Assembly (NCBI GenBank): GCA_965197475.1
Contig: CBDANF010000003.1
Location: 1,024,001 to 1,088,000, forward strand
Direction of reading: 5' to 3'
DNA length: 64,000 nucleotides
DNA from: Candidatus Poribacteria bacterium
Lineage (GTDB): Bacteria > Poribacteria > WGA-4E > WGA-3G
Position 1 is the stretch's first letter. Each line of letters opens with the position of its first letter. This document shows, piece after piece, positions 1-64,000 of the stretch. The notes beneath the pieces are model-generated. The model searched no databases. It worked only from the letters and a program-made list of their open reading frames with translations, and was not told the origin of the DNA. A program made the position numbers and the translations under genes.

Positions 1-3000
1 AAAAGGTAGTTCCAACTGCAAGGTTTTGGTAATGACAACACGCTTAGGCCCAGTAGGTGGTGGAGTTTTTTTACCTTCTTCGGTTGCATCGGTTTTCTGT
101 TCTGTAGTTTCCTTTGCATCTTCTTCGGTTGCATCGCGTTTCTGCTGTTCCTTTTCTTGCTGTTCTTTTTCTTCCTTTATTATTTTTGCCAATTCAGGGT
201 TTATCAGGATAGCAGCAGAACCTTTATCTCTTGGGAGGGCACCCGCATTTTCTTCAAACCGGAAGTTGACGTAATCGCCATCTGTGTAGGCATGGGCAAA
301 TCCGAATGTGCCTGCTAATATGCCATCTTTGATACATGTTGAAAGAACACCCCGATCCCTTAGTCGTGGCATGTAAACGTTTTGCGCCATAAGTTCCCAA
401 AGCGTGTCTATTTCAATATGTTCTTGGTAAGCACTGTTGCTCCAAATATATTGCTGCAACTTTTCGGCAAATACTGAAGGTGCGATTTCTTTAATGACAG
501 TATCATCAGCGATAAATTGATCTCGCATGCGAGGCACGATATTAAGATTATCTGTTTTTGTGGTAACATCAGAAAAATCGTATTCGTTTTTCTGTGGATC
601 ATTTTGCGTCGGCACAAGCCCCCATCGGTACGCTTTAAAAAGTGTTGTAGAAACTGCATCGTCAGCGGATTCAAGATTTTCTGTCGTCTGGTCTAAGCGT
701 GTACCTTCAAGGTTTCTCAGTGCACTATGTAGGTTATCTCCATTCCTAATAGAATTCCATGCAAGATAGTTTTTCACAAGATTTTTGAGTTCTCGGACAT
801 CATCACGTTTTGAAGTGATAAAGAGAAGGGTATTTTTGAAGATACGTTGCTTTTCGTCATCACCACAATATTTGAGGATATCAAGTGCTGTGGGATGTGC
901 GGTGTCGTCATCCTTTTCTCGACTTGCAAGGGATGCCTGCGGTGGAAGTATAACGAATTGTATATCTTCAGAGTCTTCTACCATACTCGGTGATGTGGGG
1001 CAAACTTGTACATTCGGCACGCGTCCAATTGCTCTTTCTAATCGTGACACAATTTCACTATAAATATCTTCATCAGTATATTGTTCAGCACGGTCTATAG
1101 CAACCTTGTTGAGGTTCTCCTGAGTGTGGAAATAGTATCTATCGCCTAAATTATAAAGATAGTATAAATTACCAGTCATTCTGCCAAGTGCGTCGTTGTA
1201 GGTAGAAACGGTTTGTCCCGGTTCAACAACACCGAGATGAATCTGACGAGTCGTTATACCTTTAAATGCGCCACCTGTAGCACTACCAAGAAACACAGTA
1301 CGGGCGATCCGGCGTGCAGCACCACCAACATTAACAAATACTGTGGATTTCATGTCAATTTGGTCGGTGCGGGAACCGTGGCTGTCTACCTCTTTTACGA
1401 CCGGGTCCCAATTTCCACCGGACTGAGCGAGCAACCGAGTGAATTCATCAGCGAGTGCGGGATCATCCAAGGGTAGGTTTGCAGGCATTATCAAGAGGGA
1501 TTGATCCTGCTCTCTGTAGAGGCGGGAAATATAGGTTGCCATAATGCGCAGCACACCACGGGTGCGCTGAAAACCGGGGATGACTGACCAGTCTTGAAAA
1601 AGCCGATCAAATATCTCTGGATGGATCGGGTAACACGCTTTCATACGGTTTAGGTAGTCCTGTTCGGTTACATTGTCGGGATATTCGCGGCGCGCGTTCT
1701 GGTACATTTTTCTGAACGCTTCACAGGTCTGGTCACGCTCTGCCTCGTCAATTACAGGACCGAACAATCGTCTACGGACTACCTCAAATGCGTTATCAAC
1801 TTCTAAAGGAATTGAGACAGCATCAACCCGTTTAAGGATTTCCTCAAGATCATCAAGAACAGTCATTCCTACTTGCCCGCCTGCCTGCGTCTTGCCCTCT
1901 GGTAAAGTTGCCACAAGTACAACATTCTTAGATCTTTTTATAGATTGTGTGAGTGTTTGAAAGAAGGTATAGAGACGTGCTTGCACATCACTCTGTACAT
2001 TCCGCACATAAGCAACAAGCTCATCAATTAAGATAACAGAGGGACCGACGTATTCAAAAAGTTCGTCCAACTGTTTGCCACCAGGAGAAATTCCTTTAAG
2101 TGCGGCATCCCGAATAAAATCGTAAGCATCCTGACCACCAAGTTGATCCGCCATTCTACCCCAAAGTGTGTTAAGTGGACCTCCCCGTTTGGTTTTATCT
2201 GCATCAGTTGTTGAGAGATAGGTACCGACAAGAACAGAGACGTTGGCATTGATCGGGGTGTTCGGATCCCAATCTGCTTCCGCCATAATTTCGTCGATTT
2301 CTTGACGGAGTCGTGCGTATTCACCGTCTGCCGGCAGTTCTCTCAGGATGTTTGCCCCGTTGATGAGGTGATAAAGAGCAATAAGACTATGAGTTTTTCC
2401 ACCACCAAAACCGGTTTTAAGTTGGATAACAGGGTCACCACCTTTACCGGAGAGTCGCTTCAGTGTATTCACTAAAAGTTGATGGAGCCCGGGTGTGATA
2501 TATGTTTGATTAAAAAAGATGTCAGTTTTCCCGTATTCTTCGGTTTTCGCTTTTCCTTCAAAAACCTCCTGGAGATCTGCTGCGAATTCCGATTTATGAA
2601 AGGTGCCCTCAATAACATCATTATTTGGGAGTATCACGTCTCGCCAAGGTGTTAAGTCAGATGCCTTTCTACGTGGTAGTTTCGGTTTCTCATCAGGAGT
2701 TTGCACTACGCTGCTTAACAACTTGTCACGGATGGCTTCAACTTCTCGCTTCTGTTCAGGTGCGTTGATTTGTCCAAGTATATCGGCAATTTCATGGAGT
2801 CTCCCAATCGCGTACCCCACAGGAAGATCTTCTGTCCCAGGGTGTGAGACCCTGTTTCGTGCCTCTGTGATGACACCCACAGCACTACGCACCTCCCGAT
2901 CTGGGTCAAAACGTTGTTCAAAGGCTTCATACCAGTGTTTTCTGAATAAGTGTGGGAAATCGTTAATATCAATATCTGTTTCATTATGAATATTTTCTTC

Positions 3001-3117
3001 TATAAGTAAACCAGACACAGACTTCATGCTTTTGAATATAAAGGCGCGCATGGCATCGCGATAGATGTTGAGTGCTTTATAAAGCGCGTCTTGGTTGGGA
3101 CTCTTTGACAAATTCAC
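1..3117 (-). CDS. Swt1-like HEPN + DUF499 AAA+ ATPase (3' end runs off window)
   Basis: Not in the ORF track. GTG at 3117 after GGAG; in frame with position 1 (...PPTGPKRVVITKTLQLELPF). N-terminal ARNRVSH (HEPN Rx4H), LTPWRDVILP..SEFAADL and Walker A LKTGFGGGKTH are typical of DUF499. Confidence 0.85.
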   Translation of the reverse strand, partial: MNLSKSPNQDALYKALNIYRDAMRAFIFKSMKSVSGLLIEENIHNETDIDINDFPHLFRKHWYEAFEQRFDPDREVRSAVGVITEARNRVSHPGTEDLPVGYAIGRLHEIADILGQINAPEQKREVEAIRDKLLSSVVQTPDEKPKLPRRKASDLTPWRDVILPNNDVIEGTFHKSEFAADLQEVFEGKAKTEEYGKTDIFFNQTYITPGLHQLLVNTLKRLSGKGGDPVIQLKTGFGGGKTHSLIALYHLINGANILRELPADGEYARLRQEIDEIMAEADWDPNTPINANVSVLVGTYLSTTDADKTKRGGPLNTLWGRMADQLGGQDAYDFIRDAALKGISPGGKQLDELFEYVGPSVILIDELVAYVRNVQSDVQARLYTFFQTLTQSIKRSKNVVLVATLPEGKTQAGGQVGMTVLDDLEEILKRVDAVSIPLEVDNAFEVVRRRLFGPVIDEAERDQTCEAFRKMYQNARREYPDNVTEQDYLNRMKACYPIHPEIFDRLFQDWSVIPGFQRTRGVLRIMATYISRLYREQDQSLLIMPANLPLDDPALADEFTRLLAQSGGNWDPVVKEVDSHGSRTDQIDMKSTVFVNVGGAARRIARTVFLGSATGGAFKGITTRQIHLGVVEPGQTVSTYNDALGRMTGNLYYLYNLGDRYYFHTQENLNKVAIDRAEQYTDEDIYSEIVSRLERAIGRVPNVQVCPTSPSMVEDSEDIQFVILPPQASLASREKDDDTAHPTALDILKYCGDDEKQRIFKNTLLFITSKRDDVRELKNLVKNYLAWNSIRNGDNLHSALRNLEGTRLDQTTENLESADDAVSTTLFKAYRWGLVPTQNDPQKNEYDFSDVTTKTDNLNIVPRMRDQFIADDTVIKEIAPSVFAEKLQQYIWSNSAYQEHIEIDTLWELMAQNVYMPRLRDRGVLSTCIKDGILAGTFGFAHAYTDGDYVNFRFEENAGALPRDKGSAAILINPELAKIIKEEKEQQEKEQQKRDATEEDAKETTEQKTDATEEGKKTPPPTGPKRVVITKTLQLELPF

Positions 3118-3261
3118 AAGTTGATACTCCCTCTCCGATTTTTTTTAGTAGTGTAACAGATTTTTGGTTTTTGGTCAAGTGGAAAATTGTCCTTAATTAA
3201 AAAATGAAGCAACCTTGAAAAACAAGGCTGCAAAAAAGTGTGTGAATAACTATTTTGTTCA

Positions 3262-4524
3262 CTACTCACGCACCTGACCATTCCCATAAATAATATATTT
3301 ATAACTCGTCAGACCCTCAAGTCCCATCGGACCGCGAGAATGAAGTTTTTGCGTGCTAATCCCGACCTCAGCACCTAACCCAAATTCGTAGCCATCGGTG
3401 AAGACGGTGCTGGCGTTGACGTAGACAGCTGCAGAATCAACCTCTTTGAGAAAACGTTGCGCCGCTGTATAACTCTCAGTGATAATCGCATCCGAATGAT
3501 GCGAACCGTAGGTTTCAATGTGGTCAATCGCCGTGTCCATATTGTCTACCACCCGAATGGAAACGATGTAATCGAGATATTCTGTGCACCAATCTTCTTC
3601 GGTTGCGGGTTTCGCCGCAGAGTAAATCTGCTGCGTCCGTTCGCACCCGCGGATTTCAACCTTTGCATCCTGCAACGTCTCACAAAAATCGGGAAGGAAT
3701 TTATGAGCAGCATCGGCGTGGACAAGCAGTGTCTCTAAAGCATTGCAGACAGCGACTTTATAACCGACCTTCGCATTCATGCAAATCTTGGTTGCCATGT
3801 CAAGATCAGCAGCTTCGTCAACATAGATATGACAGATACCGTCGGCATGTCCGAGCACTGGGACATCTGATTCCCTCATCAGAAACTGAACGAATTCGTT
3901 ACTACCACGTGGAATGACAAGGTCAATGTATTCTGGGAGACGAATCAGTTCGTAGACCGCTTGCCGGTCAGTAGTATCAACGAACTGAATCGCATCTAAC
4001 AGACCTTCTGCGGAGGCGGTATCGCTGAGGATACGGGCAAGTATCGTATTGGAGTGGATCGCTTCGGAACCGCCTCGAAGGATAACCCCGTTTCCGGATT
4101 TGATGCAGAGTGCCGATACTTCAACGGTTACGTCAGGACGCGACTCATATACTACACCAACGACACCGATAGGCACTCGGACTGTGCCAATTTTGAGTCC
4201 GTTGGGACGTTCCCCCATACTAATGACTTCACTGATCGGATCCGGAAGTGCTGCAACTTGGCGTAGGTTATCCGCCATCCGCTCAATCTTTTGATCGTCT
4301 ATTAGGAGCCGTTGCATGAGCGGCACAGCAAGTCCCGTTTTCTCGCCGTTTTCCAGGTCAAAGCGATTTACCTCTTGGATATCCTCCTTCGCTTTCAGGA
4401 TGTTTTCAGCCATCGCTAAAAGCGCGTTGTTTCGGATATCAGCCGAACTTCTTGACAAAATCCGCATCGCCAATTTTGCCTTTTTGGCTTTTAATTGGAT
4501 CATATTTTGGATGTTTTCGTTCAT
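3262..4524 (-). CDS. proA: Gamma-glutamyl phosphate reductase
   Basis: RVPIGVVGVVYESRP, VCNALETLLVH, FGLGAEVGISTQKLHSRGPMGL; likely start MNENIQ at 4524. Confidence 0.97.
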   Translation of the reverse strand: MNENIQNMIQLKAKKAKLAMRILSRSSADIRNNALLAMAENILKAKEDIQEVNRFDLENGEKTGLAVPLMQRLLIDDQKIERMADNLRQVAALPDPISEVISMGERPNGLKIGTVRVPIGVVGVVYESRPDVTVEVSALCIKSGNGVILRGGSEAIHSNTILARILSDTASAEGLLDAIQFVDTTDRQAVYELIRLPEYIDLVIPRGSNEFVQFLMRESDVPVLGHADGICHIYVDEAADLDMATKICMNAKVGYKVAVCNALETLLVHADAAHKFLPDFCETLQDAKVEIRGCERTQQIYSAAKPATEEDWCTEYLDYIVSIRVVDNMDTAIDHIETYGSHHSDAIITESYTAAQRFLKEVDSAAVYVNASTVFTDGYEFGLGAEVGISTQKLHSRGPMGLEGLTSYKYIIYGNGQVRE

Positions 4525-4786
4525 ATTGTCCTTTTCTATGAAGAAGAGCAAGGAAGGCAAATTTCACGGTGTTCTAAAAATGTTGGCTCTCGGAAAAACA
4601 AATGTTCATCAAATTTTACTTTCAAGATAATTATAACATATCTCAAGTCCAAATCCAAATTGTTTTGACACGTCCACCTTACAATTTTAGTGTAACCCAC
4701 GACGCAAACTGTGTAAACAAAACTAAATCAATTTACGTTATTAAAGGTTAAATTGTTAAAATCTATTCCAGTTGTTAGAGGAAAAA

Positions 4787-5425
4787 ATGACTCAGAAAAT
4801 TTTTTCTATCTCAGCACTATTTGTTAGCCTGACGCTTTTAGCCATATTAGGCTGCGGTAGTGATGAGAAAGTAACTGAAAAACCTAAAAAGCCGACTGAA
4901 CCAGAGTCGTTTAAATTAAATGAAGATCTACTTGGTACCTGGAAGGTTGTATCTATCAACGACGGACCAGCTTTGGAATTTCTTGTTGAAGACGAACCGG
5001 ATGTAGAGGATCGTCCGAAAATAAGCATCAATAAGTTTAACTACGATTTTGCAGAGGATGGTTCCATGACTTTGAACGTTGATGCAGTAATGTCCCAATT
5101 TCCTGAAGAACCTCCAAATGAGGCTGGAGAAAGAGAGGGAAAGGTCGAGATTACTGGGATGTGGTCCGGCACGTACGGTCCCAGAGACTCACACCTAACC
5201 ATAATCATAACGGAAAAAGACTTGAGCTTTACACCTTTGCCGAAAGATCTATTTGAGAAGATATTTGGGATTAAAGAAATTGAGGCACAGCAAGAACTGA
5301 CTGAGGGATTCAATTCACATATCTTTACGCCCTTCGCGAAAACCTTTTTTACCATAGAAGGAGAAACACTTAATCTTGAATCCTCTGGTTCTGCAAAAAA
5401 CAAGATGGTTTTAGAAAAACAGTGA
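4787..5425 (+). CDS. Lipoprotein, lipocalin-like
   Basis: Lipobox LAILGC; LLGTWKVVS lipocalin-like motif; GAGG before ATG 4787. Confidence 0.65.
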   Translation: MTQKIFSISALFVSLTLLAILGCGSDEKVTEKPKKPTEPESFKLNEDLLGTWKVVSINDGPALEFLVEDEPDVEDRPKISINKFNYDFAEDGSMTLNVDAVMSQFPEEPPNEAGEREGKVEITGMWSGTYGPRDSHLTIIITEKDLSFTPLPKDLFEKIFGIKEIEAQQELTEGFNSHIFTPFAKTFFTIEGETLNLESSGSAKNKMVLEKQ

Positions 5426-5455
5426 GTTTTCCTCCTCTTCAGTTTATTGTTCACA

Positions 5456-5501
5456 TATAATTAAGGACATCGGATAGTTACATCCGATGTCCTTAATTAT
5501 A
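5456..5501. terminator. Perfect 20-bp inverted repeat, probable bidirectional terminator
   Basis: tataattaaggacatcggat-agttac-atccgatgtccttaattata between convergent genes. Confidence 0.8.
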
Positions 5502-5524
5502 ATGCCTCAACGATAGAATGACTG

Positions 5525-5980
5525 CTATTCGTATTCCTTCAGAAATCCTCTGAATTCCCTGCGATGCGTTTCTTCATCCGCGAGAAGCCTGATGCAGAGG
5601 TCCTGCGTGACGTAGTCTATCCCGTCGCAAAGACGGATAATTTTATTGTATTGTTCAATTGCGGCGTTTTCGGCTTCAATGACACCGTGAATAGCTGTGA
5701 CGACATCTGTAGAATTTTCGGGCGGTTGAAGCGAAGCTTGTTCCGGTTTAAACGCGAACGAACCGGGCACACGGCCGCCGATTTCTTTGATACGAGAGGC
5801 AAGATCCTGTGCATGTGTAATTTCCGTTTGAATATCCGCTGCGAGGGATTTCTTTATCTCTTCTGCGCGGATACCGTCCAAATCAACGGAAATTGCCAGA
5901 TAATTAATTGTTGCTTCCAATTCCATCCAATAGGCACAAATAAGCTCTTGAATGAGTACGTCTCTTTTTGCTTGATCCAT
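5525..5980 (-). CDS. Ferritin-like / bacterioferritin-family di-iron protein
   Basis: Four-helix pattern with E..EITH..E..DEETH ligands; GGAG before ATG 5980. Confidence 0.85.
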   Translation of the reverse strand: MDQAKRDVLIQELICAYWMELEATINYLAISVDLDGIRAEEIKKSLAADIQTEITHAQDLASRIKEIGGRVPGSFAFKPEQASLQPPENSTDVVTAIHGVIEAENAAIEQYNKIIRLCDGIDYVTQDLCIRLLADEETHRREFRGFLKEYE

Positions 5981-6255
5981 GATTTTCTCCAATCATAACG
6001 TGTTGAGTTTCAATGTAATGTTTTTCATCTATAGAAAACAGTATATCATAACACTAAAAATCCAAATGAACCCTATAAAATATTTAGGTTCGGCATCACC
6101 CATGGATAACCATCTGGATGCGCTAATATATTAAACGATATACCATAGGTTTCGGTTAACATTTTTTGCATTAACACAACCTCAGGCGGACAGAAACTAC
6201 AGAAACACCATCTTTCAACATTAAGAGAAGAAATTACATCCCGTTGCTGTGTCGG

Positions 6256-6612
6256 TTAGTGTACCTTGAAAGGCTCACCTCGCGGTTCTTCCTTTAGCTC
6301 TGGCTGAGCAGAATCCAGAAACACCTCATGAAGTTCGAGTTTGTTTGATTGAGTGAATGCCTCTTTTGGCATCGTGCCAGATTGCGCGTGTCCCTTACGG
6401 AATTCTTCAGAATTAACCCAATTCTCAAAATCCTTCCGTGATTCCCAGAGTGTAAATACAACATAAGGGTCACCATCATTGACTGGTCGCAAAACCTGAT
6501 TAGAGATGAAACCCGGCATTCCATCAACGAGGCGGGCACGATGCCGAAACCTCTCTTCAAATTCCTCGTGATATTCGGGTGCGACGTAGATTCGATTTGC
6601 AACTGTAATCAT
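6256..6612 (-). CDS. ABM-family monooxygenase, IsdG/HmoA-like heme oxygenase
   Basis: VANRI (Asn), PGFIS, WVNSEEFRKGH (Trp/His) match the IsdG catalytic triad pattern; iron-gene context. Confidence 0.8.
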   Translation of the reverse strand: MITVANRIYVAPEYHEEFEERFRHRARLVDGMPGFISNQVLRPVNDGDPYVVFTLWESRKDFENWVNSEEFRKGHAQSGTMPKEAFTQSNKLELHEVFLDSAQPELKEEPRGEPFKVH

Positions 6613-6619
6613 AATGCAT

Positions 6620-6652
6620 CCTTATTGAAAATGAGTCTCATTATCAATAAGG
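6620..6652. promoter_or_regulatory. Fur-type box
   Basis: GAAAATGAGTCTCATTATC at 6627-6645 (15/19 to GATAATGATAATCATTATC) within a near-perfect palindrome next to the RBS of the ABM gene. Confidence 0.8.
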
Positions 6653-6698
6653 TCTGGTTAGAAACAACTCTTATGCTGTTTTTTAATACCACGTCTCT

Positions 6699-6727
6699 AT
6701 TATAATATATCTTTTAAACAATGTCAA
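6699..6727 (-). promoter_or_regulatory. Sigma70 promoter of ABM gene
   Basis: TTGACA-17 bp-TATAAT on the minus strand. Confidence 0.75.
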
Positions 6728-6755
6728 ATTTTTAATTCAAAATTTTACGATAATT

Positions 6756-8078
6756 CTACTGAATCTGTTCTACTACTTCTTTACCAGCTTTAAAAAGATC
6801 ATGTAGATGTAGATAACGAAAAAGTGAACTTCTCCCTGTGAGATATAAATTCTCAAACTGCTCAAAATAATCAACGAGCTGCTTCACGTTTTCTTCAAAC
6901 CCCACCTCAAGCACCGGATAAGCAAAGGGCAGCTTGTACGTTTGATAATGGATAACCTCATCAGAATGTAACGGTTTGACGCGACACAACGCTTCCCACA
7001 CCTCGGCGCGGAGTGCTGTTTCCGACATTTCCCATACGGGGTTCTTGCTAAAGCAAGGTATTTCAAGCACGATTACCGTTTGTCCTTCAGGTGCCATATA
7101 AGGACTGCGATTTTTAGGTTCATACAGACGCGTAAACGGAAATTCTTCACTCGGGAAATAGAGTGAGGCATTAGGCGAAAAAGAATCTCGGTTCAAGCAA
7201 AAGACGCAAAGCACGAGGTGCCGATATTTTATTGTATTCGCAATCGCACAAAGTTCTGGTGGCGGTGCTGGTTCTAACATTCGCATTGAAAGTGTCAGCG
7301 GTAATGTATTAATCACAGTGGTCATCTGGAACTCAAAGTCGTCATTTAACACGATGCTTTCAATTCTCCCGCCTTTGTGAATGATACGACTTATCCGGTG
7401 ATTGTACTTGATTCGTTCATCCCCAATGAATTCACACAATTTATCGGGAATCATACCGATACCGTGTTTTGGATAGAAAAAAGAGCCGTCTAAATGTGTC
7501 GGATTCTGCGGCGCACCTAACACAGTTGAACGGAGAAAACTCCAAAAGTCTAACCCTTTGAGTCGGTTACCTGAAATGGCAGTGGAGAGTTTGTGCGTTG
7601 GCTCTCCCCACAGTTTTTCGGAATAGTTCAGCAGAAAACGTTCCGCCAATGTTTTTCCATATCGTCTTAGAGCAAGTTCTTTAAAGTTTTCTGCTTGTTT
7701 TCTATTTCCACTAATCAGTTTATCCCATCCAATTTTGAGTAAAGTCTTCACCTCCAGTTTTCCGATCAGATCACTGAGCGTTAGCGGAAACCGATAAAAC
7801 TTCTCTTGGAAAAAGATTTCGCTTGGTGCATCTACTCTTAGTAGATCATCACCGAGAAGGTGTTTAACCTCTGCTGTGACTTCTGGGTCCTTATCGTGGA
7901 AACGATGTGCCCCAGTATCAAATCGAAAATTATTCAACTGGAGTGTTCGGCAGTTTCCACCGACGTGCGCGCCCGCTTCAAAAATGAGAAAATTGAGGTT
8001 CTGTTTCTTGGCGTAATAACCCGCTGTTAGTCCAGCAGGACCGCCGCCGAGAATATGAATATCAGCAGTTTCCATCAT
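6756..8078 (-). CDS. FAD-dependent oxidoreductase (protoporphyrinogen oxidase / UDP-galactopyranose mutase-like)
   Basis: GGGPAGL, EAGAHVGG, FDTGAHRF, AYP, GRSSLFRY. Confidence 0.75.
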   Translation of the reverse strand: MMETADIHILGGGPAGLTAGYYAKKQNLNFLIFEAGAHVGGNCRTLQLNNFRFDTGAHRFHDKDPEVTAEVKHLLGDDLLRVDAPSEIFFQEKFYRFPLTLSDLIGKLEVKTLLKIGWDKLISGNRKQAENFKELALRRYGKTLAERFLLNYSEKLWGEPTHKLSTAISGNRLKGLDFWSFLRSTVLGAPQNPTHLDGSFFYPKHGIGMIPDKLCEFIGDERIKYNHRISRIIHKGGRIESIVLNDDFEFQMTTVINTLPLTLSMRMLEPAPPPELCAIANTIKYRHLVLCVFCLNRDSFSPNASLYFPSEEFPFTRLYEPKNRSPYMAPEGQTVIVLEIPCFSKNPVWEMSETALRAEVWEALCRVKPLHSDEVIHYQTYKLPFAYPVLEVGFEENVKQLVDYFEQFENLYLTGRSSLFRYLHLHDLFKAGKEVVEQIQ

Positions 8079-8123
8079 ATTTCATGTCTCACTTATAGAC
8101 CCAATCTAAATTTCCTTTCAGAC

Positions 8124-9620
8124 TCAGTACTCAAACAACGACAATTCGGACCACATCCGATTAACATAGGGATTGTGATAGAAAGTCTTTTCCACTTTTG
8201 GCACCCGATTTGGCAGGGGACCTCCAATAGCGACAATTCCGGTTTCCAATTCATCAAGTTGGGCAAGGTCGGCCTCGTTTTTAATCGTTATATACTCTGC
8301 CTCTACTCCTTGCGAAACTAAATAGTATTTAATCAACGGCACGGATACAATATGCAGCTTATTTCCTTGTTCACTCTGTTTGTCACGTAAGTATTTGTGT
8401 ATCTGCGCAATCGCGGTCGGTTTTGTATGTTGGACTACGGTATGTAGCGTGACATAACTATAACAGAGGAAAAAGATAACGACAACTCCCCATGTGAACG
8501 AATGCCGGATTTTATGTTGTTTTCTATTGATTGCGGTTGCTGTTTCTTGTAATGTTGTAATTCGTTGGCAAGAGAGCGCAATGCCCAACGCCAAAAAAGG
8601 CAATACAGGAAAAACGTGTCTGCTTTTATGAATAATGTTCTGTGCTAAGAATATCCAAACAAGGTAAAGCACGCAGCCAAGAAAAATTGGATTCAAAAAT
8701 ATAGAATTATTCCTCAACTGTTTTTCTATAAACCATTGCTTAACTGTTTGCCAATTGGCAACGACAATAATCCCAATTAAAATAATTGTCGTGCAGGCAG
8801 TTATAGGATGGCGACCAAGCCAGTAGAGTCCAAATCCGTCTGCGAATACACTCTCAAAAATTTTTATCAAACGCAGCCACAATTTAGGGTTTGTCGAAAC
8901 AGTGCCACCAAAGTCTGAAAAATGCCCGTGACTATGCGTTTGCGCAGCTGCTATCAGTGTACTCCATCCTGTAATCCATAGTAATGGAATAAGCCAAATA
9001 AGGATACCAAAAATTCCCGCAATGATGTACTTTAGTCGATTTGGTTGCTTTAATAACCGTATCAATAGTGCAGGCACCAACAGTGGTAGATATGAGAGTC
9101 GTATACCAAGCAAAATACCAGCGAGGAAAAATCCGATTGTGTTAAGGCATAACAGCGAATTCCTACCACTTTCTGCTTGTGCAGTCGTAAAATAAAAACT
9201 TCCCAAAAGACATGCAACGCCCATTACATCAGGCATATACCGATTGCTCATCAACCACAATAAAGGGGTCATAAATATAACAAAAATCGCGATTTTTCCC
9301 AATATTGTGGTGCTTTCTATTTTCGCAATCTTTAATGTAAAAAAGATTATGAAAAAGGTTGACAAACCTCCGATCAGTGAAAATGCTAACGCATAACGGA
9401 GAATCACTACATAGAGAAGTTTGGCAACAAAACAGAAAACAGGGTACGCTGGAAAATGCGGTTGCAACTTGGCAATATCGTAGTCTACCATACTCAGCGC
9501 GAAGCGTAGACTATCTAAATCCTCAATATAATAGATAGTGCTAAGCAACCGAGAACTTATACAAAGGATAAAAACGATACCCCAGATAAAGAGATTAGAA
9601 GATTGAAATTGTCGCCACAT
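8124..9620 (-). CDS. Polytopic membrane protein, GT-C/PMT-like
   Basis: About 11 hydrophobic segments; EDLDS..PHFPAYP loop motif; GAAGGAG before ATG 9620. Confidence 0.55.
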   Translation of the reverse strand: MWRQFQSSNLFIWGIVFILCISSRLLSTIYYIEDLDSLRFALSMVDYDIAKLQPHFPAYPVFCFVAKLLYVVILRYALAFSLIGGLSTFFIIFFTLKIAKIESTTILGKIAIFVIFMTPLLWLMSNRYMPDVMGVACLLGSFYFTTAQAESGRNSLLCLNTIGFFLAGILLGIRLSYLPLLVPALLIRLLKQPNRLKYIIAGIFGILIWLIPLLWITGWSTLIAAAQTHSHGHFSDFGGTVSTNPKLWLRLIKIFESVFADGFGLYWLGRHPITACTTIILIGIIVVANWQTVKQWFIEKQLRNNSIFLNPIFLGCVLYLVWIFLAQNIIHKSRHVFPVLPFLALGIALSCQRITTLQETATAINRKQHKIRHSFTWGVVVIFFLCYSYVTLHTVVQHTKPTAIAQIHKYLRDKQSEQGNKLHIVSVPLIKYYLVSQGVEAEYITIKNEADLAQLDELETGIVAIGGPLPNRVPKVEKTFYHNPYVNRMWSELSLFEY

Positions 9621-9735
9621 CTCTCCTTCCTTTCTCTTAAAGATTGGAAAAGGGAAGATTAGAAGACGTTCTCCCAATCTTCCTTTTTCCACCTACTCAA
9701 TCTTCTAAAGTGTTTATCCTTTCTTGTAGCGATGA

Positions 9736-11046
9736 CTACCAGTTTTCCATGTTGGCACTAGAAAATCCGTATGCTGTTTGTAGGACAACTTTGGCGCGTT
9801 CGTAATAGGAAACTTGTTTTTCGTATTCACTACTGCCCGGTGCATCATATTTGGGTGCTTCTCCCATAATACCATGCAATTCCCGAAGCTGTCCATCGCT
9901 AATCAACTTGAAAGGATTGTATTGCAAAGCGACAGTATAACCTTTCATCTCCGCCCAATGTTTATTTAAATTGGCAATGTTTTCATCTGCAGTGCCTAAC
10001 TTAGACATATCACTCAGCGTATCGTTGATGTAGTGGACGACTGTCGCGGCGATCACCTTCTCCATGCCTTCCGCAGCAGCTTGGCGGTGTGCGCTGATTT
10101 CCTCAACCGTGCCTTGATTGGTAATAGCGGTACGTCCAGCAAGGAAAGCATCAAAAATTTCCATAGTGAGATCTACACCTGTGCCACCTTTATCACGTTT
10201 AGCAGCGTTTCTGGAAAGCCCGAAGTTGTATTCCGATTTGAAGTCAATACTTCCATCACCATTAGAATCGAAAGTGAAGTCGTCAACACTACCTGCAAGT
10301 TGATCATCGGTATAACGCGCGTAATCGCGGGCAGCACCGAAGTAACCGAAAGCCTCGTCCCATGCATGCTCCATTGCGGTATAGGGGTCTGTTCCGTCTC
10401 GTGCCTCACTGTTGTCGCGTTCAAGTAGAGAGTTAAGATAGACACCTGTCGCTTGGTAATAAGGGACAGCACCGATGAGCACTTTATTAATCATCTGTGA
10501 CATGTCCACACCGTCGTCGGTTGTGTAAGCCATCGCTGTACTGAGTTTATTGGAATCTTGCGAATTGTCCGCAATTTCCTTGAACCATTCCCGCACTAAA
10601 CCATCCGCAGTGCGATTGTAACCGATGGCTGGATCACCTGAAATCTTGCCAACAAGATTTTTTCCAGTCGAAAGCGAGGAATATTGATTTTCAAGAGCAG
10701 GTATTGATCCTGTAGTCGTCAGTGTTTTCAGGTTCAACGCATCGTCATAAGCATAGAATTGCAGTATATCGTCCACACTAACAGGCCTTGCGCCGTCTTT
10801 TCCTACGCTATCTGTGAAAACTTTCAGGTCTTGCAGCAATAGGTTCCGAACAACCTGTCCAGAATATGAAACACTACTTTCGCCTTCTACAAAGCGGCTG
10901 TCAAACACATACGCTTGAGGGACTTCAATTTTAGCTTCATCGGTAGGGTCAGGTTCGTCATCATCACTCCCGCAAGCGGGTAAAAATAGACAAGCAATAG
11001 CCAGCAACACAAATATCCATTGAAATTTTTTTGTCAAGAAATACAT
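9736..11046 (-). CDS. DUF4856-like lipoprotein
   Basis: Lipobox FLPAC; SSVSYSGQ, MEHAWDEAFGYFG, KHWAEMKG motifs; AAGGAG before ATG 11046. Confidence 0.75.
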   Translation of the reverse strand: MYFLTKKFQWIFVLLAIACLFLPACGSDDDEPDPTDEAKIEVPQAYVFDSRFVEGESSVSYSGQVVRNLLLQDLKVFTDSVGKDGARPVSVDDILQFYAYDDALNLKTLTTTGSIPALENQYSSLSTGKNLVGKISGDPAIGYNRTADGLVREWFKEIADNSQDSNKLSTAMAYTTDDGVDMSQMINKVLIGAVPYYQATGVYLNSLLERDNSEARDGTDPYTAMEHAWDEAFGYFGAARDYARYTDDQLAGSVDDFTFDSNGDGSIDFKSEYNFGLSRNAAKRDKGGTGVDLTMEIFDAFLAGRTAITNQGTVEEISAHRQAAAEGMEKVIAATVVHYINDTLSDMSKLGTADENIANLNKHWAEMKGYTVALQYNPFKLISDGQLRELHGIMGEAPKYDAPGSSEYEKQVSYYERAKVVLQTAYGFSSANMENW

Positions 11047-11067
11047 TTTTCTCCTTATTAAATTAAA

Positions 11068-11086
11068 GATAACGAGTCTCATTATC
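11068..11086. promoter_or_regulatory. Fur-type box
   Basis: GATAACGAGTCTCATTATC, 21 bp upstream of the DUF4856-like start. Confidence 0.8.
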
Positions 11087-11165
11087 TTTCTAATTTGTTA
11101 GTTGTTAATAGGTTCTTTAGATGCAGAAAGCAATTTTAAAACTGGTTTCTGCCCTGTATAAAATA

Positions 11166-13673
11166 CTAAAAACCTTGCTTGATACCAAAAAGTATCTGTC
11201 GTCTCGGTCCGATTAGGATGCCCGAGCTTAAATTGGCTTCAGGTTGCCCTGCATTTGAATGCAAACGCGACCCGATATAAACTTTATCGAAAATGTTTTT
11301 GGCAGTGAAAAACAGCTGCCACTGTGTCGTTAATTTATAATTTATACTGACATTCACAATAGCATAACTTGGAATGGGACCAGTATCACCACGATTTTTA
11401 GTCTGCTGTATGTTTTCAAAATCGGTGAAGACTTCATCCACAAACCGCATATCTGCACGCATGCGGAGAACATCACCGAAATGTTTCGCTAATCCTACAG
11501 TGAAAGTATGCTGTGGAGCATAAGGTAGTTCGTTGCCGTTTAACTCTACATCAACATTTCCAGCAATAGTCGCAGATTTGACAATACCGTCAACAATTTC
11601 AGTCTGAAGATATGTATAAGTAGCGTTGAGATCAGGTAGTATTGACACGAATTCTGAAATGCTGAATCTTATCGCCGTTTCCAGTCCTGACAAATTAACC
11701 TTCCCTAAATTCTTGAAAGCAGTGCCGCGCCCAGCCGCAACTAAATCTTCAACCGCAATAAAAAATCCAGCAGTCTCTATCGTAACCCCAGGTATCCATG
11801 ATCTGAATCCCAATTCCATGTTCCAGCTTCTTTCAGGTTTAAGGTCAAGCCCGCCAGCATCAACATTTTGACCGAAGTTTGTAACTTTTAACGCGCCGCT
11901 GGAGGGTGCTGTATATCCTCTATGAATGCTGCCGAAAAGATTGAAGTGCCCGACCTGATAGTTTACGCCAATACCCGGCAATAGCACTGAAGACACCTTG
12001 TCTGCCAGCACTGAACCGCGTAGTCTGTCTACCCGGTCCTGTTTAAAAACTTCAAATCGTGTGCCAAATGTAAGAGTAAAGTTTTGCAATTCAAGTTGTT
12101 CTTTTGCATAAAGTGCCAATGCCATAGTTTCGTAGTGATGACTTTGTCCGACAAGTTTGACAGGGTCTTCCGTAGAGCCTGGCGTTCCCGTGTAGTAAAC
12201 GCCATCCCGTGCATCTGGCGCATCGCCAATTTTCTTATCGTCAATAAAACGTTCCCAGTGCACCCTGCCACCGATTTCAGCACGCCCGACATATCCACCA
12301 ATCCCATGTTTTACTGTATAGTTTTGCTCAATTCCACCAACGTAGAAGGTTCGTAGGATACCGAAGTTGCTTTTACCATTACCCATTCTAACAAGATCGC
12401 CTGTTTGGAAATAGGGTACTGGCACCAAATCCCCGGTTTCTAAGGCTGCTGGACGCACAAAGACATCGTCTTCACGCCACCACCGACGATCAAACAGGCT
12501 TGTATATAACGTCGTATTACTTACCAGATTTTCCGTGATTTTGTTGGTATAGATGAGGTCAACTGATGTCCGCAAGACCTTAAAATTATCGTCTTTTTTC
12601 GGGTTAAAGTTGGGATCGGTTTGGAAAGTGTATTCTGTCAAGCCTGTATAGGTTGCGTTTGAATTTTCAAAATTGCCGTTTAGTTTGAAATAGAGAGTCT
12701 TTTCTTCACTCAGTTGGAAAAGCGTTTTAAGAGTTCCGTTAGCCTGATCAAATGTGTTATTTTCCCTAAACCCGTCTCCGTGTTTGTAGAGAAGTTGCAA
12801 GTCTGACAAAATTTTTTCAGAATTTCCGATACCTCTCAATTCTGAAAATGCACCGAAATATCCGTTGTTTCCAACTGTTATCTGATTTCCTAACCCGCGT
12901 GTTCCGTCAGGTTTTCGTGTCGTGTAGTTAATAACTCCTCCCATTGTTTGTGGTCCATAGCGGACTGCAGCACTGCCTTTAATAACCTCAACAGCGTCAA
13001 TTCGATCAGCAGGCGGATTGTAATAGGCATTCGGATAAATGTATACAGCGGGTTGTATTGGCACACCATCTTCAAGCAAAAGCACACGCGCGCTTCGACG
13101 TGGATTCAGGCCTCGAATTCCAATACTCAATCGCGAGTTTCCAAACCCATCATCCGCATAACCGTTGATACCCGGTATGAATTCAAGTAATTCTTGTGTT
13201 CCGACAGGCTTAATTAGGTCAACAATTTCTGGTTCTAACTTGCTCATTGTGCCAGTCAGTATTCTATGTTTACGCAGCGATTGACCAATAATTTCTATCG
13301 GGGCTAATTCAAAGGTCTGGCTTGACAATGCTATTCTTAAATTGTCGGGTGAATCTGAGGCAATTATTTTACTATAGGCATTATAACCAATTGAACTTAC
13401 CTGAATCTGTTGATCCTCTTGGACATTCTGCGTAAATTGAAAGCTACCATCTTTTGCAGTTGTTGTCTTTTCCAAGACTTGTCCGTTTGATTCAACCTTA
13501 ACAATGGCGCCTAAAATAGGGTGACCTGTTTCTTTGTCGATCACTTTGCCGCTAATTTTGGTTGAAGCTTCGCAAAAATTCAGCGTGCCAAAGAGAAAGG
13601 TTAGGACGATTAAGATTGGTACGGTTCTATAGCCAGTTTTTAATCTGCAGGCTCCGAGAAAAAATTGATACAT
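11166..13673 (-). CDS. TonB-dependent receptor, FecA-like, with N-terminal carboxypeptidase-regulatory-like domain
   Basis: Plug IGIRGLNPRRSARVLLLEDGVP, IEVIKGSAAVRYGPQTMGGVIN, LKPERS, C-terminal Phe. Confidence 0.93.
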   Translation of the reverse strand: MYQFFLGACRLKTGYRTVPILIVLTFLFGTLNFCEASTKISGKVIDKETGHPILGAIVKVESNGQVLEKTTTAKDGSFQFTQNVQEDQQIQVSSIGYNAYSKIIASDSPDNLRIALSSQTFELAPIEIIGQSLRKHRILTGTMSKLEPEIVDLIKPVGTQELLEFIPGINGYADDGFGNSRLSIGIRGLNPRRSARVLLLEDGVPIQPAVYIYPNAYYNPPADRIDAVEVIKGSAAVRYGPQTMGGVINYTTRKPDGTRGLGNQITVGNNGYFGAFSELRGIGNSEKILSDLQLLYKHGDGFRENNTFDQANGTLKTLFQLSEEKTLYFKLNGNFENSNATYTGLTEYTFQTDPNFNPKKDDNFKVLRTSVDLIYTNKITENLVSNTTLYTSLFDRRWWREDDVFVRPAALETGDLVPVPYFQTGDLVRMGNGKSNFGILRTFYVGGIEQNYTVKHGIGGYVGRAEIGGRVHWERFIDDKKIGDAPDARDGVYYTGTPGSTEDPVKLVGQSHHYETMALALYAKEQLELQNFTLTFGTRFEVFKQDRVDRLRGSVLADKVSSVLLPGIGVNYQVGHFNLFGSIHRGYTAPSSGALKVTNFGQNVDAGGLDLKPERSWNMELGFRSWIPGVTIETAGFFIAVEDLVAAGRGTAFKNLGKVNLSGLETAIRFSISEFVSILPDLNATYTYLQTEIVDGIVKSATIAGNVDVELNGNELPYAPQHTFTVGLAKHFGDVLRMRADMRFVDEVFTDFENIQQTKNRGDTGPIPSYAIVNVSINYKLTTQWQLFFTAKNIFDKVYIGSRLHSNAGQPEANLSSGILIGPRRQILFGIKQGF

Positions 13674-13692
13674 GAATTCTTTTCCTATACTT

Positions 13693-13947
13693 TTAAAAGC
13701 GTTTTGGATTGGAAATTTTTTGGCGCTTACTGTCAATTTTACCAGTTTTCACATCTTTAGTCGTGTTTTCCGTATTTTCGGTTGTACTAACCGACAAGTT
13801 GGTATTGCCGTAACTACCGCCAGCTTCCTCAGCGACATCAACTTGAGGTGAGAGTATCGGATCGCTCTCACAACCGCACAAAGCAAAACCGATAACTATA
13901 ATCAGTGCTACCAATAATTTTCTGAGTGTGATAAACATTAGGTTCAT
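13693..13947 (-). CDS. Small lipoprotein
   Basis: MNLMF..IGFALCGC lipobox followed by low-complexity tail; lies between DHOR and TBDR genes. Confidence 0.6.
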   Translation of the reverse strand: MNLMFITLRKLLVALIIVIGFALCGCESDPILSPQVDVAEEAGGSYGNTNLSVSTTENTENTTKDVKTGKIDSKRQKISNPKRF

Positions 13948-13975
13948 TATATAAATCCTTATTCTATTCAATCTG

Positions 13976-15379
13976 TTACAAAGACTCCAGAAACGCAATG
14001 AGCGCATCCCGTTCTGTTTTTGACATCTCCAAAGTGGCTTGTCGCGATTTTTCTGCTTCCCCACCATGCCAGAGAATAGCTTCCATCAGGTTTCGTGCCC
14101 GTCCATCATGTAGAAAGTTGGTATGACCGTTAACCGTTTGCACTAAGCCGATACCCCACAATGGCGGTGTCCGCCATTCTTTTCCATCCGCGAGAAAATC
14201 AGGACGATTATCCGCTAAACCGGGTCCCATATCGTGCAACAATAGGTCTGTGTACGGATGAATCGTCTGATTGCTAACTGAGGACACACCGGGTAAAACA
14301 CCAGTTCTTAACGTTGGGATATGACAGATTGTGCATTGCGCTTGTGCGAAAAGTTGTTCGCCGTGCATGACCTGTGGGTTATCCACATTTCGCCGTGCAG
14401 GGACCGCTAAGGTCTGTACGTAGAACGTAACTACCTCTAAAATTTCATCGCTAATCTCAGGCGTTGCGCTGTTTTCGGTGAGTTGTGGTTGTCCTGCCGA
14501 ATTTTCTATGAGAAATAGCGAAGTGGTTAAACCCATATCATCATGATATGCTGATGCGACCTGTTGAAGAAGTGTTGGTTGGTTTGCTTTCCATCCAAAA
14601 CGACCAAGAACATATCGCTTTTGCACGACATCCCATACGAAATTGGGTTTTCCAGAGATGCCATCTCCGTTAACATCAGCCTCATCAGCGTAAGTTAGTA
14701 CGGTTTTTTCAGGAATTGCTTCTAATAAACCGAGTCCAAAAACAACTGGTGCCACACGCGGTGATACCTCAACATCTTCGGGTAGCGGTTGATAGGTATC
14801 CGTAATAAAATAATCTGGATGGCGAAGATGTACGCGTGTGCCATCTGCTGTAATTAACGTTTGTTCAGTATACTCAATTTTGACTGTGCCTTCTGCCGGT
14901 ATTCCAACAATTGCGCGGTTATTCAACTGTGTGCCATAACCCGGCACTGGAATTGGTGGTTTTCCATCTGTCATATTCTCAGTCTTTGGAAGGCTAAGCC
15001 TAAAAAGCAGTGATACAAGTTCTTCATCAAAATCCGGTGGACGTCCTCGCCCGTCACGGCTATGGCAGTTAACGCACGAAACATTATTATAAATAGGTCC
15101 AAGACCAGGATTCACTTCCGCAGGGGCAGTTACAAAGACAGCTTCAAATTCAACATCACCGTCCAAGTGTTTTTCGAGTGATGCTGTAGAAAGATTGGGG
15201 GCTGGGATTGAAAAAGCATGGCTTGATGCATCAAAGATAGTCGTATCCCCACCAGAAAGTGGACCTGTAGAATCTATAGGAAATTTGAATTCAAAGGTAT
15301 CTGTTGGCGATTCTGAGTTACACCCAATTACAAGGGATACCAAGAAAGCGATATATATAACTGTAGGATAATTTTTCAT
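13976..15379 (-). CDS. Di-heme oxidoreductase (DHOR/DUF1111) lipoprotein
   Basis: Two CxxCH motifs (CVNCH, CTICH), GRFGWKA, WRTPPLWG, LHDGRAR; lipobox LVIGC. Confidence 0.92.
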   Translation of the reverse strand: MKNYPTVIYIAFLVSLVIGCNSESPTDTFEFKFPIDSTGPLSGGDTTIFDASSHAFSIPAPNLSTASLEKHLDGDVEFEAVFVTAPAEVNPGLGPIYNNVSCVNCHSRDGRGRPPDFDEELVSLLFRLSLPKTENMTDGKPPIPVPGYGTQLNNRAIVGIPAEGTVKIEYTEQTLITADGTRVHLRHPDYFITDTYQPLPEDVEVSPRVAPVVFGLGLLEAIPEKTVLTYADEADVNGDGISGKPNFVWDVVQKRYVLGRFGWKANQPTLLQQVASAYHDDMGLTTSLFLIENSAGQPQLTENSATPEISDEILEVVTFYVQTLAVPARRNVDNPQVMHGEQLFAQAQCTICHIPTLRTGVLPGVSSVSNQTIHPYTDLLLHDMGPGLADNRPDFLADGKEWRTPPLWGIGLVQTVNGHTNFLHDGRARNLMEAILWHGGEAEKSRQATLEMSKTERDALIAFLESL

Positions 15380-15470
15380 ATTTATTGCTACTTTTGTGGG
15401 AACAACACAGAGGCTGTTCCCAACAAAAACGAAATAGTCTTTGCGTACTGACAAGCACGCTTATTCTGCA

Positions 15471-16556
15471 TTAATTAAACTCACTCGTCTGAACGAGCGG
15501 GAGTATATCTTGCTCAAGCGTCAGCTGAACTTTGCTGACAGCGTCAATAGCTGTCTGAACAGATGAACGGTTGCCTATAATTGAATCACGGAAAGGATCC
15601 GGAATTGCTCCGATGCTGTCAATCGCCTTCTGCACTTCTGTCTGGAACCGGGTATCCAAATCCGCGTCTTTACTGTTCACAAATTCGTTTAACCCTTGTC
15701 CATCACTTACGAATTTTCCCATGTAGACGTTTTGGATTCCTCTGATATTGTCTTGGAAATCTGATATGGAGTTAAAACTGAATTGAGATTCAACAAGGGT
15801 GGTGTCCGATTCGTTGTAAGGGTCAGAAATTTTGCCGTTAGCAACTTCATCAGCAATATCGATCATACCGTTGACCATTTCTTGTACTGCAGCACTTTGT
15901 GACCGATAGACAGCATTTCCCTCTTCACCAGCTGACGCAACAGTATTGCTAAAATTATCACCTTCTGGTGCCCACGCCAAGCGCAGTTGTTTTGTGCTCG
16001 CCTTGAGACTTTCAGTCGCCGAAACAAGGTATTCCAGTTCACGTCCTGTTATATCTGATGCTTTGCGTTGATTGCCATCGCGGAATAGTAGAAACTCAAT
16101 GGTGTGAAAACCTTTCTGTGTAACTTCTAATCCGCTGACATACTCTACCGTTAACTCATCATCTTTATCTAAGACTTCTTGTAGGTTGACGTGATCAACT
16201 GGCCAACTATCTAAAGCAGGGTCAAGTCCTTGCGTATCAACCGGACCAAACAGGAATGCTTCGCTCTGCTCCCACGGTGTCCTCGTGGCTTTCCACGCCT
16301 GTTGTGCTTTTTCCAGATTTGCTTGCGTGGTATCAGTTTTCAACGCCTTGACAGCTGCCAACAATTCACCCGCTTTATTATCTAAATCAGTGTAGGCGGC
16401 TAACACGACAGTATTAGCAAAATCATCAAGTATCTGAGCAGCGTCATAAGCTTCACCTTGATCGTGTTTGTCGTCATCATCGCTCTCACATCCCACAACA
16501 AATGCGAATGCAATTAGCAAACAACAGAATACTGTCCAAACTTTATTGAACTTCAT
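15471..16556 (-). CDS. Imelysin/IrpA-family iron-regulated lipoprotein
   Basis: WEQSEAFLFGP, DSWP, GFHTIE (GxHxxE), EVANGKI, ESQFS. Confidence 0.92.
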   Translation of the reverse strand: MKFNKVWTVFCCLLIAFAFVVGCESDDDDKHDQGEAYDAAQILDDFANTVVLAAYTDLDNKAGELLAAVKALKTDTTQANLEKAQQAWKATRTPWEQSEAFLFGPVDTQGLDPALDSWPVDHVNLQEVLDKDDELTVEYVSGLEVTQKGFHTIEFLLFRDGNQRKASDITGRELEYLVSATESLKASTKQLRLAWAPEGDNFSNTVASAGEEGNAVYRSQSAAVQEMVNGMIDIADEVANGKISDPYNESDTTLVESQFSFNSISDFQDNIRGIQNVYMGKFVSDGQGLNEFVNSKDADLDTRFQTEVQKAIDSIGAIPDPFRDSIIGNRSSVQTAIDAVSKVQLTLEQDILPLVQTSEFN

Positions 16557-16604
16557 AAAAACCTCCAGGTTTTTTCTTAATACACGCGATTTCTACCGCG
16601 CTTG

Positions 16605-17819
16605 TTAATATTGAAAACCGAAGCCAAGCGCAAAGGTATTTTCCCTGTTTTTATCCTTTGTCGCTAAACGCCTCAGTGAATAGTGGCTCTTGAAAACCAA
16701 CTGTGGGTGAACATGGTAGTTAATACCGAAAGTCCACGTAGTTCTTTCCCACCGAGGATTGTCAAAGATAGGACCTTCAACACTCGCCATCGTATCGTAA
16801 AAATCGTAACGGGCGAATACGTCAAGCGTAGGAGATGCATCATTAGCAGTTCTGAAAAATGACAGAATATCGTAGCCCGCTTCAATGTACCAACCGAGGG
16901 CAGAACTGCCTATCGGCGTACGCTTCACATTGAGATTATTGGATAGGGTTCGATTGACTTTAGACAACCGATCAGCATTTTCAAGCATTCCCCAGAGGAA
17001 CAGTCCTCGGACTTTCAGGGCATTCACCTCGTAAAATCCGTGCAGGCTCACAATGCCGACGTGAGCATCGAAATCCACGTCCGGTTTAGGACGGTTTGCT
17101 GCGGTGTCACCGTAGTAACCGGAAATACCGATGCTTGCGTTCTCATGAAATGTATAATCAAGTCGTCCGACAAACGCGAGAGCTTCAGCGTTGACTGTTT
17201 CAAATCGCAGCTGGTGTCCACGAACTATCCAGTGCCGTGAACTGAACCCGGTTGAATCCAAACCGTTGACAATTTGCGCTTGATATTTCAGCGAACTGAG
17301 TGTGCCAAAAAGTTCAATACCGGTTTCGTGCCAGATAGTCGGAATGAGGGGTGTCTCTGCTTCGGGGCGGGTTGTCGTAAAGTAGTGTTGTGGTCGGTGG
17401 CGTTTCGCAATGAGTCCTACAGGCACGATGAAATGCCCAACTCTGAAATTGAGCGAGGGGTGAATTGAAAAGACAGCGGCGAGTTTTTCAACAATGACTT
17501 CACCACCTTTTTCAATCTCCGTCTCGAATTCTCCAAATTCTTCAAATTTGTCAAATTCCATCGTGCTACCGGTGCCACCGTGTTCAAATTCTATTTCTGC
17601 TTCAAGTCGGATGGTATCATTGATGCGGTATTTCGGTGCGATGACGAAACGTTCAACGTCAATAGCTGCACGCCTATTCGGGTCAAGTTCCCAGTCAAAA
17701 CGAGCATAGTTAATCACGCCGTATCCAGAAACCGAAAATGGGTTTGGTTCAGCAACAGTACTGAAACTAAGTAAAATAAACATTCCCAGAAATGTTGGGA
17801 AAAGCATTCGTTTTTTCAT
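16605..17819 (-). CDS. Outer-membrane beta-barrel/porin (OprO/P-like)
   Basis: Signal peptide, EIEFEHGG, PTIWHETG, C-terminal GFGFQY. Confidence 0.8.
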   Translation of the reverse strand: MKKRMLFPTFLGMFILLSFSTVAEPNPFSVSGYGVINYARFDWELDPNRRAAIDVERFVIAPKYRINDTIRLEAEIEFEHGGTGSTMEFDKFEEFGEFETEIEKGGEVIVEKLAAVFSIHPSLNFRVGHFIVPVGLIAKRHRPQHYFTTTRPEAETPLIPTIWHETGIELFGTLSSLKYQAQIVNGLDSTGFSSRHWIVRGHQLRFETVNAEALAFVGRLDYTFHENASIGISGYYGDTAANRPKPDVDFDAHVGIVSLHGFYEVNALKVRGLFLWGMLENADRLSKVNRTLSNNLNVKRTPIGSSALGWYIEAGYDILSFFRTANDASPTLDVFARYDFYDTMASVEGPIFDNPRWERTTWTFGINYHVHPQLVFKSHYSLRRLATKDKNRENTFALGFGFQY

Positions 17820-17833
17820 AAATTTAATTCGGC

Positions 17834-17870
17834 ACCTATTATGATATTGAGACTCAATATCATAATAGGT
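17834..17870. promoter_or_regulatory. Perfect 37-bp palindrome containing a Fur-type box
   Basis: acctattatgatattgag-a-ctcaatatcataataggt; core GATATTGAGACTCAATATC at 17843-17861. Confidence 0.8.
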
Positions 17871-17919
17871 TGTTGGTTAAATCAACTTCAAAATAGGTGA
17901 GATTCCACGCCCAGAAATT

Positions 17920-17938
17920 GATAACGAATCTCATTATC
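17920..17938. promoter_or_regulatory. Fur-type box
   Basis: GATAACGAATCTCATTATC immediately downstream of the -10 element at 17943-17948. Confidence 0.8.
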
Positions 17939-17942
17939 CTAA

Positions 17943-18042
17943 ATCATACTCGGAAGTACAACTAATGTCAAATATTTGTGCTGAATTCGGACATTTTCAC
18001 ACGATTGTTAATAATTATACTCCGTATTTTCAGGAATGTCAA
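17943..18042 (-). promoter_or_regulatory. Two tandem sigma70 promoters for the iron-uptake operon
   Basis: TTGACA-17-TATGAT (17971-17943) and TTGACA-17-TATAAT (18042-18014). Confidence 0.75.
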
Positions 18043-18166
18043 GAAAACTTGCAGAAAATTGTAGATAATTTTGAAAAAATTGGATAAATGGTCTTAAGTT
18101 GTTATATTTGTAGAAGAAAATAAGGCGGGCATAGGCACCCACCCGAGAAAAAAAGGAATATCGCAA

Positions 18167-18280
18167 TTAGCGATTTTGTAAGAGTTCTTTCAGTGCCGCT
18201 TTTTTCCTTTTCAAACGGCGTAGTTGTCGTTGGCGAATTTGTGTTCGCCGTCTTACTTGTCCGCTTTTACTCCGTGGCAT
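18167..18280 (-). CDS. Unannotated 37-aa highly basic protein
   Basis: MPRSKSGQVRRRTQIRQRQLRRLKRKKAALKELLQNR*, preceded by AAGGAGGT; overlaps the stop of the upstream gene. Confidence 0.65.
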   Translation of the reverse strand: MPRSKSGQVRRRTQIRQRQLRRLKRKKAALKELLQNR

Positions 18281-19379
18281 CAGTTTTACCTCCTTCTTCA
18301 TAAGTTTTGGCGAGATACATTAAAGCCGATTGGCAATGTGCCTCCAATTCTTCCATTGCTACTGTTAATTTTTCCTCAGAATATGTATGGAGCTGAACCC
18401 TATTTTCCGTTACTGTGATATAAAGTTCCCGGTTTTGATTGAAATATTCAAGTTGCGTCGCTGTTTCTTTTTCAAGCGTATGCCCCTGCCATTCTTTCAA
18501 TACTTCTTTGATCGCCAAACCTTCAAAATTTTTATAGAGTGCTTTCGCAGGCAGCGTATCGGGAGAAGGTATAGGCTGTGACATTACTGGTGCAGGTTTA
18601 GCTGAAATCAACGAGGAAGAGTCAGCAACTTGCGGTGCTCCAACCTCTGAAAACGGTGGTTCTTCCACAATAGCCTCAGATAACAGGCTTGACAACTTTT
18701 CATCTTGGTATTCAGAATTTTCGATTTCAAAGACATCCGAGAGGATGTTTGTAGCATCAGATTGTTGCTCATTGATAAATGCTGGGTGTTCACTCAGAAG
18801 ACGTAGCGTTTGAATACCGATACCTTCAATTAATGGATGTTCAGCATAGATATCCGGCGGAACGACCTCAAAAAATGAACGTGTAACGAATACTACATCA
18901 ACCCGGTCACGATCTCCTATTCGTCTGAAACGATTTTCACAATTAGTTAATGCGGAAAACAGCGTTCGCATAAAATTTGGTGTAATTAGCCGCGGAAGAA
19001 CTTCTGTGCGGAACTTTTCACAGGTTTCATCTGAATCTTGTGATGGCGGCGGTATATCACTATTTTCGAGAAATTGTGTTTCCTCTCTTACATCTAAGGC
19101 TTCGGGTTCAGCATTTGCTGTAATTTTTATGTCGTTGAGAAATTTCACTACTTCAGTGTACATCAAGTCAAGATTGAAGTGGACCCTTTCAAGTTCTGGT
19201 TCTTCAAGCAAATCACGACTTCTCAAAAGGCACGTATGTAAACGCTCCTCGTCCATCTTCCCGTACGGCAGTCTCCGTTGCTTCTCAACCGCTAATTGTT
19301 TATGTTTAAATTTCCGGTCACGATTTCGTTTTTCCCGCTTGCGGGCAACATTCGCCGACCTACTTTTTTTCTTCGCCAT
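18267..19379 (-). CDS. Hypothetical protein with basic N-terminus
   Basis: 370-aa ORF; K/R-rich N-terminus and acidic body; no family recognised. Confidence 0.8.
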   Translation of the reverse strand: MAKKKSRSANVARKREKRNRDRKFKHKQLAVEKQRRLPYGKMDEERLHTCLLRSRDLLEEPELERVHFNLDLMYTEVVKFLNDIKITANAEPEALDVREETQFLENSDIPPPSQDSDETCEKFRTEVLPRLITPNFMRTLFSALTNCENRFRRIGDRDRVDVVFVTRSFFEVVPPDIYAEHPLIEGIGIQTLRLLSEHPAFINEQQSDATNILSDVFEIENSEYQDEKLSSLLSEAIVEEPPFSEVGAPQVADSSSLISAKPAPVMSQPIPSPDTLPAKALYKNFEGLAIKEVLKEWQGHTLEKETATQLEYFNQNRELYITVTENRVQLHTYSEEKLTVAMEELEAHCQSALMYLAKTYEEGGKTDATE

Positions 19380-19561
19380 GGTAATATTGTTTATATTTGA
19401 TGGAGTTGTTACACATCACATCTTATGTAAAATGCAACAAACCCAAGGTTACATTATATATAAGTATACACAAACATTTTTTTTCTGTCAACTTTTAATT
19501 CTGTGGAGGCATTTTATAGGAGTGTAAAGTTTTGGTAAAAGACTGAATTCTTTTAAATAAT

Positions 19562-19590
19562 TTGACAAACACACGCATATATGTTATGAT
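19562..19590 (+). promoter_or_regulatory. Sigma70 promoter with no annotated gene directly downstream
   Basis: TTGACA-17-TATGAT with extended TG. Confidence 0.6.
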
Positions 19591-19835
19591 TATTATCACA
19601 TAACGTTTATACGGTCAGATGTTGACCACAAATGTTGCAAGGTGAAACCAAAGGTGAGGCAAAAAAAAAGAAAATCACGTCCTAATCCTTGTACTGCTTG
19701 GCATTAGCACGTCCGTGGGACGTGCAAAACGTCCTAATTGAACACACAATATTGAAAAGTGTTGATATCTTTGACAATACACATCTTTACGTGCTTAATG
19801 ACAAAAACTTTACACACCCGCATTTTATATCTGAT

Positions 19836-19864
19836 TTGACAAACCCATCCTTCTATGATATTAT
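19836..19864 (+). promoter_or_regulatory. tyrS promoter
   Basis: TTGACA-17-TATTAT. Confidence 0.65.
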
Positions 19865-19903
19865 TAATAGCGGTAGAAAAATTCTTGGAAGGAACAATTT
19901 CCC

Positions 19904-21151
19904 ATGTCGAATGTCTTTGAAACGCTACAAGAACGCGGGTTCGTTCAACAGTGTACAAATGAAGAAAATATCTCCCGTTTGCTGTCTGGGAATCAGATAA
20001 TTTATTACATAGGGTTTGATCCAACAGCGGACAGCCTTCATGCAGGAAGCCTTGTGCCAATTATGGCGATGGCGCATTTGCAACGCGCGGGACATAAACC
20101 AATTGCAATTATCGGTGGTGGCACCACGATGATCGGCGACCCAACTGATAAAACAGAAATGCGTCCGATGATTTCTGCGGAGCAAGTAGAAAAAAATGGT
20201 GCAAGCATCCTCAAACAATTGCAACGTTACCTTGATTTAGATAATACAGCAGGACTATTTCTGAATAACGCTGAATGGTTACTTTCCCTGAATTATATCG
20301 AATTTCTTCGCGATATCGGTAAGCATTTTCGTGTCAATGAGATGATCCGCGTTGAGGGGTATCGGCAACGGCTTGAGCGTGAAATGGGACTCTCATTCCT
20401 TGAGTTTAATTACCAGTTGCTACAAGCGTACGATTACTTGTGCCTTTTCCAAAAATACGATTGTGTTCTCCAACTCGGTGGTGATGACCAGTGGGGAAAC
20501 ATCTTAGCTGGTGTTGATCTGGTGCGCCGAATAGAAGGCGAACGTGTTTATGGCCTGACTTTTCCACTACTCACAACAGCCGGTGGTGCAAAGATGGGGA
20601 AAACTGCGGATGGTGCTGTATGGCTTGATCCCAATCGAACATCCCCTTACGAATTTTACCAGTACTGGATTAACACTGATGACTGCGATGTTGAGCGGTT
20701 TTTGGCATATTTTACCTTTTTACCGATGGACGAGGTGCAGCGACTCGGCAGTTTAGAGCATGATGAGATACGGGAAGCAAAAGCAGTACTCGCATACGAA
20801 GCGACTAAACTTGCACACGGAAAAATTGAGGCAGACAAAGCACAAGAAACATCACGCGCTGCATTCGGCGGCAGCGGACTTGACCTTGATGCAATGCCGA
20901 CTACTGCTATCTCTACAGACCGACTTAACGCAGGTATCTCTATTATGGAGTTGTTTCATGAAGTTGGACTGACCACTTCAAAAAGCGAAGCGCGCCGCCT
21001 AATTCAACAGGGCGGGGCATATATAAATGAGAAGCAGTATAAGACTATAGATGTTATCGTTGGTACCGATCTGTTAGAAGAAGATACATTACTCCTCCGT
21101 GCTGGCAAAAAACGTTACCATCGTGTTGTGATTGAGGAAGTGAAAGAATAA
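19904..21151 (+). CDS. tyrS: Tyrosine--tRNA ligase
   Basis: YIGFDPTADSLHAGS, QLGGDDQWGNI, KMGKT, C-terminal S4 domain. Confidence 0.98.
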   Translation: MSNVFETLQERGFVQQCTNEENISRLLSGNQIIYYIGFDPTADSLHAGSLVPIMAMAHLQRAGHKPIAIIGGGTTMIGDPTDKTEMRPMISAEQVEKNGASILKQLQRYLDLDNTAGLFLNNAEWLLSLNYIEFLRDIGKHFRVNEMIRVEGYRQRLEREMGLSFLEFNYQLLQAYDYLCLFQKYDCVLQLGGDDQWGNILAGVDLVRRIEGERVYGLTFPLLTTAGGAKMGKTADGAVWLDPNRTSPYEFYQYWINTDDCDVERFLAYFTFLPMDEVQRLGSLEHDEIREAKAVLAYEATKLAHGKIEADKAQETSRAAFGGSGLDLDAMPTTAISTDRLNAGISIMELFHEVGLTTSKSEARRLIQQGGAYINEKQYKTIDVIVGTDLLEEDTLLLRAGKKRYHRVVIEEVKE

Positions 21152-21170
21152 TTTAGAGGAAGGAATTTTC

Positions 21171-22364
21171 ATGAAAACCGTCTTGAAAAAAGTCATAACG
21201 AGTCGAATTGTTATTTTAGCATTGATTAGCTGCCTGCTATTTATCGGATGCATGAGAGTTATTGACCAAATCACAGAAGAAAAAATTGATACTGACACGC
21301 AAGCAGAATTTGGTCCTGTCGCAGGAAATTCTCGCGTGCCATACACTCACCCGCCATTTCCTGAACCCTCGCTTGAAAAACTTGTTGTGGAACTAAAAGC
21401 GGAACTTGGTGTTCAAAATGGTGATATCCCTGTAGACGATGCTGCCATTGCAAGTGCACTTTATGATGCAAACTACCTGTTTTATACAGTAAACCTCCTG
21501 GGTGATCGTTTCACTTCTAAAGATATCGACGCATGGATAAAATATGGAGTTCACCCTTGGATAGAACGAAAAAAACGTGTCATTGCGAATCCCGAATTGC
21601 TTTGGACACCTGGCTTTATCCTACCACCTCATATTTCACTTCCTAACGATAGCACGGGGTATCCCTTAGGCAAGTTATATGACTACCGTGTTGAATATGG
21701 TGTTGATTTTCCAGTTTCAGAGGAACAGAAAAAAAGGATTTCTGCGATTCGAGATGAAATCCGTGCTAAAGAGAGTGCTGGGACGTTGACAGCGGAAGAG
21801 AGGAGACAACTCCTGAGAAAATCGCAATTAATTAATGTAGAACAAGCTGATGCGCTTACCGCCGCAAAATTTTTTCTGCAAGGAGTTAGTTTAAGCAGTA
21901 CAGGGTTGATTAGATTAGAGCTCTGTCGTGAATACGCTGAGCGCGCAATTCAAGAAAATCCTGATTCTGTAGAGGCACTCCACATCTGGGTGCTTTGTCA
22001 AGAAACAGTTGGACAACGTGAAACTGGATACCGCCGCATGCTTGACGAGTTCCCGAACTCTGCCATCGCGCATAGAGGACTTGCCTTACTCCTCTGTTTT
22101 GATTTATCACGCCCTGAGGAAGCACTTAACCATATCCAGAAAGCTATTCAACTTGACAGCCGCATTCTGCGCTATAATTATCTGCTGGCGAAATGTTATG
22201 GGAGAACCGGTGAATACGAAAAAGCACTGGCGGTTTACCAAGGTTTACCTATAATAATTGAGGCACAGATTCCCTATATCTCTGATTCTTTTATTAAATA
22301 CAGTGGAAAGGTTTACCAACTAAGGATGCAAAATAAAAATGGAAATACCATCACCTCTGAATAG
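21171..22364 (+). CDS. TPR-containing lipoprotein
   Basis: Lipobox LLFIGC; C-terminal TPR-like helices (ALNHIQKAIQLD, LAKCYGRTGEYEKAL). Confidence 0.7.
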   Translation: MKTVLKKVITSRIVILALISCLLFIGCMRVIDQITEEKIDTDTQAEFGPVAGNSRVPYTHPPFPEPSLEKLVVELKAELGVQNGDIPVDDAAIASALYDANYLFYTVNLLGDRFTSKDIDAWIKYGVHPWIERKKRVIANPELLWTPGFILPPHISLPNDSTGYPLGKLYDYRVEYGVDFPVSEEQKKRISAIRDEIRAKESAGTLTAEERRQLLRKSQLINVEQADALTAAKFFLQGVSLSSTGLIRLELCREYAERAIQENPDSVEALHIWVLCQETVGQRETGYRRMLDEFPNSAIAHRGLALLLCFDLSRPEEALNHIQKAIQLDSRILRYNYLLAKCYGRTGEYEKALAVYQGLPIIIEAQIPYISDSFIKYSGKVYQLRMQNKNGNTITSE

Positions 22365-22636
22365 TAAGGGTTAGTTCCTCTGTCAATGTCAAGTATTGGG
22401 AGGATGGAAACGCATGTTTATAATGCGGAATGCTCACCAATTCTGTGTAAATCCGATAAGAAGTACAAGTTTCTATTGTCAAATCTAAAAAATATTGTCA
22501 AAAAATTTGACATAATCTTATAAAGTGTGTTATCATATTAAAAATATTTTTAATTTTTTAAACGTTTTGTTGTGAACAACGTAATTATAATGTAGGAAGA
22601 AAAGTTGGCAACTAAGGAATTTCAGGAACTATTGTG

Positions 22637-22786
22637 ATGCAGAAGCTTGAACACACTACTACCTTTACAGTACTGATGAGTGGAACACAGCCCGCTCTAT
22701 CATTTTTACGGGGAGATATTTTTGACCTTTGGGCGTTATTTACGCTCGGGTTGTACCCGTTTTTGTACTACGGCGGTAGGTGGTGA
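22637..22786 (+). CDS. Attenuator leader peptide (Leu/Phe/Tyr/Trp-rich)
   Basis: MQKLEHTTTFTVLMSGTQPALSFLRGDIFDLWALFTLGLYPFLYYGGRW*, AGGA RBS, upstream of aroF-leuA. Confidence 0.8.
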   Translation: MQKLEHTTTFTVLMSGTQPALSFLRGDIFDLWALFTLGLYPFLYYGGRW

Positions 22787-22875
22787 TAGTATGTAAGCAC
22801 TTATGAAAATGTATTAACCGATCTCATTCATCACCACCCAGCGTCGAGTATAATTCGATGTTGGGTTATTTTTTT
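22771..22875 (+). terminator. Attenuator: antiterminator and intrinsic terminator
   Basis: Terminator stem 22836-22847/22855-22866 followed by tattttttt; alternative pairing 22771-22787 with 22830-22846 (15/17 pairs). Confidence 0.85.
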
Positions 22876-22920
22876 ACTCATCATCAACATTGACTTGAAC
22901 AGAGTTATTGTCGGAGGAAA

Positions 22921-23946
22921 TTGAAAAACATGGTAATCCTTACCAAAATGGATGCAACACCCGATCAGATTGACGCAATAGTCAATAGGATTGAAGGTGT
23001 GGGGTTGAAAGCACAGATTTCAACTGGGGAGCAACGCACCGTCATCGGTGTTATAGGAGATAAAACATTGCTTGGCGACATTCCGATGGACTCAATGTCA
23101 GGCGTTGAAAGAACGATGCCGATCACTGCGCCATATAAATTAGCAAGCCGCCAGTTTCGAGAAGAACCCACAATCATCGCAGTCAACGACACGAAGATTG
23201 GTGGGCGAAAGTTAGCGGTTATGGCGGGACCGTGTGCAGTCGAGAGTACTGAACAGATTGTAACTATTGCGAAACAGGTGAAAAAAGCGGGAGCAGGTTT
23301 TATTAGAGGTGGTGCTTTTAAGCCTCGTACAGGTCCCTATAGTTTCCAAGGTTTCGGATTAGACGCACTAAAAATGCTGGTCACGGCAAAAGAAGAAACA
23401 GGCTTGGGCATTGTCACAGAAGTAATGACTCCCAATGAAGTTGATCTGGTTGGGGAACACACGGATGTCTTTCAACTTGGCACACGGAATATGACAAACT
23501 TCTATCTGTTGCGTGAAGTGGGTCGTGCAGGCAAACCAGTTATTCTTAAACGTGGGATGGCTTCAACAATTGAGGAGTGGTTGCTTGCTGCGGAATATAT
23601 TCTTTCTGAAGGAAATCCTGATGTGATTCTCTGTGAGCGCGGAATTCGCACCTTTGAAACCCACACGCGTAACACACTTGATCTTAATGCTGTTCCTGTT
23701 GTTCATGGATTAAGCCATCTGCCTATTGTCGTTGATCCGAGCCATGGTACTGGCATCCGAAGCCTTGTGAGCGATATGACAAAAGCATCCGTTGCCGCTG
23801 GCGCAGACGGACTTTTACTGGAAGTTCATCATGACCCAGATAATTCAATGACAGGTGATGGTGCACAGTCACTGTTTCCTGATCAATTTGATACACTGAT
23901 GCAAGAATTAAAACCGATTGCTATTGCTGTTGGTCGTGAAATATAA
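22921..23946 (+). CDS. aroF: DAHP synthase type I-beta with N-terminal regulatory domain
   Basis: [39 protein letters not shown]; start may be ATG 22930. Confidence 0.96.
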
Positions 23947-24032
23947 GCAAAGAACTATTTAAAAATTTTGTTGTAAGGGACTAAATAATTTGCCCTGACA
24001 ACGATTGGGTAACCCTTTTGGAGGACACAACC

Positions 24033-25601
24033 GTGGACGATTTTGAATCTAACCAAGAAAAGGTCTATATTTTTGATACAACACTCCGTGATGCTGAACA
24101 AACGCCTGGTGCTGCGCTTGGCATTGGAGAAAAATTAGAGATTGCCAAACACCTTGCGAAACTAAATGTTGATGTCATTGAAGCGGGCTTCCCAATTTCG
24201 TCACCGGGTGATTTTGATGCTGTTCAACGGATAGCCCACGAGGTTAAGGGGCCCGAAATTTGCGCGCTTTCACGCGTTGTTGAAAAGGATATTACAGCGG
24301 CATGGAAAGCGATTCAGGATGCCCCTCGTGCTCGAATCCATACCTTTGTCGGTACATCTACAATCCACATGGAGCGTATTACTCGTACAACCCCTGAAAG
24401 AACATTGGAAATGGCTGTTGATGCGGTTGCTTATGCAAAAAGTTTATGTGCTGATCATCCTAATGCTACCGTTGAGTTTTCTCCGATGGACGCGGGTCGT
24501 ACAGAATTAGCATACCTTTACGAAGTGGTTGAAGCGACTATCGCAGCGGGTGCAAACGTAGTCAATATCCCAGAAACTGTTGGATGGACGGTACCTGCCG
24601 AATTTGGTAACCTCATTGCAGGCATCAAGGCGAATGTCGCGAATATTGATGATGCCGTTATTAGTGTTCACTGTCATAACGATTTGGGGTTAGCAGTAGC
24701 AAACAGTCTCATTGCGATTGAGCAGGGGGCGCGACAGGTTGAGTGTACTATCAATGGTCTTGGTGAACGCGCAGGTAACACCTCTCTTGAAGAGGTTGTG
24801 ATGGCGATCCGAACACGGCGCGATTACTTTAAAGGGTATTACACCGAGATAAATGCCAAAGAGATTGTTCCTATCAGCAGACGTGTGAGTAGGACTATGG
24901 GTATTCCGGTGCAACCGAATAAGGCTATTGTCGGTGAAAATGCTTTTGCACACAGTTCGGGGATACATCAGGATGGCATTATTAAGTCACGCGTAACCTT
25001 TGAAATCATTGATCCGAAAGAGATTGGATGGAAAGAGAGTCAACTAAAAGAGAGTCAACTAATTCTCAGTCCACGTTCTGGACGGAACGCCTTGCGGCAT
25101 CGTCTGAGTGAACTCGGATATGAGTTGGATAAGGAGCAGTTAGAGAAGGTTTACGAAAGATTCCTACGCGTTGCGGATAAGAAAAAAGCTGTTCATGATG
25201 CCGATCTTGAGGCGATTATGGCCGATGAAATCCGTGCAGTTCCTACTACCTTTGAACTTGACTACATTCAGGTTGTCAGTGGGACGAAGATTTCATCAAC
25301 AACCACTGTGGGTATCCAAACAGAAGAAGGGTTAGTTGAAAATGCCTCCACTGGCGATGGCCCTGTTGACGCAGCCTTTAAGGCGATCAATCAGATTGTC
25401 AAAATCAAACTGAATTTAATCGATTATCAGATTCGTTCTGTGACAGAAGGCGAAGATGCCATCGGTGAGGTGACTTTAAAGGTCCAAGATAATGGGCACA
25501 TCATCACAGGAAACGGTGCGAGCACTGACATCATTGAAGCGAGTGCTAAGGCATATATCCATGCTGTCAATAAACTGATTCATCTCCGCGCAGAAGGATA
25601 G
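24033..25601 (+). CDS. leuA: 2-isopropylmalate synthase
   Basis: FDTTLRDAEQ, SVHCHNDLGLA, NGLGERAGN, HSSGIHQDG, C-terminal regulatory GDGPVDA; GGAGG before GTG 24033. Confidence 0.95.
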   Translation: MDDFESNQEKVYIFDTTLRDAEQTPGAALGIGEKLEIAKHLAKLNVDVIEAGFPISSPGDFDAVQRIAHEVKGPEICALSRVVEKDITAAWKAIQDAPRARIHTFVGTSTIHMERITRTTPERTLEMAVDAVAYAKSLCADHPNATVEFSPMDAGRTELAYLYEVVEATIAAGANVVNIPETVGWTVPAEFGNLIAGIKANVANIDDAVISVHCHNDLGLAVANSLIAIEQGARQVECTINGLGERAGNTSLEEVVMAIRTRRDYFKGYYTEINAKEIVPISRRVSRTMGIPVQPNKAIVGENAFAHSSGIHQDGIIKSRVTFEIIDPKEIGWKESQLKESQLILSPRSGRNALRHRLSELGYELDKEQLEKVYERFLRVADKKKAVHDADLEAIMADEIRAVPTTFELDYIQVVSGTKISSTTTVGIQTEEGLVENASTGDGPVDAAFKAINQIVKIKLNLIDYQIRSVTEGEDAIGEVTLKVQDNGHIITGNGASTDIIEASAKAYIHAVNKLIHLRAEG

Positions 25602-25675
25602 TATCCATAGCAAATTGGGTTCACCACTATTGAAAAGCGATTTTCAAGCAGGGCATGTCCTGTGTCCGCATAATG

Positions 25676-26662
25676 TCAACCTTCCTTTACGATCAAAAGT
25701 TCATGAGATCGCTTGACATGTCCTGTTCCATTTTCAATCCGATTCTTACCGATGCGAGTTTCACCCTGTCCTAAAGTGTACTGCCATTGGACCTCAAGAA
25801 TCCGAAAGTCAGCGTACCACTGCCGGATAGTCTTGCAATCGTTATACGAAAGGACGAAACCCTCTTTGTGCTCATGAAGCAGGTCGCGTAGCAATTCGTG
25901 GTTGAAGCCTTTGTGGTGAACGGGAAAATTCCGTTGCGGATAGATGCCACGGAACATTTCCCCTTCATCAAGATAATAGGGCGGGTCGCAATACAGAAAG
26001 TTATCTGAATGGATTGGAAGGGTGTCCTCAAATCTTCCGGGATAAACAGACAAGTCAGGACACCTGAAATTACGTACAGTTTGCAACGTTCGAATATATC
26101 TCTCTGGCGATTCATAAATCTTTGACATCCAGCCAAGAAAACCGGGACCATAAGAGAGATTGTGATTAAACCAATAATGTGCTGCTAATGCTAACGGATC
26201 AGGAATTAGCGTTTCACCATTCCAATGCGCTTTGAGCCGACTTTTAATCTCTGTATATTGGGTTTTTATAGGCTGCCACTGTTCAAGTCGTTCGGCAAGC
26301 GCACTACCCGATGAAAGTTGTACCTGCCAATAGTTTACGAGGATATCAAAGATGTCGTAAGCACAAACTTGTATGCCGAGTTCTTTCGCACAAGCAATTT
26401 CAACCGCACCTCCCCCCATAAACGGGGATACGAGTTTTTCCAGTCCATCCGGAAATTGCCCTACAATATGCCCAACCCCAAGACTTTTTCCACCAGCATA
26501 TCGTAGCGGCAACCCTCTATAACGTGCATATTTGTACTTGCCCCGACTTCTGAGGGAATCTAAAAATAAGGCTTTTGAAGATGTCCCAAAAAGGTCTGGT
26601 TGTGTTTCTGTTATCTTCCTTTCTTGCTGTGTCCCAAAAAGGTGAGAATCGGTTTTCGCCAT
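25676..26662 (-). CDS. DNA adenine methyltransferase (Dam/D12 class)
   Basis: LRYAGGKS, PFMGGG (motif I), YCDPPY (motif IV), FVLSYND. Confidence 0.9.
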   Translation of the reverse strand: MAKTDSHLFGTQQERKITETQPDLFGTSSKALFLDSLRSRGKYKYARYRGLPLRYAGGKSLGVGHIVGQFPDGLEKLVSPFMGGGAVEIACAKELGIQVCAYDIFDILVNYWQVQLSSGSALAERLEQWQPIKTQYTEIKSRLKAHWNGETLIPDPLALAAHYWFNHNLSYGPGFLGWMSKIYESPERYIRTLQTVRNFRCPDLSVYPGRFEDTLPIHSDNFLYCDPPYYLDEGEMFRGIYPQRNFPVHHKGFNHELLRDLLHEHKEGFVLSYNDCKTIRQWYADFRILEVQWQYTLGQGETRIGKNRIENGTGHVKRSHELLIVKEG

Positions 26663-26752
26663 TATATCCTATTGGTGCATACATGGATTGCATTCAACGA
26701 TGTATTTCACATCTAATTAGTTTGAATCTCGGTTCTACATATAAACCGATTC

Positions 26753-28240
26753 CTACCAATCTTCGACCAATTGCACTAACAACCGCACACCGTAGCCGGA
26801 TGCCCCTTCAGGAATATACGTAGACCCTTTCATTCCCCAAGCAGTGCCAGCAATGTCAAGATGAACCCACGGGTATCCCTCAGCGAACTTTTTCAAAAAC
26901 GCAGCACCTGCAATCGTTCCTGCAGTGCCATCCCCAATATTCTGCACATCGGCGATCTTGCTTTTGACACCATCATCATAATCATCCCAAAGCGGCAATT
27001 CCCAGACGCGTTCATGCGTTTTATCAGCGGCTTTCTTCACTTTTTCCATAAGAACGTCATCGGTTCCCAATGCACCGGCCGCGACATGTCCAAGGCAGGT
27101 AATCACTGCACCGGTGAGCGTAGCTAAATCGATAACACCTTTGGGCTCATACTGTGCTGTCCATCCAAGTGCATCAGCTAAAATTAATCTTCCTTCCGCA
27201 TCAGTATTGAGAATCTCAATTGTTTTTTCACCATAGGAGGTCACAACGTCCCCGGGTTTAATTGCGGTTGAACCCGGCATGTTCTCGGTTGTTGCAATAA
27301 TGCCGATGACGCGCACATTCGGTTTAAGGTGTCCGATAACTTGCATTGCACCTATAACTGCTGCAGCACCTGACATATCGTGTTTCATTTCATGCATGCC
27401 GCCTCCAGATTTAAGTGAGATTCCACCTGTATCAAAAGTAATCCCCTTTCCAACGAGAGCGACCGTATCTTGTCCTTCACCTTCAGGAGTGTATTCCAAA
27501 ATGATAAACCGCGGGTCTTCGGCACTGCCTTGCGCAACGGCTAACAAGGTGCGAAAACCTTTTTCCTCAAGCGTCGGCTTGTCAAAAACTGTGCAGTTGA
27601 GTCCCACCGCTGCTGCTACTTCTTCTGCTTTTTCAGCGAGTTGTGTCGGTGTGAGGTGATTTCCGGGCTGGTTGCTGAGATCGCGAGCGAGAATGGTCCC
27701 GTTAGCTATCGTTTGTCCGCGTTCAACAATACGTTCTATCAACGACTTTTCTGCTTCACTACCCACCAGAAAGAACATTGATTCAAGGGTTTTATTTTCG
27801 TCTTCACTATCGTCGTTTTGGGTTTTGTGCTGCTTGAACTCATAGAGCGAGAGTAGACTCGCTTCAACAGCTGCCTGTGCCCAATCGTCTTGTGTTTCGG
27901 GGGGAATGGGGACTGTGATAGATTTTAGTCCCATATCGCGGGTTTGGCGTGCAGTGTAGCCTGCAACCTGACGCACTTGTTCGGCGTTGAGTTTCTCATA
28001 TAACCCAAGTCCTACCAAGATGATCCGTGGCGACGTTATTGCACCGTTTGTATAAAGCACGCTGGTAGTCTTCGGTTTACCTTTGAAGTCTCCGAGATTC
28101 AAAAACGCTTGTATGCGTCCATCTAAAGCTGCATCAGCGGCTAAGAGTAGCTCATTATGGAAGTCATTTTCAAGCATAGGGATAAGCACTGCATCGGTTT
28201 CTGCTTGGCGAAAATCACCAGTTTCAACAGTAATGTTCAT
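26753..28240 (-). CDS. pepA: Leucyl aminopeptidase (M17)
   Basis: VGKGITFDTGG, MKHDMSG, NTDAEGRL, HLDIAG. Confidence 0.97.
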   Translation of the reverse strand: MNITVETGDFRQAETDAVLIPMLENDFHNELLLAADAALDGRIQAFLNLGDFKGKPKTTSVLYTNGAITSPRIILVGLGLYEKLNAEQVRQVAGYTARQTRDMGLKSITVPIPPETQDDWAQAAVEASLLSLYEFKQHKTQNDDSEDENKTLESMFFLVGSEAEKSLIERIVERGQTIANGTILARDLSNQPGNHLTPTQLAEKAEEVAAAVGLNCTVFDKPTLEEKGFRTLLAVAQGSAEDPRFIILEYTPEGEGQDTVALVGKGITFDTGGISLKSGGGMHEMKHDMSGAAAVIGAMQVIGHLKPNVRVIGIIATTENMPGSTAIKPGDVVTSYGEKTIEILNTDAEGRLILADALGWTAQYEPKGVIDLATLTGAVITCLGHVAAGALGTDDVLMEKVKKAADKTHERVWELPLWDDYDDGVKSKIADVQNIGDGTAGTIAGAAFLKKFAEGYPWVHLDIAGTAWGMKGSTYIPEGASGYGVRLLVQLVEDW

Positions 28241-28364
28241 AAATGATGTTCCTTTCTATTTAGTTCTCGGCAAGAATAGTTCTTGCTTTGGGTTGGCGTA
28301 AGCGGGTTGATTTTAAGATTTGGTCTCTTCTGGCTGCTGATAACTGACAGCAGACCGCAGACTG

Positions 28365-28673
28365 CTATTGAGGTTTTCGCATTCCTGTCAAAACGACGAG
28401 GGGTTCCGTGCTGGTGACGGTAATTGAATGGTAGGTATTCGCTGGAACATCAACGCGGTCGCCCCGTTTGACAGTGTCATGTGCATCTGCAACTTTCACA
28501 TCGGCTGTGCCAGATAGCACGCAAACGACTTCATCTTGAGTATGAATGTAATCAAGGTAAGCACCACCGGGACGACCTGTCCACTGATATGCGTCAAAAC
28601 CCTCGGATTGTAACTCCTCTTTTAAGACATCAACATCATCATTCTGCTCTAACCAACATGATTTCCATTTCAT
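28365..28673 (-). CDS. Cupin-domain protein
   Basis: HTQDE..LSG..GDRVDVPANTYH cupin motifs. Confidence 0.8.
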   Translation of the reverse strand: MKWKSCWLEQNDDVDVLKEELQSEGFDAYQWTGRPGGAYLDYIHTQDEVVCVLSGTADVKVADAHDTVKRGDRVDVPANTYHSITVTSTEPLVVLTGMRKPQ

Positions 28674-28685
28674 TAGATATTCTCC

Positions 28686-31397
28686 TTATAGAGGTTCTAA
28701 TCGGACTGGACAGACTTTCAACTCGGCTGTATGAGTGATAGGATCGTATCCTGAGCCGGTTAAAAGATTAACAGGGACATCGGCGAAACTGAAACTGGCG
28801 AAAACGGTACCACGCGGTGAGCGATTTGTTGCCTTGACTTTAATATTGATACTCCCCCGTGCACTGCTCATTTTACACCATTCACCATCTGCCAATTGCC
28901 ATTTTTCAAGGTCAGTAGGGTTCACTTCAAGAGATTCTTCTGGCAACAGATAATCAATTCCTTGTGCCCTGCCTGTCTGTGTGCGGGTATGATAGGATTG
29001 CAAGCGTCTTCCAGTCGTTAGCCACACAGGGAAATCATCGCTAATTGTCTCTGCGGGGTCTCGGTAATGAACGTTAGAAAATATACCTTTTCCGTTGACG
29101 AACGTTTCTTCGTGTAAACGAGGAGTGCCGGGGTGTTCTTTGTATGGAACAGGCCACTGGTTGTTTAATATGTCCGTGGTACCTTTCTCAATGCGTTCCC
29201 AATCCAACCCTGCATAAATTGGCGAAAGCCGACAGAGTTCATTGAAAATCGGTTTTGGCGCGTCAAATTCAAAACCTTTGAACCCGAGTCGCTTTGCGAT
29301 TTGGCAGATGATCCACCAATCAGGTTTTGCCTCACCTATAGGTGGAACTGCAGCGCGCATCCGTTGGACACGGCGTTCTGTATTTGTGCAGACCCCATCA
29401 GTTTCGCCCCATGCTGTTGCTGGCAGCACAACATCGGCAAGTGCTGCGGTTTCGGTCAAGAAAATGTCAATAACAACGAGATGATCCAAGGAACGGAGTG
29501 CATGCTCACAATGTTCACGGTCAGGGTCAGATAGCAGTGTGTTTTCGCCATCAATAAGCATTGCATGAATGCTATCACCGCAGAGTTCCAAAGCAGTGAC
29601 CTTTGTGATACCTTTTTCAAGGTCAATTTCCCTACCGTACTCGGCTCGGAATTTTGCTTGATTTTCAGGCTCAGTAACAGATTGGAAACCGGGATAATTG
29701 TTTGGTAAAGCACCACTATCCCCTGCGCCTTGGATGTTGTTTTGTCCGCGCATCGGATTGATCCCTGTCCCCTCGCGTCCGATATTCCCTGTCATCAGCA
29801 CAAGGTTGCACAGACTCTGGACATTCTCAACGCCGCAGATATGTTCCGTGATACCCAACGTGTAGTAGATAGCACCTTTTTTGGCAGTGCCATACCACAT
29901 CGCTGCAGTTTCAATATCTTTCGCTGGCACACCTGTAATTGTTTCTGCCCATTCCGGTGTCCATTGACTGATATGTTCAAAGAATTCATCAAACCCTATT
30001 GTTCGGTTTTTGATGAATTCGTCATTTATTAAGCCTTCGCGAGCGATGACGTGTGCCATTCCGAGTAACAGTGCAGTATCTGACCCGACACGTAACGGCA
30101 GATATAGATGCGATATATCTGCTAATCCGATGCGCCTCGGATCGGCAACAATAAGTTTTGCACCGCGTGCAATTGCTTTCTTTAATCCTGTGGCTGCAAC
30201 GGGATGGCATTCTGTCATATTTGTGCCGATGCAGAAAATTATATCCGGTTTCTGCATATCAACAAGCGGGTTAGACATCGCACCACGTCCGATTGTCGCT
30301 GCCAGACCGGCAACGGTCGGCGCGTGTCAGGCACGGCTACAATTATCGATATAGTTAGTGCCGAACCCTACGCGGATAAACTTCTGCATGAGATACGCAG
30401 CTTCACTCGGTGCGCGCCCAGAGGCGATTCCGTAGATGCTATACCTGCCGTGTTCGGCATAGACCTTCCTGAAACCCTCAGCAGCTTTATCAAGCGCATC
30501 TTCCCATGTGGCTTCGTGGAGTTCTCCATCTTCGCCGCGTACAAGCGGTGTTTTCAATCGATCAGGGTGTTGTACGAAATCGTAAGCGAACTGCCCTTTC
30601 ACGCAGAGTGCACCTTGATTGGCGGGTCCGTCCATTGCGGGATGGATGCCGACAATCTTTTCGTCTTTCGTTAGTATATCAACGGAGCAACCGACTCCAC
30701 AATAAGGACAGATGGTGCGTGTTTTATCAAGCGGGGCATCGGCTACCTCATCAACAGCGCGGAGAGCCTTTTTGTCGGCGAGTGCACCTGTAGGACAAGT
30801 TTGAATACACTGTCCACAGAAAGTACAGGCAGAGTCTTTGAGAAGACCATCAAATTCTGTAGTAATTTGTGTCCGAAAACCACGGTTCATCACATTGATG
30901 GCATGGTCACCTTCTTGTTCAGCACAGACACGTACGCATCGATAGCAGGAGATACAGAGATCGTAATCTCTGAGAATAAAAGGATTATCATCGGCTTTGC
31001 TCAAGCCGGATTTTGCCCCTGTTATACTTGTGTTTTTGATTTCGTACTTGTCACGAAGATTTGCGAGTTCACCTGAAGCGTAACCTCGTAGCGGGTGGAC
31101 ATCTACCTCACGATTCTCACTAATAACCATCTCAAGTAGCGTCTTCCGGTACGCTTCTATTGTATCGGTTGCAGTACGGACAACCATGCCAGATGCAGCT
31201 TTTGTTGTACACGATGCCACCGGATTTCGCGCACCTTCTAATTCAACGATGCACAGACAGCATCCGCCAAACGGTTCCAGTCGTGGGTCGTAACAGAGCG
31301 TCGGAATGTCTTTTTGATGTTGTTGTGCCACTTCAAGCACAGTTTCACCTTCGGTAAAAGAGACTTCAACGCCATCAATTTGCATTTTATCTGACAT
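28686..31397 (-). CDS. fdhF: Formate dehydrogenase alpha subunit, selenocysteine-containing (903 aa; joins two ORF-track ORFs)
   Basis: In-frame TGA at 30327-30329 in DNCSRA-U-HAPTVAGL; N-terminal 2Fe-2S and 4Fe-4S motifs, CPYCGVGC, RGQNNIQG, molybdopterin-binding C-terminus. Confidence 0.92.
30297..30315 (-). promoter_or_regulatory. Bacterial SECIS hairpin
   Basis: CGTTGCC-GGTCT-GGCAGCG starting 11 nt 3' of the UGA, resembling the E. coli fdhF SECIS. Confidence 0.8.
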
Positions 31398-31453
31398 AAT
31401 CCCTACTCCACCTTACCAAAGAATACAAATTTTATAGTTCAACACAACTGGAA

Positions 31454-32512
31454 TTATTCTTCTTCTTCAGTAAAATCAATTTGCGGGACTTCAAACTCAC
31501 CTGATAGGATTTTGGCTTTTACTTCTTCAACGGCATCAAGCACTTCTTGCGGTATCTTATCTTTCAAGTTAGGGTTGTAATTGAATGTGATTGCCTGGTC
31601 CGTTAACATATTAAAGGTGTAAATCTGTGGATCAAACTTTCCATCCGGTTTAAACTTAGCATCCTTAACTATTTTAGCAACCTTAACAAAAGCTTTTGGC
31701 GTAATTATAGCATTGGCAAGCACTGTTTCAGGGGAAATATCACTCTTGTCCCGATTGACACCAAATGTGTATACAGTTTTCCCTTCTTTTTGAGCAATTT
31801 CTGCAGCATGAAAAGCACCAAGTCCTGATGCATCAGCATTCGGGAAAAGAAAGTCTACACCTTCATTAATTAGTGCAAGTGACAGTTCTTTTCCTTTAAC
31901 ACTATCCTCCCAGCTCCCCACATATACCTTGCGGACATCTATTTCAGGATTAACACTTTTTGCCCCAGCTTCAAAAGCGATAAAAGTGCTTTTGACAGAC
32001 GGAATTTCATCACCACCGATAGTTCCGAGTTTGTTTCCCTGTGTCATCATGCCAGCAATTATACCCATAAGGTAGGCGGGCTGCTCAACACGGTAGTTAG
32101 TTGGGGCGATATTGTCACTTTTGTAACCACCTGAAGAGTTAATGAAAATTGTATCAGGGAAATCAGGTGCAACCCGTTTTGCGGGATCCTGAAATTCATA
32201 ACCATGTCCAAAGATAAGGTCGTATCCCCTTTCCGCATAAAAACGGAAGTTCTCTTCTTGATCAGCAGGCGTTCGACTCACAACATATTTAATTTTTGCC
32301 CCAAGTTCCTTTTCAATTGCCAAAAGTCCATCGTACGCTAAGGCATTCCATCCTGCGTCTGTGAATTCACCAGGCAGAAGCATTGCCACCTCAAATTCAT
32401 CATTTGTTTTGGTATCTGCACATCCAGCAAGCATGAATCCGAATGTAAAAAGGCAAATCATGCAAAGCGCAGCTCTTATGCTAATCTTTATTGACCAACG
32501 AACCTGTTTCAT
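31454..32512 (-). CDS. BMP-family ABC transporter substrate-binding lipoprotein
   Basis: LAGC lipobox, DAGWNALAYDG, GYDLIFGHGYEF, YVGSWED. Confidence 0.9.
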   Translation of the reverse strand: MKQVRWSIKISIRAALCMICLFTFGFMLAGCADTKTNDEFEVAMLLPGEFTDAGWNALAYDGLLAIEKELGAKIKYVVSRTPADQEENFRFYAERGYDLIFGHGYEFQDPAKRVAPDFPDTIFINSSGGYKSDNIAPTNYRVEQPAYLMGIIAGMMTQGNKLGTIGGDEIPSVKSTFIAFEAGAKSVNPEIDVRKVYVGSWEDSVKGKELSLALINEGVDFLFPNADASGLGAFHAAEIAQKEGKTVYTFGVNRDKSDISPETVLANAIITPKAFVKVAKIVKDAKFKPDGKFDPQIYTFNMLTDQAITFNYNPNLKDKIPQEVLDAVEEVKAKILSGEFEVPQIDFTEEEE

Positions 32513-32593
32513 AATTATGTTCTCCTCTGTATTATTGAAACTGACACTATTATAGCATATATGTCAAGAGATGTAAATTGTAAAATGTGTTGA

Positions 32594-32938
32594 GTTTCAC
32601 GTTGTTCAACCCATAGGTGTCAATTTAGTGTGCTGTGCTATATGCAAAAAGATGCTGATTTGTGAAGAACGCAGCACCAGCGGTGCGGAATGTGTATAGA
32701 AAACGGTGTCAAATACCCTCTTGATCCCCGCCAATTGCCATAGGCGCATTTGGCGGGGATTCGCGGGGTGAAAGGTGTCTGACAACACGTGCACAAATAC
32801 ACCTGTCGCCCCGCTGGGGCTTGAGTTTGGTAGGGTCGCGTGTCCTATATACACTTGTCGTCCCTCTGGGGCTTAGATATCCAAAATATAGGTTTATTTC
32901 CTTAAATTGACACCTATGGGTTTCACGTTGTTCAACCC
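32594..32938. mobile_element. MITE-like element with 18-bp TIRs, flanking 19-bp direct repeats and internal REP-like units
   Basis: cccataggtgtcaattta (32610-32627) / taaattgacacctatggg (32903-32920); gtttcacgttgttcaaccc at 32594 and 32920. Confidence 0.75.
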
Positions 32939-33049
32939 GCCAAGGACCACACGCGCACTTTGCGTTGATTCATTGCGACTTTAGTCGAACTCACATTAAG
33001 CGAATGATGATAGTTTCCGATTGAAATTCTTTCCGTGCACCTTGGAAAC

Positions 33050-34336
33050 TCAAAACAGCGGTTGTGATGTTTTCCCAAGCACCTTCGGCAGCCAGAGACT
33101 CAACTCAGGAATATAAGTCACAAGTATTAAGGCTATCAACAACAAACCGATAAACAGTAGAACGGATCGGTAGAGTAGGACCACCGATTTGTCAAACTTC
33201 ATGCTTGATATAAACAGATTCATGCCTATCGGTGGTGTGAGATAGCCGATTTCAAGATTTGTTAGGACGATTATGCCGAGGTGTACTTTGTCAATCCCAA
33301 ATTGCTCGGCAATGGGCAGAAGTAATGGGACAATTATGATTATCGCTGAAAAAATATCCATCAAACACCCAACGATGAGTAGAAAGATATTGAGTCCGAT
33401 GAGTGTAATGACTCGGCTATCCGTTATTGACTGTATCCAATCAAGAACAATTATGGGCACATCGTGGTTGATGAGATAACCCGTTAACGCTTGAGCTATA
33501 CCGAGAATGATAAGAATTGCTCCGACAAGCAACATGCTCTCTTTGACAAGGCGCGGTAATGTTTTGATGGAAATTGATCTGTGGATACAAATTTCTACGA
33601 TACAGACATATATAACAGTCAATGCCGCAACTTCATCAAGTGTAACAACCCCTGATAGGATACCACCTAACACCAGAATTGGCAACATTAGTTCCCACTT
33701 CGAATCCCAGAGTGTTCGTAGGAAAACGAAAAAGTTAAACTTAGTCGTTTCAGTTTTTTTTAAGATACTCCATCCACAGCAGTAAGCACTAAGAATAAAT
33801 AGAATTATTATACCGGGGATGATGCCAGCGAAAAGCATAGTGTCAATCCTGACCTGTGCTATGATGGCGTAAAGAATTAGTGGAACACTTGGTGGGAATA
33901 GGAGTCCGATACTTCCAGAGGCAGTCACCAACCCTAATGAAAATCGGTCATTATAACTTTGCTTTAGAATTGGATAGAGCAATCCCCCAAGCGCGATAAT
34001 CGTTATACCTGAAGCCCCTGTAAAAGTGGTAAAGAAAGCACAAGTGCCGAGAACTACCATTGCAATTCCACCCGGCAACCAACCGACACTTGCGCGTGCG
34101 AATGCAACTAAACGTTGCGGTGCCTTCCCTTCTGCTATAATAAACCCAGCAAGGGTGAAGAGTGGAATAATCAGAATTGTAGAATTCTTGGTAAGTCTGT
34201 TGATATCAATCAGGATTGAAGAAATCGGTTCACCTGCGGTGGCGTATCCGATAATTGATGCGCCACCGAGAAGAACAAAGAGTGCCCCACCGAAAAGAGC
34301 GAAACCTACTAATCCTATACCGATGATTAATCCCAT
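33050..34336 (-). CDS. dctM: TRAP transporter large permease
   Basis: IPLFTLAG, GSIGLLFPPS, EIGYLTPPIGMNLF. Confidence 0.93.
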   Translation of the reverse strand: MGLIIGIGLVGFALFGGALFVLLGGASIIGYATAGEPISSILIDINRLTKNSTILIIPLFTLAGFIIAEGKAPQRLVAFARASVGWLPGGIAMVVLGTCAFFTTFTGASGITIIALGGLLYPILKQSYNDRFSLGLVTASGSIGLLFPPSVPLILYAIIAQVRIDTMLFAGIIPGIIILFILSAYCCGWSILKKTETTKFNFFVFLRTLWDSKWELMLPILVLGGILSGVVTLDEVAALTVIYVCIVEICIHRSISIKTLPRLVKESMLLVGAILIILGIAQALTGYLINHDVPIIVLDWIQSITDSRVITLIGLNIFLLIVGCLMDIFSAIIIIVPLLLPIAEQFGIDKVHLGIIVLTNLEIGYLTPPIGMNLFISSMKFDKSVVLLYRSVLLFIGLLLIALILVTYIPELSLWLPKVLGKTSQPLF

Positions 34337-34863
34337 TAGTCCGATTCTCCTTCAACAGCACCCTGAGTATATTCACGTTCTACCAAACGGATACAAATCT
34401 GGAGCACCAAGTGAATCCCGATAAGAACGAACCCTATCGGGATAATGATCTTTGCCCACCAGAGCGGGACCGACCCTATCAGTGTTGCGGGACTTTTTTG
34501 TTCTTCTATCAGAAAAACAAAGCCGAAATAGGCTAAAATGCTCACAATAATCAGGCTGAGAACATCAATAATATAGGAACTGAAGCGTATGACGTTTTCA
34601 GGCAAAATCCGACTGAGAACATCAATACTGATGTGTCGTCTTTCAGAGGATGCGAGTGCAGCACCTAAAAAACACAACCAGAGTGTCAAGTTCTGAAGCA
34701 TCAGATGTTTCCATAACAGGCTTGTCTTGAAGCCGTAACGCAAGACTATTTCAAGTATCGCAAGCCCAATCATCATTGCAACAATCAGACATAACAAACC
34801 GGTTTCAATTTTGCCAAGGAAGGTATTTATGCGTTGTAAGTAGTTCTTTGAAGAAGATTCCAT
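34336..34863 (-). CDS. dctQ: TRAP transporter small permease
   Basis: Four TM segments, WLCFLGAALASSERRHISIDVL. Confidence 0.9.
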   Translation of the reverse strand: MESSSKNYLQRINTFLGKIETGLLCLIVAMMIGLAILEIVLRYGFKTSLLWKHLMLQNLTLWLCFLGAALASSERRHISIDVLSRILPENVIRFSSYIIDVLSLIIVSILAYFGFVFLIEEQKSPATLIGSVPLWWAKIIIPIGFVLIGIHLVLQICIRLVEREYTQGAVEGESD

Positions 34864-34875
34864 CAGAGTCCTCTG

Positions 34876-36198
34876 TTATTTATCCTCTGCGAATACCTGA
34901 ATTCCTGCTGAAGGTAGGACTGTGACTTTCGCTTTTGCTGGAAGTTTTTCAGCAAACAGTTGGATAAGTTGTTCCAAGTCGCGGAAGAGGCGGGCATTTG
35001 CGTGCTTTTTGTAAAAATCCTCTACCAAAAAATGTTCCGACCAGACGTGTAGTTGATCCTGACTTCCAAGTTTGGGTTCGGGGAGTTCAGGCGGGGTTCT
35101 TTCTGCTCTCTGCTCAAGATAGCGGGTATAATCCATTTGATCAAACAACCCATGGTAGCAGATACCATCACTTGCAGGATTAAGTGCCATCTGATATGCC
35201 TTTTCAAAATAACTGGTTGCCCACAACGCCTTTCCCGTTTGGATTAGGCCATCTGATATGCCTTTTCAAAATAACTGGTTGCCCACAACGCCTTTCCCGT
35301 TTGGATAGGATCGCTGTCAAGCGGATAACAATTTAGCACAACCAGATCAGTTTCTTTCCGAGATTGCATCGGTATCTCTGTCCTGTAGGTTTCTAAAGCG
35401 AAATATGCACCAGCGCGATGTGCCTGTACGAAAGTCTCCAGCGAATAATCCACAAATCTCCCGTCGTGAATTTAGAACAACATTTGCGATAACATCAAGA
35501 CCGATGACAGTGGCAACCTCTTCAGCAAAATCTCGGTGGTCAAAGGTATTGCTCTTTTTTTTTATGACAGCATGCCCACGACTCGGTGAAAAAGTGTGAA
35601 AATAGAACATCGTCGCAAATCCAGAGACACCCGGAACAATCAACTTTGCTCCGCCTCCAAATCCAACGGAACCGTGAGGATAGATACCTCCCAAACAGAT
35701 TTTGAAATCAGCATCTGCAACAACACTGTTGATATAGATAGGCATTCCGTTACCGAGCCTTCCATACCCACGTAGGTCACCGCTCATAAAGTTATGGCTT
35801 GTCACCTCATATTCTGCCGCGATGTCAGTGCCGACTTTTTTCGCTATTTCTTTATCTGTAAGAGGTCGGTGCGATCCGCCGCCAACAACAAACCTGATTT
35901 CTGATTTCGGAACGCCTGCTGATGCAAGTTCGTGCAGTAGAAACGGAATAACTTTTGCTGCAGGGGTCGGACGGCTCAGGTCATCAACAATGATGGCAGC
36001 ACTCTTTTTGCCTTTTGCTAATTCCACAATACGAGGTGTGCCGATCGGTTCTGCAAACGCGCGTTCAATCTGTTTGTCAGAGAGTGCTGGTGCGTCCTTC
36101 GGTCCCAAAACTTCTACCTCCCAGTCCGTTGGGAAGTTCAACGTCAGTTTCTCATCTCCATACCATGCACGAGAATGGACTGTTGCGGTATTGTTCAT
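34876..36198 (-). pseudogene. LarA (lactate racemase) family gene disrupted by a +1 frameshift and a 62-bp duplication
   Basis: Three ORF-track fragments align consecutively to the upstream paralog; extra base near 35431-35433; 59-bp repeat at 35186-35244 and 35248-35306. Confidence 0.85.
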
Positions 36199-36286
36199 GA
36201 TTGCCCTCCATTTCTGAATCTGGAATCCACGAATAAGCGTAGATATGTCCTATTCTGAACGTGAGTTTGACTTAAGCCGTAGTGTT

Positions 36287-37543
36287 TTAATTTGGTGTTA
36301 ATACCTGAATTCCCGCCACTGGTAAGACAGCAACTTTTGCACGTGCTGGAAGTTTTTCCGTTAATAGTTCAATTAGTTGACCTAAGTCTCGAAAAAGAAG
36401 AGATGAGGGATATTCCTTGTAGAAGTCATCTACTCCAAAATGTTCAGACCACACGTGCAGTTGTGTGCGTCTTCCGAGTTTCGGCGTGGGAGGATCAGAC
36501 GGAACCTGTTCGGCTTTCTGCTTAAGATACCGCGGATAATCAAGCCGGTCGAACAGTCCATGGAAGCATGATCCATCGGATGCGGGATAGAGTGCAATCG
36601 TATAAGCGTTTTCAAAATAGGAAAAAGCAGCGAGTGCCTTATCAAGTTGAATCGCATCAGCATCAAGGGGATAGCAGTTAATCACCACAAGATCGCTCTC
36701 TGTCCGTGTAGTTTCCGATATTTCCGTTCTGTAGGTATCCATCGCAAAATGTGCTCCTTTACGATGTGCTTTAATGAAATCTCCTACGAACAACCCACAG
36801 ATTTCACGGCGGCTATTAAGGACCATATTGGCAATAGCATCAAGACCAAGCACAGTTGCTGCCATTTCAATGGTATCGCGACGATCTGGTTCATCACTCT
36901 GTCTCTCAATCACTGCGGGCCCACGTCCCGGTGGAAAAGTATGAAAATAGTACATCGTGGAAAATCCAGCGGTACCGGGAACAATTAGTTTTGCACCGCC
37001 ACTAAAACCTACCGAGCTGTGAGGGTAGATACCACCAAGACAGATTTTGAAGTCTGAATCTGCGACAGTCCGATTGATATAGACAGGTGTGCCGTTTTCA
37101 AGGTTTCCTAACGCGCGCAGGTCGCCGCTAAGGAAATTATGATTAGTTGCCTCATATTCCGCTGCGATATCGGCACCAACTTTCTTGACTATCTCATCTT
37201 CGGAGATGGGACGGTGTGCCCCAACACCTACGACAAATCGAATTTCTGATTTCGGTACACCGGCAGCGAAGAGTTCCCGTAGCAAAAACGGAATTACTTT
37301 AAAGGCAGGGGTCGGACGGCTCAGATCATCTACGATGATAGCAGCACTTTTTTTGCCTTTCGCGAGTTCAGCGATACGTTTTGTGCCGATTGGTTCTGTG
37401 AATGCTTGTTCAATTTGCGCGTCAGAAAGTGCTGGCGCATCGGTAGGATTCAGTATCTCCACTTCCCAACCGATTGGAAAATTCAGTGTAAGTTCGTTAT
37501 CCCTGTACCATGCCCCAGAAAGGACAGTGGCAGTGTTGTTCAT
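36287..37543 (-). CDS. LarA-family nickel-pincer 2-hydroxy-acid racemase/epimerase
   Basis: IIVDDLSRPTP, GVGAHR, PHSSVGFSGGAKLIVPG, CYPLD. Confidence 0.82.
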   Translation of the reverse strand: MNNTATVLSGAWYRDNELTLNFPIGWEVEILNPTDAPALSDAQIEQAFTEPIGTKRIAELAKGKKSAAIIVDDLSRPTPAFKVIPFLLRELFAAGVPKSEIRFVVGVGAHRPISEDEIVKKVGADIAAEYEATNHNFLSGDLRALGNLENGTPVYINRTVADSDFKICLGGIYPHSSVGFSGGAKLIVPGTAGFSTMYYFHTFPPGRGPAVIERQSDEPDRRDTIEMAATVLGLDAIANMVLNSRREICGLFVGDFIKAHRKGAHFAMDTYRTEISETTRTESDLVVINCYPLDADAIQLDKALAAFSYFENAYTIALYPASDGSCFHGLFDRLDYPRYLKQKAEQVPSDPPTPKLGRRTQLHVWSEHFGVDDFYKEYPSSLLFRDLGQLIELLTEKLPARAKVAVLPVAGIQVLTPN

Positions 37544-39168
37544 GCCTCATCTCCTGATTCAGTTTTTTCTCGTTGATGTAACAGTACCGCTGTAATAAAT
37601 TCTCGAAATAGCGGGTGCGGTGCAAGAGGTTTAGATTGAAATTCAGGATGAAATTGTGAACCAACCATCCACGGGTGATCGGTTACCTCAGCAATTTCGA
37701 CGAGGCTCCCATCAGGTGACACGCCGCTAAAACGGAGTCCCGCATCTTTTAATTCCGAACGGTAGTTGTTATTCAATTCATAGCGATGTCTATGCCGTTC
37801 CAAGATAATAGGTTGTTGATACGCTTCATAACTTTTGGTGTTTTCCTTAAGAACACATGGGTAATGTCCAAGCCGCATCGTTGCGCCTTTGTCGGCTATT
37901 GCGCGTTGTTCCAACATTAAATCTATGACAGGATACGGAGTTTTCTCATCAACTTCGGTGCTGTTTGCATTTTTTAGGTTCGCGACGTTTTGAGCAAATT
38001 CAATTACAAGACACTGCATCCCAAGACATAAACCAAAATAGGGCACATGATTTTCGCGAGCGTATTTAACTGCTGTTATCATTCCTTCGATACCACGATC
38101 GCCAAATCCACCCGGCACCAAAATTCCGTCAATATTTTCAAATACTCCATCAATATCGGGATGATCTGTCAACGTTTCAGCTTCTATCCATTCAATATGG
38201 ACATCAGCTTCATTGGCAATGCCACCATGTTTAATAGCTTCTTGGACACTAATATAGGCATCATTCCCAGTAGTGTATTTTCCTACGATAGCGATGTTCG
38301 TGGTGTGCTTGGGATTTTTAAGTTTTTCCACCATCGCTATCCATTCAGCATCCAACGTTGCACGTCTCTCAAGACCTAATTTTTTCGAGACGAGATGTCC
38401 CATACCCTGTTCTTCAAAATTGAGGGGAATTTCATCTACGCATTTTGTATCTAAACCTTCAAGAATCGATTCCTCACTAATACCACAGAGGAGTGCAATC
38501 TTTCTACGCACGCTGTCATCAATGTGTTGACTTGTGCGGCATAACAACAAATCGGGGTGGATACCCAATTCTTGGAGTTTTCTAATGCTGTGTTGCGTAG
38601 GTTTACTCTTGCTTTCACCATTGGGCAAGGTATAGATGAGCGAGACGTGGAGGAACAACGTATTTTCTCGTCCGACCTCCATAGCCATTTGTCGGATAGC
38701 TTCAACAAACGGTGGTGTTTCAAAATCACCGATGGTCCCACCTATTTCCGTGATGACGATGTCAACATTGCTGTCTTTTCCTATCTGATAGATACGACGT
38801 TTGATTTCGTCGGTAATATGTGGAATAAGTTGAACTGTTTGACCGAGGTAATCACCACGCCGTTCTTTTTGAATCACTTCATTATAAACAGAACCGGTCG
38901 TAAAATTAGATTGTTGGTTCAGGTCTACGCCCAAAAAACGTTCATAGTTTCCTACATCTAAGTCTGTTTCAGCACCGTCATGGGTTACAAAAACCTCACC
39001 GTGTTGGAAGGGATTCATTACCCCCGCATCAACATTCAGATACGGATCAATTTTTACAACGTTGACTTTGAAGCCTCGATTAATGAGCAATCTGCCTAAC
39101 GATGCGGTTGTAATTCCTTTACCTATTCCTGAGATAACGCCGCCTGTTACAAAGATATATTTTGTCAT
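37540..39168 (-). CDS. pyrG: CTP synthase
   Basis: KYIFVTGGVISGIGKG, GLCLGMQ, ERHRHRYE, QFHPE. Confidence 0.98.
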   Translation of the reverse strand: MTKYIFVTGGVISGIGKGITTASLGRLLINRGFKVNVVKIDPYLNVDAGVMNPFQHGEVFVTHDGAETDLDVGNYERFLGVDLNQQSNFTTGSVYNEVIQKERRGDYLGQTVQLIPHITDEIKRRIYQIGKDSNVDIVITEIGGTIGDFETPPFVEAIRQMAMEVGRENTLFLHVSLIYTLPNGESKSKPTQHSIRKLQELGIHPDLLLCRTSQHIDDSVRRKIALLCGISEESILEGLDTKCVDEIPLNFEEQGMGHLVSKKLGLERRATLDAEWIAMVEKLKNPKHTTNIAIVGKYTTGNDAYISVQEAIKHGGIANEADVHIEWIEAETLTDHPDIDGVFENIDGILVPGGFGDRGIEGMITAVKYARENHVPYFGLCLGMQCLVIEFAQNVANLKNANSTEVDEKTPYPVIDLMLEQRAIADKGATMRLGHYPCVLKENTKSYEAYQQPIILERHRHRYELNNNYRSELKDAGLRFSGVSPDGSLVEIAEVTDHPWMVGSQFHPEFQSKPLAPHPLFREFITAVLLHQREKTESGDEA

Positions 39169-39920
39169 TTTCTTTCAATGCCTCTCTTTTCTAAAATCTG
39201 TTTTACCCGTTCTAAGTCTTCAGGCACATCTACTCCAATAAGGGGGGTGTCGGTTTCAACGACATGAATGGGGATGCCGTGTTCTAAAAAACGTAACTGC
39301 TCTAAACCCTCAGCAACCTCATAAGGGGTGCGCTCCCAAGATGTGAATGCCAGGAGTTGTTCCTTGCGAAATGCATATAATCCAATATGTCTATACACTA
39401 AAGCATTTTGATCAAAATTATGCTGCTTGTTTATCGGTGTGCTGGGAATAGAACTTCTCGAAAAATATAACGCATCACCTTGAAGATTCGTAACGACTTT
39501 AACGACATTCCGGTTAAGGTAATCTGGGTTAGCGTAAATTCGCTCTTTTAAGGTGCAAACCTGTACCTCTGGTCTATCTATGAACGGCTGAAGCATCATA
39601 TCTAACTGTTCGGGTTCAAGCAATGGTTCATCACCTTGTATGTTAACAACAACATCACATGTCAATTGTTCAGCAACAAGCGACACACGGTCGGTTCCGG
39701 TAGCGCACTCCGGTGTCATCTGGACATTTCCATCAAAACTTTTAACAGCATCGTAGATGCGTTGGTCGTCCGTTGCGATGATAACTTGGCTAAGCATTTT
39801 AGACCTACAGGCACGTTCGTATACATGCTGCACCATCGGTTTCCCAAAAATATCTGCTAACGCTTTTCCCTCAAAACGGCTTGAGGCATATCGAGCTGGG
39901 ATAATTCCTATACTTTTCAA
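39165..39920 (-). CDS. kdsB: 3-deoxy-manno-octulosonate cytidylyltransferase
   Basis: IIPARYASSRFEGK, TGTDR, NIQGDEP, ALYFSRS, LEQLR. Confidence 0.96.
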   Translation of the reverse strand: MKSIGIIPARYASSRFEGKALADIFGKPMVQHVYERACRSKMLSQVIIATDDQRIYDAVKSFDGNVQMTPECATGTDRVSLVAEQLTCDVVVNIQGDEPLLEPEQLDMMLQPFIDRPEVQVCTLKERIYANPDYLNRNVVKVVTNLQGDALYFSRSSIPSTPINKQHNFDQNALVYRHIGLYAFRKEQLLAFTSWERTPYEVAEGLEQLRFLEHGIPIHVVETDTPLIGVDVPEDLERVKQILEKRGIERK

Positions 39921-41729
39921 ATGTTGTTTCTCTCTTTGCGCGGTAAATTTTGATACATTATCACCCCACTAATAATTGCTATGAATAGAAAAATTAATCC
40001 GGTTCCGGTAAAACCTAATAGGAGTTTGCCAAAAGCGAATAAAGTAGAATAGACAAAAATCACACCGTTAACCCAATCAAGTAAAGCAGGTGTACCACTC
40101 GTAAACTCTCTTGCATGAGTAAGTTTTGTATTGTCTATCGTATCAACGTTTGTAAGTTCTTCTTTTATTAATTTAACAATGGGTTTCCACCCTTTCACAC
40201 CGGGGTGCACCCTTTGATAGAAAGCGATTAGCTTTTCTTTTGAAACAGGAGTTCGTTAAAAATGTAACGAACAACCAAATATATGTAGAACTTGGTACAA
40301 TAATCAGCATTTTGAGTGCGAAGTCATCTTTCGTTGCAGGGTGTAAAAACACAACGATTGAAACAACTAACGCTGCAAACATCGCTGAAATCTCGGACCA
40401 TGCGTTAATTCGCCACCAGTACCAGCGAAGAATTTGCACAAGTCCGATGCCAGCATTTATTGCAATTAGAAATTTCCATGCTTCAGCAATGGAATTCATG
40501 AATAGGCTTGTAACACCTGCAATTAGCATGATGAGTATTACCGAAATGCGCGAGACAGTAACATAATGTCCAGGTGTTGCTTCAGGTTTAAAAAAGCGTT
40601 TATAAAAATCGTTGACGAGGTAGGATGCTCCCCAGTTCAGATGTGTGTCGATCGTTGACATGAACGCTGCCAAAAACGCAGTGAGCATGAAACCGAGCAG
40701 TCCGACAGGTAGATAGTCAAGCATTAGCATCGGGTAGCCAGCTTCGGCATCCTGCAGTGCGGGGTTGATATGTTCAGGGTCGCCAAGTCCAGGATAAACC
40801 ACCATTGCGACCAATGCAACGAGTATCCACGGCCACGGACGGAGTGTATAGTGAGCGATATTGAACCACAAGGTTGCAAGAAGCGTGTGCCGTTCATTTT
40901 TCGCTGCAAACATCCTTTGTGCAATGTATCCGCTTCCATCTACACCGTTAGATGCCCACCACTGCATTCCGAGATATACACCAAAGGTTATAATAGCCAT
41001 TTTGCCAGCACTGAAATCAGGGGAAAAATTCAGTATATTGTGTTCTGCACCGTAGACATCAACCAATTTCTCTTTCAGCACGCCAATACCGCCTATCTTG
41101 TTAACGGCAATAATGGCGAGTGCAATTGATCCGACCATTGCCATGCCAAACTGCACAAGGTCAGTCATGACAACGCCCCAAAACCCAGACAACGCGCAGT
41201 ATATACCTGCGATTAGGAGGCATCCTAAAACAACGACTACTTTTGTATATGCAGTATCAGGTAAGTTGAAAGTGAGCACAACTATTTTCTGCATCGCAAG
41301 GATAACCCATCCCATTGTAATGCAGTTAATTGGCAAACCAATATAGAGGGCACGGAAGCCGCGCAGGAAACTTGCAGAAGGTCCCGAGTAACGGAGTTCA
41401 GTAAATTCAACATCAGTTATAATTTCGGAACGCCGCCACAATCGAGAAAAGAGAAATGTTGCTAACATTCCGCTCAAAACTGCGTTCCACCATAACCAAT
41501 TACCTGCTATTCCGTCTTTGACGACAATTCCAGTGACCGCAAGTGGTGTGTCGGCTGCGAATGTAGTCGCGACCATAGAGGTGCCAGCTAACCACCACGG
41601 GAGATTGCGTCCGGATACAAAAAATTCGTTGATATTTTTCCCTGCTCGTTTAGAAAAATAGATTCCGAGTCCGAGTGCAAAAATAATATAACCGATAACA
41701 ATTGCCCAATCAATAGGTGAAATATTCAT
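39917..41729 (-). CDS. Sodium:solute symporter with a +1 frameshift near 40252 (about 603 aa if corrected)
   Basis: LPWWLAGTSMVATTFAADTP, AAFMSTIDTHLNWG; the frame continues TPVSKEKLIAFYQRVHPGVKGW into ORF 39917-40210. Confidence 0.88.
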
Positions 41730-41905
41730 TTGGTTTCCTCCAAAGTCCTTAGATTTAATTTATCTTAATACACCGTTAAAATCAAGGAAAAACTCTGAAT
41801 TTCATTTGCAGGAACGAAGGAAAAGATGGTAAACTTAAGTGGTAGACTTAAAAGGTTAATGAATCCCTATTAGGGAGAATAAATTTTACAAAGGAGTATC
41901 GCAAA

Positions 41906-42697
41906 ATGAAACGCAGTATTTTAATTCTCGTATATTTGTTTTTGACATTTCAAATGAGCAGTTTGTCCGCTGATGTTTTGGATCCGGACCTTGTGCTATA
42001 TTTTGATTATGAAGAGTTTACGGGAGATAAGGTGGTCGAAAAATCAGGACGTGGTTACGATGGCAAAATCAATGGAAAAGTGACACAATCTAACGATGGA
42101 AAGTTTGGTAAAGCAGCACATTTTGACTCAGGTAGTTTTCTCGATTTAGACGGTCCTAACATCAACCCTGACGATATTCCCACGGAGGGAATGAGCGTTG
42201 TCGCGTGGATTAACGTTGAAGCTATTGCGGACATGGCGATTTTCAACGCGCTCGCAGGAGATGAGACGTGGCTTGTGCACCCTGAGGCTCGTGGTGATGG
42301 TAATTATCGTTGGCTAAATCGGAGTTCAGATATGACAACAATATTCGATATAAAAGCAGGTAAAAACATTGCCAACGGATGGGTACATTATGCTGGCACG
42401 TTCAGCCGCGAAGAAAGAATGGCTTTCCTCTATATCAACGGTGTCAAAGTTGGTGAGGAAAAGGCACGCGTGGGAACCCCTATTGCCCCAGATTGGGATT
42501 TAGGAGCCCGCGTCGGCTATAACATTGACAATATGCGTCCCTTCAACGGCCTCATGGATGAGCTAAACGTTTGGAAGCGCGGGTTAACGCAAGCGGAAGT
42601 AGAATCTATTATGAATAACGGTATCACTGAATTTCTTGCTGTTGAAGCGCGCGGTAAATTGACAACAACGTGGGGAAGATTGAAAGTTTCGCAGTAA
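41906..42697 (+). CDS. Secreted LamG-like jellyroll protein with Poribacteria-type C-terminal tail
   Basis: Signal peptide, DGKFGKA, WVHYAGTF, FNGLMDE, AVEARGKLTTTWGRLK. Confidence 0.88.
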   Translation: MKRSILILVYLFLTFQMSSLSADVLDPDLVLYFDYEEFTGDKVVEKSGRGYDGKINGKVTQSNDGKFGKAAHFDSGSFLDLDGPNINPDDIPTEGMSVVAWINVEAIADMAIFNALAGDETWLVHPEARGDGNYRWLNRSSDMTTIFDIKAGKNIANGWVHYAGTFSREERMAFLYINGVKVGEEKARVGTPIAPDWDLGARVGYNIDNMRPFNGLMDELNVWKRGLTQAEVESIMNNGITEFLAVEARGKLTTTWGRLKVSQ

Positions 42698-42720
42698 TAA
42701 TTTTCTGTAGACAGAAACCA

Positions 42721-42746
42721 TGTAGGCGCGCTTTGTAAGCGCGCTG
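42721..42746. repeat. GTAG-type REP hairpin (related copies at 45975-45998 and 63230-63256)
   Basis: gtag-gcgcgctt-tgt-aagcgcgc; inverted copy ggcgcgcttagaaagcgcgtctac. Confidence 0.65.
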
Positions 42747-42787
42747 TTAAAAAGTGTCCAAGTAATTGTATGCTTTACTATAAAAGA

Positions 42788-43201
42788 TACTATAGTTTGG
42801 ACACTTTCATCCTGTCAGGACTTCCGACCAGGTGTTAAATATGGTTTGTCCGCACTCTTGCATCTCTGAATTCTGTTGGAAATCACTTTATTTTAGAGAT
42901 TATTTGAAATAATCGTAAAAAAGATGTAAATTCGATCAGTTTCAGGTAGAGTCTTCAAGTATCTTCCGATTTTTCTTTGAGTATTGTCTCGGATCGTAAC
43001 TCGCAGAAAAATATTCTTGAAAGTGTGAAAATGGTTGAAATTGTTATGCTTGAAGAGAGATTTAAAATCTGATAACATATCTTCTAAGTGGAAAAGAGGA
43101 TCCATTGTCCAACATCCTTTCAAAATGTTGTTTATTATGAAAGGATATCCTCTTTTCTGCTTTTTGTCTCTAAAAATATTAAAATTGTCCAAACTATAGT
43201 A
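42788..43201 (-). mobile_element. Internally deleted IS remnant with 16-bp TIRs
   Basis: tactatagtttggaca / tgtccaaactatagta; contains short ORF MDPLFHLEDMLSDFKSLFKHNNFNHF (from 43105) resembling a transposase N-terminus. Confidence 0.6.
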
Positions 43202-43257
43202 CAATATAGGAAACAGCAAAACACACAGAGTCGTACACCATAAAGGAAAAGGGATGC

Positions 43258-43646
43258 ATGAATCCGTTGACGCTGGAATGGATAGAGAAGGCTGTAGAAC
43301 ATTATAGCGCAGCAAAGCGGCTTCTGCAATCGCCAAACCCTATTCATAACTCTATCTGCTTCCACGTTCAGTAGTGTATTGAAAGTATCTAAAGCCTAGC
43401 TGCAAGAGGTAAACATATCCTTTTCAAAAACGCACGATCTTGAAGAATTGCTGAAACTTATTGCACCGACAATACCCTCATGGAACTTGTAGCAGCCACA
43501 CCTTCAAGATAATAACAACGTACGCAGTGGAATCCCGTTATCCTGGTGATTCTGCGACAGCTGATAATACACAACATGCAATGTACATCTGTGATGAGGT
43601 GCACCAAGTCGTTCGCTTGCAGTTGAACTTCGCGATACCAAATTGA
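43258..43646 (+). pseudogene. HEPN-domain (MNT-HEPN type) pseudogene
   Basis: MNPLTLEWIEKA..ICFHVQ*CIE..KTHDLEELL..YAVESRYPG with several stops and frameshifts. Confidence 0.85.
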
Positions 43647-43715
43647 GGATCAATACGAAACCCTTTGACCCTATAAAATCGATGTTGTGCATCAAAAAGG
43701 TTACAATAGAAACAG

Positions 43716-44435
43716 ATGCCTAAAAACCTTCAATTCTTCATCACGCTATTACTCATATTTATATTAACACCATTGCTTCATGCTGCGCCGTTAAAAACGC
43801 TTTCCTTAGATTTTAAGCGCGAATTAACTGAAAACGGCAAAACAGAACACATCGCAGGTATACTTCACTACGATGTCAAAGCTGCGCGAGTTGTCGTTGA
43901 GGTTACCAAACCGGTCAAGCAAATAATAGTCGTGAAGAACAATGTGTTAGAGATTTACTATCCTGTGGAGAAACAAGCGTTCCGTTTTATCTCTGAAGGA
44001 CGGATTCCACTTCCGTTTGTCGAATCCATCATTCAGACCACACAAGCGGAGTACGGATTGACTGCAATTGGATATACGCTTGGTCAGCACGATGTCGTTG
44101 ACAAAGTGCTTTATACCTATTGGAAACCACCTGAAAAAGCCAAAGAACAGCTCGGAACTATCATCCTGGGGATGCGCGATGACAAGCTCATCTCTGCCGA
44201 AGTTAAGAACCCTAAAGGACATATTATCGCAAGATCTTTGTATCAGAACCACAGCAAATTCGGTATTAACTATATCCCAATGGAAATTACATCCAGTACG
44301 TATGGCACGAAATCTGAGGTTCTCCAACATGAAAAAATTGTCTATAGCAACCCACACGTGAACGTTGAACCACTAAATCCAATTTTTAATTTCACAATAC
44401 CGGAATCAGTAGAGGTGAAGGAAATCAAATGGTAA
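43716..44435 (+). CDS. Exported LolA-like protein
   Basis: Signal peptide; beta-rich; LEIYYPVEKQAF; C-terminal FNFTIPESVEV. Confidence 0.6.
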   Translation: MPKNLQFFITLLLIFILTPLLHAAPLKTLSLDFKRELTENGKTEHIAGILHYDVKAARVVVEVTKPVKQIIVVKNNVLEIYYPVEKQAFRFISEGRIPLPFVESIIQTTQAEYGLTAIGYTLGQHDVVDKVLYTYWKPPEKAKEQLGTIILGMRDDKLISAEVKNPKGHIIARSLYQNHSKFGINYIPMEITSSTYGTKSEVLQHEKIVYSNPHVNVEPLNPIFNFTIPESVEVKEIKW

Positions 44436-44869
44436 ATTATACTGTCTTTCGTAATAAATTTATGTTTTTCTGTACTATCTGTTTAACCGTTGTTATCCTC
44501 TCCACATCTTCCTACGCAGATGAAGCCACTGATCTCGCCTTTATCCGTGAAGTTAATCCCATCACAAAGGAAAAACGAGAAGAAGTTATCCGATTTAATC
44601 CACAGGAAACCTCAGAGTTGAAATTCGCCGCTACGGGATTGATTCGTCTGTATCAAAAATTCATCTCCAGCCAAGATGGACCAACCTGCAATTTTACACC
44701 CACCTGTTCACGTTTCGGTATGGCATGTATACAGGAATACGGCATATTGCGCGGCATACTCCTCACCGCAGACAGACTCCTCCGATGTAACGGTTCGCAA
44801 TCAACGCTCTACCATAAAGACACAAGGACAAGCAAGTACATAGACCCAATTTCAAATTATGCGAAATAA
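44429..44869 (+). CDS. yidD: YidD-family protein with N-terminal signal-like extension
   Basis: LIRLYQKFISSQDGPTCNFTPTCS..G..RGILLTADRLLRC. Confidence 0.8.
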   Translation: MVNYTVFRNKFMFFCTICLTVVILSTSSYADEATDLAFIREVNPITKEKREEVIRFNPQETSELKFAATGLIRLYQKFISSQDGPTCNFTPTCSRFGMACIQEYGILRGILLTADRLLRCNGSQSTLYHKDTRTSKYIDPISNYAK

Positions 44870-45743
44870 TAAGATATGCGGATACTTACTCATAATAATC
44901 CTCAATATTGCGTTCCTATCCGTTGTCAATGCCGAAGAGTCGATAGACTACTACAGTCCTGAAAACGTCCTCAAATTTGCCGATTTTCTATATGAGCAGG
45001 GGGACTACCTTCGCGCCGCGGGTGAATATCAACGCTATCTTTTTTATCAACCGCAAGAACGCGAGAAAATTCGTTATAGAATTGCTCTCTGTTTTCGTTT
45101 AGGTGGAAAAACAGAACAAGCAATCCGGACGTTTGAAACGTTTCTGCGGAGTTCTTCGGATAGCAAATTGGCGAGTAGTGCTATTTATCAGATCGGCGTT
45201 TCCTATTTCCTCATGGAACAGTTCGGAAAATCGGCAAAATATCTTGACGTATCGCTACCGCGCATAGTAGATGTTCGATATCGTGCCGAATCGCAACAAC
45301 TGATTGGTCTCTCGTATTTGATGCAAAAACAGTGGCTTGAAGCAGAAAAGATATTCAATGACTTAAAAAAATCGGATGTGTTGGTAATAAGGGAAAAAGC
45401 AGCAGTGTATAGCAAATATGCTGTACAGGGAACGAAACTAACGACTCGTAGCCCGTTTTTAGCAGGTTTTCTGTCTACGGTTGTGCCCGGAGCTGGACGG
45501 CTTTATACCGGCCGTGTCAGCGATGCGCTAACTTCTCTGTTCACCGTAGGTTTAACAGGTTGGCAAGCTTACGACGGTTTTCGTAGAGATGGACTTTCAT
45601 CAGTGAAGGGATGGACACTCAGTACGCTCGGTGGTATCTTCTATCTGGGTAATATTTACGGCTCCGTAATTTCTGCACGGGTCTATAATCGCCACGTAGC
45701 GGAAGAATTTTTGATGACGTTGTCCATAGAGTTCCCATATTGA
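44859..45743 (+). CDS. TPR protein with C-terminal TM2-like membrane segment
   Basis: TPR helices followed by RSPFLAGFLSTVVPGAGRLYTG. Confidence 0.72.
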   Translation: MRNNKICGYLLIIILNIAFLSVVNAEESIDYYSPENVLKFADFLYEQGDYLRAAGEYQRYLFYQPQEREKIRYRIALCFRLGGKTEQAIRTFETFLRSSSDSKLASSAIYQIGVSYFLMEQFGKSAKYLDVSLPRIVDVRYRAESQQLIGLSYLMQKQWLEAEKIFNDLKKSDVLVIREKAAVYSKYAVQGTKLTTRSPFLAGFLSTVVPGAGRLYTGRVSDALTSLFTVGLTGWQAYDGFRRDGLSSVKGWTLSTLGGIFYLGNIYGSVISARVYNRHVAEEFLMTLSIEFPY

Positions 45744-45796
45744 TCCAGCCATCATACCAACCCGATAGAAATAAATGAAGTGTATCTTGAATTCTA

Positions 45797-45917
45797 TAAG
45801 GTCATTTAATTTTTCGAAAATTTAGATTTTCGGTTTAAGACCCTCCGTTGTAGGAGCGACCTCTCGGTCGCGACTTTTCGTCTAAAATGGGTAAAAACCC
45901 TAAACTAAATAGCCCTA
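45797..45917. mobile_element. 121-bp MITE with central GTAG-REP hairpin
   Basis: Imperfect TIRs taaggtcatttaattt / aaactaaatagcccta; gaattcta on both flanks; homologous to 63769-63890. Confidence 0.6.
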
Positions 45918-46236
45918 CGAATTCTATTAGGCTATTTATAGTTGATTTTACAATCTAATGATACGCGGATGATCGGCGCGCTTAGAAAGCGCGTCTACAA
46001 GTTTGATCCACAAAAAATTCGGGCTTACAAGATTTCCCTCCACAAGAGTACTGAGCAACAATTGAATAGCTCTGACAAGTTCAACAGTGGAGGCGATTTC
46101 CGATCAAGCTTCCGAGCTAAAAACGGCAGATGCTGTTTTTCTGAACAAATTCAGCACTTATTTGCCTAATATAACAACTGAAATTGCTTGATTGAATATT
46201 CTAATCCAAAGTTCCAATGCGTAATGAGGAAAAACT

Positions 46237-48384
46237 ATGAAACATAAATACAACATGATTATATCCGTTTTAGTCCTGATATTATCATCAGTAGTTGTCA
46301 TAAACACTTGGACACAAGACACGCTTTCAAAAGATGAAAAACGGTTTGACCTTGATCAGAATGGCGAGCTTAGCACATCTGAAAAAGATCTCATGGTTAG
46401 AGTTATGAGAATCGAAAATGCAAGAGGTGTCCAATTCACTGAGCGCGAGATTCGTGAAATGCGCAATGGACAAAGTGACCAATCTCGTGGAAGAGGAAGA
46501 ACCACCAGGTCTCGCGGTTCCAGAGAACCCACTGGACCACGACTCAACCCGGATCAGATTCAGTTCAAGGATGGCACAGCAACAATTCCCAACCGTGAGA
46601 CTTTCAAGAAACTCGCTTATCAAGGAACAGAAGTACGCATTGACACCCAACTTATTGGAATTGAATTTGTAAAATTTCAGATTGAGAATACTCAGACCCA
46701 AAACCCACACCTTTATTTTATGAACACAAAGACTCATCGTTCCCATGGCAGTTTCATGCAGGCTGCTGGATTAGGAAGAGGTCAAGGACAGATGCGAGGT
46801 GTGCTTAGCTATCGTCCACTTTCCACGTCACCGAACGGTGAACCGGGAGTCTACACCTTTGAGTTTAATCCGAACGATGCCTACCCATTTACTGAAATTC
46901 AGCGCGTTCACGACTTGCTTGTATCAAAAATGCCTATATTGAAAAATAGATTAGGATATTGCCCGTTATGGGGTGCAATTGGTATTTATAGACGTGAAAA
47001 AGCATTGTATGATGCGGCAGCATTCCCTGTCTATTTCGAAGATGATCTTTACGCTAACATCGGCTACCTCCCACTGAATTCAGCAGAGTCGTTTGGTCGG
47101 TTGCGTGTATTAGAAGCTAACGAACGTACAACACCTCGCGATATCGTCATCTGCAAAACTTTGCCGAACGAGATGCCGAGAGTTGCCGGTATTATTACCG
47201 GTGTACGTCAAACACCGCTTTCACATGTCAACCTTCGTGCTATTCAGGACAAAGTCCCTAACGCATTCATTACCAAAGCGTGGAACAACAGATCGATTGC
47301 ACCGCTCATCGGCAAGTACGTCTACTACAAAGTAAACGCAGATGGTTTTGAAATTAGAGAGGCGACGCAAAAAGAGGTAGAAACCCATTTTGCTGGTTTG
47401 CGTCCAGCGAAAACTCAGAAACCCGAACGTAACCTCTCTGTAAAAGAGATTTTACCACTTGACGACATTGAGTTTGCAGATTCCTCAAGTTTCGGTGTCA
47501 AAACGGCTAATGTGGCTACATTAAGGACATTTGAGTTTCCTGAGGGCACCATACCGAACGGATTTGGAGTGCCATTCTACTTTTACGACGAATTTATGAA
47601 ACATAACAATTTCTATGCCAAGGCTCAGGTGTTACTCAAAGATTCAACGTTCCAGAATTCACATGACACGAAGGAAGCAGAGCTGAAAAAGCTTACGTCG
47701 GAGATCGAGAAGGGAGAGATGCCGGTGTGGATGATGACTGCGCTTTCGGATTTACAAAATTCATTTCCAGAAGGCACTTCTCTCCGATGTCGCTCCAGCA
47801 CCAACAACGAGGATCTCCCCGGCTTTAGTGGTGCAGGTTTATACGATTCCTTCACGCACAATCCAGACGAAGGGCATCTATCGAAATCGATTAAGCAGGT
47901 GTTTGCAAGCCTATGGAATTTCCGGGCTTTTGAGGCGCGAGAATTCTATCGTATCGATCATTTCACTACTGCAATGGGGGTACTTGTCCATCCAAATTTT
48001 GAAAATGAATTGGCAAACGGTGTCGCTGTAACCGATGATGTCGTTTATCAGACTGAAGGAAATTACTATCTCAACACCCAAGTCGGAGAAAACCTTGTGA
48101 CGAACCCTGAGGATCAGTCAGTTCCGGAAGAGATTTTATTGGATTGGTGGGATAACAATAAATATAGGGTTGTGGCAACATCTAATCGGATAACGGACAG
48201 CAACCGGATTCTAACGGACACATACTTACGTGAACTAGCGTTCTATCTTGGCACAATACACAATAAATTCAGTCAGTTGTACGGTAGCGCATCGCAAACG
48301 AAAGACTTTGCTATGGAGATTGAGTTCAAGATTACAAACGATGCTAAGATATCAATTAAGCAGGCAAGACCATGGGCAAGGTGA
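46237..48384 (+). CDS. Secreted PEP/pyruvate-binding (PPDK_N) domain protein
   Basis: N-terminal hydrophobic signal, EF-hand-like DLDQNGELSTSE, FGVKTAN, RSSTNNEDLPGFSGAGLYDS, EIEFK..KQARP; no phospho-His domain. Confidence 0.85.
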   Translation: MKHKYNMIISVLVLILSSVVVINTWTQDTLSKDEKRFDLDQNGELSTSEKDLMVRVMRIENARGVQFTEREIREMRNGQSDQSRGRGRTTRSRGSREPTGPRLNPDQIQFKDGTATIPNRETFKKLAYQGTEVRIDTQLIGIEFVKFQIENTQTQNPHLYFMNTKTHRSHGSFMQAAGLGRGQGQMRGVLSYRPLSTSPNGEPGVYTFEFNPNDAYPFTEIQRVHDLLVSKMPILKNRLGYCPLWGAIGIYRREKALYDAAAFPVYFEDDLYANIGYLPLNSAESFGRLRVLEANERTTPRDIVICKTLPNEMPRVAGIITGVRQTPLSHVNLRAIQDKVPNAFITKAWNNRSIAPLIGKYVYYKVNADGFEIREATQKEVETHFAGLRPAKTQKPERNLSVKEILPLDDIEFADSSSFGVKTANVATLRTFEFPEGTIPNGFGVPFYFYDEFMKHNNFYAKAQVLLKDSTFQNSHDTKEAELKKLTSEIEKGEMPVWMMTALSDLQNSFPEGTSLRCRSSTNNEDLPGFSGAGLYDSFTHNPDEGHLSKSIKQVFASLWNFRAFEAREFYRIDHFTTAMGVLVHPNFENELANGVAVTDDVVYQTEGNYYLNTQVGENLVTNPEDQSVPEEILLDWWDNNKYRVVATSNRITDSNRILTDTYLRELAFYLGTIHNKFSQLYGSASQTKDFAMEIEFKITNDAKISIKQARPWAR

Positions 48385-48462
48385 GTCTACAGTAAGTCCA
48401 TAATGGTTGGGTAGAACGTACACGAAACCCAACAATCCACCAATTGACCTAACACATACAAT

Positions 48463-49503
48463 AGACATTATAACTAATTAGTTGTCCGTTTGGTTAGTCT
48501 CTATTATACTTATTACAATCGGACAATAGGAGGCTAACTCATGATAAGTTTTCAAGAACTAAGGGACAAACCTGATACGCTCCTGTCCCTCACCGGATAT
48601 ACCTTAGAAGATTGGACTGAACTATCACCTTATTTTACTAAATGTTTTTTAGAGTATGTTCAAACACATACCCTTGCAGGAAAACCGCGCAAAAAACGGA
48701 GATATAAACCGTATAAAAATAGTCGTTTTGATACACCTGAAGATATGTTGCTATTTATACTGATTTACCTTCGTGAAGCACCGAAACAAGTGCTATTCGG
48801 TGCGCTCTTTGGCATGTCTCAACCTCTTGCTAATAGATGGATTCACTTGCTTTTATCGATATTGAACAAAGCATTAGCAGAACTTGGAGAGTTGCCATCT
48901 CGGGAAACAGACCCCGCCCCTATATGTGCTCCATCAAAAGTATCAACTCAAAATCAAGAAGGAGAACATTTTTTTCATGATAGCACCGAACGCCCTATAC
49001 GACGCCCAAAAGACCCGTCAACTCAAAAGGCGTATTATAGTGGTAAAAAGAAATGCCATACAGTGAAAAATAATCTGATTATCAATGAGGCCTGCAAAGT
49101 CGTCCTATTGACACCTTCTTTTGAAGGAAGACACCCTGACAAACACATAGCCGATATGGTGGGCTATTGTGTGCCACAGGGTAGCACATTGTCCCAAGAT
49201 ACCGGTTTTCAGGGTTTCACCCTCCCGGATATAAACATCATTCAACCGAAGAAAAAACCGAGAGGTAGAGAACGGACGAATGAAGAAAAAGAAAACAATA
49301 GAAAGATAGCGTCTATACGCATACGCGTTGAACATGCGATTAGTGGTGTCAAAAGATGCCGCATTGTCAAAGATAAACTCAGGAATTGGAAGAAAGGGTT
49401 TTGTGATTTAGTTATGGAAACTTGTTGTGGTTTACACAACTTCCGACTAAACTTTAGACCCTGGCGTTATGAAACTCCTGTTATTTAAATCATTATAATG
49501 TCT
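48463..49503 (+). mobile_element. IS5-family (ISL2-group) insertion sequence, 1041 bp
   Basis: TIRs agacattataa / ttataatgtct with AAT target duplication on both sides. Confidence 0.88.
48541..49488 (+). CDS. DDE_Tnp_4 transposase
   Basis: HTH region, DSTERPIRRP, YYSGKKKCHTVK, DTGFQG, RIRVEHAI. Confidence 0.93.
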   Translation: MISFQELRDKPDTLLSLTGYTLEDWTELSPYFTKCFLEYVQTHTLAGKPRKKRRYKPYKNSRFDTPEDMLLFILIYLREAPKQVLFGALFGMSQPLANRWIHLLLSILNKALAELGELPSRETDPAPICAPSKVSTQNQEGEHFFHDSTERPIRRPKDPSTQKAYYSGKKKCHTVKNNLIINEACKVVLLTPSFEGRHPDKHIADMVGYCVPQGSTLSQDTGFQGFTLPDINIIQPKKKPRGRERTNEEKENNRKIASIRIRVEHAISGVKRCRIVKDKLRNWKKGFCDLVMETCCGLHNFRLNFRPWRYETPVI

Positions 49504-49591
49504 AATACACCAAAATCCGCGTAATCTGTGTAATCCGTCTAATCAGCGATTCAGAAGGCAAACAATTTACATATCCTAAAAATAGTTTACC

Positions 49592-49620
49592 TTGAATACC
49601 TACCCGAAATCTGTTATAAT
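49592..49620 (+). promoter_or_regulatory. Sigma70 promoter
   Basis: TTGAAT-17-TATAAT with extended TG. Confidence 0.65.
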
Positions 49621-49684
49621 TTACCTTATTCCAAACACAGTCTCTAAAAACACCATATCGCAAGTACTTAAATTTTTATTTTTA

Positions 49685-50806
49685 ATGGAAACTTTTGATT
49701 CTGACTTGGCACAACGCGTCATCTTTGGCGAAAATAGTATTGAGAAACTTGCTGAATCGACAATCGCGCTCGGCGGCAGTCGTGTCCTAATTGTAACAGA
49801 CCCCGGAATTCAAGAAGCGGGCATCCTCAAACGAGCATATACAGCACTAAACAGTGAGAAGATTCCCTGTTACGTTTTTGCTCATGTTGATCCTAACCCA
49901 ACAACGAAGCACGTTGAAGCTGCCGTTCAATTTGCGAAAGCCAACGCACCGATTGACCTTATTATCGGTCTCGGTGGTGGGAGTGCGATGGATTGTGCTA
50001 AAGGCGCAAATTTTCTGCTAACCAACGGTGGCAAAATGGAGGACTATTGGGGAACGAACAAAGCTACGCAATCAATGCTCCCCTCTATCGGCATTCCGAC
50101 AACTATCGGCACAGGAAGTGAGGCACAATCCTTTGCTCTGATTGCACAAGAAGATACACACATCAAAATGGCATGTGGTGATAAAAAAGCACAATTCAGG
50201 ACGGTGATTTTAGACCCAACGTTAACAGAAACCTTGCCGAGAGTGGTAGCGGCGGTAACAGGGATAGACGCAATCGCCCACGCAATTGAAAGTTTTGTCT
50301 CAACCAGACGCAACCCGATGTCACAAATGTTCTCGCTGCACGCTTGGAAACTGTTAGACGCTAATTTCGAGTTAGCACTTAATACAAAAAATAGCGAAGC
50401 GTGCGGAAAAATGTTGTTTGGTGCTTATCTTGCTGGCGTTGCGATTGAAAATTCTATGCTCGGTGCAGCGCACGCGTGTGCCAATCCGTTGACTGCCAGA
50501 TACGGTATTATCCACGGCATCGCTGTTGCCTTGATGTTACCGAACGTCATTCGATTCAACAAAACGGTCGCAAGTGAATCCTATAGCGAACTCTACCCGG
50601 AAGGAAATTTAGCAGACAGAATTGAAGTTCTAATGCAGACAGGCGATTTACCGAACACACTTCAGGATTGTCCTGTCCAACACCCTATCAGGTCAACTGA
50701 CATCGCCACGTTAGCGAAAGAAGCTGCGGTGCAGTGGACTGTGCAGTTTAACCCACGTTCTTTGCGTATGCATGATTTTATGAGGCTTTATGAGGAAGTT
50801 TTTTGA
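49685..50806 (+). CDS. Iron-containing alcohol dehydrogenase
   Basis: GLGGGSAMD, PTTIGTGSE, DAIAHAIE, HACA..HG. Confidence 0.92.
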   Translation: METFDSDLAQRVIFGENSIEKLAESTIALGGSRVLIVTDPGIQEAGILKRAYTALNSEKIPCYVFAHVDPNPTTKHVEAAVQFAKANAPIDLIIGLGGGSAMDCAKGANFLLTNGGKMEDYWGTNKATQSMLPSIGIPTTIGTGSEAQSFALIAQEDTHIKMACGDKKAQFRTVILDPTLTETLPRVVAAVTGIDAIAHAIESFVSTRRNPMSQMFSLHAWKLLDANFELALNTKNSEACGKMLFGAYLAGVAIENSMLGAAHACANPLTARYGIIHGIAVALMLPNVIRFNKTVASESYSELYPEGNLADRIEVLMQTGDLPNTLQDCPVQHPIRSTDIATLAKEAAVQWTVQFNPRSLRMHDFMRLYEEVF

Positions 50807-51968
50807 AAAATCAGTCTTCAAGTGTACCTATCAGTCCTATGTAGGAATAAGCGTATCTATTTTTATCCTACTGTTCGTCATCGTCCATTTTGCTTTTGGC
50901 AATTGGGCAAGTTTTCGAGGAAATCCACAACTTACGGGTGTCGCTGATTCACAACTTCCTGAAAAGCTTGAGTTGCTCTGGACTTTTCAAGCAGGCGATA
51001 TGATTGAGTCTACCGCCGCAATTGTTGATGATGTTGTGTATGTCGGATCATCGGATGGGTATCTATATGCGATCGACGCGCAAACGGGTAAAGGCACATG
51101 GAAGTATCAGGCAACTGCACTGATAAAATCATCACCTTCTGTTCACAAAGGCGTTATCTACTTTGGTGATGGAGATGGCATTTTTCATGCTGTGGATATT
51201 GCCACTCAAAAAAAGAAATGGCAGTTTAGCACAGAGGGTGAAATCATCTCATCAGCAAATTTTGCTGGCGACCGTGTGTTATTCGGTTCGTATGATGGAT
51301 TTCTCTACTGTCTCAACATAAAAAATGGTGAACTGGTATGGAAATTTGAAACCGAAGGATACGTCCACGGCACCCCCGCAATTTTCGGAAATTTCGTGAT
51401 TGTTACAGGATGTGATAGTTACCTTCGTGTTATCAATATTGATGATGGGACTGAGACACAACAGGTAAACCTTGGCGCGTATGTTGGCGCAAGTCCCGCG
51501 ATTTTAGGTGCGAATACAGATTCTCAAGCTAAGTCTCAAGTTCGCGCGTATTGTGGAACGTACGGTAACGAAGTGTTAGGAATTGACCTCACATCTGGTA
51601 AAATTGCATGGCGGTATGAACATCCGGTGCGTCAACTACCATTTTTTGCTTCAGCTGCCGTAACGGAAAACCTTGTAATTATTGGTGGGCGCGATAAAAT
51701 GGTGCATGCGCTTTCACCAGAAAAAGGCGAACCGCAATGGACTTATACTGCGAAATCCCGCATTGAATCTTCACCGGTCATCGTTGGCAAGCGCGTCTTT
51801 TTTGGGACAACTCGCGGTCTGTTCATCGCCTTGGATATTACCACAGGAGAACTGGCATGGGAATTTGCTATCGGTTCACCTATCGTTGCATCCCCCAGTG
51901 TTGCTGATGGTAGAATATATATCGGAACAGAGGATGGAATCCTCTACTGCTTTGGAGAAAAGAAATAA
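50790..51968 (+). CDS. PQQ-binding-like beta-propeller (BamB-like) exported protein
   Basis: WASFRGN followed by repeated SSP..G.VYFG..DG..YA.D..TG...W blades. Confidence 0.9.
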   Translation: MRKFFEKSVFKCTYQSYVGISVSIFILLFVIVHFAFGNWASFRGNPQLTGVADSQLPEKLELLWTFQAGDMIESTAAIVDDVVYVGSSDGYLYAIDAQTGKGTWKYQATALIKSSPSVHKGVIYFGDGDGIFHAVDIATQKKKWQFSTEGEIISSANFAGDRVLFGSYDGFLYCLNIKNGELVWKFETEGYVHGTPAIFGNFVIVTGCDSYLRVINIDDGTETQQVNLGAYVGASPAILGANTDSQAKSQVRAYCGTYGNEVLGIDLTSGKIAWRYEHPVRQLPFFASAAVTENLVIIGGRDKMVHALSPEKGEPQWTYTAKSRIESSPVIVGKRVFFGTTRGLFIALDITTGELAWEFAIGSPIVASPSVADGRIYIGTEDGILYCFGEKK

Positions 51969-53308
51969 TGTCTAAAACAAAACCGGAACCTGCAACAGCA
52001 GGAATAGAATCAAAACACACAACAGTTGGAAGTGTTTTTGTATCCAACTATCCCCCGTATTCTACATGGAATGATTCAACCGTTCCAGATGTGCACCGTG
52101 TCCTGGCTGAACAACCGCGTCCTGATGCCACGCTTGGACTTTATCTGCACATTCCGTTCTGTCGCAAACGTTGTAAATTCTGCTATTTTCGAGTATATAC
52201 CGACAAAAACAGTTCAGAAATTGACACGTACCTCAACGCGCTGGCGAAAGAGGTGGAACTATACAGCAGACAACCTGCAATTGCGGGAAGACCTTTGCGG
52301 TTTGTCTATTTCGGTGGTGGCACCCCCTCTTATATTAGTGTCAAGCATTTGACTACCTTAGTAGACAGGATCAAAAAGGTCATGCCATGGGATGCTGCCG
52401 AAGAGATCGCATTTGAATGTGAACCCGGCACGTTAACGCAAAAGAAATTAGAAGCCATAAAAGCAATCGGTGTAACCCGATTGAGTCTGGGTGTCGAGAA
52501 TTTGAATGACGAGATTCTTGCTGAAAACGGCAGAGCACACCTCTCAAAAGAGGTATACCGAATTGATCCTTGGATAAAGCAATTGGCATTCGATCAGGTT
52601 AACATTGACCTCATCTCAGGTATGATTGGGGAAACATGGGATAGTTGGCGCGAGACGGTGCGTAAGACAATTGAACTTGATCCCGACAGCATTACCGTCT
52701 ATCAGCTTGAGCTGCCCTTCAACACCGTCTATTCCAAAGACATTCTTGGAGGAGATGCATTGCCTGTTGCAGATTGGAAACTGAAGCGAGAATGGCATCA
52801 ATACGCTTTTGAGCAATTTGCGCAAGTCGGTTACGCACAATCAAGTGCTTACACAGTGCTAAAAAAAGACAAACCGTGTCAGTTTGTGTATCGTGATGCA
52901 GTCTGGCAGGGAAGCGATATGATAGGCACAGGCGTTGCATCATTTTCGCATCTCAGTGGGATTCATTTCCAAAATGCACCGTCATGGGGAGACTATCTCA
53001 GTAATCTTGAGGAAGATAAACTGCCTATCTGCCGTGCGCTGAAACCTACGGAATCGGAAAAATTGACGCGAGAGATGATTCTGCAACTCAAACTCGGAAA
53101 AATAAAGCCGTCCTATTTTCAAACCAAGTTCAACGCAGATATTCTAACACTTTATGCCGATGCTTATGAAAAACTGCAAAATGAAGGTATGTTGCGCTTT
53201 AACGCTGCTTCAGATGAGATCCAATTAACACAGCGCGGATTGCTGCAAGTTGACGGTCTTCTCCCTGCGTTCTACGCCCCAAAATACCAGAATACGCGAT
53301 ATACTTAG
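51968..53308 (+). CDS. HemN-like radical SAM enzyme
   Basis: YLHIPFCRKRCKFCYF, FGGGTPS, RLSLGV, NIDLI. Confidence 0.9.
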   Translation: MSKTKPEPATAGIESKHTTVGSVFVSNYPPYSTWNDSTVPDVHRVLAEQPRPDATLGLYLHIPFCRKRCKFCYFRVYTDKNSSEIDTYLNALAKEVELYSRQPAIAGRPLRFVYFGGGTPSYISVKHLTTLVDRIKKVMPWDAAEEIAFECEPGTLTQKKLEAIKAIGVTRLSLGVENLNDEILAENGRAHLSKEVYRIDPWIKQLAFDQVNIDLISGMIGETWDSWRETVRKTIELDPDSITVYQLELPFNTVYSKDILGGDALPVADWKLKREWHQYAFEQFAQVGYAQSSAYTVLKKDKPCQFVYRDAVWQGSDMIGTGVASFSHLSGIHFQNAPSWGDYLSNLEEDKLPICRALKPTESEKLTREMILQLKLGKIKPSYFQTKFNADILTLYADAYEKLQNEGMLRFNAASDEIQLTQRGLLQVDGLLPAFYAPKYQNTRYT

Positions 53309-53373
53309 AAGAATTAAATTCAGGAATTTGAGATAATCTATCAAAACTAGTCTCTGCCACTGAAGGAACAAAT

Positions 53374-53610
53374 ATGAATACTAAATTTATCGAATGTCAT
53401 CCCTCAATTATGATGGGTAAACCTGTTATTGCTGGCACTCGCATTCCTATTGAGTTAATTTTGGAAAAGTTTGCAGCAGGTGAGACAATTGAGCAATTGC
53501 TTGAGGAATATCCTCGTTTAACTCGCGAAGGCGTGCATGCAGCGTTTTATTTTGCAGCACAAGCTCTTCGTGCCGATGTTGTCTATCCAATCCTTGAAGA
53601 GACTCAATGA
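53374..53610 (+). CDS. DUF433 antitoxin
   Basis: PSIMMGKPVIAGTRIP..GETIEQLLEEYPRL. Confidence 0.92.
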   Translation: MNTKFIECHPSIMMGKPVIAGTRIPIELILEKFAAGETIEQLLEEYPRLTREGVHAAFYFAAQALRADVVYPILEETQ

Positions 53611-53960
53611 ATTTAGTAGCAGACGAAAGTATTGGTAAGTCAATTGTGGCAGAACTTCGACGCAATGGTCACAACGTATTATACATTGCGAAGTTTGCCC
53701 CAAGTATTGATGATGAAACGGTGCTGTATCAAGCCAACCAAAACCGTGCCCTGCTGCTTACCGAAGATAAAGACTTTGGTGAGCTTGTCTACCGCCAAGG
53801 ACAAGTACACATGGGCATAGTACTTATTCGTCTTGCTGGTTTATCTCCACAAGCAAAAGCAAAAAGCATCTCAACAGTCTTTGCAGATCACGGACACGAA
53901 TTACTGCAAGCTTTTAGCGTTATCTCACCAGGAAGGGTTAGAATTCGTCAACTTCCTTAG
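53607..53960 (+). CDS. DUF5615 PIN-like toxin
   Basis: VADES, DDETVL, LLTEDKDFGEL, RVRIRQL; ATGA overlap with DUF433. Confidence 0.9.
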   Translation: MNLVADESIGKSIVAELRRNGHNVLYIAKFAPSIDDETVLYQANQNRALLLTEDKDFGELVYRQGQVHMGIVLIRLAGLSPQAKAKSISTVFADHGHELLQAFSVISPGRVRIRQLP

Positions 53961-54021
53961 TGATTAGACCTATACCAACCAATTTTAATCATCAGTTGCG
54001 TTAAACTATAATCTCAAAAGC

Positions 54022-55272
54022 ATGGATACAAAAACACAATTTCACCGTCTCCGCGAGATGATCGCCAAGGTATTAGAGACAAACGCCTTCTACAAGCAAA
54101 AACTCACCGAAGCCGGAATTATACATCCAAGCGATATCCAAACGTTTGCTGATTACCAGCAGACACCCTTTACCACAAAAGACGAACTCAGTGCTGATCA
54201 AGTATCTCATCCACCTTACGGCACAAATCTTACTTTTCCACTTGAGCAATACACCTGCCTACATCAGACCTCAGGCACAACGGGTTCACCCTTGCGATGG
54301 TTAGACACAAGAGAATCGTGGGACTGGTGGGGAAAGTGCTGGAGAGATATTTATACTGCTGCAGGCGTGACATCAGATGATCGTCTCATGATGACCTTCT
54401 CGTTCGGTCCGTTTATAGGTTTCTGGAGTGCTTATCATGGGGCACAACAGCTCGGCGCGCTCACAATTGCAAATGGCGGATTAACTTCGGATCAGCGGAT
54501 ACGTGCAATCCTAAGTAATGATGTAACAGTGGTAATTTGCACACCAACCTATGCGTTGCGACTCGCCGAAGTCGCTGAACAAGAGGGTGTTAACCTCAAC
54601 ACAGACTCTAAAGTTAGGATAACAATCCACGCTGGCGAACCCGGTGCAAGTTTACCTGCAACAAAACAGCGTATTGAGGATCGTTGGGGCGCGCGTGCTT
54701 ACGACCATGCAGGGGCAACCGAAGTTGGCGCGTGGGGTGTTATGTGCAGACCACAAGCAGGAGTCCACCTCAACGAAGATGAGTTTATCTGTGAAGTGCT
54801 TGATCCTGAAACGGGTAATCCGTCAGACGAAGGGGAGTTAGTCATCACAAATTTAGGTCGGATCGGTATGCCGGTGATTCGCTATCGTACAGGTGATTAT
54901 GTTAAACTCAAATCGGCACCATGCGAATGTGGTAGTCAGCACCGCACCCTTGATGGTGGTGTCATCGGACGGTTAGACAATGCTATTATCATTCGCGGTT
55001 TGAATGTATATCCTGCTACGATTGAAAACATTATCCTTAAGTTTCCGGATGTAACTGAATTCGCTGTTCGTGCCTACCGAACAGAAACGCTTGATGAACT
55101 TGAAATTCAGATTGAAACTACAAACTTGAAACATGGTGATACTGCAACTGCTGTTAGCAACGCTATTCGGAATGCTTTAGGTTTACGCACAATCGTAAAA
55201 GCAGTACCGCCTGGATCTCTACCGAGATATGAGCTCAAATCAAAGCGATTCACCGATGAGCGTTACTTGTAA
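54022..55272 (+). CDS. Phenylacetate-CoA ligase (PaaK)-family protein
   Basis: PFTTK, TSGTTG, AGEPG, HAGATE, RYRTGD, GRLD. Confidence 0.88.
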   Translation: MDTKTQFHRLREMIAKVLETNAFYKQKLTEAGIIHPSDIQTFADYQQTPFTTKDELSADQVSHPPYGTNLTFPLEQYTCLHQTSGTTGSPLRWLDTRESWDWWGKCWRDIYTAAGVTSDDRLMMTFSFGPFIGFWSAYHGAQQLGALTIANGGLTSDQRIRAILSNDVTVVICTPTYALRLAEVAEQEGVNLNTDSKVRITIHAGEPGASLPATKQRIEDRWGARAYDHAGATEVGAWGVMCRPQAGVHLNEDEFICEVLDPETGNPSDEGELVITNLGRIGMPVIRYRTGDYVKLKSAPCECGSQHRTLDGGVIGRLDNAIIIRGLNVYPATIENIILKFPDVTEFAVRAYRTETLDELEIQIETTNLKHGDTATAVSNAIRNALGLRTIVKAVPPGSLPRYELKSKRFTDERYL

Positions 55273-55329
55273 TGAGAAGTATTTTCCTTGACAACTCAAA
55301 CCTTGAAAGGCTATAATTATTTAGAGTTG

Positions 55330-55545
55330 ATGACTAAAATGGTAGGCTATGAACTTGATGAAATTCACAGGATCCGCCGAGAAATCTTTGAGAAGTTCAA
55401 CTAGGATATTGACAAACTAGTAGCGCACTATGAAAAATAAGATGAAGAATTTCAGAAGTCTGGCGGATACAAGTTTGTGGATCCACTACCAGAAAAACCA
55501 ACACCCACGAAAACGGAAAATGGAAAAGCGCAGATTAAGTTTGTG
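55330..55545 (+). pseudogene. Small antitoxin-like gene remnant
   Basis: MTKMVGYELDEIHRIRREIFEKFN*DIDKLVAHYEK*DEE... behind a TTGACA-18-TATAAT promoter (55288-55317). Confidence 0.5.
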
Positions 55546-55661
55546 GTTTTACTCAATAACTCGGAAACGTATTTGTTATAATATTTGCGTTGATTCGAAA
55601 AAATCCCAATTTATGGATGCGCTTTTGTAAGTGTAATTTGAAAAATGTTAGGAGAATTATA

Positions 55662-55931
55662 ATGCAATACACCGATGATACATCTGAAGTTATCGCCGAG
55701 CACGGTGAAGCACTCTATCAGCAAAAAATACGTGACAAAGTTGAATCAGCATACAAAGGAAAGTTCTTAGCGATTGACATTGAAACGGGTGACTATGCAA
55801 TTGCTGATGAAGATTTGGTAGCTACAGACCGTCTTCTTGCGAAACGTCCTAATGCTACTGTCTATGGTCTACGAATCGGATTTCCCACCGCCTATCGAAT
55901 CGGTTTTAAGATTTCGGTTTCAACACAATGA
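55662..55931 (+). CDS. Small hypothetical protein (partner of aspartic protease gene)
   Basis: AGGAG RBS; GEALYQQKIR..GKFLAIDIETGDY; ATGA overlap with the next gene. Confidence 0.75.
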   Translation: MQYTDDTSEVIAEHGEALYQQKIRDKVESAYKGKFLAIDIETGDYAIADEDLVATDRLLAKRPNATVYGLRIGFPTAYRIGFKISVSTQ

Positions 55932-56286
55932 TTTTAGGGAAAATCACAGAGAATCAAGAAGCTATCATTGAATTGGAAGTTGTTGACTCAAATTGGCAGG
56001 AGAAAATTAAAGTTGCCATTGACATAGGCTTTGATGGTTATTTGACACTACCTCTTAATTTAATAAACCGTCTTAAGCTCCGACGGACTGGGCATAGACA
56101 AGCGATGGGAATATGGTAGTCTTTGAGTTGTACCGTGCGAATGTGTTATGGCATGGCACAGAACTCGAAGTGCCTGTTCTGCGTACAGACGGTGGGCCGT
56201 TAGTTGGAATGGCACTGTAAAACGGAAATCGTGTTACATTAGATGTTATAAAAGATGGAGATGTCAAGATTGAAGTTTTGACCTAA
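55928..56286 (+). pseudogene. Clan AA aspartic protease pseudogene
   Basis: AIDIGFDG (DTG motif altered), frameshift near 56103, then DGNMVVFELY..PLVGMAL*NG with an internal stop. Confidence 0.8.
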
Positions 56287-56417
56287 GTTGTAACGAAGAT
56301 CGCATCTGGTTAGCGAATCTACCACGAGAAAAGCCAGAACTCACGAAAACGGTAGACGAAAAATCAGAAAATTAATTTGTGAATTTTCCGTTTCAGGAAA
56401 CTGTAGCTAAAACTATA

Positions 56418-59400
56418 ATGTCAAAACTTTTAGACGGATTAAACCCTTTACAACGAGAAGCTGTTACACATAAATTAGGTCCCCTCTTAATTATTGCAGG
56501 ACCCGGATCAGGTAAAACGCGGACAGTTGTTCATTCTATCGCTTACGCCATAGAAAATGGGGTGATGCCTGAATGGATTTTGGCGTTTAGTTTCACCGTG
56601 AAAGCTTGTAAGGAGTTGAGAAATCGAGTAAAAGAAATTGTGGGAAAAGAAAAAGGAGATATCGTTAATATATCTACATTTCATAGTCTCTGTCGGCAGG
56701 TTTTAAAAGAAGATATTGATAGACTCAATAGAAGTTACGTACGGGATTTTAAATCATTAGACGAAAATGGTCAGATAAAAATTGTTAAACAGTTAACGCG
56801 CACTAATGAACAGCGGGTGCGCGCCGAGATTGAGTATATACAATCTCATGAATTTCCTAATCCTGGCGAGATTCTTAATTTTACAAAAAAATGCAAAGCG
56901 AGAGAAATTAGTCCATCGGATGCTGCTCCTCATGCCCCTGAGCTTCACATGTCGGAGGTTTATGTAGAGATTTACGAACTTTATGAACAGCGTCTTCAGT
57001 ATGAGGGATGGATTGATTACGAGAGCCAGCAGATTTTCACTAATGAACTTTTTAGAAATGTCCCAGAAGTTAAGACTAAATGGCAAAATAGGTTTAAACT
57101 TATTTTCGTTGATGAATACCAAGACACTGACCCTATTCAATATCGAATTGTAAAAACTCTGGCAGAATCCCATCAGAATTTGCGGGTTGTTGGTGATGAT
57201 GACCAAGGGATTTACGGATGGCGGGGAGCTGACATCCAAAATATATTAAACTTTGAGAAAGACTATCAGCACGCTAAGGTAATTTCGCTCGGACAAAACT
57301 ATCGTTCGACAAAGAACATAGTTGCGGCATCCCGTGCTTTAGCGGACTTTAATCCAGATAGGCGAGATAAAGAACTGTTTACGCGGAACTTTGAAGGTAA
57401 GAAAGTAAAACACCTCCACTGTGAAAGTGATGAAGAAGAAGCTTCTACTATTGCGACCTTTGTCCATCGTGCTATTGATCAAGGCGGTCAATCTCCAAGC
57501 GATTTTGCTGTGCTATACCGCACCAAAAAACAAGCAGACGTTTTTAAAAACGCTTTCAAAGAGTTAGGAATTCGGTATCATATAGTTCCGGACTCTTCAG
57601 ATACGAACACAACTGGTGTATCTATGCTGACAATCCATAAATCCAAAGGTTTGGAATTTCCTAACGTGTTTGTTGTAGGTATATGTGAAGAGTTATTACC
57701 CCATTATTACAGTAGGGATGAAAAAGATTGGGATGAGGAACTCCGACTACTTTACGTGGCGATGACTCGAGCGAAAAACTGGTTATGTTTATCTTCTTAT
57801 GAAAAAGACGGGTACAAACAGCGCGGACAATCCCCATTCTTGAAACGCAAGTACATCCCAGCAAACCTTCTTGAATCCATATCAACGCTACAGGATACCC
57901 AGATACCACCAGCACCTGAGGAGATGAACGCTCCTCAGGAACCATTCAACTATATTGAGCCGCTTCCTGAGCAACTACTTGGGGATGGCATGACTGTCAT
58001 CGGCGTTGACCCTGGAAATATTGGTACTCGGAATACAAATGTAGGTTGGTCAGTTACGCAAAAAACCTCTGATGGATATTCTGTTCTTCGCTTTGGCACT
58101 GAGAGACCTACAGGAACTCCAGAAAACAAACTTAGACAGATAGAACGGAAAATAAATGCGTTGATACAGTCCCCATCAAATCGACCGTATGCTATTGCAG
58201 TTGAGAAACTTGAAGTTGCAACAGAGGAAGCGAGAAGGGAATGGTTCTTGTATGTCGCGGCGTGTGTAGCAACTGTAAGAAGTATCGCTGACAAGGAGGG
58301 CATAGAATGTCGATCTATACGCCGCAGCACGTTAAATATGCTGCTACGGACAATAGAAAGGCATCTAAGGAAGATGTCCAGAAGGCTGTCAAGCGAATGT
58401 GTAACCTCCAGCAAATTCCAGAACCACATCATTCTGCGGATGCAATCGCGACAAGTCTTTGCTACCTCAGAAGTTATCTAAACTCTTCCCGCTTTGAAGG
58501 CAATAAACGAAAAATGGAACGGTATGAAACGGGTTGTGATTACATAGACAAAAGACAATTTGATGCAGCAATTGATGAATTCATGGAAACACTATACATA
58601 GATCCTATTTATACAGATGCGTACGTCGGCAAGGGTCGTGTACACCTTGCACAAAACAATATTGAAGCAGCAGAAAACACAGCTGAAAAAGCCTTAAGAC
58701 TTACAGATAATTTTCATCCAGATTCACAGAAGCTATTGAATGCTATAAGAAAATACCACTCTGGCTGTAGTTCCTTGAAAAATAGCGAATGGAATATTGC
58801 GATAGACAACTTCAAGGAATCTATAAACCAAGAACCTATTTTTACTGAAGCACACTGTGGACTCAGTCAGGCATACCTTAATGTAGGTAATCTGGAAGTT
58901 GCCAGAAATGCAGCCGAAGAAGCCTTAAGACTCATAAATGACTATCAACCTGCCCGGGAACTTTTGGTTGAGATAAAAATGAGACATTACAACAATGGCA
59001 AGATTTGCTTCAATCGTGAAGAATATCAACAAGCAATATTTGAATTTCATAATGCAGTGGATATTGACCAAGATTTTAAGGGTGCTCATCGGTTCATTGG
59101 TGAGGTATATTTGAAATTGGTTGAACTTGATAAAGCAGAAAAAAGCGTAAGGGAAGCATTACGGATTGATTCTACCTATCAACAAGCCCATGAACTTTTA
59201 AAAAAAATTAAATATAAACACAAAGAGCAAGGAGATGTACATCAGAAAAGAAATGCCTATTCTGATGCAGTAAAATCTTATGAACATGCAATAAGAATTG
59301 ATGATAAATATAGAAATGCCTATAACAGCCTTGGTATTGTTTATAGAAAAATGAAGGAATATAACAAATCAATAAGTGCTTATCAGAAAGCAATAAACAT

Positions 59401-60220
59401 TGATGAAAGTTGTCATGTAGTCAATACTAATCTCAGCATTGTTTATCTCGATATTAGTGAATACTCTAAGGCAGTAAAATCACTAAAACGTGCAATTACG
59501 ATTAAACCCGATTATCAAGTCGCATACTATTACCTAGCTAGTACTTACTTCAAAATGGAAAATCTAACAGAGGCAAGTGAAACAGTGCTTGAGGCTTTAA
59601 GGCTTGATTCCAATGATCCGTTCACTCTTAAACTTGTAATGAATATCCAGGACACTTATTTGAAACAAGGTCAAGATTCTTTTAATCAGGAGAATCTCGC
59701 TGCAGCAGAAAATGAAGCACGGAAGGCATTACGACTTGATCCAAACTATGAGCATGCAACCTGTCTTATGGTCTCTATAAAAGAAGAATATTATAGGCGT
59801 GGTTCAACATCTCTTAAACAGAACGAATGGATACCAGCAGAAACATGTGCAAAAGAAGCATTGAGAATTGACCCAAACTATCAACTTGCATCTGACCTCT
59901 TAAAACAAACGTATTATGAACAAGGCGTTAATCATATAAAAAACAACAGATATGTAGAAGGTATAAACATACTTCAAAAAGCAAACAATATCAGGACAAA
60001 TTGTGAAAAAACGTACTATAATCTTGGATGGGCTTACTACAAACTGAGCAGATTGAAAGAAGCACAGCTATCGGTCAAACAAGCATTATCAATTGAACCA
60101 AATTATCTTCAGGCCAATGCACTTCTGTCTGAGATAAATCATCCCCGCAATTGGTTGAAATTAGGAGTGGCAAATGTGCGACATTTTACCCGTAGGATAT
60201 TAAAACTGAATCAGGATTGA
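56418..60220 (+). CDS. UvrD/PcrA-like helicase - RuvC - TPR fusion split by a 1-nt frameshift near 58314
   Basis: AGPGSGKT, DEYQD, GDDDQ, QNYRS, TIHKSKGLEF, RLLYVAMTRA; RuvC VIGVDPG, IAVE, then YTPQHVK..ASKEDVQ..HHSADAIA in the second frame; long TPR array. Confidence 0.8.
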
Positions 60221-60322
60221 AGGAAAATGAAATTAGATACTGGACATCCAATTGATATTGACAATTCTGATCAAGTCTCTAATCGTTGAAACTCAGAATT
60301 ACAATTTGCACAGAAAACAAAA

Positions 60323-61615
60323 ATGAACAAACACCAAAACTACGACACCATCATTATCGGCGGCGGACCCGCAGGAAGCACCGCTGCCACGCTAATCGCT
60401 CAGCAGGGCTACCGTGTGCTACTCTTGGAGCGTGACGCAGAACCGACCTTCAAAATCGGTGAATCGTTGATTCCTGCCACATACTGGACTTTCAAACGAC
60501 TCGGCATGCTTGACAAACTGAGAACGAGTCATTTCCCACAGAAGTTCAGTGTACAATTTTTTACACGCACGGGCAAAGCTACCACTCCATTCTACTTCTT
60601 TGAAACCAATCCACATGAAAGTGCTGTCACATGGCAGGTCCTGCGCAGCGAATTTGACCAGATGCTTTTGGACAACGCAATAGAAAAAGGGGTAGAGGTA
60701 AGACGAGGTGTTAGTGTCCGCAAAGTGATTTTTGAAGGAGATAAGGCGATAGGTGTTGCTGCACAGAACGGAAAGAATGATCATGCACAGGCAAGTAATA
60801 ACCTCGAAACAATAAACGGAAATGTCATTGTGGATTCAACTGGGCAGCGTTCTCTCATTGGGAGGCAGCTAAACCTCAATACCATAGAACCGAACCTGAA
60901 AAAGGCATCCCTCTTTACCCACTACGAAGGTGGGCATCGCGACGAAGGAATTGACGAAGGTGCTACCCTTATCATGCATACTGAGGATAAAGAGTCATGG
61001 TTTTGGTCAATACCGCTTCCATACAACCGCACCAGCATTGGCGTTGTCGGTGAGTTGGACTCCCTCCTCCAAAATCGCAGGGAACCTGATGGTAAACTCA
61101 ACGCACAAAAAATCTTCAACGAAGAATTGGAGAAATGTCAACCTTTGAAGCAACGACTTGAAGGTGCAAAGCAACTTTTTCCTATTCAGACGACAAAGGA
61201 TTTCTCGTATCGTGCGAGTCGAATCGCAGGCGATAATTGGGTGTTGATAGGCGATGCATTCGGATTTTTAGACCCTGTGTATTCAACAGGTCTGTTTTTA
61301 GCACTCAAATCAGGTGAAATGGCAGCAGATGTAATTATTGAAGCATTCCGAGAAAATGACTTTTCTGAAAAACAATTGGGAAGTTTCGGAAAAACGTTTG
61401 TTGATGGTATGGAAGCGTTTCGGAAACTTGTCTACGCTTTTTATACCAAAGAATTTAGTTTTGCGCGATTTCTATCAGAATATCCAGAGCATCTTGGCGG
61501 CATCGTTGATATTTTAAGTGGAGATGTCTACAGGCGGGACGTAACCTACATCTTTCCAGACATGTCAAAGACGTGTTATTTTCCGCCTGAGGTGCCGCTT
61601 GGGTCATCTGCGTAA
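60323..61615 (+). CDS. FAD-dependent halogenase-like oxidoreductase
   Basis: GGGPAGS, KIGESL, FPQK, WFWSIP (WxWxIP), GDAFGFLDPVYSTG. Confidence 0.8.
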   Translation: MNKHQNYDTIIIGGGPAGSTAATLIAQQGYRVLLLERDAEPTFKIGESLIPATYWTFKRLGMLDKLRTSHFPQKFSVQFFTRTGKATTPFYFFETNPHESAVTWQVLRSEFDQMLLDNAIEKGVEVRRGVSVRKVIFEGDKAIGVAAQNGKNDHAQASNNLETINGNVIVDSTGQRSLIGRQLNLNTIEPNLKKASLFTHYEGGHRDEGIDEGATLIMHTEDKESWFWSIPLPYNRTSIGVVGELDSLLQNRREPDGKLNAQKIFNEELEKCQPLKQRLEGAKQLFPIQTTKDFSYRASRIAGDNWVLIGDAFGFLDPVYSTGLFLALKSGEMAADVIIEAFRENDFSEKQLGSFGKTFVDGMEAFRKLVYAFYTKEFSFARFLSEYPEHLGGIVDILSGDVYRRDVTYIFPDMSKTCYFPPEVPLGSSA

Positions 61616-61712
61616 TTCACGCGCTCAGATTTTTATATCCGTTGGAAAAATGTAAATAAATTCATCATTCGGATTAAAGCTTTATTGGCTTTGCCTCTAT
61701 AGGAGAACATTA

Positions 61713-62759
61713 ATGAAGTTCATCACATCATATTTACCTATTTTTTGTCTCATCTTTGCCTTGAGTTTCGGAGTCGGATGCGACAATACATCAAAGAAAG
61801 ACTCTACTAATAATGAGAAAAGCGATACATCTGCCAAAACAGAGGATGAAAATGCGCGACAACGCCGCTTTATTAGTATCGGAACAGCTCGTACAGGTGG
61901 TGCTTTTGTTCCGGTTGGTAATGCAATTGCTGATGTTGTTGGGCGTAACATTACAGAAAAAGATTGGGAAGTCACCGCCACAGGCACACAAGGCACACAG
62001 CAAAACATCCGCTTACTTGTTAGTGAAGACAGCACATTGGAATTTGCTCTCGCCAATGCGGCAATTTCATATTTTGCGGTTCGCGGGGAAGGCGCGTGGA
62101 AAACCGAACATCCAATCCGCGCCGTTATGACACTTGCACCAAATGTTGCACTATTCGTCACGCCAAAATCCTCCGGTATCCGTTCAATTGCAGATTTAAA
62201 AGGAAAACGTGTCGTTGTCGGTCCTGCGGGAGCCGGTTTTGAGTATTTTCTGAAACCCATTTTAGCAGCGCACGGTGTCACGTATGATGACTTTACGCCT
62301 CTGAACGATATATACAGTGCTGCAGTGAATCTGTTAGCAGATGGTGCAGCTGCCGCGGCGTTTATCGGAGGCGCAATTCCAACCCCAGCGGTTACGCAAG
62401 CCTCCGCGACCCAAGACATTTATTTCATTCCGTTTGATGAAACCGCCAAAAAGTCTCTGGTTGAAAAGTACCCTTTCTTTAATCCTATAACTATACCCGC
62501 TGCTGCCTATAATAAAGTACTGACTGAGCCGTTTGATACCATGAATGTCGGTTCAATGCATATCATCACTGCCGAGAGCGCAGATGAAGACATGGTCTAT
62601 CATTTTACGAAGACCTTGTATACGCATCGTGCTGAAGTCGTCAAAGCACATAAAGCTGGCAAAGCGATTAATGAGAAGAATGTTGTCAGAGATGTGGGAA
62701 CGCCTTTTCATCCCGGTGCAATCCGTTTCTATCGTGAAATCAACATTTGGTCCGAATAG
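61713..62759 (+). CDS. TAXI-family TRAP solute receptor lipoprotein
   Basis: GVGC lipobox, SIGTARTGG, DLKGKRVVVG, PFHPGAIRFYRE. Confidence 0.92.
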   Translation: MKFITSYLPIFCLIFALSFGVGCDNTSKKDSTNNEKSDTSAKTEDENARQRRFISIGTARTGGAFVPVGNAIADVVGRNITEKDWEVTATGTQGTQQNIRLLVSEDSTLEFALANAAISYFAVRGEGAWKTEHPIRAVMTLAPNVALFVTPKSSGIRSIADLKGKRVVVGPAGAGFEYFLKPILAAHGVTYDDFTPLNDIYSAAVNLLADGAAAAAFIGGAIPTPAVTQASATQDIYFIPFDETAKKSLVEKYPFFNPITIPAAAYNKVLTEPFDTMNVGSMHIITAESADEDMVYHFTKTLYTHRAEVVKAHKAGKAINEKNVVRDVGTPFHPGAIRFYREINIWSE

Positions 62760-62910
62760 AAATTTCCGTGTGTGAAAATTTGTCAAAAGGTTGTTCACAT
62801 CTTCTTATTGTAGGGGCGGCGGGTCCCTGTGCCCGCCCGTTGTTTCCGCACGCGAGACATGGTGTGGGATTGCACTTGAAAACCGAAAACTGAATGCCTC
62901 TGAAAAATAT

Positions 62911-62939
62911 TTGACAGCCGTTTTATTTAATGGTATTAT
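62911..62939 (+). promoter_or_regulatory. tRNA operon promoter
   Basis: TTGACA-17-TATTAT, 10 bp before tRNA-Phe. Confidence 0.75.
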
Positions 62940-62949
62940 AATTTACCGA

Positions 62950-63022
62950 GCCGAGATAGCTCAGTCGGTAGAGCAGTAGACTGAAAATCTATGTGTCGGC
63001 AGTTCGATTCTGCCTCTCGGCA
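62950..63022 (+). tRNA. tRNA-Phe(GAA)
   Basis: Cloverleaf GCCGAGA..TAGCTCAG..CTGAAAA..GTTCGATT..TCTCGGCA; CCA not encoded. Confidence 0.97.
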
Positions 63023-63046
63023 TTCCCATCTGCAACAATTTGCTAA

Positions 63047-63118
63047 GCCGGTGTAGCTCAGTGGAAGAGCAACTGATTCGTAATCAGTAGGTCGGAGGTT
63101 CAAATCCTCTCATCGGCT
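63047..63118 (+). tRNA. tRNA-Thr(CGT)
   Basis: GCCGGTG..ACTGA-TTCGTAA-TCAGT..GGTTCAAATCC..CATCGGCT; CCA not encoded. Confidence 0.97.
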
Positions 63119-63299
63119 TCTCTCTTTTCCAGCACGATTCGTTTCAACTCTTCAAATTAATTCTAATCGCGCCATGTATACAACATACCTTATCCTTTTA
63201 TGAAATCCCAAAATATATGAACATCTTTTGTAGGCATGCTTTGAAACCGCGCTACCGCAGCGTATAAGTAATTACGGTTTTCTATTAGGAGGAAATTCA

Positions 63300-63746
63300 A
63301 TGATTAGTATAACAGCCTTAAGACCTGCTTTAAATGCGATCATCCCGCATTTACCTAAAGCAGCAGGTATAACGTTAACCCGTACCTTACCGTTTTTACC
63401 TTTAGCGTTGGAAATTGCTAAAGTGTTATATCAGCATCGTGAAAAAATAGGGAAGATCGTGAGTCATCTTGCTTTGCATACTTCAAAAGGCATCAAAAAG
63501 GGAACAGCAGAAGTAGTAAAAACAGTACCATATCTGCCAAAAAAGGTAGGGCGGAAACTACAACGTTATCTGCAATATTTGCCTTTAGCACTTGAGATTG
63601 CTAAGGAATCATACAAAAAGAATAATAAAAAGGTTTGTTCGATTACAAAACAGTTCCCGAATGAAGTTAAACAGAAAATTAATAGGACATTGAAAAGAGA
63701 TCAATGTCCATGTTGCTTAAATCTTTTTAGCAGATTCCAGCGTTAG
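63300..63746 (+). CDS. Basic hypothetical protein with internal duplication
   Basis: AGGAGG RBS; PHLPK..LPFLPLALEIAK and PYLPK..LQYLPLALEIAK. Confidence 0.65.
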   Translation: MISITALRPALNAIIPHLPKAAGITLTRTLPFLPLALEIAKVLYQHREKIGKIVSHLALHTSKGIKKGTAEVVKTVPYLPKKVGRKLQRYLQYLPLALEIAKESYKKNNKKVCSITKQFPNEVKQKINRTLKRDQCPCCLNLFSRFQR

Positions 63747-63768
63747 CGATATCGATCTATTGGTGAGG

Positions 63769-63890
63769 CAGAGCCATTCAATTCTCCAGTAGTTGCAACC
63801 TTCTGCTCAAGGTCCCTCCTCTGTAGGAGTGACCTCCCGTCGCGACTTTACGATTAAAACGCACAAAAAACCGAAAACTGAATGGCTCTG
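63769..63890. mobile_element. 122-bp MITE with 10-bp target-site duplication
   Basis: TIRs cagagccattcaattctc / gaaaactgaatggctctg (16/18); attggtgagg at 63759-63768 and 63891-63900; internal GTAG-REP. Confidence 0.85.
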
Positions 63891-64000
63891 ATTGGTGAGG
63901 TAATCTGTGATGCAACTTTTTTGCTGCGGCACTTGTATAATCTCTGTCACCGCCATCAAAGTGTCAGGGAACTTCCCATCATTCCAATTCTTCGTTTTCT

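What the first reader, a model, noticed from the sequence alone, without database searches (positions are those of the whole stretch)
56418..60220. UvrD helicase - RuvC nuclease - TPR array fusion: candidate single-gene defence or DNA-processing system
Seen: all SF1A motifs, a Pro-rich linker, then a RuvC domain (D in VDPG, E in IAVE, H/D in HHSAD) cut mid-domain by one missing base, then about 570 aa of TPRs. Adding 1 nt gives one 1267-aa protein. Known: RuvC normally acts alone with RuvAB, and helicase+nuclease+TPR sensor layouts are typical of antiphage proteins. It sits among TA modules. Inference: an undescribed sensor-helicase-resolvase.
Basis: partly seen in the sequence, partly recalled or inferred. 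Interest (0 to 1): 0.75.

Follow-up and report, generated by a model that had tools for sequence, protein, structure and literature searches.

The report
Frameshifted helicase-RuvC-TPR gene of Poribacteria
This is a freshly broken copy of a large, fast-evolving gene found only in sponge-symbiont Poribacteria that joins a DNA-unwinding motor, a RuvC-type DNA-cutting domain and a long protein-binding repeat array, and it is a plausible but untested anti-phage or anti-plasmid protein.

Summary
Two overlapping + strand frames (56418-58313 and 58316-60220) encode a PcrA/UvrD-type helicase, a Pro-rich linker, a RuvC domain cut in its middle, and a TPR array. Against the closest orthologue the window lacks a single C after 58313. 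Reading through gives 1267 aa.

Intact fused orthologues exist: 179 protein clusters, and every source name given says Candidatus Poribacteria. A contig from a second sample matches the window over 2007 bases and carries the missing C. The break is therefore sample-specific, not programmed.

The RuvC fold and its D-E-H-D catalytic set are supported. The helicase lacks the 2B domain.

The gene is accessory: 23 of 176 phylum genomes carry it. It sits at a fixed site that is empty in 19 of 30 genus loci, and it also occurs as deletion stubs and as an IS-broken copy. It is a mosaic, with dN/dS 3-10 times that of its neighbours. One member lies in a Zorya/DrmD/TmtA defence island, but this window's ten neighbours have no defence hits.

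Best reading: a tethered helicase-nuclease with a C-terminal binding module, probably defensive. That function is inferred, not shown.

The parts
56418..57803 (+). SF1A (PcrA/UvrD-type) helicase core with all motifs but without the 2B domain
   Evidence: Pfam UvrD-helicase 265.9 bits and UvrD_C 144.4 bits. NCBIfam PcrA 415.9 bits, well under its 911.2 cut-off. phmmer against PDB aligns PcrA 1pjr residues 7-381 and then 558-660, with about 9 residues in place of PcrA 382-557. The ATG at 56418 matches the N-termini of the orthologues.
57804..57989 (+). Pro-rich linker between helicase and RuvC domain
   Evidence: 9 Pro in the 70 residues from CLSSYE to VIGVDPG. In the model of the G008 orthologue the matching residues 487-510 have pLDDT below 50.
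57990..58313 (+). N-terminal two thirds of the RuvC domain (frame of the helicase), with the catalytic Asp (VIGVDPG) and Glu (AIAVEKLE)
   Evidence: NCBIfam RuvC positions 1-69. Pfam RuvC positions 1-67 at 15 bits. 92% identical to the intact G008 RuvC domain.
58313..58314 (+). Site of the one-base loss (a C present in orthologues and in a near-identical contig of a second sample)
   Evidence: Single gap in the blastn alignment. Read-laying table 4: 'put in behind 58313: C' in X3 (28.7 of 45.5 depth, 2 contigs) and X4 (7.5 of 7.5), and 0 in X1 and X2. X3 record 21 covers 58295-60300 with 0 other letters and 1 gap.
58316..58501 (+). C-terminal third of the RuvC domain (-1 frame), with the catalytic His and Asp (HHSADAIA)
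   Evidence: Pfam RuvC positions 95-147, 46.2 bits. H163 and D166 are invariant in 55 of 55 aligned sequences.
58514..60220 (+). TPR array (about 570 aa) and stop codon
   Evidence: Pfam TPR_2 182.2 bits (8 stretches), TPR_1 152.4 bits, TPR_8 130.1 bits and others.
58293..58309 (+). AAGGAGG followed 7 nt later by ATG, inside the RuvC coding sequence; start of the downstream ORF in the broken allele
   Evidence: Read directly. The stretch encodes K-E-G-I-E in the intact frame, and the G008 orthologue has nearly the same letters. It is therefore a by-product of coding sequence that could allow re-initiation in the broken allele (inference).

Best explanation
The locus is a copy of a Poribacteria-specific accessory gene that was inactivated very recently, or is broken only in one sampled population. 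The intact product is about 1250-1270 aa and has four parts:
1. A PcrA/UvrD-type SF1A motor that lacks the regulatory 2B domain.
2. A flexible Pro-rich tether of about 55-70 aa.
3. A catalytically complete RuvC-type (RNase H fold) nuclease.
4. A long, highly variable TPR array, which in part of the family carries a C-terminal FGE-sulfatase (C-type-lectin-like) domain.

Shown: the architecture, the fold, the conserved catalytic and helicase residues, the one-base lesion, the existence of the intact allele, the phyletic restriction, and the evolutionary behaviour.

Inferred mechanism: the protein works as a self-contained helicase-nuclease laid out like RecB/AddA, with the motor followed by a tethered C-terminal nuclease. 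The motor loads on and tracks along DNA 3'-5'. The tethered RuvC domain cuts the DNA, either branched intermediates or the strands the motor produces. The C-terminal TPR/FGE-sulfatase module binds a protein ligand that recruits or licenses the enzyme.

The most likely biological role is restriction of phages or other mobile DNA in these sponge symbionts.

In this window the one-base loss splits the RuvC domain between its Glu and His/Asp residues, so neither product can carry a complete active site.
For: Family and architecture.
- All 7 intact representatives tested have UvrD, full-length RuvC (Pfam positions 1-147, 55.6-72.9 bits, cut-off 22.2) and TPRs. 4 of the 7 add FGE-sulfatase.
- 179 clusters reach E<=1e-5 among 807 candidates. 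The 120 listed all carry PF02075. By my count at least 25 of these carry PF03781.
- The only source names given are 'crossover junction endodeoxyribonuclease RuvC', 'tetratricopeptide repeat protein' or 'hypothetical protein', all [Candidatus Poribacteria bacterium].
- In the every-protein search, only about 13 representatives at 50% identity span helicase plus RuvC. Scores then fall sharply to ordinary PcrA-type proteins at 338 bits.

Catalysis and fold.
- The D-E-H-D set is invariant in 55 of 55 sequences, and the helicase motifs II-VI are invariant or nearly so.
- The RuvC-domain model has pLDDT 84 and pTM 0.81.
- The ten best PDB matches are all bacterial RuvC, with E 5e-13 to 4e-11 and TM 0.83-0.88 on the target.
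- The 2B domain is absent.
- The tether is disordered, and no confident packing of RuvC on the motor is predicted (pTM 0.42).

The lesion.
- There is one gap against the orthologue.
- Contigs of runs X1 and X2 (one sample) equal the window across 56510-58510.
- A contig of X3 (another sample of the same study) equals the window over 58295-60300 except for the extra C.

Accessory, decaying and fast-evolving.
- The fused RuvC domain was found in 23 of 176 phylum genomes: 8 of 40, 14 of 65 and 1 of 20 in three genera, and 0 of 51 genomes in the other 28 genera. Stand-alone RuvC is widespread, and this genome has its own (170.5 bits).
- Of 30 genus loci around the downstream FAD-oxidoreductase gene, 7 hold the gene, 2 hold only a 173/189-aa N-terminal stub, 19 hold nothing and 2 are undetermined.
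- One genome has a copy cut by two IS copies.
- Identity to the syntenic orthologues is 42-92% depending on the domain, against 80-92% for three flanking genes (rSAM, PaaK-like, FAD-oxidoreductase; TAXI 70-83%).
- The nearest relative differs for 6 of 7 segments among 141 sequences.
- NG86 dN/dS is 0.17-0.31 for the helicase, 0.18-0.30 for RuvC and 0.36-0.44 for the TPRs, against 0.03-0.07 for the flanks.
- Some segments have dS far below the flanks (RuvC against G008 0.215 versus 0.73-0.96). This points to recent exchange of segments between species.

Defence context.
- The member in G164 lies between ZorA2/ZorB2-like genes (150 and 229 bits) and CARF_2OG-, DrmD- and TmtA-like genes (167, 364 and 327 bits).
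- FGE-sulfatase domains are described as C-terminal binding or 'neutralising' modules of bacterial conflict systems (passages of PMC7159879) and as STAND sensors (figure legend of PMC13581612).
Against: - No functional data exist.
- In this window none of the 10 neighbouring proteins hits a PADLOC model.
- In 16 of 19 strong loci the gene sits at one conserved site next to an FAD-oxidoreductase and a TAXI binding-protein gene. That fits vertical descent with loss as well as a hotspot.
- The G078 copy lies among metabolic genes.
- No family member was found in IMG/VR: the single weak hit is a stand-alone 154-aa phage RuvC. None was found on phage records (0 of 172 matching records cover 80% or more of the query) or on plasmids (3 of 2847 records cover 80% or more; the one I inspected is an ordinary PcrA).
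- The strong PADLOC GajB and DRT-helicase scores reflect general UvrD similarity only. PcrA scores higher.
- TPR-rich proteins are common in sponge symbionts (recalled), so the TPR array alone says little.
- dN/dS below 1 everywhere is also what a fast-evolving but non-defensive accessory gene would show.
- The read evidence is from contigs, not raw reads, so a systematic error in one sample's runs is not excluded.
Confidence: 0.55

Rival explanations
1. The family is a lineage-specific DNA repair or recombination enzyme, a one-chain helicase-resolvase for stalled forks or Holliday junctions, with the TPRs docking it to other repair or replication proteins. It would not be an immune protein.
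For: The RuvC domain is closest in sequence and fold to genuine Holliday-junction resolvases. The helicase is closest to PcrA/UvrD repair helicases. The location is a stable chromosomal one in two genera. No mobile-element genes flank it in the window.
Against: It is present in only 23 of 176 genomes of the phylum, while canonical RuvC and PcrA-type genes persist. Loss, stubs, IS hits and a frameshift recur. The gene is a mosaic, and its dN/dS is 3-10 times that of the flanks. The C-terminal modules vary and include FGE-sulfatase. One copy sits in a defence island.
Confidence: 0.2
2. The frame break is a sequencing or assembly artefact, and the organism actually carries the intact 1267-aa gene.
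For: A contig of another sample that is otherwise identical over 2007 bases has the C. There are no other lesions in 3.8 kb. The evidence from the source-like sample is contigs only.
Against: Independently built contigs of two runs (X1, X2) of one sample carry the deletion at depth 11.5 and 13.5, with no contig showing the C. The site is not a homopolymer. The adjacent small gene is also broken, by a frame change and by a stop codon that cannot be an indel error. That fits real decay of this locus.
Confidence: 0.2
3. The break is functional: either a programmed -1 ribosomal frameshift, or a deliberate split into a helicase protein and a TPR protein that starts at the ATG at 58307 behind AAGGAGG.
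For: A strong Shine-Dalgarno-like AAGGAGG lies 7 nt before the ATG at 58307.
Against: All syntenic orthologues (G008, G016, G005, G011, G104, G106) and the near-identical X3 contig are in frame. No slippery heptamer lies in the 58292-58316 overlap. The split falls inside the RuvC fold, between the Glu and the His/Asp. The same AGGAGG-ATG letters occur in the intact G008 gene, where they simply encode E-G-I-E-C.
Confidence: 0.03
4. The protein is a symbiosis factor: a 'eukaryote-like' TPR protein that acts on the sponge host.
For: The family is restricted to sponge-associated Poribacteria. It has a long TPR array.
Against: It is fused to conserved, catalytically complete cytoplasmic DNA enzymes. 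No secretion-related domain was seen in Pfam scans of 8 family members. Most genomes of the same symbiont genera lack it.
Confidence: 0.04

Closest known systems
RecB / AddA / AdnB-type helicase-nucleases
   Same: An SF1A UvrD-like motor is followed by a flexible linker and a C-terminal nuclease domain in one chain. AddA and RecB models match the motor (130 and 124.5 bits; PDB RecB and AddA hits).
   Different: The nuclease here is a RuvC/RNase H fold, not PD-(D/E)xK. The 2B domain is missing. No RecC/AddB-like partner gene is adjacent. A 570-aa TPR array follows. Scores are far below the family cut-offs.
Bacterial RuvC Holliday-junction resolvase
   Same: Pfam RuvC matches over its full length and above the cut-off in intact members. 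The D-E-H-D set is invariant. The predicted fold superposes on P. aeruginosa, D. radiodurans, T. thermophilus and E. coli RuvC with TM 0.83-0.88.
   Different: It is only about 27-34% identical to the stand-alone RuvC of the same phylum. It is embedded in a 1250-aa protein rather than being a protein of about 170 aa working with RuvAB. The genome keeps its own canonical RuvC. Dimer formation and junction specificity are untested.
PcrA / UvrD / Rep helicases
   Same: These are the best sequence relatives of the motor: 1pjr PcrA at E 1.4e-95 and TIGR01073 at 415.9 bits. All SF1 motifs are present.
   Different: The motor scores below the equivalog cut-offs (415.9 against 911.2 bits). The 2B domain is replaced by about 9 residues. 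The C-terminal Tudor-type region is replaced by linker, RuvC and TPR. The genome has a separate 735-aa PcrA-type gene, 40% identical.
Gabija (GajA nuclease with GajB UvrD-like helicase) and other helicase-nuclease defence systems
   Same: A UvrD-like helicase is combined with a nuclease. GajB models match at up to 294 bits, and GajB chains match in PDB.
   Different: There is no GajA (OLD/Toprim) gene nearby. The nuclease is fused and of a different fold. The GajB match is weaker than the PcrA match, so it reflects the shared superfamily only.
Conflict-system proteins with C-terminal TPR or FGE-sulfatase binding modules (STAND/Avs sensors, vWA-MoxR ternary systems)
   Same: Variable C-terminal TPR arrays and, in part of the family, an FGE-sulfatase domain at the extreme C-terminus. 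This matches the 'always C-terminal' syntax described in PMC7159879 (passages) and the STAND sensors in PMC13581612 (legend).
   Different: There is no STAND, vWA or MoxR NTPase. The NTPase here is an SF1 helicase and the effector a RuvC nuclease. Neither paper mentions RuvC or UvrD (0 occurrences of each).

Membership tests
RuvC (PF02075) crossover junction endodeoxyribonuclease | Profile match over the full domain, above the curated cut-off | tested here: met
   Met in the intact family members: 7 of 7 match at 55.6-72.9 bits over positions 1-147 (cut-off 22.2). In the window the two halves match separately: 15.0 bits (below the cut-off) and 46.2 bits.
RuvC (PF02075) crossover junction endodeoxyribonuclease | Four catalytic residues (Asp, Glu, Asp/His, Asp) on an RNase H-like fold | tested here: met
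   D22, E87, H163 and D166 of the domain alignment are invariant in 55 of 55 sequences, and all four are present in the window. The model's strand and helix order and its top ten PDB hits are RuvC. Equating these positions with E. coli D7/E66/D138/D141 is recalled, not computed.
RuvC (PF02075) crossover junction endodeoxyribonuclease | Homodimer that makes paired nicks in a Holliday junction | not testable with these tools
   A two-copy complex job gave no verdict and counts neither way. Cleavage specificity needs an assay.
RuvC (PF02075) crossover junction endodeoxyribonuclease | Stand-alone protein of about 160-190 aa that acts with RuvAB | tested here: not met
   The domain is embedded in proteins of 1000-1660 aa. 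A separate canonical RuvC exists in the same genome (170.5 bits).
PcrA/UvrD/Rep (SF1A) helicases | Conserved SF1 helicase motifs (Walker A, DEYQD, motifs III-VI) | tested here: met
   The motifs are located in the window and are invariant or nearly so in 54 sequences. Pfam UvrD-helicase scores 265.9 bits.
PcrA/UvrD/Rep (SF1A) helicases | Four-subdomain layout including the 2B domain; equivalog-level score | tested here: not met
   PcrA residues 382-557 have no counterpart. TIGR01073 scores 415.9 bits against a cut-off of 911.2, and the UvrD and Rep models are also far below their cut-offs.
RecB/AddA helicase-nucleases | C-terminal PD-(D/E)xK nuclease and a partner subunit (RecC/AddB) | tested here: not met
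   The nuclease is of RuvC fold. AddA and RecB models match the motor only, at 130 and 124.5 bits against cut-offs of about 700. No partner-like gene is among the neighbours.
Gabija | GajB helicase encoded next to a GajA OLD-family nuclease | tested here: not met
   GajB models match, but none of the 10 neighbours hits any PADLOC model, and no OLD/Toprim domain appears in the Pfam scans.
Anti-phage defence gene (generic, by genomic context) | Recurrent location in defence islands or in variable hotspots | tested here: inconclusive
   1 of 19 strong loci lies in a clear defence island. 16 of 19 lie at one site upstream of the FAD-oxidoreductase gene. That site shows presence/absence and holds other variable small genes, but no known defence genes were seen there.

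The most novel reading that the evidence does not exclude
The intact gene is a new single-protein immune system of sponge symbionts: a 2B-less SF1A motor with a tethered RuvC resolvase-type nuclease. A hypervariable TPR or FGE-sulfatase receptor that recognises phage proteins would switch it on or aim it. The nuclease would then destroy branched or unwound invader DNA. Domain-sized allele segments are traded between Poribacteria species as a shared immune repertoire.
Probability: 0.4. Interest if true: 0.75.

Novelty: new variant of a known kind. Interest (0 to 1): 0.55.

Why it matters
RuvC-type resolvase domains are known as small stand-alone enzymes, or as the cutting module of RNA-guided nucleases. 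A canonical RuvC tethered to a UvrD-type motor and a large receptor-like repeat array turned up in none of the four literature searches.

If the family is defensive, it would add a new effector-motor combination to the helicase-nuclease theme of RecBCD, Gabija, Hachiman and Cas3. It would also give a handle on phage-host conflict in uncultured sponge symbionts.

The locus is a compact natural experiment in gene turnover. One chromosomal site shows intact, frameshifted, IS-broken, stub and empty states, with inter-species exchange of domain-sized segments.

For this particular window the practical message is smaller: the gene here is broken by one base.

Tried and rejected
- Homodimer prediction for the RuvC domain (two copies of residues 12-182 of the G008 domain, with alignment): score 0.02 against a mark of 0.42, no verdict. 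Not used as evidence either way.
- RNA evidence: no RNA holder was listed among the sequencing runs, so expression is unknown.
- Programmed frameshift or functional split: rejected, because orthologues and a near-identical contig are in frame.
- Gabija or DRT membership suggested by high PADLOC scores: rejected as generic UvrD similarity with no partner genes nearby.
- Phage or plasmid origin:
  - The IMG/VR scan gave one weak hit, a stand-alone 154-aa phage RuvC.
  - Among phage records, 0 of 172 matches cover 80% or more of the query.
  - Among plasmid records, 3 of 2847 do. I inspected only the best listed one, which is an ordinary PcrA with a Tudor domain.
- ESM Atlas look-up of residues 1-700 of an intact orthologue: the nearest clusters are short UvrD-like helicases (450-590 aa), none with RuvC. 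This is a lead only.
- Two-domain model (helicase plus RuvC, 693 aa): pLDDT 70.2 and pTM 0.42, too poor to say how the domains sit together. It was not sent to fold search.
- Earlier findings of this scan: three look-ups, nothing to show.
- Two family scans failed on an out-of-range coordinate and were re-sent corrected.
- Not tried: a link between the FGE-sulfatase-bearing members and diversity-generating retroelements; raw-read pile-ups (only contigs were served); formal recombination tests or site-wise selection tests.
- Supplementary files of the two papers read were not available.
Full report
WHAT IS IN THE SEQUENCE

The + strand holds two long overlapping ORFs, 56379-58481 (700 aa) and 58307-60220 (637 aa). 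The second is in the -1 frame relative to the first.

The first ORF is a UvrD/PcrA-type helicase:
- Pfam UvrD-helicase scores 265.9 bits and UvrD_C 144.4 bits.
- All SF1 motifs are present, at coordinates worked out.
- The likely true start is the ATG at 56418, because the orthologues begin MSKLL(D/N)GLNP.

After the helicase comes a 70-residue stretch with 9 prolines, and then the beginning of a RuvC domain.
- That RuvC half is weak on its own: Pfam 15.0 bits, E 0.024, positions 1-67, and NCBIfam RuvC positions 1-69, E 9.8e-4.
- The second ORF opens with the rest of RuvC (positions 95-147, 46.2 bits).
- It continues as a TPR array (TPR_2 182 bits in 8 stretches).

THE BREAK

blastn of 58200-58420 against the closest orthologue (G008) gives 93% identity and a single gap. 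The window reads CGA-TCT where the orthologue reads CGACTCT, so one C is missing after 58313. The site is not a homopolymer. Reading through with X at the break gives 632+1+634 = 1267 aa.

Public runs were found with the stretch and their contigs laid on 56300-60300.
- Two runs of one sample (X1, X2) have contigs identical to the window across 56510-58510, deletion included (depth 11.5 and 13.5). No contig there shows the C.
- A run from a second sample of the same study (X3) has a contig that covers 58295-60300 with 0 other letters and one gap. Table 4 names that gap: 'C put in behind 58313' (28.7 of 45.5 depth, 2 contigs).
- The remaining 16.8 of depth in X3 belongs to one contig that reaches the site. 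The tables do not say whether it ends there.
- A 93%-similar relative in X4 also has the C.

The intact allele therefore exists in an essentially identical strain, and the break is sample-specific.

This rules out a conserved programmed frameshift or a deliberate split. The AAGGAGG-N7-ATG at 58293-58309 is ordinary coding sequence that is also present in the intact G008 gene.

Because only contigs were served, a systematic error in one sample's runs cannot be fully excluded. I put the artefact reading at about 0.2.

The neighbouring small gene supports real decay of this locus. It is retropepsin-like by my reading and has no Pfam hit. In the window it too is broken, by a frame change near 56105-56110 and by an in-frame stop, when compared with an intact 172-aa homologue.

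THE FAMILY

Searching same-genus genomes with the linker and N-terminal RuvC part found open frames of 1249-1294 aa in 4 of 24 genomes. A fifth genome holds a copy broken into pieces.

The every-protein HMMER search shows about 13 representatives at 50% identity that span helicase plus RuvC (P0001-P0012 and P0123; complete ones are 1000-1412 aa). Scores then drop sharply to ordinary PcrA-type helicases at 338 bits.

All 7 intact representatives scanned have the same layout:
- UvrD, a full-length RuvC above the Pfam cut-off (55.6-72.9 bits, positions 1-147), and TPRs.
- 4 of the 7 end in an FGE-sulfatase domain.

The word-indexed search found 179 clusters at 90% identity (E<=1e-5, of 807 candidates).
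- The 120 listed all carry PF02075, and nearly all also carry PF00580 and TPR families.
- By my count at least 25 of the 120 carry PF03781. Some Pfam lists are cut short, so this is a lower bound.
- The only names any source gives are 'crossover junction endodeoxyribonuclease RuvC', 'tetratricopeptide repeat protein' and 'hypothetical protein', all from Candidatus Poribacteria.

A pattern scan of one genome for each of 185,579 species found 24 loci.
- 19 are strong (51-100% identity). Of these, 17 are titled Candidatus Poribacteria and 2 'uncultured bacterium'.
- 5 are weak (26-35%), in Pirellulales, Thermotogae and Achromobacter. I take these to be ordinary RuvC by their identity but did not inspect them.
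- The patterns were family-specific, so distant fused relatives could be missed.

Four literature searches found no description of such a fusion.

ANATOMY AND CONSERVATION

- The helicase aligns to PcrA (1pjr) residues 7-381 and 558-660, with about 9 residues where PcrA has 382-557. The regulatory 2B domain is therefore absent.
- The genome has its own 735-aa PcrA-type gene, 40% identical, and its own canonical RuvC at 170.5 bits. The fusion is an extra set of domains, not a replacement.
- In a 55-sequence alignment the RuvC residues D22, E87, H163 and D166 are invariant, and the window has all four.
- Helicase motifs II-VI are invariant or nearly so in 54 sequences.
- An AlphaFold2 model of the intact G008 RuvC domain (92% identical to the window's) has pLDDT 84 and pTM 0.81. 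Its ten best PDB matches are all bacterial RuvC (E 5e-13 to 4e-11, TM on target 0.83-0.88, rmsd 2.1-2.5).
- A 693-aa model of helicase plus RuvC is mediocre (pLDDT 70.2, pTM 0.42), with the linker below pLDDT 50. I take from it only that no fixed packing is predicted.
- The one-base loss falls between the Glu and the His/Asp of the RuvC site, so neither product of the broken allele has a complete nuclease.

EVOLUTIONARY BEHAVIOUR

Distribution. Across 176 genomes of the phylum, the fused RuvC domain occurs in 23. The criteria were 164 bits or more, 53-100% identity, and an open frame of 800 aa or more; this window's own broken copy (open frames 701 and 642 aa) is counted by score and identity.
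- By genus: 8 of 40 in this genus, 14 of 65 in a sister genus, 1 of 20 in a genus of another family, and 0 of 51 in the other 28 genera.
- Hits at about 27-34% identity with open frames of mostly 164-226 aa, which are the stand-alone RuvC, are widespread.

Location. In 16 of 19 strong loci the gene lies directly upstream of an FAD-dependent oxidoreductase gene (430 aa, Trp-halogenase-like Pfam match) and a TAXI-type binding-protein gene. A radical-SAM gene and a PaaK-like ligase gene usually lie upstream.

States of that site. Among 30 loci of this genus centred on the oxidoreductase gene:
- 7 hold the full gene, including this broken one.
- 2 hold only a 173- or 189-aa N-terminal helicase stub.
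- 19 hold no part of it. The ligase gene lies as close as 41-340 nt in several of them.
- 2 could not be judged.

One further genome has a copy cut into 284-, 799- and 221-aa pieces by two copies of a 426-aa transposase gene.

The gene evolves differently from its neighbours.
- Against the syntenic orthologues, three flanking proteins (radical SAM, ligase, oxidoreductase) are 80-92% identical and the TAXI protein 70-83%, while the fusion's domains are 42-92% identical in a mosaic pattern.
- Against G008 the figures are helicase 62%, linker 64%, RuvC 92%, TPR 42%. Against G005 they are 74, 51, 67 and 71%.
- Among 141 family sequences the nearest relative changes from segment to segment:

| Segment | Nearest relative | Identity |
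|---|---|---|
| Helicase N part | P0214 | 84% |
| Helicase 2A | P0158 | 87% |
| Linker | P0158 | 91% |
| RuvC | G008 / P0232 | 92% |
| TPR thirds | P0207, P0153, G005 | 79-86% |

- Nei-Gojobori estimates give dN/dS of 0.03-0.07 for the flanks, against 0.17-0.31 (helicase), 0.18-0.30 (RuvC) and 0.36-0.44 (TPR) for the fusion.
- Several segments have synonymous divergence far below the flanks: RuvC against G008 0.215 versus 0.73-0.96; linker against G016 0.107 versus 1.1-1.5; TPR against G005 0.46 versus 1.3-1.6.
- This indicates recent transfer of gene segments between species.
- These are rough figures. Some dS values are saturated, and three linker comparisons could not be computed.

CONTEXT AND THE DEFENCE QUESTION

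In this window the ten neighbouring proteins have no PADLOC hit.

The only toxin-antitoxin-like element is a DUF433/DUF5615 pair at 53374-53960. It is absent between the same two genes in three orthologous loci (gaps of 4-255 nt).

Of the three strong loci that are not beside the oxidoreductase gene:
- One contig is too short to judge.
- One (G078) lies among metabolic genes.
- One (G164) lies in a clear defence island:

| Neighbour in G164 | PADLOC score |
|---|---|
| ZorA2-like | 150 bits |
| ZorB2-like | 229 bits |
| Trypsin-like peptidase | - |
| The fusion gene | - |
| CARF_2OG-like oxygenase | 167 bits |
| DrmD-like SNF2 helicase | 364 bits |
| TmtA-like protein | 327 bits |

No member was found in IMG/VR, on phage records or, as far as I checked, on plasmids.

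The literature read in passages describes FGE-sulfatase domains in two roles. One is as strictly C-terminal binding or 'neutralising' modules of bacterial conflict systems (PMC7159879). The other is as sensors of STAND immune proteins (PMC13581612, figure legend). Neither paper mentions RuvC or UvrD.

MECHANISM PROPOSED

What is shown:
- an SF1A motor with intact motifs;
- a tethered, catalytically complete RuvC-fold nuclease;
- a variable C-terminal repeat or lectin-like module.

What is inferred:
- The layout mirrors RecB/AddA (motor, linker, C-terminal nuclease), with a different nuclease fold and without partner subunits.
- The enzyme probably couples 3'-5' translocation or unwinding to DNA cutting by the tethered RuvC domain.
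- The TPR/FGE-sulfatase part recruits or licenses the enzyme by binding a protein.
- Whether the RuvC domain dimerises and cuts four-way junctions, or acts on strands produced by the motor, is open.

The combination of patchy presence, repeated decay, allele mosaicism, raised dN/dS that peaks in the TPR part, receptor-like C-termini and one defence-island context makes an anti-phage or anti-plasmid role the most likely. I put the full statement at about 0.55.

The main rival is a dispensable repair or recombination enzyme (about 0.2).

VERDICT

- The finding is real.
- The functional reading is plausible but untested.
- The copy in this window is broken by one base.

The family is a new variant of the helicase-nuclease theme, restricted to Poribacteria as far as these searches see. 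It is annotated in databases only as 'RuvC', 'TPR protein' or 'hypothetical'.

Noticed in passing
window 55928-56290 (+): The small gene just upstream of the fusion is also broken in the window. It is homologous to an intact 172-aa ORF in G106, retropepsin-like by my reading, with no Pfam hit. tblastn shows a frame change near 56105-56110 and an in-frame stop further on. Its partner ORF at 55590-55931 has no Pfam or PADLOC hit.
   Followed up: partly
window 53374-53960 (+): A DUF433 / DUF5615 (PIN-like) toxin-antitoxin-type pair sits between the radical-SAM gene and the PaaK-like ligase gene. In three orthologous loci (G008, G016, G005) those two genes are only 4-255 nt apart, so the pair looks like an insertion; G011, with a 517-nt gap, was not checked.
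   Followed up: partly
L013 (G001) 5170-13398: The G001 copy of the fusion gene is cut into 284-, 799- and 221-aa pieces by two identical-looking 426-aa transposase genes, with a third, related 425-aa ORF just upstream. It is no longer next to the oxidoreductase gene, which lies on another contig.
   Followed up: partly
L081 187-708 (G020); L082 13-582 (G003): Only a 173- or 189-aa N-terminal helicase stub of the fusion gene remains beside the oxidoreductase gene. These are deletion relics of the same gene.
   Followed up: yes
L050 (G164) 90-19500: A defence island surrounds one family member: ZorA2/ZorB2-like genes, a trypsin-like peptidase, a CARF_2OG-like 2OG-Fe(II) oxygenase, a DrmD-like SNF2 helicase and a TmtA-like protein with a Sacsin domain.
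   Followed up: partly
L012 7317-7808 and homologues (L081 951-1442, L082 825-1316, L051, L054, L055): A 162-167-aa ORF recurs in the slot upstream of the fusion gene. It starts ...VYIET(S/T)IPSFY(Y/F)TLR... and has no Pfam or PADLOC hit. It also occurs in three genomes that lack the fusion. Its function is unknown.
   Followed up: partly
window 55288-55317 (+): A perfect sigma-70 consensus (TTGACA, 18 nt, TATAAT; 12 of 12) lies just after the ligase gene's stop and ahead of the small ORFs and the fusion gene. No terminator-like site lies between the fusion gene's stop (60220) and the oxidoreductase gene's start (60323).
   Followed up: no
family members P0002, P0003, P0006, P0008 and others: A C-terminal FGE-sulfatase (PF03781) domain follows the TPR array in 4 of 7 scanned representatives, and in at least 25 of the 120 listed clusters. 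The window's copy has none. A link to diversity-generating retroelements was not tested.
   Followed up: no
window 62950-63120 (+): tRNA-Phe (GAA) and tRNA-Thr (CGT) genes lie 2.7 kb downstream of the fusion gene.
   Followed up: no
window 56434-56567: Summed contig depth in the metagenome runs jumps to 249-1139 over the Walker A region, against about 12-50 elsewhere. Many other helicase genes in these samples share this conserved stretch.
   Followed up: no
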